Sequence record: NC_073084.1
Source: Escherichia phage vb_EcoS_bov22_1
DNA length: 44,612 bases
Reading direction: 5' to 3' (one strand)
In this document: positions 1 through 44,612 of the stretch, one piece after another
Numbering within the stretch: the stretch's first letter is position 1
How the letters are laid out: each line of letters starts with the position of its first letter
The notes under the pieces: generated by a model
What the model was told of the DNA's origin: nothing
The model's input: the letters and a program-made list of their open reading frames with translations, nothing else
Databases searched by the model: none
Program-made: the position numbers and the translations under genes

Positions 1-2
1 AG

Positions 3-524
3 TTCGGGCAGCAGTCCGCAGCTATCGAGCAGAAGATGACGTCTTCGTTTAACCACGCTGGTGGTAGCGCCACTTACAGCCTTAAGGCTGGCGTGACGTA
101 TAACGGGACTTACTATGATGCGGGTATGCAGCTTTCCGTTGTGACGTCTGGCAACGCAGTTAAATCGCGTATTGCGTTCAAGGCGGACCAGTTCTACATC
201 ATGCACCCATCTAATGGGTCGCTTTCGTCCGCGTTTATCGTAGACGGCGGGCAGGTGTACATCGACACGGCACGTATCAAGAACGCGTCAATCAACTTTG
301 CGCAGATCACGGACACGCTGCGGTCGAATAACTTCGTTGCGGGGTCGTCAGGGTGGAACCTGCCTAAATCTGGTAACGCGGAATTGAACAACGTAACGGT
401 ACGCGGCAACTTGTTCGCTACTACGGGGAACTTCGGATTCTCCGGCGGGTCCGTTACGATCGACTCAACGGGTGTTAACGTGCCATTACCTGGCGGGGGC
501 AGGGTGAAAGTCGGGACGTGGTAA
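3..524 (+). CDS. C-terminal part of tail-tip host-specificity protein (lambda J-like); 5' end is outside the window and appears to continue from the window end
   Basis: Frame open from base 3 with no upstream stop; stop TAA 522-524; same frame as, and 8-nt overlap (agttcggg) with, the J-like ORF running off the window at 44612. Confidence 0.6.
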   Translation, partial: FGQQSAAIEQKMTSSFNHAGGSATYSLKAGVTYNGTYYDAGMQLSVVTSGNAVKSRIAFKADQFYIMHPSNGSLSSAFIVDGGQVYIDTARIKNASINFAQITDTLRSNNFVAGSSGWNLPKSGNAELNNVTVRGNLFATTGNFGFSGGSVTIDSTGVNVPLPGGGRVKVGTW

Positions 525-530
525 ATGCGA

Positions 531-554
531 AGGGGCCATATGGCCCCTTTTTTA
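531..554 (+). terminator. rho-independent terminator
   Basis: Hairpin aggggccatatggcccct followed by T-run, directly after the stop at 524. Confidence 0.6.
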
Positions 555-1526
555 ATACATGTTAGGGATGACGAGTAACGGGGTGGGTACGGTTATGTTG
601 CGGTTAGGCATCTGGAATTGCTGCCGTGAGTAGTTACCAATCACGCGATTTCGAGCCGAGCTAACCACGTTGCCTGCCATGCGTATCCCGTTCATTCTCA
701 CGTGGTTGTATCCGCTGTTGTTCTCAATAAGCGCGCCGGTATATGAAAGCTGTACGAGGCTGTTACCGATATTCTGACCACCAGTGCCGATATTAATAAC
801 GGAATTGAGAACAAACGGCTTATTCACGGTAGAGAACGTGACCTGCCCCTGGTTGTTCGTCATGGTTATACCGGTCCCCGGTGATGGCGGCGTGTTATTG
901 AAGATAACCAAATCCAGGTCCACTTCGGCCCCTACGTCGTCGATCCCGCCATAAGACGAATTGCGGACGATGATATTACTGCCATCAAATCCTACCGACA
1001 CGTTGCCATTATCCCAGCGCGCGAACGGGATACCGCCCACAGGCAAAGGCATACTACCGTTCACGTGCACGCGCTGCGCGTAGCGGCAGGTCATTAGCCG
1101 GGACACGTTGGAAATCGCGGTGAAGTCTGTCGAGTTCGCCACCAGCAAGCCCGCATTGCGTGACCCCACCGGCAGCACTTCCATAATTATCCCCGCCCAT
1201 TGAGGGAGGCCGCTGTAGGCGTTATACGCGTCCGCGCCTCGTAGAATAATTCCGCTATCCCCGTTGCGTTGTACCGACGTCACGTAGAACGGATCTGGAA
1301 GAACCAGCGTTTGGTCGAATACCTCAATCACTTCGACAGGGCGCGTGAGCGCAACGACAAGATCCGACCCAGGTGTTAGCGGGGTGTTAATGGTCAGCGT
1401 CTTGTCTGACTGGCAGCGTTGATCAAACGTAGTGCAGTATGACGGAGCGCGTAGACCGGCAGTTATCTCCATCACCGTCCTTCCGTCGTTGTAGTCTATA
1501 AGTATTCCAGCGCCCATAATTACCAC
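552..1526 (-). CDS. hypothetical Asn/Gly/Ser/Thr-rich protein (beta-rich; possible receptor-binding or surface-interacting protein)
   Basis: 324-aa ORF; GGGAG RBS 7 nt upstream of ATG at 1526; overlaps and is co-oriented with the upstream lipoprotein gene; composition resembles fibre/receptor-binding domains. Confidence 0.6.
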   Translation of the reverse strand: MVIMGAGILIDYNDGRTVMEITAGLRAPSYCTTFDQRCQSDKTLTINTPLTPGSDLVVALTRPVEVIEVFDQTLVLPDPFYVTSVQRNGDSGIILRGADAYNAYSGLPQWAGIIMEVLPVGSRNAGLLVANSTDFTAISNVSRLMTCRYAQRVHVNGSMPLPVGGIPFARWDNGNVSVGFDGSNIIVRNSSYGGIDDVGAEVDLDLVIFNNTPPSPGTGITMTNNQGQVTFSTVNKPFVLNSVINIGTGGQNIGNSLVQLSYTGALIENNSGYNHVRMNGIRMAGNVVSSARNRVIGNYSRQQFQMPNRNITVPTPLLVIPNMY

Positions 1527-1741
1527 TCCCGAGATTTAACTGATACCGTACCAGAGAAGTTGCCGTCGCTATCCGCGGACAGGCCGGTGAAGCGCATATC
1601 CACATCTCCGGCAGGCACTTTTTGCCCATCGACGTAGCGCAACATGCAGCTACCGTAAGCTACCGTAATGCAATCGCCGTTGTTACGTTCTACCGCACAG
1701 CCGGACAGAAGAACCGAACAAATCACAATTAATGTTTTCAT
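1520..1741 (-). CDS. small lipoprotein (candidate Cor/Llp-type superinfection-exclusion protein)
   Basis: ATG at 1741 preceded by GGGAG; N-terminus MKTLIVICSVLLSGC has a signal peptide and lipobox L-S-G-C; about 73 aa; adjacent to tail-fibre genes. Confidence 0.65.
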   Translation of the reverse strand: MKTLIVICSVLLSGCAVERNNGDCITVAYGSCMLRYVDGQKVPAGDVDMRFTGLSADSDGNFSGTVSVKSREW

Positions 1742-1821
1742 GTTATCATCTCCCATATTTGGTTGAGTTTTAGTATTGCACCGCTCAATCGAGAATGCAA
1801 CCAATCTATGAGGATTTAGCT

Positions 1822-3438
1822 ATGGCAGCGGGTACTTTATCCGTAACGAATAACAGCAAGGCGGTTGTAGGGGTAGGCACAACGTTTACCGCGTTTAAAG
1901 CTGGCGACTTCTTATCGCTGGTAGTGGGGCAAGTCCCTTACACTGTCGCTATTGCATCCGTAGAAAGCGACACGTCTCTTACGCTGGTGTTACCGTTCGA
2001 CGGACCAACGGCAACCGGCCTAGCCTGGGACGGCGTTAAGCGCGATACCATGTCATTGGCAACGATGGGCGTTACCGTACAGGCACAAAAAGCATTGCGC
2101 TTGATGATTGCAGATGAAAACAACTGGCGTGCAATCTTCGGCGACGCTGAAGAAATCACAGTGACGTTACCTAACGGGCAGGTTATGCAGGGCATGTCAT
2201 GGGGCTATCTGTCGCAGCTAATGAAGCAGATCGACCCTGTGGAGATGCGCAACCTGCAACAACAAGCAGCCGCATCGGAAGCAGCCGCGCAAGGATTTCG
2301 CAATGAGGCCGAAGGATTTCGCCATGAAGCCGAAGGATTCAAGGTGCAGAGCCTGGCAATCCTCAACAGCACGCAGGAGGTCCACGACGCCACCAGCACC
2401 ATCAAGGACCAGACGAACCAGATCAAGACGGATACGCAGGCCATCAAGGACCAGACGAACCAGATCAAGACGGATACTGGCGTTATTCGAGATCAGGCCA
2501 ATACAGCGAAGACGGACGCGCAAGCCGCCCGCGATGCCGCGCAGGGGTATCGGGATGAAGCCGAAGACTTCAAAAACGCGATCGACCCTACGCAATTCAT
2601 GAAGAAGTCGCAGAACCTGGCAGACGTCGCAGATAAATCGTCGGCACGCGCTAATCTTGGTCTGGGGTCTGTAGCTACGGAGAACACCGTACCCATCGGG
2701 AAAGGCGGCACTGCGGCGACAACGGCAGCGGCAGCACGCGCTAATCTTGGCGTTGGTGATGATAGTAACGTTAAACACGCAACATTACGTCTGAATGGTG
2801 GGGAGTCATTAGTATTCGATGACGTCGAAAGAAACGGCTTAGTTCTGTCTAACGTATCGTATGGGATTGACAGTTGGGTAGGCTTCACCATGCACAAATG
2901 GTACGCCGACTGGGTGCGCGCAGGCATTGTTCGCGCTGCTAACACTCAAATGTCGGACTACCGGATTCATACGTGGAAGAACGGTGTTTCCGAGGCGCTA
3001 TTCCGCTTCCTGCCGGACGGCAGGCTGATTCAGGGTAACAGCGGCAACCCTTCCGTAAATGAGTTTCAGAAAGCAGCGCTATCGGACCGCGACCTTAAAA
3101 AAGAAATCCAATACACTGACGGCGAGGAAAGCTACAACCGCGTTCGTCAATGGCTTCCGGCAATGTTCAAGTATAAGGAGTCTGACGTACAGCGATACGG
3201 CCTTATCGCACAGGACCTGGCAAGGATTGACCCAGAATATGTGCACTTGCTGCCGGGTTATGCCATTTATGAGGATATCAAGGGGGTGGACGAGGAAGGG
3301 AACGAAGTTGTAGTCGACCGAAAGGAGATCGGGTATACAGACGATGTGCTGTCGCTTGATAGTAACGTGTTGTTAATGGATCTGTGCGCCGCCTTCGTTC
3401 ACCTGTTGCGGAAAGTGGAGAAGCTAGAAGGTAAATAA
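1822..3438 (+). CDS. tail fibre protein with C-terminal intramolecular chaperone (peptidase S74-like) domain
   Basis: ATG 1822 with GAGGA RBS (alternative ATG 1795); internal coiled/collagen-like repeats (EAEGFR, IKDQTNQIKTDT); C-terminal SDRDLKKEI Ser-Lys motif typical of autoproteolytic chaperone domains. Confidence 0.75.
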   Translation: MAAGTLSVTNNSKAVVGVGTTFTAFKAGDFLSLVVGQVPYTVAIASVESDTSLTLVLPFDGPTATGLAWDGVKRDTMSLATMGVTVQAQKALRLMIADENNWRAIFGDAEEITVTLPNGQVMQGMSWGYLSQLMKQIDPVEMRNLQQQAAASEAAAQGFRNEAEGFRHEAEGFKVQSLAILNSTQEVHDATSTIKDQTNQIKTDTQAIKDQTNQIKTDTGVIRDQANTAKTDAQAARDAAQGYRDEAEDFKNAIDPTQFMKKSQNLADVADKSSARANLGLGSVATENTVPIGKGGTAATTAAAARANLGVGDDSNVKHATLRLNGGESLVFDDVERNGLVLSNVSYGIDSWVGFTMHKWYADWVRAGIVRAANTQMSDYRIHTWKNGVSEALFRFLPDGRLIQGNSGNPSVNEFQKAALSDRDLKKEIQYTDGEESYNRVRQWLPAMFKYKESDVQRYGLIAQDLARIDPEYVHLLPGYAIYEDIKGVDEEGNEVVVDRKEIGYTDDVLSLDSNVLLMDLCAAFVHLLRKVEKLEGK

Positions 3439-3443
3439 GGCGA

Positions 3444-3466
3444 AGGGGCCGTATGGCCCCTTTTTT
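3444..3466 (+). terminator. rho-independent terminator
   Basis: Hairpin aggggccgtatggcccct plus T6, right after the tail-fibre stop; near-identical to hairpins at 531 and 29161. Confidence 0.6.
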
Positions 3467-4040
3467 AGTTTGAGTTTTCCCAGTCCATTTTGCGCCGAAC
3501 CAGCGGGCTTTCGTAATATTCCTTCCCCTCCACTTCCACTAAGGGCCAGTCGTTAACAATCACGTACGGTTCCGCAATATCCTCAATCACGCCGTGCGCG
3601 CCATGTTGTCCGAACGATACGCCCACCAGAATAACACCGGCAACGCGACGGGTCAGATATTCGCGAGCGCAACGGGCCTCGACCAGTCCCCGACGTATGC
3701 CGCTGGTGGCCTTAACCTCGTAGGTCCAGACGGCATCGATCACATGCTCGCGGAAGTCGGGGCCGGATTTAACCTTGCGCTTGCCGACCATGATAATATC
3801 GCCGCGGTCAATGGTGTTGGCGCTAAACAGGCCGGTACGCATAAGCAAACCTTGCGGGATGCAACTACGCCCGCCCGCCTGCCCCTCAAGGTACATTCCT
3901 GCAAACATTTCGCCCAACACACCGACCAGTCGGCTTTGCTTGCACGCGTCAGACTTTAAGCGCCATTGATCAAACTCGATGCTTGCTATCATTGCCGCCA
4001 GGTGGAATTGTTTACCTGATATTTCATATTCGCCGTACAT
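3465..4040 (-). CDS. hypothetical protein (possible PD-(D/E)xK-type nuclease fold)
   Basis: 191-aa ORF; GAGGA RBS 8 nt upstream of ATG 4040; GDIIMVG ... EVK pattern loosely fits a D ... ExK nuclease core. Confidence 0.5.
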   Translation of the reverse strand: MYGEYEISGKQFHLAAMIASIEFDQWRLKSDACKQSRLVGVLGEMFAGMYLEGQAGGRSCIPQGLLMRTGLFSANTIDRGDIIMVGKRKVKSGPDFREHVIDAVWTYEVKATSGIRRGLVEARCAREYLTRRVAGVILVGVSFGQHGAHGVIEDIAEPYVIVNDWPLVEVEGKEYYESPLVRRKMDWENSN

Positions 4041-4082
4041 CGTGTGGTCCTCATTGATGCGGGCCGAAGCCCGCGATTAGAA

Positions 4083-4604
4083 TTATTTCAGTGCGCTACG
4101 TACCAGTGTTTTTTCCATGTTACGGAAGTCTTCCGGCGTCATAAGGATTTTGGATCCGTCTTCGCCAGTGAGCACGACCATAGGCTGAACGTCCTGGTCT
4201 ACGACGCCGAAATTGGCGGCTTTGACTGTCATGCCCACCGATGCCGAAGGATGCCACGTCCCCGAGGTAGCGATGGGCCAACCTTTAAGGCTGTCGTATT
4301 GCGCTGCCGTTGTATCGACCTGAATCTCGTCGTGCACGGTCATGTACGACTCGCCCAGCAGGGCGGAATACGCTACCAGGTCGACGATATTGTCCTCCTG
4401 GTGCTTACGGTGCTGACGAACCAGCTTCAGGCAGATCAGGAAGGTCCAGGCTTCTTGCTCGGTAAGATCGCGCCCGGTAAGCGCGTTAAACACGGCGGCT
4501 ACCTGTTTAGCGCTGCGTTCTTCTTTCGCGTTGTCATAGCCGTTTTCTTTCCCGCGCTGTTCCATAGTGGTAGCGGCGTTTTTGCAGTATTCGTATGCTT
4601 TCAT
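4083..4604 (-). CDS. hypothetical protein with a conserved phage helical N-terminal domain
   Basis: ATG at 4604 with AAGGAAA RBS (the longer ORF start at 4730 lacks an RBS and overlaps a motif site); 173 aa. Confidence 0.55.
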   Translation of the reverse strand: MKAYEYCKNAATTMEQRGKENGYDNAKEERSAKQVAAVFNALTGRDLTEQEAWTFLICLKLVRQHRKHQEDNIVDLVAYSALLGESYMTVHDEIQVDTTAAQYDSLKGWPIATSGTWHPSASVGMTVKAANFGVVDQDVQPMVVLTGEDGSKILMTPEDFRNMEKTLVRSALK

Positions 4605-4666
4605 GATGTTTTCCTTTTTAGTGGAGGCGGTATTGCCCCCGACGTGATTAAGATACTGCAACCAAC

Positions 4667-5137
4667 CTATTGGTTGCAAGTAAATTTTGCAACGTTTATT
4701 GCGTAAATTTTCGGGACTAAATCGCTGCACGCCCGACGAATTGCCGCGATGTTCTTCGGGCAGTCTTCAATGATGACCAGTTCCGATACGTCCGCATAGC
4801 AGACCATTTTGAACACAGCGTACGCTTTAAACTCTGGCGGCGGGGTGTCGTCCAGCATGTGGCGCATGAACAACCGGCCTCTAGGGAATACTTCCAATTG
4901 CTCGGCTGTGGTGTCCCAGCATTCTCGCTGCCGGTTGGTCAGATACGCGATCTCGAAGCCTTGCTCTTTGTACATGGTCAGCAGCGGCAGCATATCCATG
5001 TTCAGATCTTCGCGTATATGCGCTTTGTGCCACTTCGCCCAAAAGGTGGATTTTGTTTTTATGCCCGGAACCAGGTCGGCACGCGCATCGCTTGAACCGT
5101 TAATAACGCCATCCAAATCGCAAATCAGTAATTTCAT
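4667..5137 (-). CDS. HAD-superfamily phosphatase (deoxyribonucleotidase or polynucleotide 3'-phosphatase-like)
   Basis: N-terminal LICDLDGV (DxDx[TV] HAD motif I); GAGGAG RBS 5 nt upstream of ATG 5137. Confidence 0.65.
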   Translation of the reverse strand: MKLLICDLDGVINGSSDARADLVPGIKTKSTFWAKWHKAHIREDLNMDMLPLLTMYKEQGFEIAYLTNRQRECWDTTAEQLEVFPRGRLFMRHMLDDTPPPEFKAYAVFKMVCYADVSELVIIEDCPKNIAAIRRACSDLVPKIYAINVAKFTCNQ

Positions 5138-5358
5138 TTCAACTCCTCGATCAGATTCATACGAACAACACGGGCCGAAAAAGCGTCACACACAAGATGA
5201 CAACTGGCGGTCATTACAAGCCAGCCGGTAAGGTGCATGCCAAGCAATTGCTCCGGGCGACTGACCCGCCGCACTTTGTTCTCCCTCGGGTTAATTTGGT
5301 AGCGTTTAACAATTTCGTCCACGACGCGCATACTGCGGTCAACGACTAAGATATTCAT
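5134..5358 (-). CDS. small hypothetical protein
   Basis: ORF with internal ATG at 5358 (track start is GTG 5367); overlaps the neighbouring genes; weak RBS. Confidence 0.35.
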   Translation of the reverse strand: MNILVVDRSMRVVDEIVKRYQINPRENKVRRVSRPEQLLGMHLTGWLVMTASCHLVCDAFSARVVRMNLIEELK

Positions 5359-5824
5359 GTAGCTCACTCTCGCTCATTATTTCAATTTGTGCGCTGCCGA
5401 TGGGTGGCGCTTCGTCAAAGATTATCAATTGCTGGCACTTGTTATTGCTCGGACCGACTTCGCCGGTGACAGCGTGAATGAATCTAATCCGCCAGTCCAG
5501 AAGAATTATCAGGTTTGCAGTCTTCCGGGCAAGCCTCGCCCACTTCGTCGACGTGTCCTGATTCAGTAGCATGACAGTCCGGCGACCGTGCGCTGCGCAT
5601 TCCACCCACGGCAGCGGGTCGGAATACGGCGGATTGCACCACTTCCACCCTTTCAACTCGGACCAGTCCACATCAAGCGCGCTGTGTTCCGCCGTGAAGT
5701 AACGCGGTAGCAGATGGTTTGCATCGCTTGCCGCCATATCGTAACGGAATCGGTACTTCCGACGAAGCGGTTTAAATAAAGCTGGCGGCGTGCGCCAGCT
5801 ATCTTTTTGCTCACTCTTCTGCAT
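5339..5824 (-). CDS. dam: DNA N6-adenine methyltransferase (phage Dam-like)
   Basis: 161 aa with WCNPPYS (NPPY catalytic motif) and short phage-type N6A-MTase architecture; ATG 5824. Confidence 0.75.
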   Translation of the reverse strand: MQKSEQKDSWRTPPALFKPLRRKYRFRYDMAASDANHLLPRYFTAEHSALDVDWSELKGWKWCNPPYSDPLPWVECAAHGRRTVMLLNQDTSTKWARLARKTANLIILLDWRIRFIHAVTGEVGPSNNKCQQLIIFDEAPPIGSAQIEIMSESELHEYLSR

Positions 5825-6269
5825 GATCTGGACCTATTGCGTACAGGGCAATTTTCTTGTCGCTGGACAGAACGCGCCGGACTCGGGCCATATCCGCCGG
5901 ACCCAGCGGTCGGCTATCGGAATAGTAGCTGCCGTTCGCACGCCACGCTATCAGCACCAGATCTTTCCGGTCGATCTTAGACTGGCGGCCCTTCGGGCGC
6001 ACGTATTCCTCGGCCCGTTTGCAATGCTCGCGCAGACCTTCGGCAGTGATGCGGTTTAGTGCAACGCTGGTTGTGTATCCGGTGCGCTGCATAATCCCCA
6101 TCAATTCGAAAAGCAGTTCGAAGCGCTCCTCTAGCTCCTGGCGCACTTTCTTCTCACCTTCATATAGCGCCTGTTTGGTGTCCGCCAGCGCGTTCGCACG
6201 TTCGGCCTGTTCGCGGGCTTCGAGGCATTGCGCGGCCCAGTATGCTTTTTCTTCTTGTAAAATTTTCAT
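5811..6269 (-). CDS. hypothetical protein
   Basis: 152-aa ORF; GGAG RBS 9 nt upstream of ATG 6269; coupled to the upstream gene (stop 6270). Confidence 0.55.
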   Translation of the reverse strand: MKILQEEKAYWAAQCLEAREQAERANALADTKQALYEGEKKVRQELEERFELLFELMGIMQRTGYTTSVALNRITAEGLREHCKRAEEYVRPKGRQSKIDRKDLVLIAWRANGSYYSDSRPLGPADMARVRRVLSSDKKIALYAIGPDHAEE

Positions 6270-6512
6270 TTATTTAATCTCCGTAGTGCGAATCTCTTTG
6301 CGTGGAATAAATTTGCCATCCATCTCCACCCAGCAGACTCCGTATCGCCATTGGGTATTACGTCCTGTTTGCTCGGCATATACGGTCTTGCATCCGTAGC
6401 GTTCCGTGTAGTAAATAGCAGCGGTAGGAACGCAAATACAAACGGCAAACATGAGGGTGAGGATCACCCAAAATCGAAGGTCGCCGTCGTAGTCGAAAAA
6501 TAATGATTTCAT
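6270..6512 (-). CDS. small membrane protein
   Basis: 80 aa with one hydrophobic helix (FWVILTLMFAVCICVPTAAIYY); GGAGA RBS upstream of ATG 6512. Confidence 0.55.
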   Translation of the reverse strand: MKSLFFDYDGDLRFWVILTLMFAVCICVPTAAIYYTERYGCKTVYAEQTGRNTQWRYGVCWVEMDGKFIPRKEIRTTEIK

Positions 6513-6530
6513 CGTGTTGTCTCCAGGTAT

Positions 6531-6557
6531 TAAAAAGGGCGTCCAAACCGGACACCC
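6531..6557 (-). terminator. terminator/attenuator hairpin (minus strand)
   Basis: On minus-strand RNA GGGUGUCC-GGUUU-GGACGCCC then UUUUUA; the stem needs a G-U pair, so it only closes on the minus-strand transcript. Confidence 0.45.
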
Positions 6558-6559
6558 TC

Positions 6560-6588
6560 AATATAATGCAACCAATATTATTATGCAA
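6560..6588 (-). promoter_or_regulatory. sigma70-like promoter (minus strand) overlapping two TTGGTTGCA motifs
   Basis: Minus strand reads TTGCAT-17 nt-TATATT; -35 lies inside the repeated motif. Confidence 0.4.
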
Positions 6589-6593
6589 CCAAT

Positions 6594-6917
6594 TTACGAA
6601 TAAAAATTTGGGTCACGTGCGACGTCTACCAGGTAAAGGTTGCTTATGCGGTTGCCGTAGTGCCCTGGTGTGCGCTGGCGGCACACAACGGCGTAGCCAG
6701 GAGGGATTGTATTTCCGGTTTCAATAATCCACGCCACACGCGCGCCCGATAGCGTCTTGCCGTTGCATTCGATACGTGTTCCGCCATCGGCAGTGTTAAG
6801 GTTGCCAATCTTGCAGCCTGTGGACTTCAGGCGGATGACGCCAGTCTTACTGTCGTAGGAAAAAAGCTGATTGGTCATTGCCACTGAAAAGTCGATGGCG
6901 TCGAATGTAGTATTCAT
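6594..6917 (-). CDS. hypothetical protein (possible degenerate HNH-type nuclease)
   Basis: 107 aa; GAGGAA RBS upstream of ATG 6917; PGHYGNRISNL loosely resembles the HNH core. Confidence 0.45.
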   Translation of the reverse strand: MNTTFDAIDFSVAMTNQLFSYDSKTGVIRLKSTGCKIGNLNTADGGTRIECNGKTLSGARVAWIIETGNTIPPGYAVVCRQRTPGHYGNRISNLYLVDVARDPNFYS

Positions 6918-7609
6918 TTTAAATTTTCCTCGTTAACCGCTATCGCGAAGCCGCGCGGAGTGAGCGAGCGGATTAATTTTGTGCGGGCTGATTTACCACC
7001 GAGGCGACTATACTGTTTCGAGTACCCTTTTTCAACGAAAACAGGTTTCTTCTCTGGCATACGGAAGCCGTTGCCGGTCCATAAGCAGGTCAGCTTCGGA
7101 TATGAATCGCGGGCGTTGATGTATTCCGGGAAGAGCGGGTGTACGTCATCCTCCGGCAGATATCCACCATACTCCCACGGATCAAACGAGTGGTCTGGCT
7201 TGCGCCACTGGGTGGAAAGCACACTGCGCGGATTCTCAATCATATATGGCACCTCGAAGAAGTCACCCAGGTAGGCGGCGATCTTCGCGGTGCGCACCGC
7301 CTTAAGCTGAAAGGCCGGGTCTTTCGCACGCTTGCGCGGGAAAGCTGGCGCGCCGCTCACTGCCAGATCCGTACACGGAGGGAACGCATAGATGATATCC
7401 GGCGTACCGAAATCGCCATTCATCGCGCGGTCTACGAAGTCCAGATCGATAAACTCATTGCGATACCGGATTCCGCGGCCATAAATCCGGTAGTCAAGGT
7501 ACGACCCGTGATCGGCTTCGGAGTAGTTAAAACAGTAGCACTTATGCCCCATCTCGGCAGCACGCTCAATCATCAAGCCGCTGCCGTCGAACAATGACCA
7601 GATTATCAT
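6914..7609 (-). CDS. DNA (cytosine-5)-methyltransferase-like protein (short form)
   Basis: FDGSG (motif I FxGxG), FPPC (motif IV catalytic Pro-Cys), ENP (motif VI); only 231 aa. Confidence 0.65.
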   Translation of the reverse strand: MIIWSLFDGSGLMIERAAEMGHKCYCFNYSEADHGSYLDYRIYGRGIRYRNEFIDLDFVDRAMNGDFGTPDIIYAFPPCTDLAVSGAPAFPRKRAKDPAFQLKAVRTAKIAAYLGDFFEVPYMIENPRSVLSTQWRKPDHSFDPWEYGGYLPEDDVHPLFPEYINARDSYPKLTCLWTGNGFRMPEKKPVFVEKGYSKQYSRLGGKSARTKLIRSLTPRGFAIAVNEENLK

Positions 7610-9030
7610 TTGCGCGCCTTTTTAGCTTTCATGTATTCCATCAAATCGTCCTGAATATCTCGCTTACTGTCACGACGCTCGGCGACCAATTCGTCCAGTG
7701 TCCCGCGCGCCTGGATAATGTAGACGAATACAGGTCTAGGGTGTCCGGCCTGCATCTGGCGAACCGGCCCGATACGTTCAACGATCTGCGAAAAGTGCTC
7801 AAAGTTCCAGGTATCAGAGAAGATTGCCAGGTGATGACCGCCGTCCTGCAAGTTAAGGCCGTGGCCCGCCGATGCCGGGTGTGCAAACATGATGGGGATC
7901 TCGCCCCTGTTCCACGCTTCCATATCCTTATTGCCCTGCTTACCCTTACCCAACGCAACGCCGTGCGGGAATTTCTTCTTGAGACGCGCCAGATCATGCT
8001 TGTACTGGTATGCGACGAGCAACGGTGCGCCGTTCAACTCCTCCACGATACTTTCCAGCGCGTCCAGTTTAGCGTCGTGAATTTTCACCCATTCATCGGT
8101 GCGCTCGCCGTCTTCGTCGACTTTATACACGGCCCCCGAAGCAAGCTGAAGGCACTTAATTGTCTTCGATGCCGCGTTCGCCGCCTCCACTGTTCCGCTT
8201 TCCAGTTCGGCAAATAGCTCGCTTTCAAACTGGTCATAAATCTTGCGCGCTTTCTTCGGCAGGTCCACGACAACCGGAGTATAGATTGGCTTGTCGCACC
8301 CGAAGTATTCAGCCGCGTCAACGGTTAGGGATACATCAGACAGGCGTTGTTGTATTTCTTTCTCAGAGTTCTTTAGCGGGGCGTGCTGCATAGTGAAGCT
8401 GCCAGGCTTAACAGGCTTGCTAATGAACCAGCGATCGGTAAACGCCTTATAGCTACTGCCGAGGCGTTCGCCACCGTCGACAAACCACGTCTGACCCCAT
8501 AAGTCTTTCAGCCCGTTTGGCGCTGGTGTGCCGGTCAGGTTAATCCAGCGCTTGACGTGCTTATGTGCGATCGCCGCCAGTGCGCGTGCGCGCTTACTAC
8601 CCTGCTTGCTTCGGTAGCCTTTCAGCTTAGTCGATTCATCGGCAACAACGACCGTAAAGGGCCATGCATCGCCGTAATAGTCAACCAGCCACTCAACCAC
8701 ATCATAGTTAACACAAACCACGTTAGCGTCGCTCTCAAGCGCTGCGATACGGTCCTTCTCCGGCCCAGTGCCGTCTACGACCAGTAGGGATGAGAACCGC
8801 CATTTCTCCTGCTCCGGGGGCCATGTACCTGACGCGACACGCAGCGGGGCCAGCACCAGTACGCGGTCCTCATGATGGGACAGGACGCCAGTCTGGAACA
8901 TTTTATTCAGCGCCCACATTGTCGCGCCGGTTTTACCGGATCCCATTGTCGCCCAGATATTACATCGCTTATGCTTGAGGATGAACGCGGTTATCAACTT
9001 CTGATATTCGCGGCGTCGGAATCGTGCCAT
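7606..9030 (-). CDS. SNF2/DEAD-like DNA helicase
   Basis: Walker A MGSGKTGA, Walker B/DEAD-like VVADESTK, LTGTP, helicase motif VI-like AGHGLNLQ; start chosen at ATG 9030 (MARFRR), immediately after the upstream stop. Confidence 0.8.
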   Translation of the reverse strand: MARFRRREYQKLITAFILKHKRCNIWATMGSGKTGATMWALNKMFQTGVLSHHEDRVLVLAPLRVASGTWPPEQEKWRFSSLLVVDGTGPEKDRIAALESDANVVCVNYDVVEWLVDYYGDAWPFTVVVADESTKLKGYRSKQGSKRARALAAIAHKHVKRWINLTGTPAPNGLKDLWGQTWFVDGGERLGSSYKAFTDRWFISKPVKPGSFTMQHAPLKNSEKEIQQRLSDVSLTVDAAEYFGCDKPIYTPVVVDLPKKARKIYDQFESELFAELESGTVEAANAASKTIKCLQLASGAVYKVDEDGERTDEWVKIHDAKLDALESIVEELNGAPLLVAYQYKHDLARLKKKFPHGVALGKGKQGNKDMEAWNRGEIPIMFAHPASAGHGLNLQDGGHHLAIFSDTWNFEHFSQIVERIGPVRQMQAGHPRPVFVYIIQARGTLDELVAERRDSKRDIQDDLMEYMKAKKARK

Positions 9031-9034
9031 TTCT

Positions 9035-9253
9035 TTATTCCGCCTTTTTCCAGACTTCGGTTTCACTGTTCCAGTTCCTTTTTGTAGCGTCGTAGTTGGT
9101 GGCGTGTCCGATGTGCACACCGGTAGCCCGGAAGCTCTTAAATTTTTGCCAGCACACCGTCAACGGCAGCGGATCATTCATGCCCGCAATAAACCATACG
9201 CGATCGCCCGGTTTACATTCGCCCAGCTTGGTGAGTCGGTAATGTTCTTTCAT
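9035..9253 (-). CDS. hypothetical protein
   Basis: 72 aa from ATG 9253 with GGAG RBS; preceded by a hairpin plus U-run. Confidence 0.5.
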   Translation of the reverse strand: MKEHYRLTKLGECKPGDRVWFIAGMNDPLPLTVCWQKFKSFRATGVHIGHATNYDATKRNWNSETEVWKKAE

Positions 9254-9265
9254 CGTCATGTCTCC

Positions 9266-9289
9266 CAAAAATGGCGGGACAAGCCCGCC
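9266..9289 (-). terminator. intercistronic terminator/attenuator hairpin (minus strand)
   Basis: Minus strand GGCGGGC-UUGU-CCCGCC followed by AUUUUUG, just upstream of the next RBS. Confidence 0.4.
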
Positions 9290-9296
9290 GTATTAA

Positions 9297-9470
9297 TTAT
9301 TTTTGTTCTGCACGGTAGCGGCGCTGCCGTTCGCGCTCTTTCTTATTGCGGCACGATTTGCACTCTGCCCGATGCCCGTCTGGACTGCGCGCAGTTTTAC
9401 CGGTGTATTTGTGGAACTGGGATAGCGGCTTGACACAGCCGCAATTACTACAACGTTTTTCTTCAATCAT
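9297..9470 (-). CDS. small zinc-ribbon protein with basic C-terminus
   Basis: 57 aa from ATG 9470 (GAGGA RBS); C-x2-C ... C-x2-C; C-terminal KKERERQRRYR. Confidence 0.5.
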   Translation of the reverse strand: MIEEKRCSNCGCVKPLSQFHKYTGKTARSPDGHRAECKSCRNKKERERQRRYRAEQK

Positions 9471-9501
9471 CTCTAAAATCCTCGATATGGCTAACCGGCA
9501 C

Positions 9502-9530
9502 ACTATACCGCTATGCGACCAATTCAGCAA
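9502..9530 (-). promoter_or_regulatory. sigma70-like promoter (minus strand) overlapping motif copies
   Basis: Minus strand TTGCTG-17 nt-TATAGT upstream of the zinc-ribbon gene; embedded in the 3' end of the VRR-NUC ORF. Confidence 0.4.
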
Positions 9531-9789
9531 CCAATAAATCGCAGTCGGATATGTTGTCGATAACGCGAACGTCAGCACCGCGGCGGGCCATTCGCTCATG
9601 TTCACGTACCTGGTGCGGCTTCGGTTTTCCTCCGGGGCGCTTCACTTCGACGAACACTATTTTGCCGTTGATGATAATAATCAGGTCGGGCGCACCCGCG
9701 CGCCCCTCCCATGCCAGTTTTCGGCAGAATCCGCCGACCTCTTTCACCCGTTTCATCAGGTGACTTTGAATCTTGCCTTCCGGTGTCAT
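9511..9789 (-). CDS. VRR-NUC domain nuclease
   Basis: DLIIIINGKIVFVEVKRPGGK (D ... E-V-K core); start at ATG 9789 (MTPEGK), overlapping the polymerase stop; the longer track ORF would overlap the polymerase gene. Confidence 0.7.
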   Translation of the reverse strand: MTPEGKIQSHLMKRVKEVGGFCRKLAWEGRAGAPDLIIIINGKIVFVEVKRPGGKPKPHQVREHERMARRGADVRVIDNISDCDLLVAELVA

Positions 9790-12080
9790 CACTTCCTGTA
9801 CCTGTACATGATGTCGCCTTCGGCGGCAAGTGGGAAGCCTTTCGCCCAAACAGGCAGGTCGCACATCAGCGCGCACAACTCCTCGGTTGTGTAGTCGTCA
9901 GTATCCGGCACTTCGGTTATCAGTTCATCGTGTACGGACAGTACGATCTCATATCCCGCAGCTTCAACGCCAGGCATGGACCATGCGAGGATATCGCGAC
10001 ACAGCGCCTGTACGATGTTTTCCGTGAGTTTGCCGCCGTAGGTGTACTGGAAGCCCCACTGGCGCGTCGTCTGATTCTCACCCTGATATTTAATGCGGGT
10101 GCTGGTGCGCTTCTTGCCGGTGTCTTCGTCAATCTCGGTCGTGACAGACAGCCCGATGCCTGGGTAGCTCATGATGCGCCCCGACGGCAACTCAATTTTC
10201 AACCACCACCCCGCGGCGTTCGGGTCGTCGCGCTCCTCGTCGAAGGTTGGGTCGTGCTTCGCCTTCGTGCGCACAATCTTGAGCGCTTTCCTACCGTCCG
10301 GGCGAACGTTAGCGCCCGCCCAGTATGCTTTGCCCGGATTGCGGATTGCGCACAACACCGCGTCCTCAAGCTCGGCCCAAAAGGCTACCGTCTTCGGGTG
10401 AGCCTCACGCCACATACGTTTGATCGCGTCACAGGTAAGCCATACGTTTTTCGGCAGTATGTAGGTTGGGCGCTCATCCTTCTTGCCAGGCTTCGGCGGG
10501 CGCTTAGCTTCGTTAATGCGGGCGTACTCATAACCGCGTTTCGCCGCCGCCCAAATGTGATCCGGGAATGTACCCTTCATCACGTCCGCCATAGTGTAAA
10601 GGTCGAGGCCCAGGTTTTTAGCGAACTGCAAGAACGCCGCGACGCCGCCACCATAGCCCAGTCCCAATTCACACGCCTTTCCGATCTGGCGTAAGTCTTT
10701 GCGGTTGGCTTTGATGTAATCCGGGTCAAGGCCGAACATCTTACCGGCAGTCTCGCAGTAAATATCGCGGCCCGCCTTAAACACCATGAGCGCTGTTTTC
10801 TCGCCCGCGATCCAGGCAAGTCCACGCCCTTCCACGTTGGAGTAGTCCGCTACGACAAACTTCTTGCCCTTAGCCGGGATAATGCACCCGCGAACGGTCG
10901 AGGCTGTTAGCTTAGATATGTCATACGCCCAGTGCGCGGTCCCGCGTAACAGGGAATTGATGCCGTTGGTGAGCATGTGCGACCGGACCCAAAAAGCAAC
11001 GTCGCTCTCGCCTTCGCGGCGCTTAATCTTCCCTTCGTGATCGTCGCTATACTCGCCGCGTGCCAGGTTTTGAGGCTGGAAGCCTTTACCCGCCCAGCGC
11101 AGCGTGCGCTTTGCGCCACCATACTGAAGACACCCACGGCGGCGACCGTCGGCAGACAGGCCATTAACGAGCGGATTGTACTTAGTCGATGCCGTTGATG
11201 ACGCGCCGAGGCGCATTTCGATAAGCGCTTTGCCTTCGTCGGGGAAGTCCGGGTCTTCAAGCAGGTCGTTAAGTGTGGATTTCTGCGCGTTGTGGATTGT
11301 GAACGCCGGGGCGATATCACGCAGGATTGGCAGGAAGTCATTGCCTGTCAGTTTACCACCAAATCGCTCCCAGGCTTCCTCCTTCAATTCTTCCTTATGC
11401 GCCTGCACCGCTTTGATCGCGGCGTTCGCCAGGTCAACGTCCACATAGAAGCCGCGGTCGTTGATCAACTGGTCGATAAGCAGGATTTCATCTTCCTTCG
11501 GGGTATTACCCCAGTCCGGTATGCGCCAGTAGACCTCCCGCATCGCGATAATATCCAGCGCGGCATATCGCAGAAATTTGGCCCATTCTTCAGGGTGAGT
11601 CTCGCGAGTGTAGCGGCGTATTTTGTAGGTCTTAGGGGTAGGCTTACAGAATCGTTTGATCAGCGCCTTGCCTGCCTTATCCTTCGCGTGCTCTGCGTCA
11701 ACGCCCAGCACCTGACACTGCATATCGAGGCTACCCGGCAGCGCGTGCCGAAAGGCCATAATCATGGTATCTTCGATCTGGCTTACCGGCAGGTCGATTC
11801 CCCACTTCTCACGGATAACCAGGCGGTCAAACAGGAGGCCGTTAGCCATCACGATTTTTGCTTTCTTGCGGGATACCTGACGGAGCGCCTTGCGCAGTTC
11901 ACGCGGCATTGTTGGGGATTCAGTGGCATCCCATGTCTGCACGCGGCCTTCGTCGATGGCGTAGGTGCAAATCATAATCTCGGTGGTTGGGTGCTCTGCG
12001 TAGGCGTACGCCCCTACTTTCTTCAGGTCAACCCCGCTGAATGTCTCGGTGTCGAGAAACAAGCGTTCGAAGTCTTTCAT
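9789..12080 (-). CDS. family A DNA polymerase with 3'-5' exonuclease domain
   Basis: Exo I LFLDTETFS; pol motif A DYSNVEGR, motif B RQIGKACELGLGYGGG, motif C VHDE; GAGGA RBS before ATG 12080. Confidence 0.9.
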   Translation of the reverse strand: MKDFERLFLDTETFSGVDLKKVGAYAYAEHPTTEIMICTYAIDEGRVQTWDATESPTMPRELRKALRQVSRKKAKIVMANGLLFDRLVIREKWGIDLPVSQIEDTMIMAFRHALPGSLDMQCQVLGVDAEHAKDKAGKALIKRFCKPTPKTYKIRRYTRETHPEEWAKFLRYAALDIIAMREVYWRIPDWGNTPKEDEILLIDQLINDRGFYVDVDLANAAIKAVQAHKEELKEEAWERFGGKLTGNDFLPILRDIAPAFTIHNAQKSTLNDLLEDPDFPDEGKALIEMRLGASSTASTKYNPLVNGLSADGRRRGCLQYGGAKRTLRWAGKGFQPQNLARGEYSDDHEGKIKRREGESDVAFWVRSHMLTNGINSLLRGTAHWAYDISKLTASTVRGCIIPAKGKKFVVADYSNVEGRGLAWIAGEKTALMVFKAGRDIYCETAGKMFGLDPDYIKANRKDLRQIGKACELGLGYGGGVAAFLQFAKNLGLDLYTMADVMKGTFPDHIWAAAKRGYEYARINEAKRPPKPGKKDERPTYILPKNVWLTCDAIKRMWREAHPKTVAFWAELEDAVLCAIRNPGKAYWAGANVRPDGRKALKIVRTKAKHDPTFDEERDDPNAAGWWLKIELPSGRIMSYPGIGLSVTTEIDEDTGKKRTSTRIKYQGENQTTRQWGFQYTYGGKLTENIVQALCRDILAWSMPGVEAAGYEIVLSVHDELITEVPDTDDYTTEELCALMCDLPVWAKGFPLAAEGDIMYRYRK

Positions 12081-12247
12081 TGCTTTATCCTCACTACGGC
12101 GTCAGCGCTGCCGATCATGGAGAAGATGCCGTCGGACAGGGCGATCTCTTCTCCATTGTTGCGAATCTCGGCAACTGTGAAATACTCGCCCAGCAATTTG
12201 GACCATACCTGCATTCCGACTTTTACTTCGCTGGCTTTAATACGCAT
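12077..12247 (-). CDS. small hypothetical protein, coupled to the polymerase gene
   Basis: ORF of about 55 aa (below the track size cut-off); AGGA RBS; its TGA overlaps the polymerase ATG. Confidence 0.35.
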   Translation of the reverse strand: MRIKASEVKVGMQVWSKLLGEYFTVAEIRNNGEEIALSDGIFSMIGSADAVVRIKQ

Positions 12248-12260
12248 TTTTCATTGTCCT

Positions 12261-12287
12261 ATTAAAAAGCCCGCATTAAGCGGGCTT
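12261..12287 (-). terminator. rho-independent terminator (minus strand)
   Basis: Minus strand AAGCCCGC-UUAAU-GCGGGCUU followed by U-rich tract, after the SSB stop. Confidence 0.5.
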
Positions 12288-12305
12288 GAATAGTGGGCTT
12301 TGCCC

Positions 12306-13088
12306 TTAACGGCGGCGACGTTTACGTGGCGCTTCGTCTTCGTCGTCGTCCTCATCTTCGTCATCGCGTGGCTTACGACGTTTGCGAGGTTTTTCATCTT
12401 CCTCATCGTCGTCGTCATCGCGGCGCTTGGATTTCTTGGACTTGCGCGGCTTGTCATCTTCATCATCGTCATCACGACGTTTTGACTTTTTGGACTTGCG
12501 CGGTGCTTCGTCTTCGTCGTCGTTGTCCAGGTCTTCGTCGGAACATGAAGACCCGCCACCTCCGAAGGCTTCGCCGTCTTCACGGAATCGCAGACCCAGC
12601 AAGCCAGCCCCGAGACCCTTGCCGTTGGTATTGTTCCACGCCCAGATATCAAGGGACACGTTGCAATAACAACCGGAGTAGATCTCCTGGCCGTCAATCT
12701 CGTCGCCGTCGATGGTCAGACCTTGTTCGGTCTGCTTCTCGCCGAGTGACGTTTGAATGATAGGCTGTTTGAACGATTTGGCGTTGATATACAACATGCC
12801 TTCGAATTCTTCGGTCACTTCGTCACGCTCGTCACCGTCGCGGACTGCGCATTCCTTAGAATCCTGGGCGTAGTGGCGGTCCATCCACTTATCGGCATTC
12901 TTCTCGGATTTCAGCTTGTCGGTGAGCACTGCGCGCGCTGCCGCTTCCACTTTGTCCACCTGCGGATCTTCTTTATCCAGAAGAATCACGGCACGGTATG
13001 CCGGTTTTTGTCCATCCTGTTTAGGGGTATCACGTTCCCAGATTTTCAGGAAGCATACGCGCACATTTTTCAGGTTGACTTTAGCCAT
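12306..13088 (-). CDS. single-strand DNA-binding protein (phage type) with long acidic/basic repeat tail
   Basis: ATG 13088 (MAKVNLKN) with GAGGAA RBS; OB-fold-like body ending in DGEAFGGG; C-terminal repeats DDDDEDDKPRKSKKSKRR; usual partner of the RecB-like nuclease and polymerase A in phage replication modules. Confidence 0.6.
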   Translation of the reverse strand: MAKVNLKNVRVCFLKIWERDTPKQDGQKPAYRAVILLDKEDPQVDKVEAAARAVLTDKLKSEKNADKWMDRHYAQDSKECAVRDGDERDEVTEEFEGMLYINAKSFKQPIIQTSLGEKQTEQGLTIDGDEIDGQEIYSGCYCNVSLDIWAWNNTNGKGLGAGLLGLRFREDGEAFGGGGSSCSDEDLDNDDEDEAPRKSKKSKRRDDDDEDDKPRKSKKSKRRDDDDDEEDEKPRKRRKPRDDEDEDDDEDEAPRKRRRR

Positions 13089-13178
13089 TTTCCAATTCCT
13101 CATTTTCACATGTATCGGGGTTATTGGAAGCCACCCCGTTCGGCTTGGTTGCCAATTTACTTGGTTGCGCCTGAGCGG

Positions 13179-13421
13179 TCAAGCATTTTCATTAAAAAGA
13201 TTTCTGGTCACGTAGTTGGTCGCGTTCTCGATCCAGCTTAACGGCGGGCGGTTGATGTTCTTCTCCACCCAATCGACGGCAGCTTCGCTATAGCCGTCAT
13301 CCAGCCAGCGGGTCGGATGTCGAATCATCCACGCCACCATTAACACGCCTTGCACGCAATGCAGGATAAAGCCCAGCGCGCCGAGCAAAAACATCAATAA
13401 GATTGCGAATACTTTATTCAT
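13179..13421 (-). CDS. small membrane protein
   Basis: 80 aa with two hydrophobic segments; GAGGA RBS; overlaps the 3' end of the nuclease gene. Confidence 0.5.
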   Translation of the reverse strand: MNKVFAILLMFLLGALGFILHCVQGVLMVAWMIRHPTRWLDDGYSEAAVDWVEKNINRPPLSWIENATNYVTRNLFNENA

Positions 13422-14844
13422 TACTTAAGTCCTCGTCGGTAGCTTCAGACCACGCAGGGCGCGGGTCGTCGATTGGTGCTAATACCGGTTTTGCCGGTGC
13501 GCGCGTGATTTTATCACACAACTTCGCCCACACTTTCGGCTTCTCGTCCTTCAATACCTTCTCGGCATCAGTAGGGCTGAGTAATGTTTCTTTGTACATA
13601 ACATCGCGCTTGATCCGGGCCTTCGTGAAGATCTCAATCACTTCGCTCTCGTCCGCCCACTTGCGGATTCCTTCCTTACCGGCAACCATCTTGAGGCCCA
13701 GCGATTCGCCATCACCCGCCATTACGGCCTTGAACACCGCGGACTCGATAGCCTTGATGTGCTGGCGCATTGCGTCAAGACCTTCATATGCCTTGCGCAG
13801 TTCCGCCGCGCTCATAGCGCCGGGGGCCGCTTCTTTCTTGCCACGCTTCGCACGTCGTGCCGCTTTGCGGGCTTCGCGGGCCATATTGCGGTCGTGATTG
13901 GCGCATTCTTCCTCTGTCGCAATACTCACGTCGTCGCCCAGGTCTTCGTCTGTTGCCGTTGGTTGGGTCATCGTGTCGATTGCGGCCTTAGCGCGGGCGC
14001 TACACTGATCCGCAAATCGGCACCACTGGCACGCATCAACGCTCGGTCGGAAGTCGGCACGGGTGAGTCCCTTTTTGCCGCGGGCGTACGCCTCCAGGGC
14101 GGCGATAGCACGCTTGGACGCAAACTTCGCGAATATCTCCAGGGCTTCTACCGAAATATCCCACTCCGACGCCCCGCCGCAATACGGCTGGAAGATAACC
14201 AGGCGCACGGTCGTGATGTCGTACATGGATTGCAGCTTGCGCAGCAGGCCGAGCGCATACAGCATAAGCTGTTTGTTTTCTTTCGCCTCGACCTTATGCC
14301 GCCCCGTCTTCAGGTCGCCAACAATCAGCATGTACGTGCCGTCGGTCTTCTTCATGACCATGACCATATCGGCAGTACCGAACGTCTTAACCCGGTTGCC
14401 GTCGATCTCGAAGCCAGAGTGTAGGACGCGGGTCAGATCGGTGCGCATCTCAAGCTGGACAAACTCCGCCACTTCGAGGAGCGGTCGCCAGTGGTCGACG
14501 TATGCGTCGCACTGTTTCACCATATCGTCGTTGACCAGTACGCCGCCTTTCGGCGCTTTCGGGTGTGCCTTTACCGGTCCCTTTCCTTCGTTCTCGACGT
14601 AGCACCCTTTGTACGTCTTCGCGGTTATCAGCTTCTCACCGGCGATAATGCGGTTTAGCACCACCTCAGATACGGTGTGCATACTCGTACCGTTAATCGC
14701 GGCTTGCCCGGATTCGTTCGGGATATCTTTTTCCACCACCAGGGCGGCTGGGCAACCCATCCATTTTTTAGCTCCGGATGGGCCGAGTAAAGAGTGTTCC
14801 GTGTTGCTACCGGATTGCGTTTTACGTTTTGGTTTAATCGTCAT
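13414..14844 (-). CDS. RecB-family PD-(D/E)xK nuclease, Cas4-like with Cys cluster
   Basis: IVGDLKTG (hhhD-x-K), QLMLYALGL (QxxxY), C-x2-C-x5-C (CQWCRFADQC); 476 aa. Confidence 0.8.
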   Translation of the reverse strand: MTIKPKRKTQSGSNTEHSLLGPSGAKKWMGCPAALVVEKDIPNESGQAAINGTSMHTVSEVVLNRIIAGEKLITAKTYKGCYVENEGKGPVKAHPKAPKGGVLVNDDMVKQCDAYVDHWRPLLEVAEFVQLEMRTDLTRVLHSGFEIDGNRVKTFGTADMVMVMKKTDGTYMLIVGDLKTGRHKVEAKENKQLMLYALGLLRKLQSMYDITTVRLVIFQPYCGGASEWDISVEALEIFAKFASKRAIAALEAYARGKKGLTRADFRPSVDACQWCRFADQCSARAKAAIDTMTQPTATDEDLGDDVSIATEEECANHDRNMAREARKAARRAKRGKKEAAPGAMSAAELRKAYEGLDAMRQHIKAIESAVFKAVMAGDGESLGLKMVAGKEGIRKWADESEVIEIFTKARIKRDVMYKETLLSPTDAEKVLKDEKPKVWAKLCDKITRAPAKPVLAPIDDPRPAWSEATDEDLSNE

Positions 14845-15032
14845 TATTCCACCCTTGAAAATTGAGCAATGTAATAGTCGTGTTTAACATTGGCCCGCTT
14901 CGCGGCTTCGTTCATGGTCGATGCCAGTTCTCGGGCTTGCGTCCAGCAGCAATTCCAGTTTTGATTCATAACAATTTCTGGTTGCTCGTCGCCGGTGATA
15001 CGGCAACGAAATAAAACAAAGAATATAGCCAT
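14844..15032 (-). CDS. small hypothetical protein
   Basis: 62 aa; GGGAGA RBS; coupled on both sides. Confidence 0.45.
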   Translation of the reverse strand: MAIFFVLFRCRITGDEQPEIVMNQNWNCCWTQARELASTMNEAAKRANVKHDYYIAQFSRVE

Positions 15033-15284
15033 TTATTTCGTCTCCCAGCGGTCGATTGTTTTTGCTTCGGATGCAACTGCGAAGCGAACATATTCCAGAT
15101 TGGAATCCGCCCAAATATAAAAGTCGGGGTTAGTAAAGGTGGTGCGCTTAATTTGCGCGGGGGTATTGCGGCGTTTATCTATTACGGCAACGCGTGACTG
15201 AAAGCTGCCGATGCGTTCGAATAGCCAATAGTACGGGCGCTGGTCGCGGGAGTCCACCGCCTCGATTAGCGTGAAGCGTGCCAT
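15033..15284 (-). CDS. hypothetical protein
   Basis: 83 aa; GAGGA RBS before ATG 15284. Confidence 0.5.
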   Translation of the reverse strand: MARFTLIEAVDSRDQRPYYWLFERIGSFQSRVAVIDKRRNTPAQIKRTTFTNPDFYIWADSNLEYVRFAVASEAKTIDRWETK

Positions 15285-15295
15285 TGTCTCGTCCT

Positions 15296-15324
15296 CTAAA
15301 AAGAGGCCCGCAGATTAGCGGGCC
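15296..15324 (-). terminator. intercistronic terminator/attenuator (minus strand)
   Basis: Minus strand GGCCCGC-UAAUCU-GCGGGCC followed by UCUUUUUA. Confidence 0.5.
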
Positions 15325-15332
15325 GGAATATA

Positions 15333-15851
15333 TTAATCTTCCAGTTCGAAATAGGTTTCGACGATTTCTTTTAACTCTGTGTGGAAGTCTTCGACGTCGT
15401 CATCTTCCAGCTTGGCGATTGATTTGATCTCGAACGATTCCAGCAGGTCGTCGAATTCGTCGTTCGCGTCGTCGTCATCACCCCCGGCAATAATAGCGGC
15501 ATACTGTTTGATCTCGTCGCGCATCTCTGCCAGCGGATCGGCATCTTTCTTACCTTTGCCTTTCGCCGGGGCTTTTTTACCCTTCGCAGGTTTTTCGTCT
15601 TCGGCTTCTTCATCGTCGTCATCTTCTACGACTTCTTTTTTGGACTTACCTTTCGCCGGGGCTTTTTTAGATTTAGCCGGTTTTTCGTCTTCGGCTTCAT
15701 CGTCGCCATCTTCGACAACTTCTTTTTTCGCCTTAGACGGCTTCTTGTCTTCCTGTTTACCAACGGCAGCGCCAACGGTTTCATAATGCTTTGCAATGGT
15801 TTCCAGTGCTACTACGCCGCGAGTGATCAGGTTTACGATTTGCTCAAACAT
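15333..15851 (-). CDS. highly acidic protein with Lys-rich tandem repeats; first gene of the leftward early operon (candidate host-takeover or DNA-mimic protein)
   Basis: ATG 15851 with GGAGATATACC RBS (upstream part of the track ORF has no RBS); two ~30-aa repeats KKEVVEDxDDEAEDEKPAKxKKAPAKGKxKK; acidic C-terminus. Confidence 0.65.
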   Translation of the reverse strand: MFEQIVNLITRGVVALETIAKHYETVGAAVGKQEDKKPSKAKKEVVEDGDDEAEDEKPAKSKKAPAKGKSKKEVVEDDDDEEAEDEKPAKGKKAPAKGKGKKDADPLAEMRDEIKQYAAIIAGGDDDDANDEFDDLLESFEIKSIAKLEDDDVEDFHTELKEIVETYFELED

Positions 15852-16088
15852 GGTATATCTCCGATTGGTTAAGTTTAGGTGTCGGCAGTTAACTTCGTCG
15901 GTGGCCTTAACATATTGCCAGGTTACGCGTTCTCCCGTTCGGGTAGTGGACCTGGTTATATAATCACGGTTGGGAATCCTGACACTTCGATCCGGCCCCT
16001 GCGTTGCCCCTCTCCAGTTTGCGTCCTGCATCCTGTCGACGGGGTGAATAATAGATTGGTTGCAGGATGGGTGTCAACAACTAATTTC

Positions 16089-16124
16089 AAAAAAAAAAGC
16101 GCCGAGGCAAAATGCGACGGCGCT
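16089..16124 (-). terminator. rho-independent terminator (minus strand) within the divergent control region
   Basis: Minus strand AGCGCCG-13 nt loop-CGGCGCU followed by U10. Confidence 0.4.
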
Positions 16125-16194
16125 AACCAATAAGAGACAATGAGACGGGAATTATTATTACACGCGTGCGCGCCCGTTTCAATATCCAAAGGAT

Positions 16195-16223
16195 TTGACA
16201 CCGTGCAGTTTTGGGTGTAGTTT
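16195..16223 (+). promoter_or_regulatory. sigma70-like promoter for the rightward genes
   Basis: TTGACA-17 nt-TAGTTT about 30 nt upstream of the 16255 start. Confidence 0.45.
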
Positions 16224-16254
16224 CGTTGGTCATTAACCAACTGAGGGCAGAGCA

Positions 16255-16584
16255 ATGAATGTAAACGACGCAATCGAAATGTTAACGAAGACTGTTTGCA
16301 GTGAGACAAGCCGGTCATGGGCATACACCGATGCCGTAGGGGCTGTGTTATTTGAAATCGAACGACTGCGCAGTATCGAAAAAGAATTGCGCGCCAGGCT
16401 GGAACTACTCAACGGTACAGCAGCAAGCAAGCTGCAAAAACACAATGAAGAAATGGAAGAATACAAAAAGCAGGTTATCCGTTTGCGCGCCGAGGGCAAA
16501 TCCTGGGCGATGATTGCTGAGTTGACCGGAATTAATCAGAGCACAGTTCGCTCCTGGGTACGCAATAATAAAACTTCTAAGTAA
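16255..16584 (+). CDS. helix-turn-helix DNA-binding protein (putative transcriptional regulator)
   Basis: 109 aa; C-terminal SWAMIAELTGINQSTVRSWV HTH; N-terminal coiled coil; first gene of the rightward block. Confidence 0.65.
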   Translation: MNVNDAIEMLTKTVCSETSRSWAYTDAVGAVLFEIERLRSIEKELRARLELLNGTAASKLQKHNEEMEEYKKQVIRLRAEGKSWAMIAELTGINQSTVRSWVRNNKTSK

Positions 16585-16594
16585 GGCCGCGGCA

Positions 16595-18859
16595 ATGAGC
16601 TTAATTAAATTCGCTGTAACAAAACCCGCTAAAAAAGGCGAAAAAGCCAGGGCGGAAAACTTCCAGATGACGACCGATGAGTTTTTCGAATTTATCAAAG
16701 ATGCGAAAGAAATATCCTCGGTGCATATCAACAAGACGGAAGATAAAGCCGAGTATGCGCGCCGCAAGCGTAAGGCCGATGGCATCGTGGCGTATACCAG
16801 TGACGGATTGCGTCGTAAGACCAGTGCGGTGGACCGCTCGATCCTGTTCTTTGATATTGACCGCACCGACACCCGCACCCTGCGCCGCTGCCGTAAGGCG
16901 TTCATCGACGCGGGTCTGGAACACGTATTTCACACCACCACCGGCGACCGCCACCCGCTGAAGGGCGGCACGCGTTGCGCCCGTTTCCTGGTGCTCACTG
17001 ACAAGCCTGTACCGGCTGAAGACCTGGGCCGCGTACAATATGCACTATTACACCAACTGGGTCTGTCAGATGTGGACTTCGACGATTGCACGAAAGACAC
17101 AAACCGCCTGATGTACCTGCCACACCAGCAGTCTGTTATTAAGTGCCACTATGGCAAGCGCGCCAATGTGCGTCGTCTACTCCGTCGGGCGGACAAGCTG
17201 GGGGTGGAAAAAGAGGAAGTACGCCGCGAGCTTACCCAGGGCGACGACGCAGTGGCAGACGGCATTCTGGACTGGTGCTTCCAGGCCGGATTCGAGGAGT
17301 TATCTTCTGGTCGTGGTTATGAAGTGCCGTGTCCTAACGAACATCTGCACAGCGGCGAAGGGTCGACGGCTATCATGGTCAAGGATGGTGAGATCCGTTT
17401 CAAGTGTATGCACACTGGCAACGAGTGTTGCTCGGAACTGAACAGACACCAGCACCTGGCGCTACGTCTTATCGGGATCCCGGACCACCTGAACGTCGAA
17501 CCGCACAACATGTCACGTAAGCAAATCGCCGCCATCCTCCCAGGACTGGACGACGAGGAAGTGGAATCATGCTATGCGCATATCGTTGATGCGGTCGGAG
17601 ACGGCGACGAGTACGGCGTATGTACCGACGCTGACCTGGATAACGAACCGGTCGCACTGTTCAGTAAGCACGACCCTATCATCGAGGGGTTGATTAACTT
17701 TAAATCGACCTGGTATATGGCTGGCGAGTCTAACATCGGTAAATCGTTCTACGTGCTGGGCCAAATGGGCGCTGTTGCCGCGGGTATTCCGTTCGGCGGT
17801 GCGAAGGTCGTCCAGTCTCATTGCTTCTATTTCGACGCGGAAGGTGGCGAAGCCTCCAACCAGCGTAAGGAAGCATTGCAGATCAAATATGAGCACGACC
17901 TGGACAAGCTGCACATTATCGATCTGCAATCACGCGGCTGGGATATCACCAGCAAGTCCGGCTTGCGTGAAGTTATCAGCTTCATCAACCGCACCGCTAA
18001 CGGCGAACCGGTTGGCCTGGTGGCGTTCGACTCACTCAACCAGACGGTTGCGTTGCGGTCCGCCGATGCCAAACCGTTCGACGAGAACAACGCCAGCGAT
18101 ATGGGCGAAGTGGTCAAAGCGCTGAAGGCCATCGCGGAAAATACAGGCGGCAGCGCGGGCGTCATCCACCACCCGGCGAAGGGTGCAAACGGCAGCAGAT
18201 CTCCCCGTGGGTCCGGTGCGCTGCATGGTGCTGTCGATTCTGCGTTCTTCCTGGAGCAACCAGACGACAACCAGCCCGGACAACTGAACCTGTATCACGA
18301 GAAGGCACGTAACGGCATCAAGCAAGCGCCGCGCGGCTTCGTCCTGCTCAAGTGCAAGGTGAAGGTGGATCTCCGCAAGTCCGAGGCGTTCGAGGCACAC
18401 CAGTCCACCAGCACAGGGCCGGACTTCGGCGATGTAGTTGCCGGTTGGGACGTCAAGCCAATTGCATCCACGCCACGCGACGAGACTCTTTACCTCGTAC
18501 CGGTCGCCCTGGCACCGTTCGCCATCGAACAGGCGAAGGCCGCGGGCAAGGCCGCAGTTAAGGAGGAGAACGCCGCAGGACCGCGCAACGAAAAAGAGAA
18601 AGTGCTTTATGCGGCACTGGAAAAACTGATGGAAGATAACCCGGACCATACCGGATTCAGTAAATCGGCAATTGTACGCCAGGCGGGATTGGCAAAAGGC
18701 GGCACATCGACGAAGGCAATCGACGATATGGTCGAGCGCGGCGTGCTCGGTTTTTATACAGATCCGCACACCGGGGCCATCTATGGGTCGTCAAATATCG
18801 TCATCAAAACGAATATACCCATCACGCTTTCGGCGACCGATGACGACCTGAAAGATTAA
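16595..18859 (+). CDS. primase-helicase (N-terminal primase-like domain with Cys/His cluster, C-terminal RecA-like ATPase)
   Basis: 754 aa; Walker A GESNIGKS and RepA/DnaB-like ATPase region; CPNEHLH ... CMHTGNECC zinc-binding-like cluster. Confidence 0.75.
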   Translation: MSLIKFAVTKPAKKGEKARAENFQMTTDEFFEFIKDAKEISSVHINKTEDKAEYARRKRKADGIVAYTSDGLRRKTSAVDRSILFFDIDRTDTRTLRRCRKAFIDAGLEHVFHTTTGDRHPLKGGTRCARFLVLTDKPVPAEDLGRVQYALLHQLGLSDVDFDDCTKDTNRLMYLPHQQSVIKCHYGKRANVRRLLRRADKLGVEKEEVRRELTQGDDAVADGILDWCFQAGFEELSSGRGYEVPCPNEHLHSGEGSTAIMVKDGEIRFKCMHTGNECCSELNRHQHLALRLIGIPDHLNVEPHNMSRKQIAAILPGLDDEEVESCYAHIVDAVGDGDEYGVCTDADLDNEPVALFSKHDPIIEGLINFKSTWYMAGESNIGKSFYVLGQMGAVAAGIPFGGAKVVQSHCFYFDAEGGEASNQRKEALQIKYEHDLDKLHIIDLQSRGWDITSKSGLREVISFINRTANGEPVGLVAFDSLNQTVALRSADAKPFDENNASDMGEVVKALKAIAENTGGSAGVIHHPAKGANGSRSPRGSGALHGAVDSAFFLEQPDDNQPGQLNLYHEKARNGIKQAPRGFVLLKCKVKVDLRKSEAFEAHQSTSTGPDFGDVVAGWDVKPIASTPRDETLYLVPVALAPFAIEQAKAAGKAAVKEENAAGPRNEKEKVLYAALEKLMEDNPDHTGFSKSAIVRQAGLAKGGTSTKAIDDMVERGVLGFYTDPHTGAIYGSSNIVIKTNIPITLSATDDDLKD

Positions 18860-18904
18860 AATTTGCGCGCATTGGTTGCCGTTTTAAGTGTTTTTATCTG
18901 GTCG

Positions 18905-18933
18905 TATTGGTTGCCGTGTAGTGTAGATATAAT
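18905..18933 (+). promoter_or_regulatory. candidate promoter reading into the iteron/hairpin element
   Basis: Perfect -10 TATAAT at 18928-18933 with TTGGTT/ATTGGT 15-17 nt upstream. Confidence 0.35.
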
Positions 18934-18954
18934 GAATAGTTATGCATTGAAACT

Positions 18955-19126
18955 GCATAAACTAAGCGGGACAAAAAGCGGGACAAACAAGGGGCGGGAC
19001 AAAGCGGGACAGCACCCCCGTCCCGCCCCGGATGACGCGGCTTCCAGAGGAGCGGGACAGCGGGACAGCACCCCAGTCTTTCAGACTAGACGGGGGTCAA
19101 CGGCCCCCCTCGTCTGAGACTGAATA
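18955..19126 (+). repeat. structured repeat element, copy A: GCGGGACA iterons plus GC-rich hairpins
   Basis: Six direct GCGGGACA-like copies and one inverted; 10-bp stem GGGGCGGGAC/GTCCCGCCCC; second hairpin AGACGGGGG ... CCCCCCTCGTCT; nearly identical to 36128-36301. Confidence 0.7.
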
Positions 19127-19282
19127 AAATCCGGGGATTGCAAAACACACGGCAGCATGATGCGAAGTGCGGTCGCGGATGAACTAGGCAACCAATGCTA
19201 GTAGCATTATGCTGAGTGAAAAATGCGGTTTGCAGTTGCAGCAGATAGCGATCAACTTTTTCATGCGCGTTATTAATATTGG

Positions 19283-19311
19283 TTGCATCCGCCCAGGCAC
19301 CCTGCTATATT
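19283..19311 (+). promoter_or_regulatory. sigma70-like promoter with paired TTGGTTGCA motifs
   Basis: TTGCAT-17 nt-TATATT, then GGTTGCACACCAACAGGAGG and ATG 19339; the 22-mer TATATTGGTTGCACACCAACAG recurs on the minus strand at 30323-30344. Confidence 0.45.
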
Positions 19312-19338
19312 GGTTGCACACCAACAGGAGGGCGGAAC

Positions 19339-19518
19339 ATGAAAACCGAAATGGTTAATAAGCGCGAAATCAAGATCGGCGATACGGTAGTCCACAACGG
19401 GGAGCTTCGCACTGTGTGCAAGCGAGCGTTTAGCATCGATGGATTTATGGGCCTGCTACTTTGGGGCGACAGCTATCGTTTAGGGCATAAACTGGTTGAG
19501 AGGGTTACGGAACTATGA
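19339..19518 (+). CDS. small hypothetical protein
   Basis: 59 aa from ATG 19339 with AGGAGG RBS. Confidence 0.55.
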   Translation: MKTEMVNKREIKIGDTVVHNGELRTVCKRAFSIDGFMGLLLWGDSYRLGHKLVERVTEL

Positions 19519-19841
19519 AATCGATTATCTGGAATTACGCAATGGCTATGGCGGCGGCACAAGAAGCGGCGGAGTTCGCCGGTGAAGGAGCGGAAGCGGT
19601 CGAAAGACTAGCGGCAGCGTGGTCCGTTGTTCGCGTAACGCAGCAGGCCATCGCCTGTATGCTTGAGCGCCGCTTCGACACGATGGCGGAGATCCAGCCG
19701 TTGGCGAACGCTATCCAGGACTACGCGCTTGCATTTGCCCGTGAGCGCCTGGCTTATCGCTTCGGGATCGGTGAGACGGCAGCGACAAACGTTGCCCGGA
19801 TTAAAGCCCAGCGCGAACTATTCGCCCAGCTTGCGAAATAA
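19515..19841 (+). CDS. hypothetical protein
   Basis: 108 aa; GAGGG RBS; ATGA overlap with the upstream gene. Confidence 0.6.
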   Translation: MKSIIWNYAMAMAAAQEAAEFAGEGAEAVERLAAAWSVVRVTQQAIACMLERRFDTMAEIQPLANAIQDYALAFARERLAYRFGIGETAATNVARIKAQRELFAQLAK

Positions 19842-19850
19842 GGGGCCAAA

Positions 19851-20120
19851 ATGAGCCGTAGACGAGCCAAACAGCTTTCGTGGCATATTCCCCTGCATTG
19901 CATACGAATATGGGCTAAGAATGCGACTGAGGGCGATTCTGTATTATGGTGTTATCGCGATGACGTTAAGCCGTTAACGCAGACTCGCTACTTGCACCAG
20001 TTCGCAGCACAACACGATTTCAGGGTGCGGACTTCCTTGCAACCAATGGGAATACGTATTACATTACGCCGAAAGCCAGCCATTGAGCGGGTAGGCAAAC
20101 ACTGGAGACTGAGCAAATGA
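19851..20120 (+). CDS. hypothetical basic protein
   Basis: 89 aa; AAGGGG RBS. Confidence 0.55.
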   Translation: MSRRRAKQLSWHIPLHCIRIWAKNATEGDSVLWCYRDDVKPLTQTRYLHQFAAQHDFRVRTSLQPMGIRITLRRKPAIERVGKHWRLSK

Positions 20121-20269
20121 CACCAATGCAAATAACGCTAATGGCAGGGTATTCGCAGCAATTCGTAGACCTGTTATCTTGCATAGCGGACTATGAGATG
20201 GACGGCATCGCTACGGTGTGCGATGGCGACACGAAGACTGTCGACGAGATTGAGGAGACTGAGCAATGA
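20117..20269 (+). CDS. small acidic hypothetical protein
   Basis: 50-aa ORF (below track cut-off); GGAGA RBS; ATGA overlaps at both ends. Confidence 0.4.
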   Translation: MTPMQITLMAGYSQQFVDLLSCIADYEMDGIATVCDGDTKTVDEIEETEQ

Positions 20270-20820
20270 AATTACTATTCCGCCGTAAGCACGATGGCCG
20301 CATCCTGAAGCCGATCCAGACCCTTGAGGCGCACGTCCGTTTGCACCACGAAGCAAGCGATCGCGTCTGGTGGGCGAAGAAAGACAAGCTGCCGGAAAAC
20401 TTCGACGTACTCACACACGATATTGCGCGCGGCGATGTGCTGCGTGACCTTCGCGACGGGCAATTGTGGGTTGTGGAGCACACCTCCCAGCTCGGCTTGC
20501 GGTTGAAGTCCGGTATCTTGTTGAAGGGGATGACGTACTTCGGCCTCGTAAATTACGAGCGAGTGGGTCGCAAATACAGCCTTCGGGACCGCCAGCCTCA
20601 TGAGCGCGTGGAGTTCCGCAAGTCGCAGCCCGCGTATGCCACTTACGACGCGAGCAAAGTGATGGAGCCGATCCGCCAGGCCACGCGTGAGAGAGTCAAT
20701 CGCTTTGATGCCGTGACGAATGCACAGCGCCATGCGCAGGAATACGGCGTTGGATTCATCCGTGTCGAACCAGACGGCAGCATGAAGGCCATCGACCCGC
20801 GCTCGGTGATTCTGAAATGA
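20266..20820 (+). CDS. hypothetical protein
   Basis: 184 aa; ATG overlaps the upstream stop. Confidence 0.6.
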   Translation: MKLLFRRKHDGRILKPIQTLEAHVRLHHEASDRVWWAKKDKLPENFDVLTHDIARGDVLRDLRDGQLWVVEHTSQLGLRLKSGILLKGMTYFGLVNYERVGRKYSLRDRQPHERVEFRKSQPAYATYDASKVMEPIRQATRERVNRFDAVTNAQRHAQEYGVGFIRVEPDGSMKAIDPRSVILK

Positions 20821-20957
20821 GTGCGACTATCCGTGATATGCTGATGCACAACCGCTTTGAGATAGGCGGTCGGGTGTTTCGCAATTACTTCGTGGCGCGT
20901 GCCTGGGCGCGCCATATTGGCAAACCAGAGGGGGCAATACGATGCTACACGATTTGA
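20817..20957 (+). CDS. small hypothetical protein
   Basis: 46-aa ORF bridging two genes with ATGA coupling; weak support. Confidence 0.3.
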   Translation: MSATIRDMLMHNRFEIGGRVFRNYFVARAWARHIGKPEGAIRCYTI

Positions 20958-21229
20958 TTTATTGGTTTGGTATGGCCAGCATGTTATGCCTGATCACGGC
21001 AGGGCTTGGCGCGATATGGGTATTCCTGGTATGGCCCGCGGTGGAAGCTGCCAGTATTACCCGCATGACGTTCCAGATATACAAGCGCCGTGGCATCACG
21101 GAGCACCCGACCAGGTTGCGCATGTGGTGGCTATGGTATCGGGATATGATAGGGGGCCGGATGTTCGAGGCCGTCCGATCGGAAGGGTGGGAGTGGAAAG
21201 GCGTCGGCAAGTGGTCCATTTTCGATTAA
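20942..21229 (+). CDS. small membrane protein
   Basis: 95 aa; GAGGGGG RBS; N-terminal transmembrane helix. Confidence 0.5.
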   Translation: MLHDLIYWFGMASMLCLITAGLGAIWVFLVWPAVEAASITRMTFQIYKRRGITEHPTRLRMWWLWYRDMIGGRMFEAVRSEGWEWKGVGKWSIFD

Positions 21230-21247
21230 TTATGCAAGCGTGATATA

Positions 21248-21282
21248 GTCCCAGTGAGCTAAAACTTACTGGGACTTTTTTT
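21248..21282 (+). terminator. terminator-like hairpin with T-run
   Basis: gtcccagt ... actgggac stem followed by T7, ending at the ATG of the next gene. Confidence 0.45.
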
Positions 21283-21573
21283 ATGGATAAGCTAAACGAG
21301 TGGTTATTTGCCATCGCATGTCTGGCTGGCGGCTTCGTAGGCGCACGCATTCATGGTGAGGCTACGAAGGGGCCGCTAAACTTTGTTTTGTATGTTGTAG
21401 TTGGCTTCCTGTGTGCCATATTTGGCGCACCGGCTATCGCTGAGTGGGCTGGTTTGTCGGGTGAGCGCACTGTCGCCGGTTTAGGCTTCGTAACCGCGAT
21501 CTTCTGGATGCCAATCGCCGACCGGATCAGGGAGACTATTGCGTCGTTCCGACTTCCGGGGGGTGCAAAATGA
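21283..21573 (+). CDS. holin-like membrane protein (three predicted TM helices)
   Basis: 96 aa, three hydrophobic helices; upstream of the endolysin; no recognisable SD. Confidence 0.55.
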   Translation: MDKLNEWLFAIACLAGGFVGARIHGEATKGPLNFVLYVVVGFLCAIFGAPAIAEWAGLSGERTVAGLGFVTAIFWMPIADRIRETIASFRLPGGAK

Positions 21574-21815
21574 TTATCTCCGTCCTGTTGTTTGTTATCA
21601 TCGGGGCTTCGTCCCTGTTTAACGTGTATGCGCCGTCCGTCCGGGATGGCATTTTCGGTCGGGTGCTGTATCTGTTAACGGCAATGGTCTGTGTTATCGG
21701 ATTGTTGCAAACAGGAGACGTATCTGATACCACCTGGACCGCGTTAATCTGGCTGTTTGCATTGCGCACGCTGCGTAATGCTGTTTTGAATGGGGTAAAA
21801 CATGCGATTCAGTGA
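21570..21815 (+). CDS. second holin/antiholin-like membrane protein (two TM helices)
   Basis: 81 aa; GGGGTG RBS; ATGA coupling. Confidence 0.5.
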   Translation: MIISVLLFVIIGASSLFNVYAPSVRDGIFGRVLYLLTAMVCVIGLLQTGDVSDTTWTALIWLFALRTLRNAVLNGVKHAIQ

Positions 21816-22293
21816 CAACGGTCTGAGATTTACGGCAGCATGGGAGCAATTCAGCCCAGTGCCGTATTTCGCGACTAAGAAAGAGCAGGCCCGCGGCCTG
21901 TATACCTGGGGCTATGGTCACACCGGCACTAATCCGCCGCGGAGCATTACCCGTGCGGAGGCACTGGAGCTACTCAAGCGCGATGTGGTGTATGCCGAGA
22001 ACTGGGTGAACAAGTACGCGCATAAGAGCATTAACCAGGCGCAATTCGACGCGCTGGTGGACCTGGTTATCAATGCAGGTCAAGGTCCGATCGTACCGGA
22101 TGACGTCGCGAATGATTTCGATGATGCGGTCCGCCTGGGCGACTGGGCTAAGGTACGTGCTACTCTGCCGCAGTTCCGCAAGCAAGGTGGCGAAGTGCTT
22201 AAGGGTCTGGTGCGCCGTGCAATCGGCAGACAGGCGTTGTTTGATGGTAAGCAGTGGGACGTTGCCGAGAAAATCGGGCGTAACGCAGCATAA
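21802..22293 (+). CDS. endolysin (lysozyme, glycoside hydrolase family 24-like)
   Basis: AAWEQF ... GLYTWGYGHTG region resembles the T4-lysozyme-type catalytic core; directly follows the holin-like genes. Confidence 0.75.
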   Translation: MRFSDNGLRFTAAWEQFSPVPYFATKKEQARGLYTWGYGHTGTNPPRSITRAEALELLKRDVVYAENWVNKYAHKSINQAQFDALVDLVINAGQGPIVPDDVANDFDDAVRLGDWAKVRATLPQFRKQGGEVLKGLVRRAIGRQALFDGKQWDVAEKIGRNAA

Positions 22294-22308
22294 TACGAGG
22301 AACACAGT

Positions 22309-22476
22309 ATGTTAAAAAGCATTCTTGATCATAACGCTGACGCGCTCGCAGCGCTGGCTAAAACCGAAGACCCTGGCGCACGCGCTATCATCGCGGACAC
22401 TATCAGCCATGCAGGCGTCTTTGACGCGAAGCTGCCTAGCCCGCCGCCACAGGAAGAATCTGGCCCAGTGACGTAA
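22309..22476 (+). CDS. small hypothetical protein
   Basis: 55-aa ORF with GAGGAA RBS, ends at a terminator. Confidence 0.4.
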   Translation: MLKSILDHNADALAALAKTEDPGARAIIADTISHAGVFDAKLPSPPPQEESGPVT

Positions 22477-22483
22477 ACAATCA

Positions 22484-22510
22484 AGCCCGGTTAATTCCGG
22501 GCTTTTTATT
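22484..22510 (+). terminator. rho-independent terminator
   Basis: agcccgg-ttaatt-ccgggct followed by T5. Confidence 0.6.
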
Positions 22511-22571
22511 GCTTGACTCGCAACCAACACAGGGGCCATACTGCAACCAATCAACTGGAGGAGTAATCAAG

Positions 22572-22652
22572 ATGGCACGTAAAGATATTTGGGTATTAGC
22601 GATCTGGACCACCGCGGCTTTTATCGGCATGGTTATTTGCGAATTGATATAG
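22572..22652 (+). CDS. 26-aa hydrophobic micropeptide (candidate)
   Basis: Strong GGAGGAG RBS 7 nt upstream of ATG; MARKDIWVLAIWTTAAFIGMVICELI is a single TM-like helix; a promoter-like TTGACT precedes it. Confidence 0.3.
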   Translation: MARKDIWVLAIWTTAAFIGMVICELI

Positions 22653-22713
22653 CCCGCCGCCATACGGACCGTGGTATATTGTCCACGGTCCACTAATCAG
22701 GAATTAATTAAAT

Positions 22714-23856
22714 ATGCACCCGCAAACTAAAATTACCGATGAGCAATTGATCGCAGAAATTCAGGCAGGGACTACGGTTAAAGATATTGCGAAGAAATAC
22801 GGGATTGCCCTACGCAATGTTTATATGCGGAAAGCCCGCCTGTCGAAAAAAGGCATTGGACACGGTAACGATGCCGTAATACGCAAGCGCGTTGCCGATG
22901 GGTTTGGGGTTAAGCGCGTATCGGCCCTGGTGCGCGGCAATGGCGAAGAGGTCATGTCGTGGGTCATCACTGAGCAGGACAAAGAGCGCCAACTCGAAGC
23001 CATGCGCGCTGTTGTCGAGGGTATGAACAGCGAAATCACACCGGCAGCGCCAGTAAAAGCCCCGCCAGTACCGATCCAGGCGCTCGACTTGCTCAACCTG
23101 TACACCGTGTCCGACTTCCACCTGGGCATGTTGGCATGGGGCGAGGAGACTGGCGAAGACTGGGATATGGCGATTGCCGAAGACCTGTTCTACCGCTGGT
23201 TTGTCGAAGCCTTCGCACGCGCACCAGACGCAGGCACTGCCGTAATCAATATCCTCGGTGATATGGCGCACTTTGATAGCCTCGATGCCGTCACTCCCGC
23301 CAGCGGGCACGTACTGGACGCGGATACCCGCTACCAGAAGCTGGTCCGCTACATGATTCGCATGGTGCGTAACGTGGTGGAACTGGCGCTGCAAAAACAC
23401 CACAAAGTCAAACTGCTAATCGTCCAGGGGAATCATGACGAGTCTGGCATGATTTGGCTGGCTGAAATGTTCAATACCCTGTACGAGAACGAGCCGCGCG
23501 TCGATGTGGATACGTCCCCGGACGTCTACAAAATGGTGCAGCACGGTAAGACCACACTATTTTTCCACCACGGGCACAAAGCGCGATTCGATGTTATCGA
23601 GCAGGTTATGATCGCTAAATTCAGACAGGCGTTCGGGTCGAGCGAATACAGCTACGCGCACGTAGGCCATTTGCATCACCAGAAGATTGTTGAATCCCGC
23701 AACATGATTGTTGAACAGCACAGGACGCTCGCAGCGAAAGACGCCTACGCCAGTCGTGGCGGTTGGATGTCAGGTCGCAGCGCAAACGTCATCACCTATA
23801 GCGCCAACTACGGCGAAGTAGCGCGCTTAACCATTAGCCCGGAAATGTTGAAATGA
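22714..23856 (+). CDS. fusion of an N-terminal helix-turn-helix domain with an Mre11/SbcD-type calcineurin-like metallophosphoesterase
   Basis: N-terminal TTVKDIAKKYGIALRNVYMRKARL HTH; phosphoesterase motifs DFHLG, GDMAHFD, GNHDE, HHGH, GHLHH in canonical order. Confidence 0.7.
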   Translation: MHPQTKITDEQLIAEIQAGTTVKDIAKKYGIALRNVYMRKARLSKKGIGHGNDAVIRKRVADGFGVKRVSALVRGNGEEVMSWVITEQDKERQLEAMRAVVEGMNSEITPAAPVKAPPVPIQALDLLNLYTVSDFHLGMLAWGEETGEDWDMAIAEDLFYRWFVEAFARAPDAGTAVINILGDMAHFDSLDAVTPASGHVLDADTRYQKLVRYMIRMVRNVVELALQKHHKVKLLIVQGNHDESGMIWLAEMFNTLYENEPRVDVDTSPDVYKMVQHGKTTLFFHHGHKARFDVIEQVMIAKFRQAFGSSEYSYAHVGHLHHQKIVESRNMIVEQHRTLAAKDAYASRGGWMSGRSANVITYSANYGEVARLTISPEMLK

Positions 23857-24065
23857 TCAGACAAGTATTCATGAGCACGCAGGCCACCCGCCTGAAAGAA
23901 CTACGCAAGCAACTCGAAGGCTTGCGCCGATTTGAACGAACGGCAGCGGCAGTAGGAATGTCGATGGACGAGAGGATCGAAATACTGTCGCAAATACGCT
24001 ACACAGAAGGCGCGATAAGAGAAGTACAAAGCATGTTAACCCGATACTACGGGCGCGACGTTTAA
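23853..24065 (+). CDS. small hypothetical protein
   Basis: 70 aa; ATGA overlap with the upstream gene. Confidence 0.45.
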   Translation: MIRQVFMSTQATRLKELRKQLEGLRRFERTAAAVGMSMDERIEILSQIRYTEGAIREVQSMLTRYYGRDV

Positions 24066-24182
24066 ACCGCATAGCCTGCCGATTTGGTGGGCTTTTTTGT
24101 GCCTGTTATAATCCCCCTTAGATGGCAGGGCCGTCTCCTATGTTGCCGATGGTCGGCGCATATGAACAAAAGGGCTTATATC

Positions 24183-24734
24183 ATGGCAGAAATCAAAGTT
24201 AAGGGCCGACGCGCCAAACTGGACGGACGAGTAGCAGTAACCCCGCGCCGTAAACCAGGCGAGCAAACCGAGCATACCAATCTCGGACCTGAAATCGAGT
24301 ACGGAAAGCGCCGTAAAGGCGGCAAATGTGGACGCCCTACTGACTACCGATCCGTTTACTGCGACCAGCTTCGCCGCTATTTTGCCGACGCCGACGCCTG
24401 GCAGGTAAACTACTCCGATAAAGGCGCTGCGCAAGTAATCCCCCGCAACAAAATGCCAACCTTCGGTCGATTTGCCGCGGAAATCGGCGTGGGCGTAGCT
24501 TGCCTGTATCGCTGGGCGCGTGCGCATGAGGAGTTCGCCGAGGCGATGGCTGACGCTATGGAGCTACAAAAAACCTTCCTGATGGAAGCTGGCGGCGTAA
24601 CCATCGCGGCGGGCTTCGCTACGTTCCTGCTTAAAGCAAACCACGGCGTCCGCGACGATGTACCGCTGGATGACGACGAAGATGATAACGGCGACGTAGT
24701 TGTCGAACCTTCCGGCAAAGGTCAGGGTGAATAA
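24183..24734 (+). CDS. terS: terminase small subunit
   Basis: MPTFGRFAAEIGVGVACLYRWARAHEEFAEA HTH typical of small terminase subunits; acidic C-terminus; start at ATG 24183 (AAGGG RBS) not the track start 24084. Confidence 0.7.
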   Translation: MAEIKVKGRRAKLDGRVAVTPRRKPGEQTEHTNLGPEIEYGKRRKGGKCGRPTDYRSVYCDQLRRYFADADAWQVNYSDKGAAQVIPRNKMPTFGRFAAEIGVGVACLYRWARAHEEFAEAMADAMELQKTFLMEAGGVTIAAGFATFLLKANHGVRDDVPLDDDEDDNGDVVVEPSGKGQGE

Positions 24735-26119
24735 TGCGTAACTATGCGGCAGAACACCGCGCACTGGAACGCGCGATCGCAAAGCGTAACCTACCGCCAC
24801 GCCCGACACGCGTTGCGCAGGCCGTCCGCCTTTACCAGCCAGATTGCCTTCCGCACCAGGTCGAACTGCTGCGTGACACGAAGACTAAAATCCTCGGCCT
24901 GTGTTCCGGCTTCGGTGGTGGGAAGTCATGGGTCGCAGCCCGTAAGGTAATCCAGCTTTTAACACTGAACCCTGGTCATGATGGCATCGTAACAGAACCG
25001 ACTATTCCACTCCTGGTTAAAATCATGTACCCGGAATTGGAAAAGGCATTCGACGAGGCGGGCTTCAGGTGGAAGTTCAATAAGCAGGACAAGATCTATA
25101 ACGTGCTTGTGAAAGGCAAATGGACCCGCGTTATTTGCGAGTCAATGGAGAACTACACACGTCTTATCGGTGTTAACGCCGCGTGGATTGTTGCCGACGA
25201 GTTCGACACCACGAAGCAAGACGTTGCAATGGCGGCGTATCACAAATTGCTCGGTCGTCTGCGTGCGGGCTTGGTACGCCAGTTCGTCATCGTGTCCACC
25301 CCGGAAGGCTACCGGGCGATGTACCAGATTTTCGAAGTGGAGAAGGACAGCCAGAAACGTTTGATCCGGGCGAAGACCACGGACAACCACCATTTACCGG
25401 CGGACTTTATAGACACGCTGCGCAGTCAGTACCCAGCTAACCTGATCGACGCGTACCTGAACGGCCTGTTTGTTAACCTTACGTCGGGCGCGGTGTACAA
25501 GATGTTCAACCGCGAGGAGAACGCCAGCACCGAAGAAGTGCAGCCGGACGACACACTGATTATCGGTATGGACTTTAACGTCACGAAAATGGCGGCGGTT
25601 GTGTATGTCAGACGGCAGCGCGTCACCGAAAACAAGGAGTTCCGCGACGAGATTCACGCGGTGGATGAATTTGTGGACCTGTTTGACACCCCGGCTATGA
25701 TTGAGGCGATCGAGGAGCGCTACCCGGAACATTGTGCCGCCGGTAGGGTCGTCGTTTACCCGGATAGCAGCGGCAAATCCCGCAAGACGGTCAACGCGTC
25801 GTCGTCCGATATCGCACAACTGGAAGACGCTGGCTTCGAGGTGGAGTATGACAGCGTTAACCCGCCTGTGAAAGACCGACTGATCGCGATGAATACGATG
25901 ATGTGCAACTCGAAGGGCGTGCGCCAGTATTTTGTCAACCTGGATAAATGCCCTACACTAGCGAAATGTCTGGAACAGCAGGTGTACGACCTGAAGAAAG
26001 GCGAACCGGATAAAACGGCCGGGGTGGACCACATGAATGATGCAGCGGGCTATCCAATTGCGCACCTGTTCCCAGTGATTCGTCCGATCGCCGTTGTTCC
26101 AACTGTAGACTTCTACTAA
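24734..26119 (+). CDS. terL: terminase large subunit
   Basis: Walker A GFGGGKS, Walker B IVADEFD; 461 aa; directly follows terS. Confidence 0.85.
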   Translation: MRNYAAEHRALERAIAKRNLPPRPTRVAQAVRLYQPDCLPHQVELLRDTKTKILGLCSGFGGGKSWVAARKVIQLLTLNPGHDGIVTEPTIPLLVKIMYPELEKAFDEAGFRWKFNKQDKIYNVLVKGKWTRVICESMENYTRLIGVNAAWIVADEFDTTKQDVAMAAYHKLLGRLRAGLVRQFVIVSTPEGYRAMYQIFEVEKDSQKRLIRAKTTDNHHLPADFIDTLRSQYPANLIDAYLNGLFVNLTSGAVYKMFNREENASTEEVQPDDTLIIGMDFNVTKMAAVVYVRRQRVTENKEFRDEIHAVDEFVDLFDTPAMIEAIEERYPEHCAAGRVVVYPDSSGKSRKTVNASSSDIAQLEDAGFEVEYDSVNPPVKDRLIAMNTMMCNSKGVRQYFVNLDKCPTLAKCLEQQVYDLKKGEPDKTAGVDHMNDAAGYPIAHLFPVIRPIAVVPTVDFY

Positions 26120-26129
26120 GGAAACGACC

Positions 26130-27650
26130 ATGACCGTTAACGTTGACAACCAGCACCCGCTCTATGCGCGCATTGCGCCAGAGTGGAAGATGATCCGCGA
26201 TTGTGTAGCAGGGGAGCGCGCCGTGAAGGCGTGCGGCCCTTTGTACCTGCCTCATCCCGCCAGTGGCGACAATACTGACCCGAAAGCACGGGCGCGGTAT
26301 AAGGCGTACAAGCAACGCGCGGTATTCCTGAACGCCACCGCCCGCACACTAAACGCGCTGTTAGGCGTCGCCTTTGCAAAACCTGTAAGTCTGGACCTTT
26401 CCGGGGTGATGGCTGACCTGATTGACGACGTAGACGGCAGCGGTATGCCATTGCCGCAACTTCTGCGCGGTGCTATGTCGGAAGTTCTGCAATCGGGACG
26501 CGCGGGCTTTATGGTGGACTACGACCGCCAGGCTAACTTTGATGAACTGGGTAACGTAGTGCCACAGACAGCCGCCGAGATGGCGGCACACCGACCGCTT
26601 ATCCGCCTGTATACGGCAGAGCAGATCATCAACTGGCGGCAGACCCACGGCGTCGATACGCTAATTGTGCTGAAGGAAACGGACGAAATCAGCACCGAAG
26701 ACCCTGACGATTTCGCAAACCACGAAGTAACAATCTGGACCGAGCTTCGCATGATTGACGGCAAGGCACACGCCCGCCGCTGGTTTTACAACGCGGACAC
26801 GTCCGAAGTGAAGATGGACTTGCCGCGAGGCTTCACCAGAACCGATCTTGTGCCGTTGGTGGATGCTTCCGGTAATGCGCTTACGCAACTACCGTTTTGC
26901 TGGTGCGGTGCGGTGGACAACAACGCAACGCCTGACGCCGCTCCGCTGGCGGATATCGCATCCATCAACATTAAGCACTACAACGCCGAAGCGGACGTCG
27001 CCGAGATCGCGCACATCGTGGGTCAGCCTACCCTGGTTGCGACGGGCTTGACTCAATCATGGGCTGACAAGAACCTGAAGGGAGGCATTGCCCTCGGTGC
27101 GACTAAGGGCGTTATCCTGGGCCAGAACATGGACGCTAAACTGATCCAGGCGGAGGAGCGCAACTTGTCGGTTGCACTGTGTGAGCGTCGCGAATTGCAA
27201 ATGGCTAAACTTGGCGCGGCCCTGGTCGAGAAGGGGACCGCACCTAAGACGGCAACCGAGGCGGCCTACGATGCGCAGACTGATAACAGTATCCTGTCGC
27301 TTATTGCCGGTAACGTTGAGAAGGCTTTCAACCGTGCGCTGCAAATCGTCCAACTCTTCACCGGTGACACCGCCGACCAGCGTGTGACGCTGAATAAGTT
27401 CTACACCGAGATCACGGTTGATGCGCAGCTTATGACCGCGATGATGTCGGGTGTGCAGACGGGTACGGTCCGCCTGGCTGATTTCATCAAGTGGATGATG
27501 GCGCAGGGTGTCATCGACGACTCGCAAACCGTCGAGCAGGTTGAAGACGAATTGCGGAATCAGAATCCATTGCCTCAAATGTCCCCTGATGCGGTAGAAT
27601 CTACCGAAGAAGACCCGGACAAGGTAGCGGACAATGGCGAAGACAATTAA
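26130..27650 (+). CDS. portal protein
   Basis: 506 aa immediately after terL, AAGGAAA RBS; acidic C-terminus; call rests on position and size. Confidence 0.7.
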   Translation: MTVNVDNQHPLYARIAPEWKMIRDCVAGERAVKACGPLYLPHPASGDNTDPKARARYKAYKQRAVFLNATARTLNALLGVAFAKPVSLDLSGVMADLIDDVDGSGMPLPQLLRGAMSEVLQSGRAGFMVDYDRQANFDELGNVVPQTAAEMAAHRPLIRLYTAEQIINWRQTHGVDTLIVLKETDEISTEDPDDFANHEVTIWTELRMIDGKAHARRWFYNADTSEVKMDLPRGFTRTDLVPLVDASGNALTQLPFCWCGAVDNNATPDAAPLADIASINIKHYNAEADVAEIAHIVGQPTLVATGLTQSWADKNLKGGIALGATKGVILGQNMDAKLIQAEERNLSVALCERRELQMAKLGAALVEKGTAPKTATEAAYDAQTDNSILSLIAGNVEKAFNRALQIVQLFTGDTADQRVTLNKFYTEITVDAQLMTAMMSGVQTGTVRLADFIKWMMAQGVIDDSQTVEQVEDELRNQNPLPQMSPDAVESTEEDPDKVADNGEDN

Positions 27651-28737
27651 TCAACATTTGGCGGATCGAATGATTCGCCGTCACATCTTCACCCAGCGCC
27701 TGAGCAATGATCAGGCGCGGAGGGTGCTGGCTATGTGGGAGAAGTTCCGGCCCACTTTACTTGGTAAGCTGACCGAGTTACTTGATGGCAAAAAGTCCAT
27801 GAGCAACAAGGCACTTACCACACTGTTAACTCAACTCGACAAGACCGTCAAAACGGAACTACGCGCCGAGTTTAAAGTGCTGGCGGAGAGCCTTCAGGAG
27901 TTCGCCGACGCCGAGGCTAATTATCTAGCAGACACACTAACGGCAGCGATCCAGCCCGCTGTCGCCGTACCGGCTGTTGAAGTAGTTGGCGTTGTTACCG
28001 GCGCGCAGATTGCAGCGACGGCAATGAAAAACCCGTTCCAGGGTAATACTATGATGCAATGGCCTGATTCCCTTTCCGAGTGGACCAGGACGCAGATCGG
28101 CAATCAGGTGCGCGCCGGATTCATCCAGGGAAAGCCAACGATGGAAATTATCGCGGACGTGAGGCGCGCGCTAGGCGGTCGTAGTGCGCAAGCCATCTCA
28201 AGCGTTGTTAAGTCCGCAGTCAACCACTATGCGGCGACCGCCCGCGAACTAATGGTAAAAGCAAATGACGATATTCTCGAAGGTCGCCAATGGTTATCTA
28301 CATTGGACACGCATACTTCTCCCATGTGCCAGCTACGCGATCGCCTGTTTTATCCGGTTGATGTTACTCCCGATACGAAAGGGAAGCGCGGCGGGAAAGT
28401 GGTGGCTGGATCACAATATGGCGCTGGTCCGGGCAAGCTACATTATTGCTGCCGTTCGACGGAGACGTGGAAAGTCAAAGGTATGGAAGATTGGCCCAGT
28501 GGTAAGCGTCCGGCACTGAAGGCTGACGCAGGCAGATTGCTGAGTGAGCAGGTAGACGCGCAGACTGATTTCTTCTCATGGGTGCAGCGCCAGCCGCGCC
28601 ATATCCTGGAAGAATTATATGGAGTGCAACGCGCCGACCAGATTATGCGCGGCGTGAAAGTGCCGAAGATGTTCACCGATTCTGGTGAACTGATGACTAT
28701 TGCACAGCTTAAAAACCGGGGGTTATGGCGTGATTAA
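27634..28737 (+). CDS. head morphogenesis protein (Mu F / SPP1 gp7-like minor head protein)
   Basis: LDTHTSPMCQ ... HYCCRS Cys motifs typical of the family; position after portal. Confidence 0.7.
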   Translation: MAKTINQHLADRMIRRHIFTQRLSNDQARRVLAMWEKFRPTLLGKLTELLDGKKSMSNKALTTLLTQLDKTVKTELRAEFKVLAESLQEFADAEANYLADTLTAAIQPAVAVPAVEVVGVVTGAQIAATAMKNPFQGNTMMQWPDSLSEWTRTQIGNQVRAGFIQGKPTMEIIADVRRALGGRSAQAISSVVKSAVNHYAATARELMVKANDDILEGRQWLSTLDTHTSPMCQLRDRLFYPVDVTPDTKGKRGGKVVAGSQYGAGPGKLHYCCRSTETWKVKGMEDWPSGKRPALKADAGRLLSEQVDAQTDFFSWVQRQPRHILEELYGVQRADQIMRGVKVPKMFTDSGELMTIAQLKNRGLWRD

Positions 28738-29059
28738 ATATGCAGCGATTGGGCTGGTTATCGGTCTGGCGGTAGGATTCTGGCTAGGTGACTCCTATCG
28801 CGCGGGCGTAGTGGCGGAGGCAGCGCAAGAAGCGCAAGCCCAAGCCCAACGGCAGCAAACTAAAGTTGTTGAGCGCTCCGTGCAGGCAGAACAAGCCCGC
28901 GACGTAGAATACCGGACTATCACGAAAGAGGTTGTTAAATATGTTACGCGCCCTAACCGCCCTGATTGTAGTTTTGATGCTGAGCGCGTGCGGATCAAGC
29001 AACGCGCCGTTGATGCCGCTAACGGAGTCGGCGCTGCGACCGCCGTGCAAGTTCGATAA
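28730..29059 (+). CDS. i-spanin (Rz-like)
   Basis: GTG start 28730; N-terminal TM helix IKYAAIGLVIGLAVGFW, Ala/Gln-rich periplasmic coiled region, C-terminal Cys; contains the overlapping lipoprotein gene in another frame. Confidence 0.55.
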   Translation: MIKYAAIGLVIGLAVGFWLGDSYRAGVVAEAAQEAQAQAQRQQTKVVERSVQAEQARDVEYRTITKEVVKYVTRPNRPDCSFDAERVRIKQRAVDAANGVGAATAVQVR

Positions 29060-29171
29060 CCCGTCCGCGGACCCCGACGAAGATTTGATGATTGACGTGA
29101 AAAATATGGAATGCGGGGCGAAGCTAAGGGCGCAGGTGCTGGAGTTGCAGCAAATAATTAAGGGGCCGTAA
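28941..29171 (+). CDS. o-spanin (Rz1-like lipoprotein)
   Basis: ATG 28941 with AAGAGG RBS; lipobox LMLSAC; Pro-rich mature region; embedded in the 3' part of the i-spanin gene. Confidence 0.6.
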   Translation: MLRALTALIVVLMLSACGSSNAPLMPLTESALRPPCKFDNPSADPDEDLMIDVKNMECGAKLRAQVLELQQIIKGP

Positions 29172-29184
29172 TGGCCCCTTTTTC
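29161..29184. terminator. bidirectional rho-independent terminator
   Basis: aggggccgtaatggcccct plus T-run, lying between convergent genes (ends 29171 and 29186). Confidence 0.6.
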
Positions 29185-29185
29185 G

Positions 29186-29950
29186 TTAGCGCGGAATGCC
29201 GCAAATCTCGTTAAGTGTCTTCACATCCAGCGCCACTGCCGTGGATTTTGGCTTGTCCGGGTACGGGATGAATTGCTCGACTTCAGGCCATGCCTTAATC
29301 AGCTTCTTGTCAGTATTGTGCAGGTCCAGCACACCGGTAACGGTCAACTTGAATGCGTCATACTTCGCACGCAATTCGCGGCGGGCCTGGTCGTTACGGT
29401 CCAGGCGCTTACAGAAGTCATGGTCCGCAGGGTAATCTGCGCGACCGCGAGGGAGATATATCGGCAGCGCTTTCCCGTCCTCGTCCACTTCGCACACTGA
29501 CGCGAGCATAACTGTCTCGAACCCCGGAACGATATCGCCGAGATCAGGCGCGAGCTTATTCATATATTTCTCTTCCCAGTATCCGCGATGTACGCGGTAT
29601 CGGCGACCGTCACCGCTCAAGGACAAGGTGCGAACATTTCCGCCTGCGTTGATTTCGAAAGTGGCGTCGTAAACGCTGCCGATACCTTTCGGGCGGTCGG
29701 TGTTATAACTATATGTCGCCTTGTTGGTGTATACACAGACGCCGTACATCTGCGACTGGTCGTCGCGAATTGCCTTGATATGCTCGCGGAGCGCTGCGAA
29801 CGTGCGAATGCCTTCCGGCATACAGTCCAGCGTTATTGCGTACGCCAGATCGCGTGAGTCCATCATGATTTGTTTGGCTTCGGTTGCGATTTCGTGGTCG
29901 CGCAGGATGTTAGATAGGATCTGATTTTTAATGTCTTTTGTCAGTCTCAT
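29186..29950 (-). CDS. hypothetical protein, reverse-oriented cassette gene 2
   Basis: 254 aa; GAGGA RBS 8 nt upstream of ATG 29950; no recognisable motifs. Confidence 0.6.
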   Translation of the reverse strand: MRLTKDIKNQILSNILRDHEIATEAKQIMMDSRDLAYAITLDCMPEGIRTFAALREHIKAIRDDQSQMYGVCVYTNKATYSYNTDRPKGIGSVYDATFEINAGGNVRTLSLSGDGRRYRVHRGYWEEKYMNKLAPDLGDIVPGFETVMLASVCEVDEDGKALPIYLPRGRADYPADHDFCKRLDRNDQARRELRAKYDAFKLTVTGVLDLHNTDKKLIKAWPEVEQFIPYPDKPKSTAVALDVKTLNEICGIPR

Positions 29951-29989
29951 TTTTGTGTCCTCATTATTGGGGCTTTCGCCCCGATTGGT

Positions 29990-30304
29990 TTAGTTAAATT
30001 TGATGTTGCCGCCGGTTGAGGTTAAGCGAGCACATACAGATTCAACGGCATCGACGCACATGAAATCGTTAAAGGCTTCGACCAGGGCGTTTATGAAAGA
30101 TGCCGGAACCAGGCCGCAAGCCGGATTATCGAATGTCGCGGAGTTGACCGCCGCTTTTGCCGCTTCAGAAGCATTCATGCTCTGGCACAGATTCAGCGCT
30201 TCCGCGTTACGCATTGCGTGAAAGGTAAAGGTATTCGCTACGGTAGCTTTATTGAAACGGGCCATTGCGGCGTCTACTGGAGTTGCTACGGTCATGTTAG
30301 TCAT
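29990..30304 (-). CDS. hypothetical protein, reverse-oriented cassette gene 1
   Basis: 104 aa from ATG 30304 with AAGGAAAA RBS (the track ORF extends to 30364 without an RBS). Confidence 0.55.
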   Translation of the reverse strand: MTNMTVATPVDAAMARFNKATVANTFTFHAMRNAEALNLCQSMNASEAAKAAVNSATFDNPACGLVPASFINALVEAFNDFMCVDAVESVCARLTSTGGNIKFN

Positions 30305-30339
30305 TTTGTTTTCCTTCATATCTCTGTTGGTGTGCAACC

Positions 30340-30369
30340 AATATACTGCAACCAACATCCGCAATGCAA
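30340..30369 (-). promoter_or_regulatory. sigma70-like promoter (minus strand) for the reverse cassette
   Basis: Minus strand TTGCAT-18 nt-TATATTGGTTGCACACCAACAG, matching the promoter at 19283. Confidence 0.4.
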
Positions 30370-30376
30370 GCGAATT

Positions 30377-30404
30377 TTGCGATTATTTTTATCGCTGATA
30401 ATAT
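30377..30404 (+). promoter_or_regulatory. candidate divergent promoter for the scaffold/capsid genes
   Basis: TTGCGA-16 nt-TAATAT; followed by hairpin agcgggtggcccgctt in the leader. Confidence 0.3.
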
Positions 30405-30458
30405 TAAGGCGTGAAGTCAAGCGGGTGGCCCGCTTTGCCACAATCCCAGGGGGATAGC

Positions 30459-31160
30459 ATGAAACTTACTAAAGCAGAATATGACGCGTTGCCAGACGGT
30501 ATGAAGGCGCTTTTTGTTGCCGATGGCGACGGGTATAAATCAACTTTCATGACCGCAGAAGAAGTACAGGCGGAAATTAAGGGTCTGAAAGACAATAACG
30601 CGAAGCTGGTGATCGAGAAGAAAGCAGAAGCTGAACGCCGCGCCGAAGCCGAGTGCCTTGCGAAAGAGAAAGAGGAAGCCGCCGCGCGCAAGAATGGCGA
30701 CCTCGAAGCGATCGATAAGTCCTGGAAGGATAAGTTTGCGAAACACGAAGCAGACACATCGGGAAAAATCGAAGCCTACCGCAAGCAGATCCACGACCTA
30801 ACCATCGGCAGCGCTGCCAAAGACCTGGCGTCGAAGCTGTTCGGTAAGAATGCGGGCATCATGCAACGCCACGTAATGGATCGCCTGACGCTGGAAGACG
30901 GCGAAGACGGCAGCTTGAAAGTGCGTGTCTTGCAGGATGGCAAACCGTCCGCGCTGACTATGGAAGAGCTTGAAAAAGAGTTCCGTAATAACGCCGATTT
31001 CGCATCCGTCCTGGCTGGCACGCCAGCAGGCGGCGCTCCTAGCAAACCGACGCAGGTTGTCGAAGATGTGAAGTCTAAAATTACGATGGGCCATAGCTTC
31101 GGTATCACCGATCTCACCAAACAGGCCGGGGATATCATCGCTAAAATGGGCGACGAGTAA
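30459..31160 (+). CDS. head scaffolding protein
   Basis: ATG 30459 with AGGGGGA RBS; Ala/Glu/Lys-rich coiled-coil composition; immediately upstream of the major capsid gene. Confidence 0.6.
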   Translation: MKLTKAEYDALPDGMKALFVADGDGYKSTFMTAEEVQAEIKGLKDNNAKLVIEKKAEAERRAEAECLAKEKEEAAARKNGDLEAIDKSWKDKFAKHEADTSGKIEAYRKQIHDLTIGSAAKDLASKLFGKNAGIMQRHVMDRLTLEDGEDGSLKVRVLQDGKPSALTMEELEKEFRNNADFASVLAGTPAGGAPSKPTQVVEDVKSKITMGHSFGITDLTKQAGDIIAKMGDE

Positions 31161-31257
31161 GCGGATTGCCCGCGAAAGCGGGCAATTTTGCGAGCGCGTA
31201 AAACTAAGGTAACATTAATGCCACTGGGCGAATGCTCACAACTCAAAGGATTTCGAT

Positions 31258-32358
31258 ATGTCTTTAACAGTGTTCCAGCGTAAACTCGTTACCGCGGTTA
31301 CGCAAATGATCCCCGACAACCTGAACGTTTTCAACGCCGCCGCCAATGGCGCTGTTGTTCTCGGTACTGGTGAAGTGCTGAAGGACGTTATTGAGAAAAT
31401 GTCCGTAGGCTTGATCGCTAACCTCGTTACCGACCGTAACGCCTACGCCCCCGTCGGCACTCCGGCGACCGCGAAAGTGCTGGCGCGTATGCTAACCAAC
31501 TCGGTTAACCTTTCTGCAAAAGTGGGTCCGGTAGCAATCACTAAGGCTATGATGGCTAAGATCGAAACCAACGTTAACAGCGTTGCGGCTGAGATTGCGG
31601 CACAGGCTACTCAAGCGATTATGCTGCACTACCTGAAAGCTGGTATCGGCGCAAGTAAAGCGGCGATCGAAAGCAACGCAGCGGCAAAATACACCCAACC
31701 GGCGCGCGTTGACGGCGTTGGCGGTCGTACCTTCCCGACCCTGGCAGACTTCCCGCTGGCGGCTTCTAAGTTCGGCGATCAGGCGTCTTTGATTAAGTCT
31801 TGGTTTATGGACGGCGTTACCTGGGCAAACTTCATTGCGTACCAGGCACTCCCTTCCGCTGAACAGGTATTCGCAATTGGCGATCTCCAGGTAATGGGTG
31901 ATGGCCTGGGCCGTCGCTTCATTATCTCCGATGCCGCTGCCGATGCTATTGGCGCTGGTAACATGCTGGGTCTGGTCCCTGGCGCGGTTGCAGTTACGAC
32001 CAACGGCCTCGACATGCTGGCGCAGGAAAAAGGCGGCAACGAGAACATTGAGCGCTGGTGGCAGGGTGAGTTCGACTTCAACGTGGCTGTTAAAGGCTAC
32101 CGTCTGAAGGCGTCCGCTCGTACCCCGATCGAAGGTGTACGCTCGTTCAAACTGGACGATATCACCACTTCCGATAACTGGGAACTGGATCAGGGCCAGG
32201 TAGACAACGCACCGGCAACCGTGCAGGATGTTGGCGCTGTGGGCGATGGCGATACTAAAGGCCGTCGTAAGACCCAGGCCGCACAGGCAGTGCCTACCCG
32301 CCACATCAAGGAAACCGCTGGCGTACTGGTTACGCTGACTGCGACTACCGCGTCTTAA
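31258..32358 (+). CDS. major capsid protein
   Basis: 366 aa, AAAGGA RBS, followed by a strong terminator; position after the scaffold gene. Confidence 0.75.
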   Translation: MSLTVFQRKLVTAVTQMIPDNLNVFNAAANGAVVLGTGEVLKDVIEKMSVGLIANLVTDRNAYAPVGTPATAKVLARMLTNSVNLSAKVGPVAITKAMMAKIETNVNSVAAEIAAQATQAIMLHYLKAGIGASKAAIESNAAAKYTQPARVDGVGGRTFPTLADFPLAASKFGDQASLIKSWFMDGVTWANFIAYQALPSAEQVFAIGDLQVMGDGLGRRFIISDAAADAIGAGNMLGLVPGAVAVTTNGLDMLAQEKGGNENIERWWQGEFDFNVAVKGYRLKASARTPIEGVRSFKLDDITTSDNWELDQGQVDNAPATVQDVGAVGDGDTKGRRKTQAAQAVPTRHIKETAGVLVTLTATTAS

Positions 32359-32376
32359 CGGGCGCACATCCCAAAT

Positions 32377-32402
32377 GGGCGGGCTTATGCCCGCCTTTTT
32401 TA
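32377..32402 (+). terminator. rho-independent terminator
   Basis: gggcgggcttatgcccgcc followed by T6. Confidence 0.7.
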
Positions 32403-32416
32403 TAGGAGTGCATACA

Positions 32417-32917
32417 ATGTATGGCGACCCGCAAACCTTTGTTATTTATGCCGCTGCGCGAGGCGTTGAAATTACGCCGAGCGACGCAACGCGACACCTT
32501 ACTATCGTTAATGACTTCCTTAACGGCATAGACTGGATCGGCGAACAAGCAGACCCGACCGGAATTGACGCATGGCCCCGCGTCAACTACCCGTCAGACG
32601 GTAAGCCGGTGCGAAACACGCTTACTGAAGATTTGGCAGTAGTTCCCGCGGGGCAGATTGTAGACTTCGCATCAATCCCTGTCGCCGTTGAGCAAGCCGT
32701 TTACCGGCTGGCAATGTTGGTGGCTGACGAGGTCGATATTTCTCCTGTTGGCAGTGGTAAGGAGACTATCCGCGAGACTGTTGGCCCGATCACGATGGAA
32801 TATGACCCCGCGACGATTGGTAGCGGCGTCTCGTTCCCGTGGTGGGATGGCTTGCTGGGCCACTGGGTGAACGTAGACGGCAACGCAGCGGGTAATTTTG
32901 ACGTATTCCGGGGGTGA
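32417..32917 (+). CDS. head completion / head-tail connector protein (putative)
   Basis: 166 aa from ATG 32417 with TAGGAG RBS; call by position only. Confidence 0.45.
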   Translation: MYGDPQTFVIYAAARGVEITPSDATRHLTIVNDFLNGIDWIGEQADPTGIDAWPRVNYPSDGKPVRNTLTEDLAVVPAGQIVDFASIPVAVEQAVYRLAMLVADEVDISPVGSGKETIRETVGPITMEYDPATIGSGVSFPWWDGLLGHWVNVDGNAAGNFDVFRG

Positions 32918-32918
32918 T

Positions 32919-33089
32919 ATGAATCCTGCATTACTGGCGGCTATTATCGCCGCAAATACTAAGCACCAACCAGAACCAGAGCCGGAACCAGAACCAGAGC
33001 CGGAACCAGAGCCGGAACCAGAACCAGAGCCGGAACCAGAACCAGAGCCGGAGCCACCGGTACAGGAGGATGCTAATGGCGGGCTTTAA
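32919..33089 (+). CDS. small protein with (Pro-Glu)n dipeptide repeat
   Basis: ATG 32919 with GGGGGTGA RBS; MNPALLAAIIAANTKHQ followed by about 17 PE repeats; overlaps the next gene start. Confidence 0.45.
   Translation: MNPALLAAIIAANTKHQPEPEPEPEPEPEPEPEPEPEPEPEPEPEPPVQEDANGGL
32968..33056 (+). repeat. tandem hexanucleotide-type repeat (ccagaa/ccagag/ccggaa units) encoding the PE tract
   Basis: Direct reading: gaaccagagccggaaccagaaccagagccg repeated. Confidence 0.7.
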
Positions 33090-33429
33090 TTACGCAGGAT
33101 TAAAGCGGAAAGTGAATCCGCTGATTAAAAAATTCGGCATGACCGTTACGGTTACGCGTCCGGGATCGGTTGACCGCGTAGATGGCGAAGAAGTGGTCAT
33201 CCCGCCGACCTCGTTTGACGTCATCGGTCTTCGCGAGGAGTACAAGCCTAGCGAGATCGACGGAACGCGTATCGTTGCCGGTGATGTGAAGTTTTTATGT
33301 CGGGCGGTTGAGCAATTGCGGGTGGGCGACCTGGTTAACCTGAACGGCACTGACTACCGGGTCATCAACCCTAACCCACTGCAACCGGCGGGAACTACCA
33401 TGCTGTTTCAACTACAGCTAAGGGGCTAA
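33076..33429 (+). CDS. head-tail joining protein (putative)
   Basis: 118 aa; strong AGGAGG RBS; call by position. Confidence 0.5.
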   Translation: MAGFNYAGLKRKVNPLIKKFGMTVTVTRPGSVDRVDGEEVVIPPTSFDVIGLREEYKPSEIDGTRIVAGDVKFLCRAVEQLRVGDLVNLNGTDYRVINPNPLQPAGTTMLFQLQLRG

Positions 33430-33430
33430 C

Positions 33431-34024
33431 GTGGCTGAAGTCTACTCATTCGCCGCCACTATTGCTACGTGGGTGGATAAGACGAAGGAGAACAACGATA
33501 AGGCGGTGCGGGCGTACGGGATGCAAATACTCGGACGCCTTATTGAGATCTCCCCGGTGGGCGACCCTCGCCGGTGGAAAATTAACAGGGCTTACGCGCT
33601 GGCCCGCCAGCACGCGAACAAGGTGAACGCCGCGCAGCGCCGCAAGAATGGCGGCAAACTGAAGCGCGGGCAGAAGAAGCACGCCAGCGTGCTGGTATCA
33701 TTCAAAACTAAAAACGGCAACGTCACGTTCCGCCAGCGTGGCTGGGCTGCGAAGAATTACACCGGCGGACGCTTCCGGGGAAACTGGCAGGTTACGTTCG
33801 ACCGACCGGCGGTTGGCGCTATAGACCGCGTGGACAAGGCCGGAACGGCAACATTAGCCGCTGGGCGTGAAGTGCTGGCGCATTACGATTCCAGTGAATA
33901 CGGGTCGATCTGGTTTACTAACAACGTGCCATACGCGCAGCGACTTGAGTATGGCTGGAGTAAACAAGCGCCCGCGGGGATTGTTCGCGTCGTAGCGGCA
34001 GAAATTAATTCGAAGGTGAAATAA
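33431..34024 (+). CDS. neck / tail completion protein (putative)
   Basis: 197 aa; GTG start with AAGGGG RBS; call by position. Confidence 0.45.
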   Translation: MAEVYSFAATIATWVDKTKENNDKAVRAYGMQILGRLIEISPVGDPRRWKINRAYALARQHANKVNAAQRRKNGGKLKRGQKKHASVLVSFKTKNGNVTFRQRGWAAKNYTGGRFRGNWQVTFDRPAVGAIDRVDKAGTATLAAGREVLAHYDSSEYGSIWFTNNVPYAQRLEYGWSKQAPAGIVRVVAAEINSKVK

Positions 34025-34446
34025 TGAGCAATACCGCAATCCGCAAAGCGCTTAACAGCGTGGTTGAAGAGTTATCGGCAAGCCTGAGCACAAGCCAGCG
34101 TCCGATTAGGGTTAACTGGGAGAACGTGAGCGGCGACCACGCAAACGGCAGCGGTGTCTACCTGGAGCCGTACCTGCTACCGGCCCCGACCCAGTTTGTG
34201 GGCTTACAGCAGAAGGGTCGGATCTATGCTGGCGTATATCAGGTTGCCGTGGTGTTTCCCGCAGGAACTGGAACACAGTACGCGAGCGAACTGGCGGACG
34301 CCATCGCTACGTCTGATAAGTGGCTGGCGGTGAAGATTTCCGGTGCGTCATTTCAGCTTCAGGACGCGCCATACACCAGTTCAGTGATTGAAGACGTTGA
34401 TCGCGCCCGCATCGTGGTTACAGTACCCTACACCTGTTGCGCCTGA
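34024..34446 (+). CDS. tail terminator protein (putative)
   Basis: 140 aa; coupled to the upstream gene; immediately precedes the major tail gene. Confidence 0.45.
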   Translation: MSNTAIRKALNSVVEELSASLSTSQRPIRVNWENVSGDHANGSGVYLEPYLLPAPTQFVGLQQKGRIYAGVYQVAVVFPAGTGTQYASELADAIATSDKWLAVKISGASFQLQDAPYTSSVIEDVDRARIVVTVPYTCCA

Positions 34447-34507
34447 TTTGGCGCTATTCTGCGCGTGCTGTATCATTAAACCGTATATCTAAACAGGAGC
34501 GTTCATT

Positions 34508-35233
34508 ATGGGTTATCAACTTCCTAACGGGTCTAGCGTCCAGATTGGGTCCGTACTGGGTAGCGGCATCGCTGTTACGGCAGCCACCAACGCCGCCGCG
34601 TCTATCTCCGACCTTACGCAAGGTTGCGTAATTACCTGTGCGTCTTCGCATGGTCTGGTTGTTGGCGACGTTGTTATGTTCACTAAAACCCCGTGGGTCC
34701 GAGCGCTTAACCGCGCATTCATCGTGGGTAAAGTGGACACCAACGACGTTACGCTGGCGCGCTTCGACACCGAAGACGTTACCAAGTATCCTACCGGAGC
34801 GTTTGGTGTAGGCACTCCGGGCGAAGTGGTGAAAGTGTCGAGCTTTATCGACTTCCCGTTTATCACTAACGTTGCCGTGTCGGGTGGTGACCAGCAGACT
34901 ACTACCTTCCAGCCGTTGCAGGTGAACACCGCAATCAGTCTTAACACCACGAAAAACCCGTTGGTACAGACTTACACCTTCACCCACGACGAAGAAGACC
35001 CGATCCGCCCAATCCTGGAAGACCTGGACGACACACAGAAAACCACTGTGATTAAGTTTACGAACCCAGCGGCAGCAAGCGGCAAAGGTGAAATTCGTAT
35101 TTACCCGGCTAAGGTATCTTTCCAGAAGATTCCGTCCGCTGAAGTAAACAACGTGGAAACGGTACAATCCACTCTGACCATGCAGTCAGATATGGTTATC
35201 TACCGCAAGGATCTGGTCGAGGCATTGTCTTGA
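34508..35233 (+). CDS. major tail protein
   Basis: 241 aa, AGGAG RBS, followed by a terminator and the G/G-T chaperone and tape-measure genes. Confidence 0.7.
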   Translation: MGYQLPNGSSVQIGSVLGSGIAVTAATNAAASISDLTQGCVITCASSHGLVVGDVVMFTKTPWVRALNRAFIVGKVDTNDVTLARFDTEDVTKYPTGAFGVGTPGEVVKVSSFIDFPFITNVAVSGGDQQTTTFQPLQVNTAISLNTTKNPLVQTYTFTHDEEDPIRPILEDLDDTQKTTVIKFTNPAAASGKGEIRIYPAKVSFQKIPSAEVNNVETVQSTLTMQSDMVIYRKDLVEALS

Positions 35234-35263
35234 TTTGGTCGCTTAAATAGCGAGTGATAATAT

Positions 35264-35287
35264 GGGGCCAGCACGGCCCCTTTTTTA
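35264..35287 (+). terminator. rho-independent terminator
   Basis: ggggccagcacggcccc followed by T6. Confidence 0.65.
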
Positions 35288-35302
35288 TTGGAGAATACTA
35301 CA

Positions 35303-35665
35303 ATGGCTAAAGCACCACTCTTTACACTTGACCCTAAGCCGACCTTTAAGCTGCCGATTGAGATCCCGCGCCCTGGAGAGAACGAACCCGGCAAGATGAC
35401 GTTTACCGTACGCCACCGCCCGATCGACGAATTTTCGCAAACCATGCAGGACACCGAACGAAAGCTATCGGAATATGACGACAATGACCCGGACGGCTTT
35501 AACGTTATGGTCGAGGCCATCATGCACGTCGCGGAAGGCTGGAATCTGCCAGACGAATTTAACGCGGAGAACGTCCGCCGCCTGGTGGTCAACTACCCAC
35601 GCGCGTTCGGTGTGTTCCACACGTCGTACTATCTCGAACTGATGGGATTGCGTGAAAAAAACTAA
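35303..35665 (+). CDS. tail assembly chaperone (gpG-like)
   Basis: ATG 35303 with GGAG RBS; position between major tail and tape-measure genes; ends just after a slippery heptamer. Confidence 0.65.
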   Translation: MAKAPLFTLDPKPTFKLPIEIPRPGENEPGKMTFTVRHRPIDEFSQTMQDTERKLSEYDDNDPDGFNVMVEAIMHVAEGWNLPDEFNAENVRRLVVNYPRAFGVFHTSYYLELMGLREKN

Positions 35666-35979
35666 TTGAGGCGGCGCGACGCTTTTATGGCCCGCCGCCA
35701 CCCTCCGAAGATTTAGCCGCAAGTTTATGGGGCGCGGCCCCCGAAGATGTTTGTCCGCCTGTTGCGCTATGGCCTGACAACGCGAAGATAGTCGCGGTCT
35801 TCACAGATTGCGCCACGCAATGGCGCACCGGATTTGGTGGCGCATACGGCATCGACTACGGCGTGCTGGAGTGGTTATTTAAGATGCACGGTATCGAAAA
35901 CGAACAGCGCGCGTTTAAAGATATCAAGCTAATGGAACGAATCGCGCTTGATGAGATGGCGCAGCAGAACCCCGCATAA
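35303..35979 (+). CDS. tail assembly chaperone frameshift product (gpG-T-like) via -1 programmed frameshift
   Basis: Slippery A AAA AAC at 35656-35662; the -1 frame is open from there to TAA 35977-35979 with no plausible start of its own. Confidence 0.5.
35656..35662 (+). promoter_or_regulatory. -1 ribosomal frameshift slippery heptamer A AAA AAC
   Basis: X XXY YYZ pattern in the zero frame, two codons before the chaperone stop. Confidence 0.5.
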
Positions 35980-35982
35980 TGA

Positions 35983-36120
35983 AGCGGGACAAAACGGGAT
36001 GTCCCGTTTTGTCCCACCCCACAAATGTGCATATCTAATCACTTCCATTGCATAATCTAAAAGCGGGACAATCGGGACGTCCCGTTTTGTCCCACCCCAC
36101 AAATGTGCATACCTATTCGG
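35983..36120 (+). repeat. two tandem ~79-bp units, each with a 30-bp GGGAC-based palindrome next to a promoter-like TTGTCC-17 nt-TATCTA/TACCTA
   Basis: Perfect inverted repeat gggacaaaacggga-tg-tcccgttttgtccc at 35986-36015; degenerate copy 36065-36093; each followed by accccacaaatgtgcata. Confidence 0.6.
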
Positions 36121-36127
36121 ATTTCGT

Positions 36128-36301
36128 GCATAAACTAAGCGGGACAAAAAGCGGGACAAACAAGGTGCGGGACAAAGCGGGACAGCACCCCCGTCCCAGC
36201 CAGTGCTGCCGCGGTTTTTAGCCGATCGGGACAGGCGGGACAAACCCCAGTCTTTCAGACTAGACGGGGGTCAATGGCCCCCCTCGTCTGAGACTGCATA
36301 A
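36128..36301 (+). repeat. structured repeat element, copy B (GCGGGACA iterons plus hairpins)
   Basis: About 70 nt then about 60 nt near-identical to 18955-19126, with a divergent central segment; in the second hairpin the single C/T difference falls in the loop. Confidence 0.7.
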
Positions 36302-36364
36302 GGTTTGTTTTAAATTCGCTGATACAATATCAATCGGCAACTGCATAAAAAAGGGGACTGCATA

Positions 36365-39007
36365 ATGGCAGATCAAGCAGCAGGCATCACGCTAAAGGTC
36401 GATGCCACACAAGTCAGAACGGCAAATACGGCGCTGGACTCGTTCGCACAGAAGTCCGAGACTACGGAATGGAAAGCTAAGAAATTAAACGACACACTCG
36501 GCAACACGAAAAAGGTGACGGGTGACGCCGCGGGCGGAATGGGGAAGCTGGCGAACGAATCGCAGCGCGCCGCCGATGGCATGACGAAACAAGAGCGACT
36601 TGCCAACCGGTTAGGCATGTCGACCAAAAACCTGGGCTTTGCCTCGCGTAACGCCGCATTCCAGTTACAGGATATTGCGGTAACGCTTGAGATGGGTATG
36701 CCTGTTCACCGCGTCATGCTTCAGCAGTTACCGCAGCTAACTGGGGCGTTCGGTGGACTGGGTAACACGCTGCGTTTTGTTGCGGGCTTCCTCGGCCCAG
36801 TGGGGATCGGCCTTGCTGCCTTGACGGCAACGTTAGGCGTAGGGGTGGCAATTACGTCCCGCGCAGAAAACCAGGTCGCAGCGCTTAACAAGACGCTGGC
36901 GCTGTCAGGTAACATTTCCGGCCTAACTGCAAACCAGATCCTGGTGCTATCCGAGAACGCCGAGCGCATGGGCGGGTCGTTCCGCAAGACGCGTGACACA
37001 ATCCAGGCGCTGGCGGCGGCGGGTGTGAAAGCGGGTGGTGACTTCGGCGCACTGGCGAAGGTAGTGAATGACTTCGCGAAGGTGTCCAGCCAGCCGATCG
37101 AGGATGTGGTCGCGGCGGTGGCTAAGCTGTCTACCGACCCGGTAGGTGGCTTGCGAGCATTGGCGGATAAGTATCACGTCGTAAACGAAGCGCAGATCCA
37201 GCAGGTACAATCCCTGGTGGATATGGGTCGTGAGACTGAAGCGGTGGCGCTGGCTAATAAAACAGCCGCGGCGTCGTTCACCACCATGACCAACGATATT
37301 AAGTCCAACATGGGAACGCTCGAGCGGTCGATGAACATCGTCACATCGGCAGCGAAATCTATGTGGGATGCAATCCTGGATGTTGGACGCGCGCAGTCCT
37401 CGAATGAGTCCGAGATGAAAGCGCGTGAGTCATTGCAGCGACTGACCACGGCTTACTATGCCGAGATGAAAGCGGTAAACGCTGCCGGTGGGGTGATGAC
37501 CGAAGCGCAGAAAGCGCGTATTAACATGCTTTACAGCGAACTGGTAGCCCAGGAAAAAGTAGTGGCGTCGCTAACCCTGCGTAACCGTGCCGAGCGAGAC
37601 AACGCCAGCGCCGCGGAACAATCAGCGAAGGCGAACGAGGAGGCCAACCGCACCGCCCGCGACCGCGCCGCGTTCGAGAAGGAGTACGCGACCAACGCGA
37701 AGCGGCGCGCCGACGAGATCGCCCGCCTCAATTTGCTGAATAAGCGCGGCGTGATTGATGAGAAAGAACTTGCCGAGGCGGTGAAGCAGGTCAACGAGCG
37801 TTACAAAGACCCCGCCCCGAAGAAGGCCGCCGCTGTTCGAGTCGATGCAGGGATGAAAATGCTGGAAGTAGCACGGAGCGAACTGGCACAGCTTCGTGAG
37901 TCTGGAAAGCAGATCGAAGCCAACGCATCGACGCAGACCCGCACGCAACGCGCGCAAGCGGCCTTAAACAAGCTGATCGCGGATAATGAGCAGTTAATTG
38001 CTGCGAGCAAAGAAAGAGCGCTAACGGCAGCCGAAAAGCAGCAGATGGTAGAATTCGGACGCGTGAAGGAAGTGCGCGAGCAGATCGTCGAAGAAGCCAA
38101 ATTGCTGGACGCGAAAGAGAAGCAGGTCAAGGCGCACGCGCAGATCGACGCCTTCGTTAAGAACCAGAACGCCGAGCTAAAAGCCACCGCGGCGGGCTAT
38201 GCGCTTTCCACTCGCGAAGCGGCTAACCTGCGCGAAGAATTGCAGCTAATTGATCGCCTTAAGCGGGTTGGCGCTAGTGATACCGATATTGATCTGGCGG
38301 TGTCTAAGCTGCGCGAAGTGCAGGAAGCACAGACAGGGGCTAACGCCTCGCTATGGGATGGCTTCAGCCGCGGGCTTAAGGATAGCGTGGATGATATGGG
38401 TAACGGATATACGCAGATGGCGTCACTCACAAAATTCACGTTCGGCGCTATGCAGGACACGATGAACAAGTTTTTCGAGACTGGCAAGCTGAACGCAAAG
38501 GATATGGTTAAATCCATCCTTAGCGAATTAATCAAGCTGGCTACATCGCAGGCATTCAAGTCCATCGTTAGCGCTTTCGGTGGCGACGGCGGCAAAAACG
38601 GATTGTTCGGCGCTATCTTCTCGGGCCTAACTAAGAATGCGGACGGAGGAGCGTACGCAGGGGGCAATCTCGCGGCCTATTCGGGGAAAGTGGTAAGCCA
38701 GCCAACCTTTTTCAGTTATGGCGTCCAGGCGTTCGCTAAGGGCGCAGGATTGATGGGGGAGGCTGGACCCGAGGCTATCATGCCGCTTAAGCGCGGCCCG
38801 GACGGAAAACTGGGCGTTGCCGCTGCCGGTGTAGGCGGAGGGATGATTGTAACAACCAACGTTAACATGGGGACCGGTAAGACGGATACCAGTGTTAGCG
38901 GACCAGACCCGCGCACAGCGCAGGCGTTCGGAAAGCAAATCACCGAGTCGGTCAAGGCCGAGATCGTGAAGGCGACGAAACCGGGTGGTGTACTTTACAA
39001 ACGATGA
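36365..39007 (+). CDS. tail tape measure protein
   Basis: 880 aa, largely Ala/Gln/Lys/Glu-rich with Gly-rich segments; follows the G/G-T chaperone; AAGGGGA RBS. Confidence 0.8.
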   Translation: MADQAAGITLKVDATQVRTANTALDSFAQKSETTEWKAKKLNDTLGNTKKVTGDAAGGMGKLANESQRAADGMTKQERLANRLGMSTKNLGFASRNAAFQLQDIAVTLEMGMPVHRVMLQQLPQLTGAFGGLGNTLRFVAGFLGPVGIGLAALTATLGVGVAITSRAENQVAALNKTLALSGNISGLTANQILVLSENAERMGGSFRKTRDTIQALAAAGVKAGGDFGALAKVVNDFAKVSSQPIEDVVAAVAKLSTDPVGGLRALADKYHVVNEAQIQQVQSLVDMGRETEAVALANKTAAASFTTMTNDIKSNMGTLERSMNIVTSAAKSMWDAILDVGRAQSSNESEMKARESLQRLTTAYYAEMKAVNAAGGVMTEAQKARINMLYSELVAQEKVVASLTLRNRAERDNASAAEQSAKANEEANRTARDRAAFEKEYATNAKRRADEIARLNLLNKRGVIDEKELAEAVKQVNERYKDPAPKKAAAVRVDAGMKMLEVARSELAQLRESGKQIEANASTQTRTQRAQAALNKLIADNEQLIAASKERALTAAEKQQMVEFGRVKEVREQIVEEAKLLDAKEKQVKAHAQIDAFVKNQNAELKATAAGYALSTREAANLREELQLIDRLKRVGASDTDIDLAVSKLREVQEAQTGANASLWDGFSRGLKDSVDDMGNGYTQMASLTKFTFGAMQDTMNKFFETGKLNAKDMVKSILSELIKLATSQAFKSIVSAFGGDGGKNGLFGAIFSGLTKNADGGAYAGGNLAAYSGKVVSQPTFFSYGVQAFAKGAGLMGEAGPEAIMPLKRGPDGKLGVAAAGVGGGMIVTTNVNMGTGKTDTSVSGPDPRTAQAFGKQITESVKAEIVKATKPGGVLYKR

Positions 39008-39009
39008 TA

Positions 39010-39045
39010 AAATGGCCCTCACTACAACGTGGGGGCTTTTTTTTT
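39010..39045 (+). terminator. weak terminator-like hairpin with T9
   Basis: gccc ... gggc short stem followed by nine T; may only attenuate. Confidence 0.3.
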
Positions 39046-39645
39046 ATGTCACAAGGTACAATCATACTAGCGACGGGGCGTAGGACCGTATTAGGCACGG
39101 GAACCGCGTTCTTGAGCGAGATCGGTAAGGTCTGCGTATTTGCCCGCATCGACGGCAACGACTACGCACAAAAAATTGAGAAGTTCAACCATAACGAGTC
39201 CATCACCCTAGTGGACCCGTGGGCCGGTCCAAATTATACCGGCGAGGCTTATGAGCTACTCGAAGCATACGACCCGAGGACCAACGAATGGCCATATTAC
39301 TGGCACATGCAATTGCAAGGTGGCGGAGACGTGCAGTTGGCCTTCCGGTCAGAGGAATTGCAATTTGGTAACGGTTACGGTCAAAACATTGCGGATGGCC
39401 CGAACGCCGAAACGAAACAGTTCCCCATGCAATTCATCGGACTGACTACTGACAAGTGGTGCAATCCTAAACTGGTGTACAACTTCCTTCGCGGGCACTT
39501 CGTAAAGCCGTTTGTTGCCACCGCGCCAGATGGCGAAAAAGGTTTATTCGTGGTAGAGCGTTCGAGCTTGTCGTACACTGACAACGGACACCGCACGGCA
39601 ACGGTATCCGCCACCCTCAAGACCGCTATTGGATTCGTAAGATGA
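39046..39645 (+). CDS. minor tail protein (lambda gpM position)
   Basis: 200 aa from ATG 39046; alternative coupled ATG at 39004 overlaps the tape-measure stop; call by gene order. Confidence 0.55.
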   Translation: MSQGTIILATGRRTVLGTGTAFLSEIGKVCVFARIDGNDYAQKIEKFNHNESITLVDPWAGPNYTGEAYELLEAYDPRTNEWPYYWHMQLQGGGDVQLAFRSEELQFGNGYGQNIADGPNAETKQFPMQFIGLTTDKWCNPKLVYNFLRGHFVKPFVATAPDGEKGLFVVERSSLSYTDNGHRTATVSATLKTAIGFVR

Positions 39646-40430
39646 ATAAACTTTATCGCGAGGCGACACGCTTCGACCCATCGGGCCGCGTTCGCCTGAT
39701 TCACATTGACGCGCAGGACGTGGAACCGGGCGACGGCGCGATCGGCGCGGGTCATCACTATTTTCACTATTGCTTTATTCCGCACACTGCCGAGGATATC
39801 GCCGCAGCAGGCGGAGACGAGGACAAGCTAAAGCCCAAGTCTATCTTCTTCGGCGGGCAGGAATTCGAATTTTGGCCCTTCGATCTGTCTGGCCTTAACT
39901 TCTCTACATCAACGGCAGCAGAACCGCAGCTAACCCTCGTTGATATTGGCGGCATTATAACCCGGCTGTCGCTGAATCATGACCAGCTACTGGGCGCGAA
40001 GGTTGAGATCATTGATACGTTCGCGAAGTTCCTGGATAACGGATCGGACCCGGACCCGACGCAAAAACGTGTCCAGGAGTATTACATCGACTCACAGGTC
40101 GGGCGCAATCCGGGCAAGCAGATCACCTTCGCGCTATCCTCCCCCGCGGATATGGAGGGGCAAGTAGTACCCCGCCGCCAGATCATGAACATGTGCGAAT
40201 GGGCGCTCAATGGGAAGTACGCCAGCGGGGATGGTTGCACATGGAACCTTGCACAGCCGGGCATCAAATATTACGACGAGCGCGGAAACGAAGTTATCGC
40301 GATGAATATGGACCGATGCGGCGGCTGTTTGTCCGACTGTTATCTTCGTTTTGGGCAAGGTCTGGCGGACCCTAAAGCGGCGGTGCTGGACTTCGGCGGT
40401 TTTCCAGGGTCCAAATTAATTAAGGGGTAG
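39642..40430 (+). CDS. minor tail protein L-like (tail tip, Cys cluster)
   Basis: 262 aa; C-terminal CGGCLSDC cluster as in lambda gpL; ATGA coupling. Confidence 0.7.
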   Translation: MNKLYREATRFDPSGRVRLIHIDAQDVEPGDGAIGAGHHYFHYCFIPHTAEDIAAAGGDEDKLKPKSIFFGGQEFEFWPFDLSGLNFSTSTAAEPQLTLVDIGGIITRLSLNHDQLLGAKVEIIDTFAKFLDNGSDPDPTQKRVQEYYIDSQVGRNPGKQITFALSSPADMEGQVVPRRQIMNMCEWALNGKYASGDGCTWNLAQPGIKYYDERGNEVIAMNMDRCGGCLSDCYLRFGQGLADPKAAVLDFGGFPGSKLIKG

Positions 40431-40432
40431 TC

Positions 40433-41173
40433 ATGCTAACGAAGAAGGTTAAACGCGATATTGCCGCACACGTTGCGGCATGTCTGCCGGAAGAAGCCTG
40501 CGGGCTGGTCGTCATGGTGGGCCGTAAGCAAGTATTCGTCCCGTGCCTGAACGTCTTCGAAGACCCCACCGGCGCGCGCTCTCGAAAAGATGCGTTTACA
40601 ATTAGTGATATGGCCTGGATGGATGCCGAGGATATGGGCGACGTTGTGCGCGTAGTACACTCGCACCCAGGTCAGCGCGAGTTAACCCCGTCATTGGGCG
40701 ACGTTAATGGATGCAACGGCAGCGGCGTCGTCTGGACCATCACTAACGAATATGGCGACTTTATCGAGATCGACCCGGAAGACCCGCCGCTGGTAGGCCG
40801 CCGATTTGTTCTCGGGGTTACGGACTGCTACGGCCTCGTCATGGCATGGCATAAAAAGCAGGGCGTAAACCTGCCAGACTTCCGCGTACCGTATAACTGG
40901 TGGGAGACAGGCGAAAACCTGTATATGGACAATTGGTATGGCGCGGGCTTCCGGGAGTGTGAGGAGAATACGCCGGGGGCAATGGTCATCATGCAGATCA
41001 GCGCGCCAGTGCCAAACCATGCCGGAATCTACCTTCCAGGCAACCAACTACTGCACCATATCTACGGCAGCCTGTCGAGCGTCATTCCCTTCCGGGCAGG
41101 ATTTTTCCGGGACAATGTGGTTAAATGGGTACGTCATAAAGACCTACCGGGGAATATCACAGAATGGCAATGA
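40433..41173 (+). CDS. tail assembly protein K-like (MPN/JAMM plus NlpC/P60-like domains)
   Basis: EACGLV ... VHSHPGQ ... D (JAMM-like) and TDCYGLV ... H (NlpC/P60-like Cys-His); AAGGGG RBS. Confidence 0.7.
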   Translation: MLTKKVKRDIAAHVAACLPEEACGLVVMVGRKQVFVPCLNVFEDPTGARSRKDAFTISDMAWMDAEDMGDVVRVVHSHPGQRELTPSLGDVNGCNGSGVVWTITNEYGDFIEIDPEDPPLVGRRFVLGVTDCYGLVMAWHKKQGVNLPDFRVPYNWWETGENLYMDNWYGAGFRECEENTPGAMVIMQISAPVPNHAGIYLPGNQLLHHIYGSLSSVIPFRAGFFRDNVVKWVRHKDLPGNITEWQ

Positions 41174-41781
41174 CCACATTTAAATTATACGGCGTTTTAG
41201 GACGTCGATTCGGTAAAGTGCACAAGCTGGACTGCTTTACACCGGGCGAGGGTATCACCGGCCTGTGCGTGAAGTTACCGGGCTTACAGGACTTTCTAAT
41301 GTCGGCACACCTGGACAACATGATGTTCAAAGTGCGCAAGGGCAATCACACTATGACCGGCTACGACGAGTTGGGTGAGTTCCACGGCGACCGCGTAGTG
41401 ACCATCGCGCCGGTTATGACTGGCGCAAAAAGCGGACTGGGCCAATTGCTGGCGGGTGTCGCAATCGTGGTGGCGTCGTTTTATACCGGCGGGCTTGCGA
41501 CTGCCGCTTTCGGAGCTTCAGCGGCGACCGCGGCCGCTATCGGCGCCGCGACGTTTTCGTTTGGGATGTCGATGGCGCTGGGCGGCGTTATGCAATTGCT
41601 GTCCCCGCAACCGAAAGGATTGCAGACAAGGCAGGATGTGGATAATAAGGCGTCTTATGCGTTCGGCGGCCCAGTAAACACGACCGCGCAAGGCACGGCA
41701 CTTGGGGTATTATGGGGAGAGCGTGAGATCGGCGGCGCTATTATTTCAGCCGGAATCGTAACCGAGGATTTGAACGAATGA
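41164..41781 (+). CDS. tail assembly protein I-like
   Basis: 205 aa with Gly/Ala-rich hydrophobic C-terminal half; position between K-like and J-like genes. Confidence 0.65.
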   Translation: MAMTTFKLYGVLGRRFGKVHKLDCFTPGEGITGLCVKLPGLQDFLMSAHLDNMMFKVRKGNHTMTGYDELGEFHGDRVVTIAPVMTGAKSGLGQLLAGVAIVVASFYTGGLATAAFGASAATAAAIGAATFSFGMSMALGGVMQLLSPQPKGLQTRQDVDNKASYAFGGPVNTTAQGTALGVLWGEREIGGAIISAGIVTEDLNE

Positions 41782-44612
41782 CGATTGTCTATGATGTCAC
41801 AGGCCATAAAGGCGGCGGTGGCAAACAGCACACCCCACAGGAGACACCAGATAGCCTGCATTCGCTGGCTAAAATCCGCATCTTGCTTGCGCTGGGAGAA
41901 GGGGAGTTCGAAGGTATTCCAGACCCTAACGAATTACGGCGGCGCGTATATCTGGACGGAACACCGATCCAGAATGCAGACCTGTCTGAAAACTTCCCAG
42001 GCGCGCGTGTGGAGTTCCGCCCCGGAACACAGCACCAGGATGTGATCCACGGATTTTCAGCGGTGGAAAGTGAGCAATCTGTCGGCGTAAAACTGGAAAA
42101 CGGCACGCCGTGGGTGCGCCAGATTAACGACACCAGTTTGGACGCCGTGCGCATTCGCATCGGCATTCCGGCCCTGTACACAAACGAAGATAATGGCGAC
42201 CTGGTGGGCGGGCGCATCGACTATAAGATCGTTGTGTATACGGATAACGCGGACCCGCGTGAGTTCAGATTCGCCGCCGTTGGTAAAACAATGTCGCTGT
42301 ATGAGCGCGACCACCGCATCGAATTACCTCCGAACGTTAACACCGGCTGGCGCGTGGAGGTGCACCGCATAACGGCAGACTCCACATCGGCGAAAGTGGT
42401 TAATGATATCCGGGTGCAGTCCATCACTGAGATTATTGACGCCCGCCTGCGTTACCCGCTAACCGCGCTGTTGTTTGTGGAGTTCGACGCCAAAGCGTTC
42501 CAGAACATCCCGCGCGTGTCCATCAAGTGCAAAGGCCGCAAAGTTCTAATACCGAACAACTACGATCCGATTAATCATACCTATTCCGGGGACTGGGACG
42601 GCACGTTTAAACGCGCATGGACGGATAACCCTGCGTGGCACTGGTACGATATTTGTATTACTGAGCGCTTCGGCCTCGGTCGGCGTATCAAACCGCAAAT
42701 GTTAAACCGGTACGCGCTCTACCAGATTGCGCAGCGCTGCGATCAGTTGGTCAGCGACGGCAACGGCGGTAGAGAAATCCGCTTTAAGAACGATATGTAC
42801 ATCCAGTCGCAGACAGACGCCTGGACCGTGCTTAAGGATTTAGCAGCTATCTTTGCCGGTATGACCTGGTGGGGAAACCAGATGTTGAATATCGTAAGTG
42901 ACCAGCCGGTCGCAGCGGTATCGCACACTATCACCAACGCCTCGGTTATTGATGGCAGATTCGACTACGCGTCCGGTAGCCAGAAAACTCGGTATTCCAC
43001 ATTCGCGGTAGCATACGGCAACCCGAAGAACCACTATGAAGATGCCATTGCTACGGGTCAGCGTGTCGAACTGGTACGCCGCCATAAGATTAACCGTCTG
43101 GATATAACGGCGATCGGCTGTACGCGTGAGTCAGAAGCGCAACGACGTGGGCACTGGGCGCTAATCTCCAACCAGCTTGACCAGCAAGTTAGCTTTAAGG
43201 TTGGCATGGAGGGACTTTTCTTTATTCCGGGTAGCGTAGTCGCGATCGCCGATACAAACATTTCTGGCGGCTTCGAGACACGCGGCGGTCGCCTGTTGTC
43301 GGACCCTGGCACGCGGACGGTGCTGAACACAGACAGCGAAATCACGTTCCGCCCCGGTGATAAATTCCTGGTGCGCACCGATAGCGGAAATGTGGAGACT
43401 CGCGAGATTGCCAGCGTCAACGGCAACAAGGTTACGCTAAAAACCGCACTGGATGCCGACCCGATCCCAGATCAACCGTTTTGCGTGGATGGCAACGATA
43501 TCCAGTTGCAGAAATTCCGCATCACCGACCTGGAATATGACGACTCTACCAGCACTTTCTCGGTGCGCGGGATCGAGTACAACGATAGTAAATACGATGC
43601 CGTTGATAATGGCGCTCGCCTTGATCCGGGCATCTTCACGCAAGTTCCTGATGGCGTAATGAAGGGGCCGGAATCCGTGACCATCACTCCGTCGCAGATT
43701 TCATCGCAAGGCCAGCTAATCACCAACGTGGATATTGTATTCCCGCCGGTGAAGGACGCCGTTGTGTATGAAATCCAGTGGCGACGCACCAGCTTGCAGA
43801 ATATGGAAATCCAGTGGGGTAACGACTGGGTGAATATTCCGCGCACGGCGTCGAATGGCGCGCATATCCCAAACGTGTTTTCCGGTAACTATCAGGCACG
43901 CGTTCGCGCGATCGGTATGGGCGAGATTTCATCACCGTGGGTGTCGTCCGCTATCACGCCGGTGGAAGGTCGTCTCGGAGGTCTTAACGCACCTATCATC
44001 ACCAACGCGATTTCGGGCCTTCATCAAATTTTGTGGAAGTGGAACCACAACAACGCCGCGACGGATATCTCTTACACCGAGCTTGAAGTGCGCAAGACTG
44101 GTGAAACGGAATGGAAGTTTCTTACAAACGTCCCATATCCGGGGGCGGAGTATGCCCAAACGTCGCTGGAGTTCGGGATCTATCAGCAGTTGCGCACCCG
44201 CGTAGCGGATAAAATCGGCAACCTGTCGGACTGGTCTGCCCCATTTGAAGGCCAGGTGAGTGACAAAGTTGACGAGTACATGAAGGGGCTTGACGACGAG
44301 TTCTTGACTTCTGAGGATGGTAAACGCTTCCAGGAAGCGATCGACACCATTCCGCAAGGCATTTATGAAGCCATGCTCACCGACGCACAGCAATTGTTTA
44401 ACGCCCGCACCGAGTACAAGGGTATTTATGCGGAAATCTCGGTCGCGTATAACGTGGCGGCGGACGCCCACAAGGCGGTCGCTCAACTGGAGACGTTGAT
44501 CGGCACGAGACTGGACGATGCTGAAGCGGCGATCCACACGCTGCAGACGGCGCAGAGTACGCACGAACAAGCGTTCGCCCAGTACCAACAAACTGTTGCC
44601 GCTAAGTTCGGG
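41778..44612 (+). CDS. tail-tip host-specificity protein J-like (3' end beyond window, apparently continuing at base 3)
   Basis: ATG 41778 overlapping the upstream TGA; open frame of 945 codons to the window end with no stop; the six-frame track omitted it because it has no stop inside the window. Confidence 0.8.
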   Translation, partial: MTIVYDVTGHKGGGGKQHTPQETPDSLHSLAKIRILLALGEGEFEGIPDPNELRRRVYLDGTPIQNADLSENFPGARVEFRPGTQHQDVIHGFSAVESEQSVGVKLENGTPWVRQINDTSLDAVRIRIGIPALYTNEDNGDLVGGRIDYKIVVYTDNADPREFRFAAVGKTMSLYERDHRIELPPNVNTGWRVEVHRITADSTSAKVVNDIRVQSITEIIDARLRYPLTALLFVEFDAKAFQNIPRVSIKCKGRKVLIPNNYDPINHTYSGDWDGTFKRAWTDNPAWHWYDICITERFGLGRRIKPQMLNRYALYQIAQRCDQLVSDGNGGREIRFKNDMYIQSQTDAWTVLKDLAAIFAGMTWWGNQMLNIVSDQPVAAVSHTITNASVIDGRFDYASGSQKTRYSTFAVAYGNPKNHYEDAIATGQRVELVRRHKINRLDITAIGCTRESEAQRRGHWALISNQLDQQVSFKVGMEGLFFIPGSVVAIADTNISGGFETRGGRLLSDPGTRTVLNTDSEITFRPGDKFLVRTDSGNVETREIASVNGNKVTLKTALDADPIPDQPFCVDGNDIQLQKFRITDLEYDDSTSTFSVRGIEYNDSKYDAVDNGARLDPGIFTQVPDGVMKGPESVTITPSQISSQGQLITNVDIVFPPVKDAVVYEIQWRRTSLQNMEIQWGNDWVNIPRTASNGAHIPNVFSGNYQARVRAIGMGEISSPWVSSAITPVEGRLGGLNAPIITNAISGLHQILWKWNHNNAATDISYTELEVRKTGETEWKFLTNVPYPGAEYAQTSLEFGIYQQLRTRVADKIGNLSDWSAPFEGQVSDKVDEYMKGLDDEFLTSEDGKRFQEAIDTIPQGIYEAMLTDAQQLFNARTEYKGIYAEISVAYNVAADAHKAVAQLETLIGTRLDDAEAAIHTLQTAQSTHEQAFAQYQQTVAAKFG

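Follow-up and report, generated by a model that had tools for sequence, protein, structure and literature searches.

In the genome of Escherichia phage vb_EcoS_bov22_1, a Dhillonvirus whose 44,612-nucleotide sequence (NC_073084.1) is the window analysed in this study, two distant intergenic regions carry the same short repeats and the same imperfect hairpin, one directly downstream of a primase-helicase gene and the other between tail genes, which raises the question of what such a paired element would do. Dhillonviruses, including HK578, SO-1, SECphi4, SECphi18 and several phages of the BASEL collection, are widely used in work on anti-phage defence, and to our knowledge their replication origin has never been mapped. 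A preliminary description of the window had likened the two loci to the ori and crr sites of satellite phage P4, with an RNA element or binding sites for a phage regulator as other readings. In the GenBank record of Sodalis phage SO-1, both blocks are already annotated as repeats (repeat_region) named 'region A' and 'region B', and we found nothing on a function of these repeats in the published literature.

The two regions have a core of about 175 nucleotides in common and are both non-coding. Region B and the two genes preceding it comprise the following features:

16255-16584, plus strand: gene for a small protein (109 residues) with a C-terminal helix-turn-helix (Pfam HTH_23 / Sigma70_r4_2, residues 65-105)
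16595-18859, plus strand: gene for the primase-helicase (754 residues; AEP/PrimPol, RepA-type helicase and C-terminal winged helix), the proposed initiator
18860-19338, plus strand: region B, the entire intergenic space that follows the stop codon of the primase-helicase gene (18859), proposed as origin proper
18871-18879 and 18906-18914, plus strand: two direct ATTGGTTGC sites, a separate regulatory motif identified by motif count
18920-18965, no strand: AT-rich leader (70-75% A+T) and possible unwinding region, with TATAAT (18928-18933) and TGCATAA (18954-18960)
18966-19011, plus strand: iterons B1-B4, copies of GCGGGACA at 18966, 18978, 18994 and 19004
19020-19026, minus strand: inverted iteron GTCCCGC, which pairs with B3 in a 10-bp stem
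19030-19051, no strand: divergent centre, which exists in two versions, B-type and A-type
19052-19067, plus strand: iterons B5-B6, GCGGGACAGCGGGACA, with GCGGGACA at 19052 and 19060
19074-19122, no strand: conserved imperfect hairpin consisting of CAGTCTTTCAGACTAGACGGGGG, a loop and CCCCCCTCGTCTGAGACTG (fold -13.4 kcal/mol, z = -3.3)
19188-19196, minus strand: inverted ATTGGTTGC site, from the same motif count
19278-19317, plus strand: promoter-like segment for the downstream genes, with TTGCAT (19283-19288), a 17-nt spacer and TGCTATATT (19303-19311)

The corresponding features of region A are:

35979-36364, plus strand: region A, intergenic, preceded by the tail-chaperone genes and followed by the tape-measure gene, proposed as second (crr-like) iteron array
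35984-36138, plus strand: two tandem 78-nt units (direct-repeat family D6, 83% identity), absent from the preliminary description
36139-36184, plus strand: iterons A1-A4, copies of GCGGGACA at 36139, 36151, 36167 and 36177
36226-36242, plus strand: iterons A5-A6, TCGGGACA at 36226 and GCGGGACA at 36235
36248-36296, no strand: second copy of the conserved hairpin (fold -13.3 kcal/mol, z = -4.1)
36320-36328, plus strand: TGATACAAT, an extended -10-like box of putative function, 37 nt 5' of the tape-measure start codon and kept in region A of phage Ioannina
36365-39007, plus strand: tape-measure protein gene, a downstream landmark (Pfam TMP_2 / Tape_meas_lam_C on homologues; annotated in PaulFeyerabend and SO-1)

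The near-identity of the two blocks around a divergent centre, noted from the outset, is borne out by alignment, with 99% identity over the 71 nucleotides of 18954-19024 and 36127-36197, and 79% in an ungapped comparison of 19015-19127 with 36189-36301 that includes the divergent centre. The repeat GCGGGACA has 15 exact matches in the window compared to 1.99 expected, a number that was reached in none of 100 shuffles, and 13 of the 15 are located inside the two regions. Seven of them belong to region A (35984, 36063, 36139, 36151, 36167, 36177 and 36235), which contains several degenerate copies besides. In each of its 78-nt units, GCGGGACA and a perfect palindrome, made up of four half sites that resemble the repeat, are followed by a CCCCACAAATGTGCATA tail. 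The palindromes span 35986-36015 and 36065-36093 (inverted repeat I2, 14 nt, 100% complementary), and the palindrome unit folds with -15.4 kcal/mol (z = -5.5). In region B, the six direct iterons and the one inverted copy are present as initially described, whereas their proposed helical-turn spacing applies only loosely and only to the first four copies, the distances being 12, 16, 10, 48 and 8 nt. Likewise, the 10-bp stem between GGGGCGGGAC (18991-19000) and GTCCCGCCCC (19020-19029) is exact but missing from the window's own region A, and it is paired in only 74.5% of cells in an alignment of 29 copies. Depending on the phage, 0 to 10 nt separate the inverted iteron from B4, and many copies of region A have a degenerate inverted iteron.

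Region B was found in 157 of 157 matching phage records, with a coverage of at least 80% in 142, and region A in all Dhillonvirus records, with at least two matching places in each. Throughout the 29 aligned copies, which originate from diverse Dhillon-like phages, the CGGGACA core is invariant, as is the 5' arm of the hairpin at 19074-19122, whose 3' arm is nearly so and whose loop is variable, with stems that are 97-99% paired. The octamer cores and the 23-nt hairpin arm remain unchanged even in clades whose proteins are 59-68% identical, which argues for selection rather than drift. The GACGGGGG...CCCCTCGTC core of the hairpin recurs in region A of phage eiAU, and the GAATAGTTATGCA...ATAA segment of the leader is kept in Cornellvirus and the L128 clade. 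What is conserved is the octamer, in both orientations and at variable spacing, which by its pattern is the signature expected of sites that a protein would bind in duplex DNA. Mosaic variants common to regions A and B indicate that gene conversion between them occurs. An open reading frame at 18863-19117 (plus strand) and the 'hypothetical proteins' that some records place over the arrays were rejected as genes, since 1-nt indels among close relatives put most of the reading frame out of register and since the annotated strand differs from record to record.

A candidate for a protein that recognizes these sites is encoded next to region B. Pfam and PDB sequence searches with the N- and C-terminal parts of the primase-helicase returned nothing, and structure prediction was thus required for both ends. 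The N-terminus was found to contain an AEP/PrimPol domain with a Cys/His cluster (AEP fold compared with 6zp9, E = 1.4e-5), the core matches Pfam AAA_25 and, weakly, RepA (1g8y), and approximately residues 665-740 at the C-terminus were modelled as a winged helix, with the winged helix of Orc1/Cdc6 as top matches. A protein search with the C-terminal 165 residues alone returned a single fragment. Judged from this domain make-up and the comparisons below, the C-terminal winged helix is most likely the reader of both arrays. The small helix-turn-helix gene is the first of a two-gene operon with the primase-helicase, and its product is a candidate binder of ATTGGTTGC rather than of the iterons. 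The ATTGGTTGC motif has 14 exact sites in the window compared to 0.36 expected, two of which (19278 and 19309) overlap the promoter-like segment downstream of the array; this segment was read by eye, scores below a strict consensus scan and is kept in Ioannina and L112.

An indication of a relationship between the enzyme and the repeats comes from more distant phages. In relatives with a primase-helicase of 44-48% identity, a different short repeat occupies the same place 3' of the stop codon. In Cornellvirus FSL SP-031 this repeat is GGGGGAGA, in a nearly equivalent arrangement in which direct copies and a single inverted one are followed by a spacer, a further copy and a GC hairpin; the repeat following the primase-helicase gene is TTGCGA(GT) in L129 and L260, TTCCGCACA in Serratia phage Smarc3, AGGGAT in L257, L259 and L261, and TCGCCCCG in eiAU. 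Conservation within the enzyme is lowest in the winged helix, with 24-33% identity compared to 63-68% in the helicase core. Across 11 lineages, the first residues of the recognition helix of this domain go with the repeat class, with three classes each common to two or three lineages:

Recognition helix GGT(S/N)T(K/T): repeat CGGGACA, 3 lineages
Recognition helix GGxRRPA: repeat AGGGAT, 3 lineages
Recognition helix SxxYxK: repeat TTGCGA, 2 lineages
Remaining classes: three singletons

In four further lineages (the L254 clade, two AGGGAT lineages and eiAU), the lineage's own repeat is also found 5' of the tape-measure gene, and both loci thus follow one specificity determinant. For the L034 contig, the question of whether it has region A was settled via homologues of the tape-measure protein; a 15-nt scan for a clade-specific hairpin variant gave mostly chance matches. 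Cornellvirus has one array only, and a second array is therefore no general requirement. In Jerseyvirus and Kagunavirus no clear iterons were detected in the large upstream non-coding regions; these phages have a different gene order with no intergenic gap 3' of the primase-helicase gene. Since the small helix-turn-helix gene upstream of the primase-helicase and the second flanking motif also vary between lineages, covariation alone is no proof of which protein binds which repeat. In L112 the small helix-turn-helix protein is conserved, and this lineage does not separate that protein from the iterons.

A different kind of evidence is provided by about 13 unrelated viral contigs, which hold arrays of (G)CGGGACA together with a palindromic, GC-rich hairpin that has GGGACA/TGTCCC on its flanks. 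The arrays start 0-100 nt 3' of the stop codon of the contig's own Prim-Pol/AAA_25 gene, on the same strand. That these loci have the octamer in common is due in part to its use as the search motif. The winged helices encoded next to it have no homology to the Dhillon domain that hhalign would detect, with no significant match among the three families of DNA-binding domains, which does not account for the common octamer and counts against the origin reading. Homologues of the small helix-turn-helix protein were found at Dhillon-like loci only and at none of these unrelated loci. In other viral contigs, GCGGGACA is located inside a rep gene in an arrangement resembling lambda O, and a profile of these rep proteins has no match in the window.

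From these comparisons, we consider it fairly probable that regions A and B together form a two-part iteron origin, an ori with a crr-like second array, which would be read by the primase-helicase. The comparison with P4 made in the preliminary description is favoured by the comparative evidence, as primase, helicase and a C-terminal winged helix are united in the gene product, as the repeat changes with the recognition helix across 11 lineages, as both loci change together and as unrelated phages place the same repeat directly 3' of their own primase-helicase genes, but the enzyme is no homologue of P4 alpha and the assignment of function is one that we infer. In the proposed mechanism, the CGGGACA octamers would act as iterons bound by the C-terminal winged helix of the PrimPol-helicase. 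The freshly made enzyme would bind to the array adjoining its own gene and oligomerise on direct and inverted repeats, whereupon its RepA-type helicase might open flanking DNA that is A+T-rich or prone to form hairpins. The hairpin at 19074-19122, either extruded or exposed as single strand, could then serve for helicase loading or for priming by the AEP domain, before phage DNA polymerase I would take over. Region A might assist in a crr-like manner, brought to region B through a DNA loop formed by the same protein, or it might be a second site of initiation. In line with an origin, escape mutants of the Dhillonvirus HK578 from P2 OLD map to the helicase-primase and its promoter, and the authors of that study propose hairpins of origin single-stranded DNA as trigger of OLD (bioRxiv 10.64898/2026.07.10.737580). 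Several observations count against an origin. The A+T-rich stretch 5' of the iterons is modest, with 70-75% over about 18880-18950 and no long A+T tract, the DnaA (TTWTNCACA) and IHF (WATCAANNNNTTR) consensus sequences are absent from both regions, and the GC skew mirrors the direction of transcription only, with no inflection at A or B. A place between tail genes is also odd for a component of an origin. In L261 and in the L013, L010 and L093 loci, the arrays themselves contain IHF-consensus sites.

The proposed arrangement combines features of several known replication systems. The crr site of P4 contains repeat units in tandem and must be present in cis. As in P4, a single polypeptide contains a primase, a helicase and a C-terminal winged helix (PMC4234260, PMC2777425), and a second, distant cluster holds the same repeats of octamer size. 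P4 alpha and ORF904 of pRN1 have the same three-function layout as the enzyme encoded in the window, with the winged helix binding origin repeats in the former and proposed to do so in the latter (PMC2777425, PMC4234260). However, P4 alpha combines a DnaG/Toprim primase with an SF3 helicase, whereas the window's enzyme contains an AEP fold and a RepA/AAA_25 helicase, and it is therefore an analogue and not a member of the same family. The two arrays are 17 kb apart compared to a few kb in P4 and, unlike P4, they belong to a virulent siphophage that encodes a DNA polymerase of its own, with a different iteron sequence and a conserved hairpin at each array. In the case of pRN1 ORF904 and Bordetella phage BPP-1/BIP-1, the origin is located directly 3' of a gene for a prim-pol, helicase and winged-helix protein, which is preceded by a gene for a small DNA-binding protein as found here, and a stem-loop is an essential cis element (PMC4234260). 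In contrast to the octamer iterons, the imperfect hairpin of about 49 nt and the second locus of the window, these systems have an SF3 helicase, a stem-loop of about 100 nt and no iterons. The oriV of RSF1010 (IncQ) also combines iterons with hairpins, in this case ssiA and ssiB, which are used in single-stranded form by a dedicated primase, and its helicase belongs to the RepA family (PMC4234260), to which the AAA_25 helicase of the window has a weak match. In RSF1010, iteron binding, unwinding and priming are distributed over the three proteins RepC, RepA and RepB', whereas in the window these functions appear fused and two arrays are present; no RepC- or RepB'-type protein was found among the neighbouring genes in Pfam and PHROG. 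In lambda, short repeats are bound by a winged-helix-type domain of the initiator, and repeat and domain change together between related phages as they do here, although the lambda iterons are part of the coding sequence of O, which recruits the host DnaB via P, in contrast to the intergenic array and the initiator with its own helicase and primase in the window. Finally, in the origins of SaPI/PICI and PLE elements, an iteron array also adjoins the gene of an initiator or helicase; these are satellites with a single array and other protein families, in contrast to the autonomous virulent phage investigated here.

The alternative that fares best among those considered, but which we still regard as unlikely, takes the repeats for arrays of operators or enhancers on which another DNA-binding protein of the phage would act, such as the small helix-turn-helix protein (16255-16584) or a late regulator, with replication starting elsewhere. 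Region B would then switch on small, lysis and head genes and region A the tape-measure and tail-tip genes, both as rightward late units. In line with such a role, both arrays are located just 5' of promoter-like boxes for rightward genes (19283-19311 and 36320-36328) and are co-oriented with them, the 385-nt non-coding gap within the tail operon resembles the boundary of a transcription unit, and the small helix-turn-helix gene family also changes between lineages. However, unrelated phages with other downstream genes and no homologue of the helix-turn-helix protein carry the same repeat directly 3' of the primase-helicase stop codon, the repeat class follows the recognition helix of that enzyme, and it is ATTGGTTGC that overlaps the promoter-like boxes, which makes this motif the better candidate for the operator of a transcription regulator.

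A further proposal retains a function in replication. The arrays might be helicase-loading sites that head two late gene blocks and couple replication to late transcription, as a replication-dependent enhancer resembling that of the T4 late genes, and their extruded hairpins might be the single-stranded DNA structures sensed in Dhillonviruses by abortive-infection systems such as P2 OLD or Lamassu, a possibility that we consider doubtful.

It is very improbable that the element acts as RNA, either as a put-like signal for processive antitermination or as a small RNA, with the TATAAT box as its promoter and with modification of RNA polymerase or sequestration of a factor ahead of long operons as its effect. 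Two copies on the same strand do precede long rightward gene blocks, the hairpins are stable with conserved stems and variable loops, and a long-range complement of 9 nt (ACCCCCGTC/GACGGGGGT), which is present in both copies, could allow alternative folds. Yet the G-U pair taken as a hint at RNA did not hold up, as the sole G-T/U pair closes the loop of the second hairpin and is dispensable, and the complementary strand of 19074-19122 folds equally well (-14.1 kcal/mol). The TATAAT box is present at 18928-18933 as described, but it has no -35 partner in a consensus scan and is lost in phage Ioannina, although transcription might reach the element by read-through from the primase-helicase gene. 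No Rfam family matched at gathering score, with a lax search returning one chance match to a miRNA (E = 2.4), and the covariation analysis suggested in the preliminary description, performed on 29 copies, was uninformative for the second hairpin, whose stems hardly vary and have no compensatory changes, and negative for the first, which is poorly conserved. Relatives moreover swap the repeat sequence wholesale while its position is kept. A scan for sigma-70 consensus promoters found none in region B and a single 9-of-12 match in region A (35951-35980), which overlaps the end of the upstream coding sequence.

Packaging signals of the pac type for the small terminase, or inert terminator or insulator hairpins kept alike by gene conversion, are highly unlikely: the phage packages by a headful mechanism (PMC9022532), pac sites can hold repeated motifs, one database record annotates a terminator on the first hairpin and mosaic A/B variants are seen, but the small-terminase gene is about 5 kb away, the arrays go with the primase-helicase gene even in unrelated phages, a plus-strand terminator scan of both regions found no site and no hairpin followed by a T-run, and the invariance of octamer cores and hairpin arm described above points to selection. 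Since the group packages by the headful mechanism (PMC9022532), a reading of the element as a cos end was rejected.

Collectively, what the analysis describes is most likely a device of a kind already known, a paired iteron origin, in a phage group whose origin has not been mapped. It offers a concrete candidate for this origin, consisting of two arrays, an octamer, a hairpin and a protein domain predicted to read them, and a specificity code that relates the class of the recognition helix to the class of the repeat. It also suggests what the 'origin hairpins' invoked in the 2026 preprint on the escape of HK578 from OLD (bioRxiv 10.64898/2026.07.10.737580) might physically be. If the arrays were indeed to couple replication to late transcription, a bipartite origin with one half in the tail operon, found in several genera, would be a regulatory device and an immune target beyond its role as start site. 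In the reading that we favour, that of a two-part origin recognized by the primase-helicase, the initiator logic of P4 and pRN1, which unites primase, helicase and winged helix, would be extended to an enzyme of the AEP/RepA type, which is widespread among enterobacterial siphophages and many uncultured viruses.

At 44.6 kb, the window comprises an essentially full-length Dhillonvirus genome, from an E. coli siphophage belonging to the HK578/SO-1 group, in which DNA is packaged by a headful mechanism (PMC9022532). Over the element, identity to the bovine isolates vb_EcoS_bov16_1, bov15_1, bov11C2 and bov25_1D is 99.8-100%. From about 16 kb leftward lie the replication genes, and a rightward block continues beyond the primase-helicase gene with small genes followed by lysis, terminase, head and tail genes. 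The relevant features are:

16255-16584, + strand: small HTH gene (109 aa), opening the rightward block
16595-18859, + strand: primase-helicase gene, second in the rightward block
18860-19338: region B, intergenic, after the primase-helicase stop codon
18991-19000 / 19020-19029: hairpin 1, in region B
19020-19026: inverted iteron copy
19074-19122 and 36248-36296: hairpin 2, two copies
35979-36364: region A, before the tape-measure gene
19014-19022 / 19089-19097 and 36187-36195 / 36263-36271: complementary pair ACCCCCGTC / GACGGGGGT
1797, 4669, 6568, 6585, 9527, 16055, 18871, 18906, 19188, 19278, 19309, 20039, 22543, 30334: exact copies of ATTGGTTGC

The near-identity of the two loci noted in the preliminary description amounts to 99% over 71 nt (18954-19024 versus 36127-36197), and an ungapped match of 79% relates 19015-19127 to 36189-36301. 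Both regions contain the octamer iteron GCGGGACA with its core CGGGACA, whose 15 copies in the window, compared to two expected, were reached by no shuffle, and 13 of which reside within regions A and B, all on the + strand. The inverted copy and the 10-bp stem of region B are present as described, but the proposed helical-turn spacing fits only the first four copies, and loosely, the measured distances being 12/16/10/48/8 nt. Region A additionally contains two tandem units of 78 nt, in each of which repeat-like half sites form a perfect palindrome. The heptamer TGCATAA recurs around both arrays (18954, 36049, 36127, 36295, 36342, 36359), and GAATAGTTATGCA-N-(G/C)ATAA directly precedes the first iteron, a feature kept even in Cornellvirus despite its different iteron. 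In both copies, ACCCCCGTC after iteron 4 is the perfect complement of GACGGGGGT in the 5' arm of hairpin 2, and this pairing could compete with the local hairpin; the complementarity is not kept in the L128 clade of relatives.

The element is found at at least two places in all 157 matching phage records. Both blocks were annotated as 'region A' and 'region B' in the 2009 GenBank record of SO-1, which describes them as direct, inverted and palindromic repeats resembling each other, and our literature search found no published analysis of them. The repeat pair had therefore been noticed before.

The window has further repeats. Two copies of AAGGCGAAGGGGCC(A/G)TATGGCCCCTTTTTTA (524-554 and 3437-3467, 94% identical), each a GC hairpin followed by a T-run, are textbook intrinsic-terminator-like sites bracketing a block with the 1795-3438 gene, whose homologue in PaulFeyerabend is the lateral tail-fibre gene. 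Within this gene, a perfect 37-nt repeat with a 42-nt period (2399-2477) represents a recent in-frame duplication of 14 codons. Tandem AACCAGAACCAGAGCCGG repeats offset by 12 or 18 nt form six overlapping 41-nt copies at 32950-33074, and GTC/GTCGTC-rich families with 54-nt and 90-nt tandem units (12322-12540 and 15539-15718, - strand) account for acidic/basic low-complexity stretches in the products of two leftward early genes.

In the primase-helicase, Pfam recognizes solely a RepA-like AAA_25 core (residues 357-531). For an AlphaFold model of residues 1-350 (pLDDT 84.6), the top structural match is the AEP domain of cyanophage S-2L PrimPol (6zp9, E = 1.4e-5), ahead of LigD polymerase domains and Prim-PolC, and homologues retain a Cys/His cluster as well as an invariant DxD pair. 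The enzyme thus shares the primase, helicase and winged-helix organisation described for P4 alpha and pRN1 ORF904 (PMC2777425, PMC4234260); its primase and helicase families are different ones.

Primase-helicase relatives of 44-48% identity carry a different short-repeat array, again directly after the stop codon:

Repeats of primase-helicase relatives
Cornellvirus FSL SP-031: GGGGGAGA
Serratia phage Smarc3: TTCCGCACA
Edwardsiella phage eiAU: TCGCCCCG
three lineages: AGGGAT
two metagenomic lineages: TTGCGA(GT)

The layout in FSL SP-031 is nearly that of the window, with pairs of direct copies, one inverted copy, a spacer of about 25 nt, a further copy and a GC hairpin. No part of the protein diverges more than the winged helix (24-33% identity versus 63-68% in the helicase core), and among 11 lineages the repeat class sorts exactly with the first residues of the winged helix's recognition helix, where GGT(S/N)T(K/T) accompanies CGGGACA (three lineages), GGxRRPA AGGGAT (three), SxxYxK TTGCGA (two) and three singleton forms three different repeats (one lineage each). 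This is the pattern expected for specificity pairs of initiator and iteron.

In four groups, the lineage's own repeat is also located upstream of the tape-measure gene. One is a clade whose proteins are 59-68% identical to those of the window and whose hairpin is the same; two are AGGGAT lineages; the fourth is eiAU, where a 33-nt segment is common to both loci and a related GACGGGGG...CCCCTCGTC hairpin occurs. The two-part arrangement thus predates the genus; Cornellvirus has a single array, beside the primase-helicase gene. Within single Dhillonvirus genomes, derived changes are common to regions A and B, and mosaic variants move between the two, a sign of gene conversion. In L254, from a clade with 59% tape-measure identity, an insertion of two leftward genes (1353-2101; 126 and 123 aa, no Pfam match) separates the tail chaperone genes from region A, so that the boundary of region A either tolerates insertions or is a divergent promoter zone. 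The eiAU record (KF772233) opens inside its own region A, with GCAACCAA repeats at both ends, and several Dhillonvirus records (PTXU06, Zar3M, WFI, SP1 and PEC9) end about 100 nt past region B, probably reflecting an arbitrary or copied orientation.

An IMG/VR scan for two nearby copies of GCGGGACA, and thus conditioned on this octamer, revealed about 13 contigs of diverse phages besides Dhillonviruses, in which the end of a Prim-Pol/AAA_25 gene is followed, 0-100 nt past its stop codon, by direct (G)CGGGACA repeats on the same strand and then by a GC-rich palindromic hairpin between GGGACA and TGTCCC (L017, L092, L057, L028, L083, L027, L093, L049/L056, L060, L013, L009, L010, L021). IHF-consensus sites (WATCAANNNNTTR) lie between repeat groups in L013, L010 and L093. 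These contigs have no homologue of the small HTH protein, so what consistently accompanies the array is the primase-helicase rather than the HTH gene or downstream genes. In about a dozen further contigs, 4-7 copies, with neighbours mostly 11 nt apart, reside inside a lambda-O-like rep gene (L008, L012, L026, L031, L035, L059, L063, L068, L103, L121, L124), which looks like an origin-within-initiator-gene arrangement using the same octamer. The product of this gene, which has no Pfam match, carries a winged-helix-like domain ('...RFLKRLEKRDM...') at its N terminus, and no homology is detectable among the three DNA-binding domain families.

We thus favour, with moderate confidence, a model in which region B would be an origin beside its initiator gene, and region A a second array for the same winged helix, the predicted binder, acting either as a helper resembling crr, the second repeat cluster of the P4 origin, or as a second start site. 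The conserved hairpin would then be a site of helicase loading or priming, comparable to the ssi sites of RSF1010 and the stem-loop of pRN1 (PMC4234260). Of the proposed resemblance to the ori/crr pair of P4, the comparative evidence favours the arrangement, with its similar second array; the enzyme itself, an AEP/RepA-type/winged-helix protein, is not homologous to that of P4. As judged from sequence, the system would not represent a new principle but an iteron origin adjoining its initiator combined with a P4-like second array and a non-homologous enzyme.

That the arrays instead bind a transcription regulator appears unlikely in light of their constant association with the primase-helicase. 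A putative regulatory signal lies close by: ATTGGTTGC has 14 exact copies in the genome versus 0.36 expected, five of them within region B. The sites examined (16055, the five in region B, a palindromic pair near 4650-4690) are all non-coding, and two of them overlap the promoter-like segment TTGCAT-17-TGCTATATT, which lies immediately upstream of the following genes. Related but lineage-specific versions flank the arrays of eiAU (GTTGGTTGC), the AGGGAT arrays of L257 (GCTGCCAAC) and L259 (GCAGCCAAC) and the TTGCGA array of L260 (GCGGCCAAC). The motif is probably the operator of a phage regulator, perhaps the small HTH protein, for which it, rather than the iteron, is the obvious candidate site. 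Its presence beside the iterons makes region B a composite of replication-type and transcription-type signals.

A function as RNA is very improbable. Hairpin 2 is present, with a folding energy of -13.4 kcal/mol, but the opposite strand folds equally well (-14.1), and the supposedly required G-U pair is a dispensable G-T that merely closes the loop. The TATAAT box assigned as promoter lacks a -35 element and is lost in phage Ioannina, and an Rfam search of the element gave no match. In an alignment of 29 copies, only 74.5% of cells are paired in hairpin 1, compared to 97-99% in hairpin 2, which is almost invariant and shows no compensatory change; these hints of RNA were thus rejected. Loops vary, while every copy, distant clades included, has the same 23-nt 5' arm AGTCTTTCAGACTAGACGGGGG, a pattern that argues for a hairpin-prone duplex or single strand being recognised by its sequence rather than for an RNA fold. 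We give similarly little credence to a role in packaging or termination; regions A and B contain no T-run terminator on the + strand. GC skew was uninformative on the origin, and neither region contains DnaA or IHF boxes.

Collectively, these results amount to a well-defined origin model that can readily be tested, for a phage group in frequent use, together with a clear protein-DNA specificity code. According to a July 2026 preprint, the Dhillonvirus HK578 is restricted by P2 OLD, and escape mutations map to its helicase-primase (gp46) and the promoter of the gp45-46 operon; the authors propose single-stranded DNA hairpins at phage origins as trigger, with the HK578 origin left unmapped (bioRxiv 10.64898/2026.07.10.737580). 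In this respect, the hairpin-rich arrays are obvious candidates for the OLD-activating origin hairpins of HK578.

Follow-up and report, generated by a model that had tools for sequence, protein, structure and literature searches.

A 10-bp unit, aTTGGTTGCa, occurs about 20 times in the genome of Escherichia phage vb_EcoS_bov22_1 (NC_073084.1; the 44,612 nucleotides analysed are here called the window). It lies nearly always on predicted early and middle promoters, and it is therefore most likely the binding site of a phage regulator and not a special kind of promoter. We favour, with some reserve, the reading that the unit is an asymmetric, monomer-type operator for a phage-encoded regulator that would occlude RNA polymerase. 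The best candidate for this regulator is a 109-residue helix-turn-helix (HTH) protein encoded beside the divergent early control point. Such a 10-bp site, present on practically all early and middle promoters, could provide both a transcription-unit map and a single candidate regulator, of use for rational engineering (promoter choice, payload timing) and for reading defence-system and transcriptome experiments. It also raises the question of whether a virulent phage, having no lysogeny, runs a global network of operators like that of L5 or Cro.

Sequence, number and location of the motif

The 9-mer TTGGTTGCA is present in 12 exact copies, compared with 0.40 expected from dinucleotide shuffles (maximum 2), a comparison with shuffled background that the preliminary description had proposed. 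Copies on the minus strand lie at 1796-1804, 4657-4665, 6567-6575, 6584-6592, 20038-20046, 22542-22550, 30333-30341 and 30347-30355, and those on the plus strand at 4670-4678, 16056-16064, 19279-19287 and 19310-19318. The 8-mer core TTGGTTGC has 20 exact copies genome-wide. All sites listed earlier were recovered within 1-2 nt; they comprise the 12 exact 9-mers, whereas seven (9527, 13145, 13161, 18872, 18907, 19188 and 22520) carry the core only and that at 9515 is a one-mismatch variant, TTGGTCGC. Two further sites had been missed: the variant TTGGTTGA at 1759, and a copy within a tail-assembly gene (41040-41047, minus strand), which has no promoter context and is probably accidental or imposed by the encoded protein. 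One-mismatch variants as a class occur at background level (about 38 observed, about 41 expected), and among them only those at 9515 and 1759 look functional.

The location of the cores is sharply biased, in line with the earlier statement that sites are mostly intergenic or at gene ends. Annotated intergenic DNA makes up 3208 of 44612 bases (7.2%) and holds 16 of the 20 cores (binomial P = 1.9e-15); two others span the border between genes and one falls within a gene's final codons. The number of copies as such is, by comparison, weak evidence, because coding-biased words such as GCTGCCGT are equally over-represented relative to dinucleotide expectation and because phage T1 has eight copies of the core. 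Genome-wide 8-mer enrichment was accordingly discarded in favour of an intergenic-versus-coding test, and the case rests on intergenic location and conservation. A scan of IMG/VR for paired motifs (TTGGTTGCA-N3-30-TTGGTTGCA) returned at least 120 loci, few of them from Dhillonviruses; the densest were mostly tandem repeats with periods of 9, 21 or 27 nt and are likely coding. At gathering thresholds, Rfam gave no family anywhere in the window.

The motif appears to be complete in itself. Flanking information is confined to positions -1 (A in 14 of 19) and +1 (A in 12 of 19), and no conserved second half-site accompanies the copies. Inverted pairs are formed at only four of about 22 sites (4657-4678, 16226-16240, 19310-19324 and 30327-30341), the rest being single asymmetric units, so that a palindromic operator of the Cro/CI type does not describe them. 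The unit is a complete asymmetric site of 8-10 bp and not half a palindrome; of the suggestion that it might be a protein-binding half-site, the binding part fits the sequence pattern and the half-site part does not hold. Palindromes of the form TTGGT-N5-ACCAA do occur three times (16226-16240, 19310 and 30327), compared with about 0.04 expected by a hand estimate.

Conservation in related phages

The window belongs to a Dhillonvirus, with 100% identity to Escherichia phage vb_EcoS_bov16_1. The phage is a virulent E. coli phage; no integrase or cI-like repressor gene is annotated in the window, and no prophage copy was found among 5426 E. coli genomes searched. Dhillonviruses are among the commonest virulent coliphages, with more than 150 genomes in the phage collection searched, and several belong to the BASEL reference set. 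Despite this abundance, our literature search found no work on transcription control in these phages, that is, no published description of the motif, of Dhillonvirus promoters or of Dhillonvirus transcription and start sites.

Within the genus the motif is retained to a high degree. Three other complete Dhillonvirus genomes retain all copies. The number is 20-21 in bov16_1, Sponge, CHD5UKE2 and Teewinot, at matching locations and with unchanged distances within pairs. In motif columns, 97.6% of cells match the window base and 84% of columns are invariant, compared with 91.3% and 69% for other intergenic columns (Mann-Whitney P = 1.4e-5). Pair spacing is kept from genome to genome while the flanking sequence diverges.

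Outside the genus the core has no copy in GRNsp27, three in Hrm2 and eight in T1, seven of the eight in coding DNA, and the intergenic family is absent from all three of these related phages. Equal frequency in coding and host DNA, named earlier as evidence against the motif, was not observed: copies are biased to intergenic DNA here, whereas 100 kb of E. coli K-12 contain four, all in coding DNA. An artefact of chance or composition might be argued from the coding-biased 8-mers that are just as over-represented, and from the T1 copies, which have no apparent reason. It is effectively refuted by the intergenic concentration (P of about 2e-15) and by the conservation of pairing and pair spacing as flanks diverge.

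Arrangement on predicted promoters

Nineteen copies (17 exact cores and the variants at 9515 and 1759) lie inside 11 predicted sigma70-like promoters, between -39 and +6 and in both orientations. These promoters are consensus-based predictions with hexamers 16-18 nt apart, and the scanner's total did not exceed that in shuffled controls. Eight of the 11 were located by hexamers that we chose, some of them part of the motif, and three (16077, 13182 and 22513), whose -35 boxes are unrelated to the motif, by an independent consensus scan. We infer that the hexamer pairs are active promoters.

Copies overlie the -35 region (with TTGCAT as the hexamer), the spacer, or the -10 and start site. The recurring positions are -39..-32 (four copies), -38..-31 (one, at P16060), -34/-33 (two), -22/-21 (five) and -8 to -1 (five). 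At five copies the motif itself supplies the -35 hexamer (TTGCAT, TTGCTG or TTGCAG), with a -10-like hexamer 16-17 nt downstream; the earlier claim of a -35, 17 nt and a -10 holds at 1804, 6592, 9534 and 19283, and at 16060 the hexamers are 16 nt apart. Of the four forward copies at -39, three (6592, 9534 and 19283) have, exactly 17 nt after TTGCAT or TTGCTG, a hexamer matching TATAAT at five of six positions (chance per position 19/4096).

Such placement is not general, and at least 12 further copies lie in the spacer (-29 to -15) or over the -10 and start site (-8 to +6). Relative to flanking genes, 12 cores are forward and eight reverse, and three reverse-oriented groups lie within promoters with a near-consensus -35 (TTGACA, TTGACC, TTGACT). 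For the second copies of pairs no -10 of their own was found, and they are thus not tandem promoters. Pair spacings of 12, 14, 16, 17, 23, 31 and 35 bp show no helical phasing, which is unusual for a cooperative dimer. Position and orientation are not constant, and the motif is not a fixed promoter element; the proposal of a phage-specific promoter class therefore keeps its association with promoters but loses the element itself, given the 12 or more copies away from the -35 and the eight of 20 that are reversed. A role at the RNA level, as a 5' hairpin formed by TTGGT...ACCAA, was rejected, as the majority of copies precede the predicted starts.

The region singled out in the preliminary description, P19283 (19279-19327, plus strand), is predicted to drive gp49 (ATG at 19339). 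Its -35 TTGCAT (19283-19288) lies inside the copy at 19279-19287 and is followed by a 17-nt spacer and the -10 TATATT (19306-19311), while a second copy (19310-19318) spans -8 to +1 and forms a TTGGT-N5-ACCAA palindrome (19310-19324). Both copies and the -10 are conserved in 17 related genomes, with varying spacer sequence. On the minus strand, P30369 (30324-30369) is predicted to drive the leftward genes at 29990-30304 and the Nmad5 gene (29186-29950). It combines a -35 TTGCAT (30369-30364), an 18-nt spacer and a -10 TATATT (30345-30340), with one copy in the spacer (30355-30347, -22 to -14) and one spanning -8 to +1 (30341-30333). As described earlier, these two promoters share the 22-mer TATATTGGTTGCACACCAACAG, at 19306-19327 (+) and 30324-30345 (-), and the inverted repeat TTGGT...ACCAA of that region corresponds to the palindromes at 19310-19324 and 30327-30341.

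The other minus-strand promoters vary this scheme. P6592 (6560-6592) takes its -35 TTGCAT from the copy at 6592-6584, 17 nt from the -10 TATATT (6565-6560), and its second copy (6575-6567) fills the spacer and adjoins the -10. At P9534 (9502-9534), which overlaps the final codons of VRR-NUC and is predicted to drive gp35, the -35 TTGCTG comes from the copy at 9534-9527, and the 17-nt spacer before the -10 TATAGT (9507-9502) holds the variant TTGGTCGC (9522-9515). P1804 (1759-1804), predicted to drive a lipoprotein (superinfection-exclusion-like) gene, has a -35 TTGCAT from the copy at 1804-1796, a 17-nt spacer, a -10 AATACT (1777-1772) and the reverse variant TCAACCAA (1766-1759) at -1 to +6. 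The promoter-like P4683 (4650-4679), at the gp28/gp27 junction, contains TGCAACCAA-ccta-TTGGTTGCA (4657-4678), indeed the perfect 9-bp inverted pair reported earlier, with an invariant palindrome and variable flanks; the reverse copy gives a -35 TTGCAA and the forward copy adjoins the -10 TATCTT (4655-4650). Upstream of an Enc34-type SSB gene, P13182 (13145-13182; TTGACC, 17-nt spacer, TAAATT) carries reverse copies at 13168-13161 (-21 to -14) and 13152-13145 (-5 to +2).

At the divergent early control point (16048-16087), promoters are predicted in both directions. The leftward P16077 is near-consensus (11 of 12 matches; TTGACA 16077-16072, 18-nt spacer, TATTAT 16053-16048) and has a reverse copy in its spacer (16056-16064, -22 to -15); for the weak rightward P16060 the same copy gives the -35 TTGCAG, with a 16-nt spacer and TAATTT. 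The plus-strand P22513 (22513-22550; TTGACT, 18-nt spacer, CATACT) has reverse copies just after the -35 (22520-22527) and just after the -10 (22543-22550). It is preceded by a terminator (22483-22504) and followed by a small unannotated ORF, the phosphoesterase gene and the terminase genes.

Three copies, at 18872, 18907 and 19188, have no clear promoter fit. The paired forward copies 18872-18879 and 18907-18914 lie upstream of a perfect TATAAT (18928-18933, plus strand) for which no -35 is recognisable, directly before a GCGGGACA-repeat element; phage Sponge has three copies there. The isolated reverse copy 19188-19195 (minus strand), between the GCGGGACA element and P19283, is conserved in relatives. 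Within the gp51 coding sequence, the minus-strand copy 20038-20046, conserved in Sponge, may form part of a possible weak internal promoter (20037-20065, plus strand; TTGCAA, 17-nt spacer, TACATT).

A candidate motif-binding protein

The gene at 16255-16584 (plus strand) encodes a 109-residue protein with an N-terminal helix, a 59-residue helix and a C-terminal HTH. It matches the Pfam families HTH_23 (2.3e-7), HTH_28 (1.6e-6) and Sigma70_r4_2 (2.2e-6), all above gathering thresholds, and is the only detectable HTH protein among 30 small phage proteins scanned. In the AF2 model (pLDDT 85) the HTH helices span residues 84-91 and 95-107. Foldseek returned local matches to LuxR, GerE, resolvase and IS-transposase HTH domains (probability 0.9-0.99, E > 0.6), and fold and sequence searches of the PDB gave only generic HTH and coiled-coil matches. 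The database name 'resolvase/transposase/Gam' was rejected: HTH_7 and HTH_Tnp_1 fall below threshold, and the protein consists of helices and an HTH only, with no match to the resolvase or DDE catalytic domain of a serine recombinase or transposase.

Conservation in this protein is uneven. The C-terminal part (residues 47-106) is near-invariant, with an HTH that does not vary across the genus, whereas the N-terminus is hypervariable. Every allelic type has the recognition helix IN(Q/V/R)STVRSW, even one whose N-terminal 90 residues are unrelated, and phages with that type still have all 20 sites. The family is restricted to Dhillonvirus-like contigs and absent from GRNsp27, Hrm2 and T1, and both protein and motif are invariant within the one genus. 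The gene has a proximal promoter-like sequence (16195-16240, plus strand; TTGACA 16195-16200, 17-nt spacer, TAGTTT 16218-16223), and over its predicted start lies the palindrome TTGGTcattaACCAA (16226-16240), built as TTGGT-N5-ACCAA like those at 19310 and 30327. The 109-residue protein is the best candidate to bind TTGGTTGC, by a link that is circumstantial, and other small proteins, of unknown fold, could be the binder. The annotation 'transcriptional regulator' in phage AV129 was set aside, as it belongs to a calcineurin-like phosphoesterase homologue and not to a DNA-binding protein.

Proposed function and alternatives

In the operator reading, practically all early and middle promoters of the sigma70 type would have one or two copies in their core (-39 to +6). 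The units under control would be the leftward operons for replication and recombination, the divergent early region and the gp49-lysis operon, together with the phosphoesterase/terminase promoter, the superinfection-exclusion lipoprotein gene and the Nmad5 operon. Protein on these sites would cover the -35, the spacer, or the -10 and start site, and would in this way compete with host RNA polymerase. The outcome may be that a virulent phage turns down its early and middle transcription globally, in the manner of Cro, or regulates it by feedback. Where a site overlaps the -35, the TTGCA(T) of the motif would double as the -35 hexamer, and this dual use is what the preliminary description had seen. 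The 109-residue protein is probably a dimer, able to bridge paired sites. It probably also controls its own expression, by way of the TTGGT-N5-ACCAA palindrome that covers the start site of its gene.

The most serious alternative, although we think it unlikely, is that the motif is a positive promoter element: an extended -35, a T4 MotA-like box at which an activator or -35 surrogate of the phage would act and which would define a 'middle' class, or a site from which the same protein activates at -39..-32 and represses at the spacer and start site. Five forward copies do stand at a fixed -39/-38 to -32/-31, with a weak -35 (TTGCAT, three of six matches) and a good -10, and the 109-residue protein passes the gathering threshold for Sigma70_r4_2 (27.7 versus 25.7 bits), a domain that reads -35 elements. 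Promoters with reverse spacer copies have a strong -35 of their own, which would fit a switch that turns early genes off and middle genes on. In such a temporal switch, a version that we regard as rather doubtful, the 109-residue protein would turn promoters off from the spacer or start site (16077, 13182, 22513) and on from -39..-32 (1804, 6592, 9534, 19283), where the native -35 is weak and the protein would replace or stabilise sigma70 region 4; its hypervariable N-terminal 45 residues might form an interface that diversifies against a partner such as RNA polymerase or a sensor of host defence. However, three of the four -39..-32 promoters have a second copy in the spacer or start site, where RNA polymerase should be blocked, and in the fourth, P1804, its place (-1 to +6) is taken by a mere reverse variant with one mismatch. 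At least 12 copies lie away from the -35 and eight are reversed, Pfam gave no homologue of MotA, AsiA or sigma region 2 among the 30 small proteins, and the Sigma70_r4_2 match is one of several equivalent generic HTH matches (HTH_23, HTH_28), with Foldseek giving only generic LuxR, resolvase and sigma4 HTH folds (E > 0.6).

A site for an E. coli transcription factor or nucleoid protein, recruited by the phage, is improbable. The ATTGGT of the motif resembles a half-site of the PdhR/GntR-type box, ATTGGT-N3-ACCAAT, a likeness to which the three TTGGT-N5-ACCAA palindromes add, but their spacing is 5 nt and not 3, and the phage has no TTGGT-N3-ACCAA site. Moreover, most sites lack a second half-site, the invariant TTGC is no feature of PdhR/GntR boxes, none of the four copies in 100 kb of K-12 is intergenic, and T1 and Hrm2 lack the intergenic family. 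To our knowledge, this consensus is not that of any E. coli factor. A role of the DNA outside transcription, in replication or primase-helicase loading, as a recombination boundary, packaging signal or methylation target, seems slightly more improbable still. Sites do fall where gene modules meet, three copies border the GCGGGACA repeat region, which the accessible part of the SO-1 record labels as direct, inverted and palindromic repeats with similarity to 'region A', and the adjacent HTH gene is annotated 'transposase/resolvase'. Yet none of these roles predicts base-exact placement relative to -35 and -10 at 11 sites, the 'transposase' has no catalytic domain, the sites are dispersed, unlike clustered iterons or pac sites, and a second GCGGGACA region (35980-36300) has no motif copy.

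Comparison with known regulatory systems

Among the closest known systems is that of mycobacteriophage L5 (Cluster A), a temperate phage whose immunity repressor gp71 reads an asymmetric 13-bp operator and about 30 'stoperator' sites, the latter set in one orientation relative to transcription and acting on elongation. Both systems have a short, asymmetric, multi-copy, non-palindromic site in short intergenic regions, the site contains a -35 hexamer (in L5 at the main early promoter), and the L5 reader is an HTH protein. Unlike in L5, orientation here is mixed (12 forward, eight reverse), the sites lie on promoter cores and the phage has neither an integrase or cI-like gene nor a prophage copy in the E. 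coli genomes searched; the likeness does not extend to established homology of the 109-residue protein with gp71. In phiC31, a temperate actinophage, conserved 17-bp inverted repeats are bound by the c repressor. That motif too is multi-copy and scattered in intergenic DNA, as a repressor-binding site of the early region, whereas the sites here are asymmetric and the coliphage is virulent.

Gene order recalls lambda Cro (OR/OL) and Mu Ner, with a small HTH gene first to the right of divergent early promoters and replication genes beyond, and as in those systems a lytic turn-down of early promoters is predicted, through sites over the -35, -10 and start site. Cro sites, in contrast, are 17-bp pseudo-palindromes at two operators, whereas these are asymmetric and spread over about 11 promoters genome-wide, and the fold differs as well, the 109-residue protein combining a coiled coil with a C-terminal LuxR/resolvase-like HTH. 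The T4 MotA box is a 9-bp phage box that replaces the -35 before a normal sigma70 -10, and the five copies at about -39 to -31 look like it. MotA boxes occupy one position near -30 in one orientation, unlike most copies here, and the motif does not behave as a MotA-box middle promoter, there being only five fixed upstream copies and no MotA_activ or AsiA match in Pfam among 30 small proteins. DnaA boxes resemble the motif in being asymmetric 9-mers of varied orientation and spacing, some over promoters, and each is read by a single HTH domain, but they differ in sequence and no origin-like clustered array is present here. The strict association with promoter cores points to transcription control.

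Motif copies and their distribution

The 44,612-bp window is a nearly complete, circularly permuted Dhillonvirus genome. Over 7 kb (16000-23000) it shows 100% identity to Escherichia phage vb_EcoS_bov16_1 (MT884013.2), whose annotation was transferred to give the gene coordinates used here; this segment is matched by 159 related records. Leftward genes for replication, recombination and methylases occupy ~550 to 15851, followed by a 400-bp divergent control region (15852-16254) and, from 16255, rightward genes encoding a helix-turn-helix (HTH) protein, helicase-primase, small products, lysis proteins, phosphoesterase, terminase and structural proteins.

All motif sites listed in the preliminary description are present, with coordinates within 1-2 nt. 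The 9-10-mer attributed to each of them is reduced to the 8-bp core TTGGTTGC at several and replaced by the one-mismatch variant TTGGTCGC at 9515, while a coding copy at 41040 had been missed. The 22-mer common to two promoters was found at 19306-19327 (plus strand) and 30324-30345 (minus strand). TTGGTTGCA occurs 12 times against 0.40 expected (maximum 2 in dinucleotide shuffles), and the core 20 times. Copy number by itself is not decisive, because other 8-mers are equally over-represented genome-wide through coding bias (GCTGCCGT, for example, with 29 copies) and phage T1 carries eight TTGGTTGC copies, seven of them within coding DNA.

The motif family is not due to chance, and the case is carried by its location, sharpness and conservation. 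Sixteen of the 20 core copies are intergenic, in a genome with 7.2% intergenic DNA (P = 1.9e-15), placing TTGGTTGC among the top two genome words for intergenic specificity. One-mismatch variants stay at background (~38 observed, ~41 expected). The flanks favor A at -1 (14/19) and at +1 (12/19) and nothing further, giving aTTGGTTGCa. Sponge, CHD5UKE2 and Teewinot each hold 20-21 copies, with the positions and pair spacings of the window. Across alignments of up to 17 relatives, 97.6% of cells in motif columns match the window base and 84% of columns are invariant, against 91.3% and 69% for the remaining intergenic columns (P = 1.4e-5). At the predicted promoter P19283, the 17-nt spacer varies among relatives, with both motif copies and the -10 unchanged. 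The related phages GRNsp27 (0 copies) and Hrm2 (3 copies) have no intergenic motif family. The motif would have been doubtful as a phage-specific element had coding or host DNA carried it equally often, but this was not observed: 100 kb sampled from E. coli K-12 contain four copies, all coding, or ~0.04 per kb versus 0.45 per kb in the phage.

Position on predicted promoters

Every copy was aligned to its closest -35/-10 hexamer pair. Nineteen copies (17 exact cores and the variants at 9515 and 1759) fall between -39 and +6 of eleven sigma70-like promoters, named by window coordinate and called by consensus, with the hexamers at eight chosen by hand. Forward copies at -39..-32 supply the -35 hexamer (TTGCAT, TTGCTG or TTGCAG) of P1804, P6592, P9534, P19283 and P16060 (-38..-31 at the last), and reverse copies at -34/-33 supply TTGCAA to P4683 and the intragenic P20037. 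Others lie at -29..-22 of P22513 (reverse), at -27..-20 of P9534 (a forward variant) and at about -22..-15, adjoining the -10, in P6592, P4683 and P30369 (forward) and P16077 and P13182 (reverse). The remainder cover the -10 and start site, from -8 to +6, in P19283 and P30369 (forward) and in P13182, P22513 and P1804 (reverse, a variant at P1804). Second copies lack a -10 of their own and so do not form tandem promoters. A consensus scanner, whose total of promoter-like sites does not exceed that of shuffled controls, independently found P16077 (TTGACA-18-TATTAT), P13182 (TTGACC-17-TAAATT) and P22513 (TTGACT-18-CATACT). Their -35 boxes are independent of the motif, and these promoters account for copies seemingly misoriented relative to flanking genes. 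The consensus basis of the calls notwithstanding, in three of the four -39 promoters a -10 hexamer matching at 5/6 stands at exactly 17 nt, a placement not plausibly accidental given a chance of 19/4096 per position. Between 30459 and the window end, the intergenic DNA of the structural genes contains no exact copy.

Nature of the motif

The preliminary description left a choice between a phage-specific promoter class and a protein-binding half-site. The motif occupies several positions in both orientations, always within the RNA polymerase footprint, which argues for an operator-like site over a fixed promoter element. We therefore read aTTGGTTGCa as the predicted site of a sequence-specific DNA-binding protein. 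Judged from position, the bound protein would repress, occluding or at least modulating virtually every early and middle promoter. It would act on the strongest leftward early promoter, on those of the replication, gp49-lysis and Nmad5 operons, and on those ahead of the phosphoesterase/terminase genes and the superinfection-exclusion lipoprotein gene. At the -39 class, with its fixed position, activation or a dual role is conceivable; that a single sigma-region-4-like protein acts as an early-off, middle-on switch seems improbable.

Multi-copy phage operator regulons are well known, and one here is not surprising in principle. The closest functional analogues are the asymmetric operator/stoperator network of mycobacteriophage L5 gp71 and Cro/Ner-type turn-down of early promoters. 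The present system differs from L5 in orientation (12 forward and 8 reverse copies) and in lifestyle, the phage having no annotated integrase or repressor; no prophage copy was found among 5426 E. coli genomes. The motif lacks the symmetry of palindromic Cro/CI operators and the fixed position and orientation of T4 MotA boxes; the 30 small or unassigned proteins scanned included no detectable homologue of MotA or AsiA. A PdhR-like box, suggested by the resemblance of ATTGGT, does not fit in spacing. The searchable literature yielded no account of this motif or of promoters in Dhillonvirus. The motif itself is genuine and sharply defined, lends itself to immediate testing, and belongs to a phage group in wide use.

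Candidate binding protein and divergent control region

A Pfam scan of 30 small or unassigned proteins found a DNA-binding domain in only one, the 109-aa product of 16255-16584 (plus strand), which scores above the gathering thresholds of HTH_23, HTH_28 and Sigma70_r4_2. In its AlphaFold2 model (pLDDT 85), a short helix precedes a 59-residue helix and a helix-turn-helix at the C-terminus. Matches from Foldseek and from sequence searches of the PDB were confined to generic HTH folds (LuxR, resolvase, IS-transposase, sigma4) and coiled coils. The names 'resolvase', 'transposase' and 'Gam' given to it in databases are unsupported. Among 21 cluster representatives, residues 47-106 hardly vary, the recognition helix IN(Q/V)STVRSW included, whereas the N-terminal 45 residues fall into several unrelated sequence types, a hypervariability that may stem from domain shuffling or from diversifying selection on a surface that binds a partner. 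In CHD5UKE2 the protein has 150 aa, its N-terminus is unrelated and its helix reads INRSTIRQW, yet this phage keeps all 20 sites. The family occurs only in Dhillonvirus-like contigs, and protein and motif are both invariant within this single genus. The evidence for this protein as candidate motif binder is circumstantial.

Its gene stands first among the rightward genes of the divergent early region. After the proximal promoter-like sequence (TTGACA-17-TAGTTT, 16195-16223) comes TTGGTcattaACCAA at 16226-16240, which has the form TTGGT-N5-ACCAA also seen over the P19283 and P30369 start sites, suggesting autoregulation. The surrounding 15852-16254 region is almost invariant in 13 distinct relatives, more conserved than flanking coding DNA, including a ~190-nt leader from the leftward promoter P16077 to the ATG at 15851, which suggests further regulatory or RNA-structural content. 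A candidate RNA of ~58 nt is predicted on the minus strand (16089-16182) from TTGAAA-17-AATAAT (16182-16154, with TG). The promoter is followed by a strong hairpin, GCGCCG…CGGCGC plus T10 (16123-16089; MFE -17 kcal/mol, z = -2.8). The RNA contains the near-motif ATTGGTTAGC and would lie antisense to transcripts running rightward from 16060.

Other repeats and open reading frames

A second intergenic family, GCGGGACA(A/G), has 14 of 15 copies intergenic (P~1e-15), clustered in two large non-coding regions (18955-19125 and 35980-36300). These have in common a duplicated ~170-bp element, …gcataaactaaGCGGGACAaaaaGCGGGACA…ccccagtctttcagactagacgggggtcaa.ggcccccctcgtctgagactg, with TGCATAA repeats close by. 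The record of Sodalis phage SO-1 annotates direct, inverted and palindromic repeats here under the names 'region A' and 'region B', and Rfam gave no match; the array could be an origin, a non-coding RNA or a protein-binding array.

The variant TTGGTCGC also occurs at 35235-35242, in intergenic DNA directly past the gene for the major tail protein; Sponge keeps it (44836). It could give TTGGTC-17-TAATAT, with a terminator hairpin (35264-35280) almost directly after. In Hrm2, a distantly related Escherichia phage, one intergenic TTGGTTGCTT-17-TATACT promoter-like site (41128) upstream of an 'excisionase/transcriptional regulator' gene is probably coincidence. A paired-motif scan of IMG/VR turned up by chance 12 irregularly spaced TTGGTTGC copies within 420 bp of an unrelated virus (contig 3300038463_000167, 2754-3174), a cluster that looks iteron-type.

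The stretch at 32960-33060, intergenic by annotation, holds tandem CCAGAGCCGGAACCAGAA repeats that most probably code for a Pro-Glu repeat, either in ORF 32898-33089 or in an upstream extension of the 33076 gene. A 26-codon ORF at 22572-22652 (plus strand; MARKDIWVLAIWTTAAFIGMVICELI), missing from the MT884013.2 annotation, lies directly downstream of P22513 with a GGAGGAG ribosome-binding site; its hydrophobic product is kept in relatives, and CHD5UKE2 annotates a small gene there (14152-14295 in its own coordinates).

Follow-up and report, generated by a model that had tools for sequence, protein, structure and literature searches.

The locus and its transcription unit

The window analysed here, 44.6 kb of DNA, is the whole genome of a Dhillonvirus, a siphovirus of E. 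coli, and the gene under study encodes a protein that joins a helix-turn-helix (HTH) to a metallophosphoesterase (MPE) domain. The 4.2 kb around this HTH-MPE gene are 92–94.5% identical in nucleotide sequence to many Dhillonvirus records. The features of the locus are given below; the promoter and the terminators of the unit are consensus matches.

22483..22504, + strand: terminator-like hairpin (consensus scan; 8-bp stem with 6 GC pairs, then the T-run TTTATTGCTT) that would close the lysis-cassette transcript upstream of the unit; kept in phage slur05
22513..22542, + strand: candidate sigma-70-like promoter heading the unit, TTGACT-18-CATACT (consensus scan, 9/12 matches; a consensus match only); identical in slur05
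22572..22652, + strand: unannotated 26-aa hydrophobic ORF, MARKDIWVLAIWTTAAFIGMVICELI, read from the sequence, with a GGAGG ribosome-binding site ahead of it; the slur05 peptide is identical
22666..22691, + strand: perfect 9-bp inverted repeat, GGACCGTGG-N8-CCACGGTCC (repeat search), 22 nt 5′ of the start codon
22714..23856, + strand: HTH-MPE coding sequence (ORF list; 380 aa, ATG start), a phrog_704 member and homologue of T1 gp16
23853..24065, + strand: 70-aa helical ORF of phrog_20931 (ORF list; PHROG match E 6.6e-49), hypothetical in slur05; its ATG overlaps the MPE stop codon (ATGA)
24073..24093, + strand: terminator-like hairpin with T-run between the MPE unit and the terminase genes (consensus scan; 9-bp stem, then TTTTTGTGCC)
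24183..24734, + strand: small terminase subunit TerS, P22 gp3-like (Pfam GP3_package, phrog_3064), its start (about 24183) taken from the slur05 annotation; context, outside the unit
24734..26119, + strand: large terminase subunit TerL (Pfam Terminase_6N and Terminase_6C) with its own RNaseH-like nuclease domain; context

The reading frame at 22714..23856 on the + strand is real, as a preliminary description of this DNA had it: it runs for 380 codons from an ATG, and its product is 100% identical to a protein of phage vb_EcoS_bov11C2 and 97–98% identical to those of other Dhillonvirus phages. The gene order matches that of slur05 (RefSeq), in which holins, endolysin and a 55-aa ORF are followed by a 'DNA repair exonuclease', a 70-aa ORF, the small and large terminase genes and the portal gene. 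The same description placed the gene immediately upstream of the small terminase. It does lie upstream, but not immediately so: the 70-aa ORF and a terminator-like hairpin intervene, and in Dhillonvirus the gene is about 330 nt upstream of TerS.

Judged from these sequence elements, the HTH-MPE gene looks like the main cistron of a small unit of its own bounded by terminator-like hairpins, because it is preceded by a hairpin, a promoter candidate, the 26-aa ORF and the inverted repeat and is followed by a second hairpin. Comparable tiny hydrophobic ORFs are found directly 5′ of the homologous MPE gene in T1 and in Changchunvirus W011D. The inverted repeat is predicted to form an RNA hairpin of about −19 kcal/mol (z −2.2). 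We considered it as a genome-repeated operator that would define a regulon, and dropped this idea since the repeat occurs in a single copy and matches with one mismatch are fewer than expected by chance; no equivalent palindrome is evident upstream of T1 gp16. The 70-aa ORF was likewise considered as a conserved partner. Short ORFs with a start-stop overlap do follow the MPE gene in several phages, but their sequences look unrelated, and the candidate was rejected.

No Rad50/SbcC-like ATPase was found among all large ORFs scanned in the 44.6-kb genome, in agreement with the preliminary description, and none is annotated in related phages. The large ORFs encode a DUF2800/PD-(D/E)XK exonuclease, an SNF2 helicase, an Enc34-type SSB, a helicase-primase, PolA, Dam, a tape measure protein and a tail fibre.

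Domain architecture and active site of the HTH-MPE protein

A model of the whole protein was obtained with AlphaFold2 from the homologue alignment (pLDDT 92, pTM 0.80), and conservation was analyzed in an alignment of 66 homologues that are 32–81% identical to the query. The protein features are as follows.

22735..22851, + strand: N-terminal three-helix HTH, aa 8–46, of LuxR / sigma region 4 / resolvase type
22891..23034, + strand: beta-hairpin (aa 64–88) and long helix (aa 90–106), from the AlphaFold2 secondary structure; a family-specific middle module in which G77 and W83 are near-invariant
23080..23853, + strand: MPE catalytic domain, aa 123–380, without a C-terminal capping domain
23113..23121, + strand: MPE motif I, D134-F-H136 (DxH); D134 and H136 invariant in the 66 homologues
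23257..23271, + strand: MPE motif II, G182-D183-M-A-H186 (GDxxH); G182 and D183 invariant, H186 conserved in at least 90%
23428..23439, + strand: MPE motif III, G239-N240-H241-D242 (then E); N240 and H241 invariant
23566..23577, + strand: MPE motif IV, H285-H286-G-H288; H286 invariant, H285 and H288 conserved in at least 90%
23665..23679, + strand: MPE motif V, G318-H319-L-H321-H322; G318 and H321 invariant, H319 conserved in at least 90%

These data show a three-part architecture, in which a basic HTH is followed by the family-specific beta-hairpin and helix and then by an intact binuclear MPE domain; the N-terminal 107 aa have a pI of 9.7, which would suit contact with DNA, versus 6.0 for the acidic MPE domain. 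In the model the N-terminal region consists of three helices (aa 9–45, pLDDT >90) in a tri-helical fold that can be superimposed on DNA-binding domains. The protein's own Pfam HTH matches are below threshold (GerE, E 0.031; HTH_7, 0.059; HTH_28, 0.064). Among the 66 homologues, 12 match Sigma70_r4_2 (best E 1.5e-9) and six match GerE (best E 2.4e-8), and the family profile matches the GerE structure 1fse with an E-value of 0.012. The HTH that the preliminary description had placed here is thus borne out both by the predicted three-helix bundle and by the HTH family matches of the homologues, and the region is modelled with a DNA-binding fold. It is the least conserved part of the protein, being replaced or absent in homologues from Vibrio and Campylobacter phages, and shows no similarity to the DNA-binding region of the phage's own TerS. 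A structure search with the middle module gave no consistent match; in the PDB sequence search with the single protein, matches of aa 67–100 to designed repeat proteins were spurious, being compositional artefacts, and were discarded.

All five MPE motifs were found where the preliminary description had listed them. D188 is also conserved in at least 90% of the 66 sequences. Loss of the metal ligands, which would have undermined the description, was not seen: because the ligands are invariant or conserved in at least 90% of the alignment, the binuclear active site is, on sequence evidence, intact and under selection. Calling the motif set 'Mre11/SbcD-type' went further than the motifs allow, as the set is generic to MPEs. 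Motif II of the GDxxH form is known from archaeal and T. maritima Mre11. The alpha/beta sandwich of the MPE superfamily is present in the model, and sequence profiles reached the domain below their gathering scores (Pfam Metallophos, 20.3 versus 21.5 bits; Metallophos_2, 22.5 versus 27 bits). A PDB profile search gave marginal matches to the HTH and the MPE domain only, and an NCBIfam search with the protein returned nothing meaningful.

We compared nuclease-type and phosphatase-type relatives by HMM and by structure. The HMMs assigned the domain to the generic superfamily only, and the structure leaned to the nuclease type. In the structure comparison S. aureus SbcD and T. maritima Mre11 both scored 15.0, followed by LpxH (13.7), MJ0936 (13.4), YfcE (12.7), GpdQ (12.5) and Rv0805 (12.2), with PP5 (9.1) and a calcineurin-containing fusion entry (8.8) lower still; the best Foldseek match was again T. 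maritima Mre11, at 12% identity. In the predicted model, the closest structural neighbours of the MPE fold within its superfamily are thereby shown to be enzymes that cut nucleic acids, namely PolD DP1, SbcD and Mre11. Since the top structural neighbours are nucleases, PP5 scores far below them and the PPP signatures GDxHG, GDxVDRG and GNHE are absent from the protein, the modelled domain is nuclease-like rather than protein-phosphatase-like, although its margin over small-molecule phosphodiesterases is modest. The lean toward a nuclease in the preliminary description is supported to this extent. A phosphatase of the lambda-PP (NinI) type that removes phosphate from Ser, Thr or Tyr of host or phage phosphoproteins is very improbable, even though lambda phosphatase belongs to the same superfamily and NinI is likewise encoded between replication and late genes.

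Resemblance to these nucleases does not make the protein a member of the Mre11/SbcD family in the strict sense, because the chain stops at the MPE core and the genome has no Rad50/SbcC gene. Identity to Mre11/SbcD proteins, including T4 gp47 and the T5 SbcCD-like pairs, is only 12–16%; those proteins have a capping domain and Rad50-binding helices, which are absent here, where the chain has nothing beyond the MPE core that runs to aa 380, and they work with a Rad50/SbcC partner, which the HTH-MPE genome does not encode. They in turn are without the N-terminal HTH and hairpin module. The archaeal PolD small subunit DP1, a 3′-5′ proofreading exonuclease, is 15% identical, but it works only inside the PolD heterodimer and has an OB fold rather than an HTH, and there is no PolD partner here. 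The bacterial ligase-associated nuclease MPE PdeM (PDB 6nvo and 6nvp) is much smaller, at about 200 aa, has no HTH and falls far below any family threshold.

The phrog_704 family and its gene neighbourhoods

The protein matches phrog_704 over its full length (E 5.6e-161, 537 bits; residues 5–380 on positions 2–390 of the 390-position profile), a family whose name, 'DNA repair exonuclease', is an automated label. Its members, T1 gp16 (YP_003929.1) and the homologues of Dhillonvirus, Kagunavirus, Jerseyvirus, Drexlerviridae and Webervirus, have the same length and the same three-part architecture, and nothing material differs; only the TerS-adjoining position and the 70-aa ORF are specific to the present lineage. 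A translated search found a homologue in 2063 of 50,697 phage records, and in 1680 of these the match spans 80% or more of the protein. By the first word of the organism name, the 2063 records include 558 for Escherichia, 468 for Klebsiella, 373 for Salmonella, 254 for Vibrio and 59 for Campylobacter, and the taxa represented include Dhillonvirus (about 150 records), Kagunavirus, Jerseyvirus, Webervirus, Drexlerviridae and Casjensviridae. Among 1.84 billion cluster representatives (50% identity) there are 4653 relatives at E ≤1e-3 and 1131 at E ≤1e-30, mostly of 370–420 aa and aligned over most of their length. GenBank names them variously calcineurin-like phosphoesterase, DNA repair exonuclease, winged helix-turn-helix domain-containing protein, metallophosphoesterase, transcriptional regulator or hypothetical. 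The gene is persistent in Drexlerviridae, a family in which 508 of 522 genomes carry an exonuclease-lysis module (PMC13164509). The fusion is therefore not the unusual protein that the preliminary description took it for: protein, architecture and family are already in public databases, published work has already described the family as a persistent part of a module, and as a discovery from the window it adds nothing. The literature on Dhillonvirus, Drexlerviridae, T1 gp16, host DNA degradation, defence-escape mutants and transcriptomes yielded no functional data on phrog_704.

This distribution bears on the idea that the enzyme is a small-molecule phosphodiesterase, which would act on cyclic (oligo)nucleotides or on 2′,3′-cyclic phosphate ends in counter-defence or end-healing and use its HTH for localisation or autoregulation. 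In Drexlerviridae and Dhillonvirus the gene behaves as a persistent core gene and not as a patchy accessory one, and the conserved DNA-binding domain is kept in 1680 of the 2063 phage homologues. The best structural neighbours are nucleic-acid nucleases, and no defence or counter-defence family was matched beyond a marginal PADLOC hit of the HTH region to DrmC only (E 0.012). We regard such an activity as unlikely.

Gene neighbourhoods were sampled in 11 contexts. The T1 gene has dam on one side and an HNH gene with the lysis cassette on the other, and the terminase is over 10 kb away. In Changchunvirus W011D it is directly 5′ of the holin gene; in Jerseyvirus KE17 it sits with an HNH gene and an anti-repressor in a small island among tail genes; and in Rhodobacter phage RcPeripeteia it is 3′ of the endolysin gene at the end of the late operon. 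None of these three has a terminase gene within 5 kb. Among the metagenomic contigs, L007 has the order lysis genes, MPE, small ORF, TerS and TerL, with an unrelated, lambda-type Nu1/GpA terminase; L010 has MPE, lysis genes and a Terminase_3 TerL, the MPE gene being 3.5 kb upstream of TerL; in L011 the MPE gene follows NinG and a NusG-like gene; and in L012 it follows lysozyme and spanin genes. HNH endonuclease genes are frequent neighbours. In Drexlerviridae a standalone SH3 gene (188 of 522 genomes) is found between the MPE gene and the holin gene, and in genomes without it a polynucleotide kinase or dNMP kinase gene is most often next after the MPE gene (PMC13164509). What the sampled contexts have in common is thus not any one terminase but a place at the early-late boundary and near the lysis cassette.

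The link to packaging drawn in the preliminary description is weak when set against these neighbourhoods. The gene order is lineage-specific: T1, Changchunvirus, Jerseyvirus and the Rhodobacter phage all have the gene at a distance from the terminase and close to lysis genes, and in the present genome it belongs to its own terminator-bounded unit. In a packaging role, the HTH would guide the enzyme to concatemer ends or the pac region to aid the terminase there. Such a role would suit the position of the Dhillonvirus gene close to TerS, the recurrence of the same gene order in L007 in spite of its unrelated terminase, the 3.5-kb spacing in L010 and the HNH genes that often adjoin the MPE gene; as a parallel, Kala et al. 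in 2014 are said to have found that the HNH protein gp74 of HK97 assists cos cleavage. However, within the sampled contexts TerS adjacency is confined to Dhillonvirus and L007, and phrog_704 members co-occur with at least three unrelated terminase types, so that nothing suggests a co-evolving partner. In the present genome a terminator-like hairpin stands between the gene and TerS, and TerL brings its own nuclease domain. Because terminase adjacency is not conserved across genera and the N-terminal region does not resemble TerS, a packaging accessory is possible but quite unlikely.

The same boundary position, beside the lysis cassette in many unrelated phages, is the one occupied by lambda Q, and it raises the alternative that the protein regulates the transcription of late or lysis genes, its sigma-4/LuxR-like HTH being functional and its MPE domain a sensor or scaffold. 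The Sigma70_r4_2 matches of the homologues, the perfect palindrome just 5′ of the gene and at least one GenBank record naming a 'transcriptional regulator' fit this alternative, and the MPE-fold protein gp47 of Bxb1 reportedly acts as a recombination directionality factor (a finding ascribed to Ghosh et al. in 2006). By contrast, the metal ligands have not changed across thousands of diverged homologues, a sign that catalysis is under selection, whereas the HTH is the part that varies most and is lost or exchanged in the Vibrio and Campylobacter phage homologues. The palindrome is confined to one copy in this genome and has no evident counterpart upstream of T1 gp16, and in L011 a NusG-like regulator gene already lies directly 5′ of the MPE gene. 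We consider a regulator rather unlikely.

Proposed function and meaning of the HTH-MPE protein

From the sequence, the modelled structure and the analogy with other phage enzymes, we propose, with even confidence, that the HTH-MPE protein is a stand-alone DNA nuclease of middle or late DNA metabolism. It would work alone as a divalent-metal-dependent DNA phosphodiesterase, with exonuclease and/or endonuclease activity, and its HTH and hairpin would grip the DNA in place of the capping domain and the Rad50/SbcC partner of Mre11/SbcD. Expressed from its own small unit at the boundary between replication/lysis and packaging genes, it would probably act in the middle to late stages of phage DNA metabolism, a timing suggested by gene position only, and would not be a dedicated terminase subunit. 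It might degrade host or unpackaged DNA and so feed nucleotide salvage, or it might trim ends, hairpins or branches of replicated DNA. The kinase genes next to the MPE gene in Drexlerviridae without the SH3 gene would suit an enzyme that takes part in breaking down DNA, in salvaging nucleotides or in processing ends.

The preliminary description had taken phage Mre11-like nucleases to act normally with a Rad50-like ATPase, but a phage MPE nuclease without Rad50 has a published precedent in the MPE protein gp48 of mycobacteriophage A10ZJ24. This phosphodiesterase degrades linear, plasmid and genomic DNA on its own in vitro and destroys the integrity of the host chromosome in vivo, and its motif mutants are inactive (PMC12287305). 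The cluster A mycobacteriophage MPE proteins (A10ZJ24 gp48 and Bxb1 gp47) are likewise phage MPEs without Rad50 and provide the closest functional precedent; they differ in their size of about 255 aa, in having no HTH and in being expressed early, among replication genes. Membership in a common family was rejected, as the proteins share no more than a superfamily (hhalign probability 4%) and only motifs III–V align. For this reason gp48 serves as a precedent for a partner-free phage MPE by analogy, not by membership.

A sequence-specific HTH, unusual for a bulk nuclease, would be as well suited to a regulator or to an enzyme directed to particular sites. We also consider, tentatively and with low confidence, that the protein is a site-directed nuclease whose defined late function is absent from current models of siphovirus infection. 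This might be a widespread, terminase-independent enzyme that, shortly ahead of lysis and packaging, clears host or unpackaged DNA or opens hairpin or branched structures. Either activity would explain the tight linkage to the lysis cassette in unrelated phages. Alternatively, the HTH-MPE protein might be the host-DNA-degradation function that classical T1 genetics defined, in which mutants of 'gene 2.5' reportedly leave host DNA undegraded.

Few conserved genes are as widespread among small enterobacterial siphoviruses as this one, and Drexlerviridae, Dhillonvirus, Jerseyvirus, Kagunavirus and Webervirus are used in phage therapy and biocontrol. Settling whether the HTH-MPE protein is a nuclease would steer the annotation of a gene now labelled 'DNA repair exonuclease', 'transcriptional regulator' or 'hypothetical'. 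If it is a nuclease that destroys host DNA, it would bear on the risk of generalized transduction and on the nucleotide economy during infection.

Small ORFs and an inverted repeat flanking the HTH-MPE gene

Reading of the sampled loci revealed that, in several genera, the gene for the helix-turn-helix metallophosphoesterase (HTH-MPE) is directly preceded by a tiny, strongly hydrophobic ORF. The ORFs at this position, and counterparts of other size, were as follows.

Window, 22572-22652, plus strand: 26-aa ORF, MARKDIWVLAIWTTAAFIGMVICELI, with a GGAGG ribosome-binding site in front
T1, 40740-40811: 23-aa ORF, not annotated in the record
Changchunvirus W011D, 4901-4975: 24-aa ORF, not annotated in the record
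Metagenomic phage contig L010, 6903-7004: tiny hydrophobic ORF
Jerseyvirus KE17, 4747-4926: 59-aa, two-TM 'superinfection immunity' protein

At two other loci, L004 and the metagenomic phage contig L012, the ORF 5′ of the HTH-MPE homologue encodes a spanin-like protein bearing a lipobox. The tiny ORFs may encode unrecognised small membrane or lysis-related peptides.

A further element lies 22 nt 5′ of the MPE start codon.

Window, 22666-22691: perfect inverted repeat, GGACCGTGG-N8-CCACGGTCC

The repeat occurs once in the genome, and its counterpart in the related phage slur05 is nearly identical, with one arm mismatch. The corresponding RNA hairpin, which is not accompanied by a T-run, has a computed energy of about -19 kcal/mol (z -2.2). 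Candidate roles for this repeat are those of an operator, an attenuator or an RNA-stability element.

On the 3′ side, the MPE gene is followed by a short ORF.

Window, 23853-24065, plus strand: 70-aa helical ORF, phrog_20931, whose ATG overlaps the MPE stop codon (ATGA)

This start/stop overlap suggests that the two genes are translationally coupled. The MPE gene is likewise trailed by short overlapping ORFs in W011D and at the L007 and L009 loci, and the sequences of these ORFs appear unrelated. A standalone SH3 protein has been reported for Drexlerviridae, encoded between the phrog_704-type gene and the holin gene (PMC13164509).

A NusG-like neighbour and the Bxb1 product labels

In one metagenomic phage contig (L011, ERZ26052130 ctg13603c), NinG is followed by a phage-encoded NusG-like gene, with the HTH-MPE homologue immediately 3′; the NusG-like gene occupies the late antiterminator position.

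L011, 5029-5496: NusG-like protein

For mycobacteriophage Bxb1, the published recombination directionality factor is reportedly gp47, an MPE-fold protein. Because the RefSeq record (NC_002656, 5876-6788) gives this name to gp46 and labels gp47 as metallophosphoesterase, its product label may be off by one gene.

Other genes of the window

Three further features were noted.

12306-14844 and 7606-9120, minus strand: recombination and replication block, comprising a DUF2800/PD-(D/E)XK exonuclease (476 aa), an Enc34/gp2.5-type SSB and an SNF2-family helicase
4667-5137, minus strand: 156-aa ORF, weakly similar to HAD-superfamily acid phosphatase (E 8.5e-5, below threshold)
29186-29950, minus strand: 254-aa protein with a Pfam match to Nmad5 (nucleotide modification associated domain 5; E 2.3e-60)

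The recombination and replication block lies apart from the HTH-MPE gene: about 8 kb separates them, and the two are read from opposite strands. The 156-aa ORF, which is close to the Dam methylase gene (5339-5824), could encode a nucleotide or polynucleotide phosphatase. The Nmad5 gene is located on the opposite strand within the head-morphogenesis block, and the matching protein is labelled hypothetical in slur05; the domain match hints that it may serve a DNA-modification or counter-defence function.

Follow-up and report, generated by a model that had tools for sequence, protein, structure and literature searches.

The overlapping genes at 28730-29171 of the window, the 44,612-nucleotide sequence of Escherichia phage vb_EcoS_bov22_1 (NC_073084.1), very probably encode a two-component Dhillonvirus spanin of the Jersey family, in the short EP23 subfamily with overlapped architecture. 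Spanin function is assigned on sequence features and family membership. The pair is not new, being already catalogued in the family lists of Kongari et al. 2018 and in the annotation of phage KarlBarth. A first-pass annotation had placed a spanin pair between exactly these limits; the i-spanin GTG begins at 28730 and the lipoprotein stop codon ends at 29171, and a membrane helix, a lipobox, matches to PHROG spanin families and purifying selection in both reading frames bear the identification out. The features of interest are listed here.

21283-21573, + strand, holin (phrog_2359 at 4.9e-32)
21570-21815, + strand, second holin (phrog_2508 at 1.7e-27)
21802-22293, + strand, soluble lysozyme-type endolysin (phrog_7 at 2e-35; PF00959 at 1.1e-20)
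24073-24112, + strand, hairpin at 24073-24093 followed by a promoter-like site, TTGGTG-17-TATAAT, with TG at -15/-14
27634-28737, + strand, head morphogenesis gene, SPP1 gp7 / Mu F-like (phrog_241 at 1.3e-117)
28730-29059, + strand, i-spanin gene, 109 aa, GTG start, N-terminal membrane helix (phrog_2536 'Rz-like spanin', E 5e-36)
28941-29171, + strand in the +1 frame, o-spanin gene, 76 aa, ATG start (phrog_5672 at 2.4e-26, phrog_1267 at 4.4e-12)
29160-29185, no strand assigned, hairpin terminator predicted from the sequence, with an 8-bp G+C stem, the loop GTAAT and then TTTTT

The i-spanin is hydrophobic at residues 3-19 or thereabouts (Kyte-Doolittle 2.33 over 15 residues) and has no second hydrophobic stretch, in agreement with the N-terminal transmembrane helix that had been proposed for an Rz-like gene here; all 17 Dhillonvirus sequences retain this segment. 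Beyond it the protein is rich in Ala, Gln, Glu and Arg and carries a single periplasmic cysteine, Cys80. A single-sequence AlphaFold2 model has helices at 3-72 and 84-97 with a break between them; the mean pLDDT is 59, so this helix-linker-helix layout is indicative only. It agrees with the two helices described for the EP23 subfamily in PMC6139136. At its GTG start the gene overlaps the end of the head morphogenesis gene (TGA stop, 28735-28737) in the form GTGA, an arrangement common to all the Dhillonvirus sequences, with a run GGGGG 7 nt upstream. A longer version of the gene, from a TTG at 28700, was considered and set aside; the protein would gain 10 residues ahead of its membrane helix, with no essential change.

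The o-spanin begins with the signal peptide MLRALTALIVVLMLSAC-GSS. The lipoprotein gene with lipobox that had been reported is indeed present: the lipobox is LSAC, Cys17 is the predicted lipidation site and Gly, not Asp, occupies the +2 position. L(S/T)AC or MSAC is found in 17 of 17 Dhillonvirus sequences. The mature protein has 7 Pro in 60 residues and two periplasmic cysteines, Cys36 and Cys58, and the gene has a Shine-Dalgarno-like AGAGG 9 nt upstream of its ATG. The first-pass annotation described this gene as out-of-frame and embedded. The first term is correct, the o-spanin being read in the +1 frame relative to the i-spanin, but the second is wrong; the genes overlap, sharing 119 nt, and the o-spanin runs 112 nt past the i-spanin stop.

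Conservation was assessed over 17 distinct Dhillonvirus sequences. Every one retains the membrane helix and the lipobox, has its genes overlapping by either 98 or 119 nt and carries a stop codon within the loop of the hairpin. Where only the i-spanin is encoded, nucleotide diversity is highest at the third codon positions of its frame (0.22 against 0.076 and 0.037); where only the o-spanin is encoded the same holds for the o-frame (0.231 against 0.099 and 0.028), and in the shared part diversity is divided between both frames. Both reading frames show codon-position signs of purifying selection, and the pair is more than chance. Two ORFs on the minus strand, 28784-29050 and 28795-28998, were rejected, the codon-position pattern fitting two frames on the plus strand. 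In an alignment of three Dhillonvirus sequences, Serratia phage Tsm2 and three IMG/VR contigs (L023-L025) the one i-spanin cysteine and the two periplasmic o-spanin cysteines are invariant, and the i-spanin cysteine is also present in Jerseyvirus and Bas75.

The window belongs to Dhillonvirus and is 100% identical to Escherichia phage vb_EcoS_bov11C2 over the 1.9 kb compared. Homologues of both spanin proteins occur in approximately 650 phage records, and tblastn matches in Jerseyvirus and K1G-like phages range from 35 to 59% identity. Both components are significantly similar to members of the Jersey family and of PHROG 2536 and 5672; the EP23 i-spanin is 97% identical to that of the window, and in the BASEL phage KarlBarth an i-spanin and an o-spanin are annotated at exactly the corresponding spot. 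A Pfam search taken to E of 1 matched neither protein, and an NCBIfam scan of both gave nothing relevant, the sole matches being signal-peptide noise at E of about 0.08. By sequence the pair is therefore not of the lambda Rz or Rz1 family, and no relationship to those proteins is detectable. The corresponding Pfam families are Phage_lysis and Rz1 lipoprotein, respectively. In L025, a lambda-like viral contig, both PHROG spanin families lie directly after a holin-holin-endolysin set, and this canonical cassette links the spanin family with lysis whatever its place in the window. The overlapped Jersey family, as listed by Kongari et al. 2018 (BMC Bioinformatics 19:326, PMC6139136), includes EP23, HK578, JL1, SSL-2009a and SO-1, and the same source describes the o-spanin cysteines as conserved in the family.

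The PHROG and PF00959 matches confirm that the holins and endolysin occupy 21283-22293, as had been proposed. The spanins were said to lie some 6.5 kb away, after the head morphogenesis gene; from the endolysin end at 22293 to the i-spanin start at 28730 is 6437 nt, and the head morphogenesis gene is directly upstream of the pair. Seven annotated genes intervene (gp57, phosphoesterase, gp59, terS, terL, portal and head morphogenesis). The canonical lysis cassette, in which spanins follow directly after holin and endolysin, is not found in the window, and the ORF next after the endolysin, at 22309-22476, lacks both a membrane helix and a lipobox. The order is instead two holins, endolysin, terminase, portal, head morphogenesis, spanins and scaffold. 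This split layout is shared with Jerseyvirus, a K1G-like phage and Serratia phage Tsm2; individual examples are KarlBarth and Shelanagig, both with annotated i- and o-spanin, and Bas75. That the pair lies between head morphogenesis and scaffold is a matter of inheritance; such a place is standard for Dhillonvirus and Guernseyvirinae-type siphophages and reflects the location of the cassette in this lineage, not a special mechanism. In the literature on Dhillonvirus and Jerseyvirus we found no explicit remark on spanin position, only uncommented gene lists with gene numbers, and the searched passages of PMC6139136 make no mention of spanin gene location in these genomes.

The lipoprotein stop codon was stated to sit inside a bidirectional terminator. 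Its location is as described: the hairpin AAGGGGCC-GTAAT-GGCCCCTT at 29160-29180 holds the o-spanin TAA (29169-29171) in its loop. It is conserved in the 17 Dhillonvirus sequences, with the outer pair changed on both sides from A-T to G-C. A convergent gene, Nmad5, ends at 29186 on the minus strand, so that the terminator at 29160-29185 faces it also. Bidirectional action is plausible since the hairpin folds on both strands, but the terminator is asymmetric and weaker on the minus strand, where the folding energy is -16.0 kcal/mol as opposed to -18.9 kcal/mol (z -3.6) on the plus strand, and the U tract is poorer and interrupted.

Is the pair then expressed apart from the other lysis genes? 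Hairpin terminators are predicted at 21247-21276, 22483-22504, 24073-24093 and 29160-29180, the first two bracketing the holin-holin-endolysin set. Extended -10-like motifs, TGNTATA(A/T/G)T, occur at 21241, 22672 and 24104; they were first spotted by eye and then found by a pattern search, which gave four matches, about as many as chance would produce over the entire window. That they cluster at intergenic sites on one strand and are conserved is suggestive of a promoter role, and suggestive only. A generic sigma-70 scan returned 9 promoter-like sites against 8.2 in shuffled sequence, and neither the holin start nor the terS start had one immediately upstream. The TTGGTG-17-TATAAT motif is identical in 10 Dhillonvirus sequences, and we infer 24073-24112 to be the predicted start of a unit comprising terS, terL, portal, head morphogenesis and spanin genes. 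The first-pass annotation took the split module to imply separate timing or regulation of the spanins. Separate regulation is partly supported: the hairpins and -10-like motifs put the spanins at the end of this predicted terminase-to-head-morphogenesis unit, a different one from the holin-endolysin unit. But the implication as a whole goes beyond the evidence; the units are adjacent on one strand and carry a promoter-like motif of one kind. A regulatory motif common to the spanin and holin units of Jersey-like phages was looked for, but those on either side of the spanin unit are confined to it. Work on lambda Rz/Rz1 and Kongari 2018 (PMC6139136) describe spanins as accumulating in advance and staying inert until the endolysin removes the peptidoglycan, and co-timing with the holin is therefore not needed.

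By analogy with known spanins, the N-terminal helix of the 109-aa i-spanin would anchor it in the inner membrane, with a mostly helical domain reaching into the periplasm. The 76-aa o-spanin would be lipidated at Cys17 and, because the +2 residue is Gly and not Asp, sorted to the outer membrane. Binding between the two would involve their C-terminal parts, and covalent dimers probably form through the invariant periplasmic cysteines; the complex would span the periplasm, restrained by the mesh of peptidoglycan. After the holins had let out the soluble lysozyme and the wall had been broken down, such complexes would collapse, fusing the inner membrane with the outer and completing lysis. The genes are predicted to be the last two cistrons of a late unit starting just before the small terminase gene, with translation of the i-spanin probably coupled to that of the head morphogenesis gene; the putative terminator closing the unit holds the o-spanin stop in its loop.

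Could the placement itself be functional, with expression of the packaging and head operon tying the completion of lysis to the morphogenesis genes, or with translational coupling setting the spanin dose? We consider this unlikely. The layout is conserved across several genera, the GTGA overlap is constant within Dhillonvirus and the predicted spanin unit is separate from that of the holins and endolysin, but descent explains such conservation equally well. In Jersey-like phages the pair is uncoupled from the head morphogenesis gene, lying behind its own terminator and an intergenic region, and relatives with a canonical cassette exist (L025). Dose and timing are also loosely constrained because spanins stay inactive as long as the wall is intact (PMC6139136). 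That selection has wired the final lysis step to particle-assembly gene expression through this conserved, coupled placement is very unlikely; were it so, envelope rupture would not be completed unless the morphogenesis operon was expressed.

The genes lie between those for head morphogenesis and scaffold, and both proteins might be head-assembly or virion components. A 102-aa homologue that is 90% identical to the i-spanin, EE09 CDS34, was detected by LC-MS/MS in a phage lysate, and its authors judged it likely to be structural on account of gene location (PMC10673088). That lysate, however, was only 0.2 μm filtered and also contained endolysin, terminase and phosphoesterase, and CDS34 was represented by a single peptide. 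A membrane anchor with a lipoprotein partner is the signature of a spanin, PHROG places both proteins in lysis and both families occur in the canonical lysis cassette of L025, which leaves a virion role most improbable. It is scarcely credible, too, that the pair is merely spanin-like, a membrane protein and lipoprotein with some other envelope role such as superinfection exclusion: Cor/Llp-type phage lipoproteins exist, a separate small gene near the tail fibre genes is labelled 'lipoprotein' (MT884012.2) or 'super-infection exclusion protein' (EE09) and Pfam matches are lacking for our pair, but the overlapped genes, invariant cysteines and family membership all fit spanins (PMC6139136), the pair directly follows an endolysin in L025 and no alternative spanin candidate was noticed beside the endolysin in the window (next ORF 22309-22476).

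As a Jersey family spanin the pair can be set against known systems. It shares with the EP23 subfamily the genus, the overlapped architecture, a short i-spanin and the conserved o-spanin cysteines (PMC6139136); there is no substantive difference and the window represents a further isolate. In common with lambda Rz/Rz1 it combines a type II inner-membrane protein and an outer-membrane lipoprotein encoded in different frames of shared DNA, and the periplasmic cysteines and a last-step role in lysis are probably also alike. The lambda Rz1 gene lies wholly inside Rz, immediately after S and R, whereas the window pair is overlapped and 6.4 kb from the endolysin. P2 LysB/LysC sit inside the P2 lysis cassette. 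Their architecture, like that of the window pair, is the classic overlapped one, according to the tables of Kongari 2018 (PMC6139136), and they are listed as a different spanin family. The window o-spanin is longer than Rz1 and its C-terminal part may be helical; two helices are described for the Jersey family in the same paper. T4 PseT.3/PseT.2 and FelixO1-like spanins likewise lie apart from holin and endolysin (PMC6139136, Fig. 8 legend; PMC4319497). The T4 o-spanin has a C-terminal helix, as the window o-spanin may, and two essential cysteines. The T4 spanin genes are separated and of another family, whereas those in the window overlap, and all T4 lysis genes are dispersed, while in the window the holins and endolysin remain one cassette.

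The main value of these observations is for annotation; they hold nothing unexpected for lysis biology. Annotators aware that spanins stand between head morphogenesis and scaffold throughout the lineage will avoid calling its phages 'spanin-less' in error, and the same knowledge is relevant to engineering therapeutic Dhillonvirus and Jerseyvirus phages that are lysis-defective or lysis-tuned. Because it lies in the head block the pair is often missed. The GenBank record identical to the window labels the i-spanin 'hypothetical' and leaves the o-spanin uncalled, and in RefSeq EP23 a 52-aa o-spanin is called from Met25, without the lipobox. We note that PHROG 5672 is a 47-position profile covering the C-terminal part of the o-spanin only.

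The stretch 28730-29171 of the window is well supported as a spanin pair. The genes at this locus are listed here.

Genes at the spanin locus
27634-28737, + strand: head morphogenesis gene, 367 residues; its TGA stop overlaps the i-spanin GTG as GTGA
28730-29059, + strand: i-spanin (inner-membrane component), GTG start, 109 residues (ORF list, sequence)
28941-29171, + strand, +1 frame: o-spanin (lipoprotein component), ATG start, 76 residues (ORF list, sequence)
29186-30364, - strand: Nmad5-domain gene (PF18757, 2e-60) and a 124-residue ORF, between the spanins and the scaffold gene

The first-pass annotation had described an Rz-like gene with an N-terminal membrane helix and an out-of-frame lipoprotein gene; the ORF list and sequence confirm the pair and show two overlapping + strand genes. 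Upstream of the i-spanin GTG, at a distance of 7 nt, is the run GGGGG. The sole hydrophobic stretch of the protein, IKYAAIGLVIGLAVGFWLG, covers residues 3-19 approximately; Ala, Val, Arg, Gln and Glu are abundant in the remainder, which has a single cysteine, Cys80. An AlphaFold2 single-sequence model, of low confidence (pLDDT 59), displays helices at 3-72 and 84-97 separated by a break. The o-spanin ATG is preceded at 9 nt by AGAGG, and the N-terminus, MLRALTALIVVLMLSAC-GSS, is a lipoprotein signal peptide with the lipobox LSAC, Cys17 and glycine at +2. The +2 rule for lipoprotein sorting is established and, because of this glycine, the protein is predicted to reach the outer membrane. The mature form carries seven prolines in 60 residues and two more cysteines.

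PHROG matches, all labelled 'Rz-like spanin', are phrog_2536 for i-spanin (E 5e-36) and phrog_5672 (2.4e-26) and phrog_1267 (4.4e-12) for o-spanin. Neither protein has a Pfam or NCBIfam match of note, so neither is related in sequence to lambda Rz or Rz1. Searches with tblastn find homologues of each in about 650 phage records, chiefly Salmonella Jerseyvirus and Escherichia Dhillonvirus and Kagunavirus. The Kongari et al. (2018) survey (PMC6139136) assigns both components of the Dhillonviruses EP23, HK578, JL1, SSL-2009a and SO-1 to the overlapped 'Jersey' family, describes the EP23-to-SO-1 group as a shorter subfamily with two helices, and notes two constant o-spanin cysteines. The family matches, the cysteines and, at low confidence, the i-spanin model of the window pair agree with that description. 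The lone i-spanin cysteine is invariant among the aligned sequences from Dhillonvirus, Serratia phage Tsm2, three IMG/VR contigs, Jerseyvirus and a K1G-like phage, as are the lipobox and both periplasmic cysteines of o-spanin across Dhillonvirus, Tsm2 and the three contigs.

The lipoprotein gene had been termed embedded. The two genes share 119 nt and o-spanin continues 112 nt beyond the i-spanin stop, so the architecture is rather 'overlapped'. GenBank and IMG/VR supplied 17 distinct Dhillonvirus versions of this region for comparison. All retain the GTG start, the membrane helix and a 76-residue ORF for a lipoprotein, its lipobox being L(S/T)AC or MSAC, and the overlap is either 98 or 119 nt. 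Per-column nucleotide diversity in the i-only part is highest at third positions of the i frame (0.22 versus 0.076 and 0.037). Third positions of the o frame are the most diverse where o-spanin is alone (0.231 versus 0.099 and 0.028), and in the shared part the diversity is divided between the frames. Both frames are therefore under purifying selection.

Could the pair, placed in the head gene block, instead encode head or virion proteins? In a proteomic study of the Dhillonvirus EE09, 'CDS34, hypothetical, 102 aa' was found by mass spectrometry in phage lysates and judged from its position as likely structural (PMC10673088). This protein, EE09_34 (OR756193, 21776-22084), is the 102-residue form of i-spanin, 90% identical to that of the window; its gene shows the same overlap with a 367-residue head morphogenesis gene and is followed by an unannotated 76-residue lipobox ORF. 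The lysates, however, were merely 0.2 μm filtered, likewise contained endolysin, terminase and phosphoesterase, and gave one single peptide for CDS34 (PMC10673088). We read the detection as a sign that CDS34 is made, but not of virion membership.

The identification as spanins leaves a divided lysis module. PHROG and Pfam confirm the holin pair and endolysin (21283-22293), and the separation from the spanins, previously put at about 6.5 kb, is 6437 nt between endolysin and i-spanin. In KarlBarth, a BASEL Dhillonvirus, the minor capsid (head morphogenesis) gene is immediately followed by genes annotated 'i-spanin' and 'o-spanin', with holin, holin and endolysin at the opposite end of the record. 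In the Jerseyvirus Shelanagig the spanins (6023-6518) lie between capsid morphogenesis/decoration and scaffold genes, and holin and endolysin at 39644-40400. The K1G-like phage Bas75 and Tsm2 have the same gene order and, on tblastn mapping, so does every locus spanning both regions. The PHROG families of a published Jerseyvirus, spanins 2536 and 5672 (Gp_009/010) and holins 2359 and 2508 (Gp_063/064) (PMC9409062), are exactly those of the window. Unlike the window, an IMG/VR contig with a lambda-like large terminase (L025) has members of the same two spanin families straight after holin-holin-endolysin, so a canonical cassette is another setting for this family. In FelixO1-like phages (PMC4319497) and in T4 (PMC6139136), too, spanin genes stand apart from the remaining lysis genes. 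The split layout is real, but inherited and widespread. Not unusual for this lineage, it can already be seen in curated annotations and in the 2018 survey.

The first-pass annotation took the split to imply separate timing or regulation. Four strong hairpins bear on this.

Hairpins followed by T-runs
21247-21276, + strand: just before the holin start; -20.8 kcal/mol, z -5.25
22483-22504, + strand: after the small gene following the endolysin; z -5.5
24073-24093, + strand: just before the small terminase gene
29160-29180, + strand: after o-spanin

The extended -10-like motif TGNTATA(A/T/G)T has only four matches in the 44.6-kb window (19303, 21241, 22672 and 24104), all + strand, intergenic and ahead of consecutive gene blocks; a generic sigma-70 scan picked up none of them. 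Of these, 21241, 22672 and 24104 are conserved across Dhillonviruses, and the 24104 element reads TTGGTG-17-TATAAT with TG at -15/-14. The head morphogenesis gene and the spanins have no promoter-like motif between them. From these signals we infer consecutive units comprising holins-endolysin-gp57, phosphoesterase-gp59, and terS-terL-portal-head morphogenesis-i-spanin-o-spanin, the spanins being the last predicted cistrons of the third; the GTGA overlap suggests that i-spanin is translationally coupled to the head morphogenesis gene. The regulatory reading thus has partial support: the signals favour a separate predicted transcription unit but not separate timing, as the units adjoin on one strand with the same type of signal. 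Spanin complexes accumulate and are inert until endolysin removes the peptidoglycan, so co-timing with the holin is not needed. In Jersey-like phages the pair is uncoupled from the head morphogenesis gene and is preceded by a terminator and intergenic region of its own; this speaks against conservation of a coupling mechanism. There the order is terminator, motif ATTCCAGTTATTCC, spanin unit, then GGAATATTCTGGAATAGTTGCC just before scaffold (Shelanagig, L004, 5700-6610; Bas75, L006, 5100-6070). The long flanking motif occurs only around the spanin unit, and the short one elsewhere in L004 just as look-alikes with one or two mismatches; they may be operators of late head promoters.

The hairpin after o-spanin, AAGGGGCC-GTAAT-GGCCCCTT followed by TTTTT, holds the TAA (29169-29171) within its loop, in line with the earlier claim that this stop lies inside a terminator. 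Its bidirectionality is less convincing: it folds with -18.9 kcal/mol on the + strand and -16.0 on the - strand, where the U tract is interrupted, although it could also serve the convergent gene ending at 29186. In all 17 Dhillonvirus versions the loop contains the stop codon, TAA or TGA, and among them the outer pair switches on both sides, A-T becoming G-C.

The 1.9 kb surrounding the spanins are 100% identical to four Dhillonvirus Escherichia phage genomes, for example vb_EcoS_bov11C2 (MT884012.2; window position = record position + 24106), and 94-95% identical to many more, including EP23, SSL-2009a and BASEL phages. Across Dhillonvirus loci the spanin proteins are 76-97% identical and the flanking head genes 95-99%; at the DNA level (28680-29180 against related loci L005, L015, L018 and L020) the values are 79-90% and 95-98%. 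The genus has two forms, i-spanin of 109 or 102 residues with an overlap of 119 or 98 nt. Together, the two forms and the lower identity could reflect faster evolution or cassette exchange. Other Dhillonviruses lack the 29186-30364 block or have a replacement for it, with flanking head genes still 95-99% identical, so the spanins adjoin a plasticity hotspot between head morphogenesis and scaffold genes.

The main value of the finding is as an annotation reminder, since gene calls in this group of phages often miss o-spanin or truncate it. It lacks annotation in MT884012.2 and EE09 (L029, 21643-21873); the RefSeq EP23 call (L001, 4014-4172) is a truncated 52 residues from Met25, and the Bas75 call (L006, 5839-5982) is also truncated, both losing the lipobox. 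The PHROG 5672 profile has only 47 positions, the C-terminal part alone, and therefore seems built from truncated calls. Annotation of the GenBank record identical to the window is weak in general: the portal gene (26130-27650) appears there as 'minor tail protein' and the head morphogenesis gene as 'capsid and scaffold protein'.

Near the lysis cassette, the -10-like TGATATAGT (21241) overlaps the 5' arm of the 21247-21276 hairpin, followed by T7 and at once the holin ATG (21283); the sole Shine-Dalgarno-like bases (GGGA) lie within the 3' arm. Read-through transcripts would terminate or hide the ribosome site, and a transcript starting from the motif, without the 5' arm, would do neither. 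Relatives keep this arrangement (21241-21285), and L021, the most diverged of them, has a compensating C/G insertion. Directly upstream is a 95-residue hydrophobic protein (20942-21229, phrog_2531), possibly another membrane protein involved in lysis or exclusion. Between the cassette terminator and the phosphoesterase gene, a 26-residue ORF, MARKDIWVLAIWTTAAFIGMVICELI (22572-22652), with a GGAGG ribosome site and a single hydrophobic helix, is present in some Dhillonviruses, absent from others and unannotated in the identical GenBank record.

Follow-up and report, generated by a model that had tools for sequence, protein, structure and literature searches.

Why do two minus-strand genes lie between the o-spanin and scaffold genes of a phage whose late block otherwise reads rightward, and do they form one functional unit? 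The window analyzed here is the 44,612-nucleotide sequence of Escherichia phage vb_EcoS_bov22_1 (NC_073084.1), a member of the genus Dhillonvirus, in which the two genes occupy positions 29186–29950 and 29990–30304 with 39 nt between them. The locus is 100% identical to that of vB_EcoS_bov16_1 and bov25_1D. The two gene models proposed in the initial annotation are confirmed, as coordinates, ribosome-binding sites, homologs and dN/dS agree. The larger gene, nmad5 (254 aa), starts at an ATG with GAGGA 7 nt upstream, and an in-frame start further upstream is impossible. The small gene (104 aa) starts at an ATG preceded by AAGGA; longer readings are possible from 30319, a start that gives 109 aa and is used in some GenBank records, or from 30364. 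Within these extensions a stretch encoding MKENKM is common to the small gene and to an unrelated cargo ORF in phage HK578, after which the sequences diverge; as this stretch would be a common leader and ribosome-binding site, the 104-aa start is the likely one. Both genes are under purifying selection (median dN/dS 0.12 for nmad5 and 0.09 for the small gene), which together with their homologs indicates that they are genes and not chance ORFs, and their non-synonymous rates are 2–4 times those of the neighboring head genes.

The initial annotation recognized no motif in either protein. This holds for the small protein but not for the larger one, which matches the Pfam family Nmad5 (PF18757) over its full length, with residues 1–253 aligned to profile positions 1–206 of 206 (204.6 bits against a cut-off of 27; E 2.3e-60), and also PHROG 1965 (E 5.6e-62). 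It carries the family signature, consisting of an N-terminal R-L-T and a C-terminal T-x-x-[K/R]-L-x-x-x-W-P-E ... L-N. In a diverse alignment (n=18), L217, W221 and P222 are invariant, R2, L3, P229, L246 and N247 show conservation of 90% or more, and position 216, a lysine here, is K or R in 15 of the 18 members. We found no conserved set of catalytic residues in Nmad5 and no enzyme-like or solved fold relative, so the label of DNA-modification enzyme is unsupported. When PDB sequences were searched with a profile of each protein, all matches were spurious or sub-threshold, and a BFVD search with Nmad5 returned only other Nmad5 proteins. PADLOC and NCBIfam scans of the two proteins gave no matches; the PADLOC models represent defense and not anti-defense families, so that this null result says little about anti-defense. 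Separately, the central beta region of the Nmad5 structure model is of low confidence.

Counting matches that cover 80% or more of the query as full-length, 145 phage records contain Nmad5. In phages other than Dhillonviruses the gene is located in early operons for replication or recombination. In a sister clade it lies between a primase-helicase gene and a DUF2800-SSB-PolA block, in another phage context it follows DUF2800-PolA, in Yuavirus LKO4 its neighbor is a thymidylate-synthase-like gene, with PolA a few genes further downstream, and in the lambdoid temperate phage mEp235 it directly follows N/Nun in the PL operon. Stx phages contain C-terminal matches. The signature is kept in phages whose hosts are as different as E. 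coli, Pseudomonas, Bordetella and Vibrio. A scan of genome contigs for the Nmad5 pattern, which has limited sensitivity, recovered four loci, one of them a near-identical copy of mEp235 gp37. No other phage gene co-varied with Nmad5 in a six-genome presence/absence comparison. The 232-aa ORF at 15333–16031, which occupies the ancestral Nmad5 position in bov22_1, was considered as a diverged Nmad5 and rejected, as it encodes an acidic KPAK-repeat protein (PHROG 3127).

The small protein (PHROG 24635) is acidic (pI 5.1) and predicted to be helical, and its gene is present in 70 phage records. Outside the Dhillonviruses it is found in Pantoea Dibbivirus, Ackermannviridae and a metagenomic phage of 47 kb; the flanks examined in these phages contain no Nmad5 gene. 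An exhaustive HMM search for relatives yielded four clusters, one of which is spurious (a eukaryotic FN3-repeat protein). The AlphaFold2 model (pLDDT 46) is too poor for a fold search, and a putative zinc site formed by H29, C63, C83 and C91 was rejected, as more distant homologs do not keep C83. Directly after the stop codon of the small gene, on the minus strand, folding bears out the GAAA-tetraloop hairpin that had been noticed between the two genes (29966–29985, core 29969–29982; GGGGC-GAAA-GCCCC; dG -11.5 kcal/mol, z -3.1), which has no U-tract. A tetraloop hairpin also occurs 3' of the homologous small gene in another three phage lineages, unrelated to this one, where the stems differ in sequence, and it is missing from phages that carry Nmad5 only; the hairpin is part of the small-gene module. 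An Rfam scan of 28900–30600 gave no match.

Comparison of Dhillonvirus genomes shows that the interval is a genuine slot for accessory cargo, of a kind already known, with at least six states between flanking genes that are 95–100% identical. Nmad5 and the small gene occur together in bov22_1, SSL-2009a and SM_A8, while Oekolampad and many others contain Nmad5 only, in a locus about 360 bp shorter. In CHD5UKE2 a beta-clamp-like gene is added to both (~1.7 kb), whereas TheodorHerzl and AV129 have only the beta-clamp-like gene. HK578 has an unrelated ORF (140 aa in the annotation, ~135 aa when counted from the likely start), SM_S24 a frameshifted 184-aa Nmad5, and Teewinot a 38-aa remnant left by a near-complete deletion. 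Synteny with relatives that lack the insert thus agrees with the proposal of an insertion, with other cargo, a truncated Nmad5 or almost nothing at the same site. The idea of one functional two-gene cassette has to be given up, as the genes occur independently and the junctions show the small gene to be a simple module insertion of ~365 bp. Two triggers of defense systems, Ksap1 (KpAvs2) and the RAZR trigger of SECphi18, were considered as slot genes and map elsewhere.

The slot has boundaries of its own. A bidirectional intrinsic terminator at 29160–29180, expected from the initial annotation to end both genes, is detected as a hairpin on each strand (folding gives dG -18.9 and -16 kcal/mol; z -2.9 and -2.3), and the HK578 record has a terminator annotation for each strand at the equivalent site. 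In bov22_1 the loop of the hairpin contains the Rz1 stop codon. Two units end at this element, the terminase-portal-head-morphogenesis-spanin unit that reads rightward and the cargo unit that reads leftward. At the opposite end, the sigma-70-like promoter assigned to the cassette (minus strand, 30340–30369; TTGCAT-18-TATATT) has 8 of 12 consensus matches, below the threshold of the promoter scan (9/12), which called no minus-strand promoter at the locus and one plus-strand site in the region versus 2.5 expected. Whatever the cargo, its -10 and the TTGC of its -35 are nevertheless kept in all seven sequences compared (six cargo variants), and its -10 plus leader (30345 to 30324) is an exact 22-nt copy of an early-region promoter at 19306–19327. 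Its hexamers are the same as those of the TTGCAT-17-TATATT promoters at 19282 (plus strand) and 6584 (minus strand).

Overlapping this candidate promoter are two tandem copies of a genome-wide motif, TTGGTTGCA, on the minus strand (30333–30341 and 30347–30355; region 30324–30355), placed in the spacer immediately before the -10 and start site and overlapping their end. Other pairs of this motif in the genome are confined to the early half. The pair is probably the operator of a phage regulon, and it could regulate the rightward scaffold promoter instead or as well. A candidate for the latter (plus strand, 30377–30404; TTGCGA-16-TAATAT, 8/12) was read from the sequence; its region is kept in all slot variants compared, as is the control region as a whole, and it may drive the scaffold and head genes, which require a promoter at this point since transcription of the preceding unit stops at the 29160–29180 terminator. 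The bov25_1D transcriptome paper reports host genes only.

The gene itself, its dispensability, its toxicity and its link to the Tmn defense are already published. In phage SMA8 (SM_A8), a K216E change in nmad5 allows escape from Tmn (Yamashita 2025, Commun Biol, PMC11846954), and an nmad5 deletion mutant is viable and still Tmn-sensitive; escape thus arises from K216E only and not from deletion, and the gene is toxic to clone (PMC11846954). The same study covers the homolog in SM_S22, treats Nmad5 as a DNA-modification enzyme, and identifies anti-Tmn as ORF35 of SM_S22, which is Tmn-resistant, while SM_A8 lacks anti-Tmn and is Tmn-sensitive; the activity of anti-Tmn homologs is allele-specific (PMC11846954). 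The 2.1-kb region of bov22_1 is 92.7% identical to that of SM_A8 over its full length (97% for the small gene). SM_A8 therefore carries both cassette genes yet is Tmn-sensitive, a distribution unlike that of an anti-Tmn, and the small gene is accordingly not one. The finding that K216E escapes and deletion does not is compatible with several models.

The explanation we favor, and consider somewhat better than an even bet, is that this interval is a Dhillonvirus cargo slot equipped with its own promoter and terminator, that its two genes were acquired independently, and that Nmad5 is a non-catalytic protein of early type. A conserved divergent control region (~30324–30458) would fire leftward into whichever ORFs are present, up to the 29160–29180 terminator. 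The small gene, with its own RBS and 3' hairpin, would have been inserted as a module of ~365 bp between the promoter leader and the nmad5 RBS. Nmad5 would be a dispensable early-type accessory protein that has been moved into the head region under a promoter and operator of early-region type, and its timing may accordingly be early. Given the lack of both a catalytic motif and a fold match, it may act as a binding protein, with the surface formed by T-x-x-K216-L-x-x-x-W-P-E ... L-N engaging a conserved partner related to DNA metabolism or immunity. Binding to such a partner would explain both the toxicity in E. coli and how the charge reversal in K216E could alter the outcome with Tmn, a KAP NTPase. 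A bolder version, which we regard as rather improbable in its entirety, holds that Nmad5 is mis-named and is a widespread early effector whose conserved K-L-x-x-x-W-P-E surface binds either a sensor of the KAP-NTPase type or a conserved host replication/repair component. In that case the slot would act as a backbone "socket" for exchangeable cargo directed at the replisome, such as Nmad5 or a fragment of beta-clamp domain II, and a TTGGTTGCA operator regulon not described before would shut the leftward cargo promoter and turn on the rightward head-gene promoter.

Several other readings compete with a cargo slot encoding a binding protein. That one or both genes are dedicated anti-defense inhibitors is a minority possibility to be taken seriously: wild-type Nmad5 would block another defense allele, K216E would retarget it to the plasmid-borne Tmn, and the small gene would inhibit a different system. 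The patchy distribution in a variable slot, the rapid evolution of both proteins relative to the head genes, the gain-of-function-like behavior of K216E where deletion has no effect, the similar allele specificity of anti-Tmn homologs (PMC11846954) and the spread of the small gene across unrelated Enterobacterales phages are all consistent with this. However, the retention of the Nmad5 signature across phages of four host groups points to a conserved target and not to a fast-evolving immune protein, its consistent placement in replication modules suggests a role in DNA metabolism, and the small gene is present in the Tmn-sensitive SM_A8; the lack of a PADLOC match carries little weight for the reason given above. 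Unlikely, in our assessment, is the reading implied by the Pfam name and by the Yamashita paper, that Nmad5 modifies DNA bases, as the enzyme or as an essential cofactor, and that modified DNA is what Tmn senses. The family does owe its name to an association with base-hypermodification clusters, M6-like/Yuavirus nmad5 genes lie beside aGPT-Pplase, kinase, rSAM and PLP genes (PMC9476957), and a missense change does alter Tmn sensitivity (PMC11846954). Yet the in vitro reconstitution by which the 5-NedU pathway of M6 was studied used gp51–gp55, in a paper that never mentions Nmad5 (PMC8989533), and deletion of nmad5 does not relieve Tmn (PMC11846954). In addition, by annotation and Pfam scans of selected ORFs, three complete Dhillonvirus genomes contain no pyrimidine hydroxymethylase, 5-hmdU DNA kinase, aGPT-Pplase or glycosyl/amino-acid transferase, and their annotated methyltransferases are of Dam and Dcm type only. 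Dhillonviruses are also restriction-sensitive, in contrast to the 7-deazaguanine-modified Queuovirinae (BASEL, PMC8594841), and the full-length copy in mEp235, the C-terminal matches in Stx phages and the absence of a conserved catalytic set or enzyme-like fold are likewise difficult to reconcile with a modifying enzyme.

A small acidic ORF preceding a larger protein reported as toxic, in one transcription unit and tightly spaced, could instead suggest an obligate pair, toxin-antitoxin-like or effector-plus-chaperone, in which the small protein neutralizes Nmad5. We consider this very unlikely: about half of the Nmad5-carrying Dhillonviruses lack the small gene, overall counts diverge (145 records for Nmad5 versus 70), the small gene occurs in three unrelated phage groups with no adjacent Nmad5 in the flanks examined, its homolog is beside Nmad5 in no other lineage examined, and the junctions are those of a simple module insertion. 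A role as head-assembly or structural components, suggested by nothing but the position between head-morphogenesis and scaffold genes, is effectively refuted. The genes are on the opposite strand with their own terminator, the engineered nmad5 deletion is viable (PMC11846954), TheodorHerzl, HK578, AV129 and Teewinot lack both, homologs elsewhere are located in replication or early regions, and no ~29-kDa, 254-aa protein is among the 24 in the EE09 lysate proteome. The earlier view of the locus as non-structural accessory cargo is thus upheld, with the alternative or absent cargo of relatives, the slot's own conserved control region and terminator, and the experimental connection to Tmn pointing the same way.

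These results correct an annotation that is propagating, since Nmad5 as a DNA-modification enzyme is not supported by the evidence here, and this changes how the published Tmn-escape result is read. What emerges is a widespread family of early phage proteins that has a sharply defined signature motif and one residue at which a change is known to alter the phenotype. The slot constitutes a natural payload site, with a probable backbone promoter and a terminator, in a genus already engineered for therapy, and its cargo ranges from almost nothing (Teewinot) to three stacked genes (CHD5UKE2). The small gene is a mobile orphan travelling with its 3' hairpin, and TTGGTTGCA is a probable phage regulon motif.

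Among known systems, the closest counterpart is nmad5 of SM_A8 (CDS7), which has the same scaffold-adjacent position, length (254 aa) and K216. The published genetics concern SM_A8 and SM_S22, and the bov22_1 (bov16_1-like) gene is known here from its sequence; that work does not describe the slot with its control elements, the other cargo found there or the small gene. More distant counterparts are mEp235 gp37, LKO4 gp18 and C130_2 gp11, which are full-length HMM matches with the N-terminal M-R-L-T helix and the C-terminal T-x-x-K-L-x-x-x-W-P-E ... L-N. They reside in early, replication or PL operons, co-oriented with their neighbors, whereas the Dhillonvirus gene is in the late region on the opposite strand and encodes ~22–25 extra residues in its central region. 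The order of a small acidic ORF followed by a larger reported toxic protein resembles type II toxin-antitoxin systems, but the bov22_1 genes are not co-inherited as an obligate pair would be.

The morons of lambdoid phages, a concept of the Hendrix group, are additional genes within late operons, each equipped with a promoter and a terminator. The bov22_1 locus resembles them in its presence or absence among close relatives, its location between late genes, its own terminator and its probable own promoter, and in two Dhillonvirus records the depositors flagged the beta-clamp-like gene at the slot as a "possible moron." As virulent phages, however, Dhillonviruses form no lysogen that could express a moron. 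The locus differs further in that the promoter would belong to the conserved backbone, as a "socket," and not to the inserted gene, and in that several unrelated genes can stack in the slot.

The larger of the two minus-strand genes between the o-spanin (Rz1) and scaffold genes is a known, already published family member. The initial annotation saw no recognizable motif in either product, which is wrong for the 254-aa protein (29186–29950, minus strand): it is a full-length match to Pfam PF18757, "Nucleotide modification associated domain 5" (Nmad5; E 2.3e-60), and belongs to PHROG 1965, and GenBank records such as those of BF9 and SECphi18 already name the gene Nmad5. Both ORFs, the second being a 104-aa small gene (29990–30304, minus strand), were confirmed where they had been predicted, each with a good Shine-Dalgarno sequence. 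Upstream extension of the 254-aa ORF is impossible, while for the small gene the 104-aa start appears preferable to a 109-aa alternative. The cargo ORF of phage HK578, which is unrelated to the small gene, has an identical ATGAAGGAAAACAA leader and diverges afterwards, so this stretch is the common RBS region of the slot, as we call the o-spanin–scaffold interval.

The region 28600–30700 is 100% identical in phages vB_EcoS_bov16_1 and bov15_1, practically identical in bov11C2 and bov25_1D, and 85–96% identical in approximately 150 further Dhillonvirus records. Upstream of the slot lie the genes for the terminase large subunit (24734–26119), portal (26130–27650), head-morphogenesis protein (27634–28737), and the Rz (28700–29059) and Rz1 (28932–29171) spanins; the scaffold (30459–31160) and major capsid protein (31258–32358) genes follow. 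The Rz/Rz1 pair (28700–29171) closes the packaging and head-morphogenesis transcription unit, approximately 6.4 kb from the endolysin (21802–22293); synteny with SSL-2009a places the holin genes just 5′ of the latter (region 21283–22293). A small ORF (32898–33089) located between the genes for the head-tail adaptor and head closure has an expanded (Pro-Glu)n tract in which PE is repeated about 22 times (32968–33056), the underlying DNA being a 6/12/18-nt tandem repeat; its SSL-2009a homolog measures just 117 nt.

In all Dhillonvirus records compared, the slot contains minus-strand cargo of varying content. Nmad5 with the small gene is found in the window, SSL-2009a, and SM_A8; Nmad5 alone, in a locus ~360 bp shorter, in Oekolampad and many others; a 171-aa beta-clamp-like gene together with both in CHD5UKE2; the clamp-like gene alone in TheodorHerzl and AV129; the unrelated ORF, annotated as 140 aa and ~135 aa from its likely start, in HK578; a frameshifted 184-aa Nmad5 in SM_S24; and a remnant of 38 Nmad5 codons in Teewinot. 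By tblastn, 145 phage records contain a full-length Nmad5 and 70 the small gene. Treating the two genes as one cassette is not borne out, because the small gene occurs without Nmad5 in other phages and Nmad5 without the small gene; what looked like a cassette is a stack of two unrelated genes occupying a slot that the backbone encodes. An in-frame deletion on an 8.8-kb metagenomic contig (P0055) has fused small-protein residues 1–46 with the C-terminal 41 residues of Nmad5 (TDKKL...CGIPR), which is further evidence for slot decay and turnover. The 172-aa TheodorHerzl cargo (bas14_0007, L007:1090–1608) is a homolog of bacterial beta sliding clamp domain II (residues ~140–260; PDB phmmer E 2e-7, TIGR00663 E 2e-5), as found also in CHD5UKE2 and AV129; its RusA-like label in PHROGs is a mislabel.

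Reading these genes as accessory cargo with its own transcription is largely correct, given the variable slot content, viable deletions, own terminator, and conserved control region. The two genes are not structural: no ~254-aa protein is among the 24 phage proteins of the EE09 lysate proteome, and both natural (Teewinot-type) and engineered nmad5 deletions are viable. Median dN/dS values of 0.12 (nmad5) and 0.09 (small gene) indicate purifying selection on both, with non-synonymous change 2–4 times faster than in the scaffold, capsid, and head-morphogenesis genes (0.03–0.05). The predicted bidirectional terminator was recovered as a hairpin (29160–29180) scoring as a terminator on both strands, and one is annotated at the equivalent site in the HK578 record.

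The proposed cargo promoter, TTGCAT-18-TATATT, is present at 30369–30340 and conserved, yet it matches the consensus at only 8/12 positions and was not called by a consensus scan. Across seven phages with six cargo variants, the divergent intergenic region is nearly identical from ~30324 to the scaffold start irrespective of cargo, and the -10 TATATT and the TTGC of the -35 are conserved; judged from this alignment, the control region is part of the phage backbone. The junctions define a ~365-bp inserted module, comprising the small gene, its RBS, and a 3′ hairpin, with the leader (...CACCAACA) on one side and the nmad5 RBS (GAGGACACAAAAATG) on the other.

The cargo leader contains two copies of the 9-mer TTGGTTGCA, which has 12 exact occurrences in the window versus 0.34 expected. 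Its sites (1796, 4657/4670, 6567/6584, 9514/9526, 13145/13161, 16056, 18872/18907, 19279/19310, 20038, 22519/22542, and 30333/30347) are mostly paired, 12–35 bp apart, and mostly intergenic or promoter-like, within the half of the genome that holds the replication and early genes. TTGC-type -35/TATATT-like -10 arrangements enclose several of the pairs, and several form TTGCAT-17-TATATT promoters. The 9-mer looks like a phage-regulon element, either operator or promoter, with the HTH protein at 16255–16584 as a candidate binder. Moreover, 22 nt of the leader (TATATTGGTTGCACACCAACAG, 30345–30324) are an exact copy of 19306–19327, the sequence ahead of a small rightward gene that lies downstream of the primase-helicase. 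In our reading, this copy argues for a genuine leftward promoter belonging to the same regulon as the early-region promoters, which would suggest early timing. The same sites could also act on a candidate rightward scaffold promoter (TTGCGA-16-TAATAT, 30377–30404). Between that promoter and the scaffold RBS, a conserved GC-rich leader hairpin (AGCGGG-TGG-CCCGCT, 30420–30436), with compensatory-looking changes among Dhillonviruses, may be a leader/attenuator element of the head operon. The gene following the 19306–19327 repeat (19339–19518, plus strand; PHROG 3623) is patchy: the window, TheodorHerzl, HK578, and AV129 have it, and SSL-2009a, Oekolampad, and Teewinot lack it.

Elsewhere, Nmad5 lies between a divergent primase-helicase and a DUF2800 nuclease-SSB-PolA operon in a sister clade (PolA 66%, TerL 69% identical), after DUF2800-PolA in another lineage, and, in Yuavirus LKO4, adjoining a thymidylate-synthase-like gene, with PolA a few genes farther downstream. 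The lambdoid temperate phage mEp235 encodes a full-length Nmad5 (E 4e-72) in its PL operon, directly after N/Nun and before cIII, kil, and recombination genes; Stx-converting phages have C-terminal matches at unannotated positions. These placements indicate that the family is early and replication- or recombination-adjacent, and the Dhillonvirus copy looks relocated. Where related phages have Nmad5, the window encodes a highly acidic KPAK/EDE-repeat protein (15333–15851, minus strand; PHROG 3127) that heads the leftward early operon and differs in length among Dhillonviruses.

The family name suggests a DNA-modification enzyme, but the evidence points the other way. An in vitro reconstitution study of the M6 5-NedU pathway worked with gp51–gp55 and makes no mention of Nmad5 (PMC8989533), three complete Dhillonvirus genomes have just Dam- and Dcm-type methyltransferases annotated, these phages are sensitive to restriction when compared with the modified Queuovirinae, and the family extends to a lambdoid temperate phage. 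Furthermore, L217, W221, and P222 are the family's invariant residues, its near-invariant ones being mostly G, P, L, and A, with no acid/histidine set among them. Published genetics concern the KAP-NTPase defense Tmn: escape mutants of the Dhillonviruses SM_A8 and, with its anti-Tmn deleted, SM_S22 carried Nmad5 K216E and the equivalent K296E, respectively; reverting the mutation restored sensitivity and introducing it conferred escape, while nmad5 deletion was viable without escape and cloning failed, apparently through toxicity (Yamashita et al. 2025, PMC11846954). K216 is present in the window protein, SM_A8 has the same two-gene arrangement, and 15 of 18 diverse family members have K or R at this residue. 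It lies within the sharpest family signature, T-x-x-[K/R]-L-x-x-x-W-P-E, a location that would fit an interaction surface. Mechanistically, we favor a reading in which Nmad5 is an early, non-catalytic effector that would engage a partner in DNA metabolism or immunity through this conserved C-terminal surface; a dedicated anti-defense role is the main sub-alternative. No phage-encoded partner is evident: when the window was compared with a small sample of complete genomes (two Nmad5-positive, four Nmad5-negative), only Nmad5 itself followed its presence/absence pattern.

Pfam, PADLOC, NCBIfam, and PDB searches gave no match for the small protein. It is helical by prediction, with a poor structure model, and its family is tiny, comprising just a few clusters out of 1.84 billion representatives. 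The small gene is not the anti-Tmn gene, since the Tmn-sensitive SM_A8 carries it. The hairpin described between the two genes is indeed there (GGGGC-GAAA-GCCCC, dG -11.5 kcal/mol, z -3.1) and lacks a U-tract. In four unrelated genomic contexts, a GC-rich tetraloop hairpin occurs within ~15 nt 3′ of the small-gene stop, its stem sequence differing from one context to the next. The hairpin is thus carried along with the gene and could be an mRNA 3′-end/stability element or a module boundary. Homologs 58–72% identical occur in Pantoea Dibbivirus AAM37, ~150-kb Ackermannviridae, and a 47-kb metagenomic phage, among early or nucleotide-metabolism genes and with no Nmad5 in the flanks examined. The last of these (L045, Logan SRR23967305; 72% identical) additionally carries genes for an adenylosuccinate-synthetase-like protein (PF00709) and an HD phosphohydrolase adjoining PolA, a combination reminiscent of the PurZ/DatZ diaminopurine (Z-genome) phages.

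Follow-up and report, generated by a model that had tools for sequence, protein, structure and literature searches.

The phage protein family catalogued as PHROG 11158 / VOG10345, to which HK578_010, SSL-2009a gp12 and SECphi18 gp28 belong, is uncharacterised, and our literature search found no paper that mentions it. Its typical members have 34-44 aa and combine an N-terminal helix with a P/E-rich tail of about five degenerate units. Alternating proline and glutamate is also found in the (Glu-Pro)n-(Lys-Pro)n spacer of TonB, whose Pro-Glu tract follows a hydrophobic N-terminus and is probably an extended, PPII-like rod, and as (EP)n in the procyclin (PARP) of Trypanosoma. In-frame VNTRs in surface proteins differ in copy number between near-identical genomes while the frame is kept, and other VNTRs act as on/off switches. 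A further comparison is with pb10 of phage T5 and Hoc of T4 and RB49, decoration proteins in which a folded capsid-binding domain serves as anchor for a linker and surface Ig domains; Hoc is acidic overall, and its surface Ig-like domains have been described as adhesive (PMC10385173).

Here we analyse a member of this family encoded by Escherichia phage vb_EcoS_bov22_1 (NC_073084.1), of which a stretch of 44,612 nucleotides, hereafter the window, was studied. Its gene and product, which we call the micro-gene and the micro-protein, have the slot, the N-terminal helix and the P/E-rich tail of the family, but with 56 aa and 14 near-perfect units. With TonB the micro-protein shares an uninterrupted run of alternating Pro and Glu after an N-terminal hydrophobic segment. 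It lacks, however, the (KP)n half, the C-terminal domain and the membrane-spanning segment of TonB, and is the product of a cytoplasmic late gene of a phage; a Pfam search of the micro-protein returned no TonB domain at E <= 1, and the resemblance is compositional only. Procyclin shares the (EP)n composition, but its signal peptide and GPI features have no counterpart here; the match to PF05887 reaches 27.3 bits over the EP repeat only, against a gathering threshold of 100, and was rejected as compositional rather than homologous. As in the VNTRs of surface proteins, copy number differs between near-identical genomes with the frame kept, whereas on/off switches differ from the micro-gene, whose units measure 6, 18, 27 and 30 nt. 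Two homologues, those of phage SM_A2 and of a metagenome contig (P0037), share with pb10 and Hoc a homologous Ig domain joined to a conserved non-Ig segment, and the micro-protein is acidic like Hoc. Unlike these decoration proteins it has a 12-residue helix as putative anchor in place of a folded capsid-binding domain, no Ig-like domain in the window allele, and a gene placed in the neck block rather than beside the capsid gene; its location on the virion, too, is putative. In kind, the micro-protein resembles decoration proteins made of an anchor, a linker and Ig domains, and also surface proteins with in-frame VNTRs.

Results

The micro-gene and its neighbours

The window comes from a Dhillonvirus coliphage. 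Its region 31200-35200 is 100% identical to vb_EcoS_bov16_1 and bov15_1, Escherichia phages of the genus Dhillonvirus from cattle faeces in Hungary, and essentially identical to bov11C2; 157 phage records matched this region. The features of the locus are collected in Table 1. Between an ATG at 32919 and a TAA at 33087-33089, the micro-gene encodes MNPALLAAIIAANTKHQ-(PE)14-PPVQEDANGGL, a product of 56 aa, among them 17 Pro and 15 Glu, whose net charge is -15. A sequence-only reading of this DNA had described an ORF of 56 codons at 32919-33089, with a good RBS, a short hydrophobic N-terminus and about 17 PE units, sitting among head-tail joining genes. The ORF and its translation agree with these coordinates and with the nature of the N-terminus, an SD-like GGGGG run is found 4 nt before the ATG, and the neighbours are indeed Ad1 upstream and Hc1, Neck1 and the tail terminator downstream; the PE units, on the other hand, number 14, the sole numerical error of that reading.

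Table 1. Features of the micro-gene locus, in positions of the window.
Feature	Position	Strand	Evidence and remarks
Major capsid protein	31258-32358		PHROG/Pfam profiles
Head-tail adaptor Ad1	32417..32917	+	166 aa as annotated in relatives; phrog_477 E = 3e-36; Pfam DnaT_2
GGGGG SD-like run and Ad1 stop TGA	32910..32917	+	1 nt before micro-gene ATG
Micro-gene	32919..33089	+	56 codons and stop; ORF/translation, PHROG 11158, synteny
Conserved hydrophobic helix, codons 1-15 (MNPALLAAIIAANTK), proposed anchor	32919..32963	+	pN/pS 0.09; AF2; invariant Ala
(PE)14 tract	32970..33053	+	14 hexamers in a higher-order 18/30-nt repeat
Perfect 30-nt period	32973..33040	+	Tandem Repeats Finder: 2.3 copies, 100% matches, score 136
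Micro-gene 3' end with Hc1 RBS	33064..33089	+	AGGAGG 33064-33069; 14-nt overlap with Hc1 ATG 33076
Head closure Hc1	33076..33429	+	117 aa; phrog_161 E = 1e-31; weak Pfam Phage_attach match
Neck1/tail completion	33431-34024		PHROG/Pfam profiles
Tail terminator	34024-34446		PHROG/Pfam profiles; major tail protein next

The micro-gene is closely tied to both of its neighbours. Its start context consists of GGGGG (32910-32914), the TGA that ends Ad1 (32915-32917), a single T and the ATG, and its last 14 nt overlap Hc1. This overlap is kept in 18 of the 22 unique alleles; Teewinot and SM_A2, among the four outside this count, have no overlap with Hc1 and are also devoid of the ...GGL ending, and the Hc1 start of Zar3M was not located by the search pattern. 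No promoter-like or terminator-like site was found within or beside 32919-33089. The 1-nt gap to Ad1, the overlap with Hc1 and the lack of a promoter and a terminator of its own indicate that the micro-gene belongs to a translationally coupled neck operon and is not a moron, that is, an autonomous accessory gene with its own promoter and terminator, a candidate that we rejected.

Other observations concern the surroundings of the gene. A strong intrinsic-terminator-like hairpin (GGGCGGGC-TTAT-GCCCGCC, then T6; 32377-32396) lies 19 nt past the stop of the major capsid gene and probably attenuates transcription into the neck genes; it is overlapped by the longer ORF from 32375 and suggests that Ad1 starts instead at 32417 (166 aa). 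In phage bob (NC_073072.1, locus L021) the record annotates a repeat_region at 213-251, in the C-terminal part of Ad1, and the distance from Ad1 to the micro-gene exceeds that of the window by 18 nt, so that Ad1 too has in-frame length polymorphism. Rfam and tRNA scans of the window found nothing.

The annotation of the micro-gene varies among public records. It is missing from that of bov16_1 (MT884013), and those of Teewinot (OK499993) and SM_A2 (PP920552) have a reverse-strand CDS over the repeat in its place. In ZCEC10 (OK310514) it is absorbed in an Hc1 call begun too far upstream, at a non-canonical CTG start, and in Ioannina (OQ589852) it is also absorbed in the Hc1 call, in a sequence with two probable homopolymer errors.

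Coding evidence and family membership

The micro-protein matches PHROG 11158, a 38-position profile listed as of unknown function, with E = 2e-21 and 77 bits. The match comes in two stretches, corresponding to the N- and C-terminal parts and split by the expanded repeat, and a 38-aa relative matches positions 1-38 of 38 (E = 4e-27). A homologue lies between Ad1 and Hc1 in 26 of 26 examined Dhillonvirus loci as well as in the metagenome locus. Selection was assessed over codons 1-15, chosen because no other gene overlaps there. Variable sites at codon positions 1, 2 and 3 number 3, 2 and 11, and the pooled pairwise pN/pS among 13 distinct main-clade sequences is 0.09, a signal that we consider strong, in pairs that are not phylogenetically independent.

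Length changes tell the same story. From the ranking of the 157 records we took 60, evenly spaced, which gave 57 full-length matches, and all 57 spans differ from that of the window by multiples of 3, odd multiples included (741, 744, 747, 750, 753, 756, 762, 768, 771, 801, 867 and 1200 bp). Two divergent records are off by 50 and 48 nt because their spacer between Ad1 and the micro-gene is 2 nt and not 1; Ioannina has two extra single bases as well. The architecture persists in diverged clades, where one hydrophobic residue is conservatively replaced by another. The low pN/pS, the frame-preserving spans and the ORF kept throughout argue that the micro-gene is a genuine translated gene, with purifying selection acting on its helix codons. 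By the sequence-only reading, a lack of detectable translation together with a repeat absent or non-coding in relatives would have counted against it; what we find in relatives is a conserved plus-strand ORF that changes length in frame.

The Pro-Glu repeat and its length variation

The PE tract is written with the synonymous hexamers CCAGAA (a), CCAGAG (b) and CCGGAA (c), in the order abc abc bc abc ab followed by CCGGAG, which makes it a higher-order 18/30-nt repeat and not a pure run of hexamers. Tandem Repeats Finder reports an array at 32968-33056 (period 18, score 129), where near-perfect tandem hexanucleotides had been noted from the sequence alone: the array stands, and its organisation is the higher-order one just described. 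The 30-nt period at 32973-33040 is the unit by whose gain or loss sister isolates differ. No comparable array was found by this program elsewhere in the 44.6-kb window.

Repeats of other types were observed at some distance. Two dispersed copies of about 175 nt, some 90% identical, lie in different intergenic regions (18954-19127 and 36127-36301). They are built of AAGCGGGACAAA 12-mers and a 78-nt period with a GGGACGTCCC palindrome and could be regulatory or iteron-like; Tandem Repeats Finder also reports arrays at 18964-19011, 19051-19069 and 35982-36160. Tandem repeats in minus-strand coding sequence at 12398-12523 and 15559-15735, with periods of 54 and 90 nt and 73-85% matches, look like acidic/basic low-complexity segments in early-region genes.

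In most relatives the micro-protein has 34-44 aa and about five degenerate PE/PA/PV units, as in QPEPEPAPEPEPPVQ. The window differs from bov25_1D by 6 substitutions and one indel over the whole 44.6-kb genome, and this sole indel consists of 30 nt of the PE tract, with 14 units in the former and 9 in the latter. Longer tracts are also found in Teewinot, in which a 27-nt unit (PEPEPPVPA) is present about five times in a protein of 72 aa, and in SM_A2, with pure CCAGAG repeated 16 times; ZCEC10, Kenya-K19, Zar3M, P0005 and P0032 show small tract gains, to 41-43 aa. The expansions of Teewinot and SM_A2, built of different units, are independent. On this comparison the (PE)14 of the window is best taken as a recent in-frame expansion of a tail of about five units. 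Copy number was thus rightly expected, in the sequence-only reading, to vary between isolates, and the comparison of repeat length across related genomes that it called for shows that lengths do differ. We considered, and rejected, an on/off contingency locus: units of 6, 18 and 30 nt in the window, 27 in Teewinot and 6 in SM_A2 are all multiples of 3, so that copy changes keep the frame and produce variation in length, not a switch. As far as our searches show, the expanded PE allele, its status as sole indel and the independent expansions are new.

Architecture of the micro-protein

AF2, run with a 25-sequence alignment, predicts a helix at residues 3-14, past which the chain has no secondary structure; mean pLDDT is 89 for residues 1-10 and 78 overall, and pTM is 0.24. 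The N-termini of three diverged clades (MNPALLAAIIAANTK, MNPAIIVAMLAALATK and MNPAVIAALLAALATK) have A4, A8, A11 and A12 invariant and conservative bulky hydrophobic replacements at positions 5, 6, 9 and 10. These two sets form an Ala face and a bulky hydrophobic face in a helix that is almost devoid of a polar face and has a low hydrophobic moment, from which we infer that it is fully buried, either against another protein or in an oligomer. The uncharged hydrophobic run spans 10-12 residues in all three clades, with K/R after it and no basic n-region ahead of it. A membrane-spanning or secreted protein was therefore rejected: the run is too short to cross a membrane, for which some 15-20 residues or more are needed, and an n-region of signal-peptide type is missing. 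A search of solved structures with the family profile returned nothing relevant, the best match having E = 0.63.

Taken as extended PPII, and from general PPII geometry, the 28 PE residues of the window would measure roughly 8-9 nm, against about 3 nm in typical alleles. At the C-terminus, the near-invariant ...DGGL is what the Hc1 start (ATGGCGGGCTTTAA; ATG GCG GGC TTT...) encodes in the other frame. It is gone in Teewinot (...PPVQEG) and SM_A2 (...KGE), the genes of which do not overlap Hc1, and we rejected it as a functional motif, its conservation being due to the 14-nt overlap.

Ig-bearing homologues

The homologue of SM_A2 has 147 aa, in which the same helix is followed by an insert of about 95 residues and then by (PE)16. 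P0037, of 122 aa, comes from an independent metagenome contig (Logan SRR10023924, locus L032), where its gene is flanked by those of a DnaT_2/Ad1 protein (166 aa) and of Hc1 (117 aa), overlaps the latter by the usual 14 nt and encodes the canonical ending ...EDENGGL. The two inserts are 67% identical, and pN = 0.22 versus a saturated pS = 0.75 implies that they are maintained by purifying selection. P0037 passes the gathering score of Pfam Ig_3 (33.2 vs 30) and matches solved virion proteins, among them the decoration proteins 8ZVI (E = 1e-14) and 5LXK (E = 6e-13), the tail protein 9C2D and the Hoc structure 3SHS. In tblastn, the SM_A2 insert shares about 40% identity with the Ig domains found at the C-terminus of HK97-type major tail proteins and of T5-like Hoc-like decoration proteins. 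All phage proteins matched by the Ig inserts are surface-exposed virion components, and phage Ig-like domains are reportedly found essentially only on virion structural proteins. A family that hosts an Ig domain kept under selection is then most simply a family of virion-surface proteins. The Ig-bearing forms are rare (one phage record among those searched and one metagenome contig) and, as far as our searches show, previously undescribed.

In both homologues the PE tract is C-terminal to the Ig domain. This position is that of a tail and not of a spacer between anchor and cargo. The sequence-only reading had pointed to (EP)n tracts as rigid spacers, as in TonB; that picture is not established for the micro-protein, whose tract is Pro/Glu-rich and shown by AF2 without secondary structure, but which lacks TonB features.

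The SM_A2 record (PP920552.1, locus L020) also has, at 765-875, a 111-nt tandem duplication in frame with Hc1, of which it includes the first 9 codons, together with the RBS and eleven CCAGAG hexamers. From the first ATG, Hc1 would acquire a 37-aa N-terminal extension, MAGFNYAGL(SQ)nSRRGSN-. The duplication is either a real duplication of the junction or an assembly artefact.

Lineage restriction and origin of the gene

A word-indexed search of 5.8 billion proteins gave 36 clusters, all of 34-44 aa; the contigs listed with a length measure about 46 kb at most, and the sources that are named are all Dhillonvirus-type phages. HMMER, run exhaustively over 1.84 billion representatives, gave two short clusters and the Ig-bearing P0037. 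P0039-P0041, from the same scan, were set aside as unrelated proteins with repeated PE-rich modules. One of them, P0039 (456 aa, from a metagenome), has five repeats ...IEKLLAANTVSAPEPEPAPEPV... that are locally like the helix-to-tail junction AANTKRQPEPEPAPEPEPPV of the micro-protein, a likeness that is probably due to convergence of 'helix + PE linker' modules. A search of the 819 six-frame ORFs of the window with an HMM of the helix gave no second copy.

Judged by Hc1, with 33-38% identity, the closest phages outside the genus are Aeromonas pAEv1818, Stenotrophomonas AXL_1, Xanthomonas Xp12 and Klebsiella KLB22. None of the four has an intervening ORF, and Ad1 and Hc1 are 1-2 nt apart. The start context of the outgroup Hc1, made of GGGG, a stop, 1-2 nt and the start codon, is the same as that of the micro-gene in the window, and the junction of pAEv1818, ...NFDV.RG-stop-N-ATG, is the context that now precedes the micro-gene. 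The shared junction implies that the micro-gene occupies the start context used by the outgroup Hc1, and that the RBS of Hc1 now lies inside the micro-gene. Judged by these comparisons, the micro-gene is a Dhillonvirus-specific accessory gene inserted into a directly coupled Ad1/Hc1 junction, an event that, as far as our searches show, had not been described before.

Discussion

We tentatively favour the reading that the micro-protein is a non-essential accessory of the virion, probably at the neck, with a buried anchor helix of 12 residues and an exposed acidic tail that tolerates changes in length. The virion location is suggested by the hosting of Ig domains, and it is because of the coupling to Ad1 and Hc1 that we propose the neck. 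The micro-protein would be co-produced with Ad1 and Hc1 through translational coupling, and its Ala-faced hydrophobic helix (residues 3-14) would bury itself as an anchor in a partner of the head-tail connector or in the capsid. The acidic Pro/Glu-rich tail, unstructured or PPII-like, would be only weakly constrained in length and nearly free to drift; that of the window could have grown by duplication of 18/30-nt units, via replication slippage or unequal recombination. Together with the Ig domain, where there is one, the tail would be exposed on the virion surface as a dispensable decoration or adhesion module. A bolder proposal, which we regard as possible but with less confidence, is that the helix is a minimal portable anchor in the Ad1/Hc1 (or portal) ring and works as a natural display scaffold, in most phages for a short acidic tail alone, in some for a tail grown several-fold, and in at least two lineages for an Ig adhesion domain of pb10/Hoc type, in which case a newly born gene would be functionalising the neck.

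Published data on Dhillonvirus virions are few. We found a single virion proteome, that of EE09 (PMC10673088, Table 1), and the homologue CDS26 (35 aa) is not among its 24 proteins. The sensitivity of this proteome is low, several tail proteins and Ad1 itself having been seen by a single peptide, and for this reason we treat the absence as a weak negative. Our literature search found no cryo-EM of a Dhillonvirus neck or capsid. The proteome paper on SH6, a T1-like phage, is not relevant here, and Ksap1, sensed by KpAvs2 (PMC11564622), is a different Dhillonvirus gene (74 aa, between methyltransferase and phosphatase genes).

The position and the coupling between Ad1 and Hc1 would also suit a cytoplasmic morphogenesis factor, the helix of which would bind Ad1 or Hc1 transiently while the acidic tail solubilises the complex or times head completion, the protein being released before or during tail attachment. 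A homologue missing from the EE09 list would fit such a factor, and so would the disordered acidic tail, since tails of this kind occur in some assembly chaperones. We nevertheless find this explanation unlikely, because in the closest outgroups the same Ad1/Hc1 pair comes together with no micro-protein present, because a maintained Ig domain of virion-decoration type is hard to explain in an intracellular chaperone, and because a tail able to triple in length speaks against a precise fit. The purifying selection on the Ig insert, the direct coupling of Ad1 and Hc1 in outgroups and the pN/pS of 0.09 on helix codons free of overlapping genes also make it highly improbable that the micro-gene is a mere translational-coupling spacer, setting the Hc1:Ad1 ratio with a peptide devoid of function, despite the stop/start arrangement on both sides, the RBS of Hc1 in the 3' end of the ORF and the poor constraint on the sequence and length of the tail. 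Small hydrophobic morons occur in siphophage structural modules, HK97 gp15 for example, and a hydrophobic N-terminus followed by K/R could be the anchor or signal of a moron-like peptide, membrane-associated or exported and directed at the host, with an effect on superinfection exclusion, lysis or entry. This we hold to be improbable: the hydrophobic run has just 10-12 residues, the basic residues come after it and not before, and the gene, which lacks its own promoter and terminator, is translationally coupled to late structural genes on both sides.

The frames of the three genes raise another question. Ad1, the micro-gene and Hc1 follow one another in three different frames, the micro-gene of the window contains no stop in the Hc1 frame, and the Ioannina record has an in-frame fusion of the micro-gene and Hc1; helix and tail could then normally be made as extra sequence on Ad1 or Hc1, through programmed frameshifting or slippage in the repeat. 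The Ioannina fusion, however, goes back to two homopolymers that are each one base longer than in the sister genome LM40P1, where the ORF is separate and has 39 aa. It is probably a sequencing error; the ORFs remain separate in sister genomes, and we rejected the fusion as a Rosetta-stone clue. A conserved frameshift fusion to Ad1 was rejected too, the spacer between Ad1 and the micro-gene being either 1 or 2 nt long, depending on the clade. Besides, two relatives (loci L010 and L018) carry Hc1-frame stops inside the helix codons and no canonical slippery site is present, so that we find delivery by frameshifting barely credible. As for the notion that there is no gene here, but a non-coding repeat or a real gene on the reverse strand, to which the unannotated region of bov16_1 and the minus-strand calls of Teewinot and SM_A2 could lend colour, we give it practically no credence. 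The minus-strand ORF (32 aa in the window) is confined to alleles with an expanded repeat, because an expanded repeat is open in all frames, and it is absent from 38-aa alleles, whereas the plus-strand ORF is conserved, preserves its frame and is under purifying selection.

Whatever its function, the micro-gene has some immediate uses. Its true frame fixes an annotation error that recurs across more than 150 genomes and, being the only indel between near-identical isolates, the PE tract is a ready VNTR marker to tell apart and track Dhillonvirus strains in passaging or therapy production. If the helix does anchor the protein to the virion, a segment of 15 residues that accommodates an Ig insert of 95 residues and a tail varying three-fold in length would be attractive as a minimal display tag, suited to the engineering of a well-behaved coliphage genus (BASEL Bas14-18, SECphi18). 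For the biology of these phages, the micro-gene offers a clean example of gene birth inside a translationally coupled junction.
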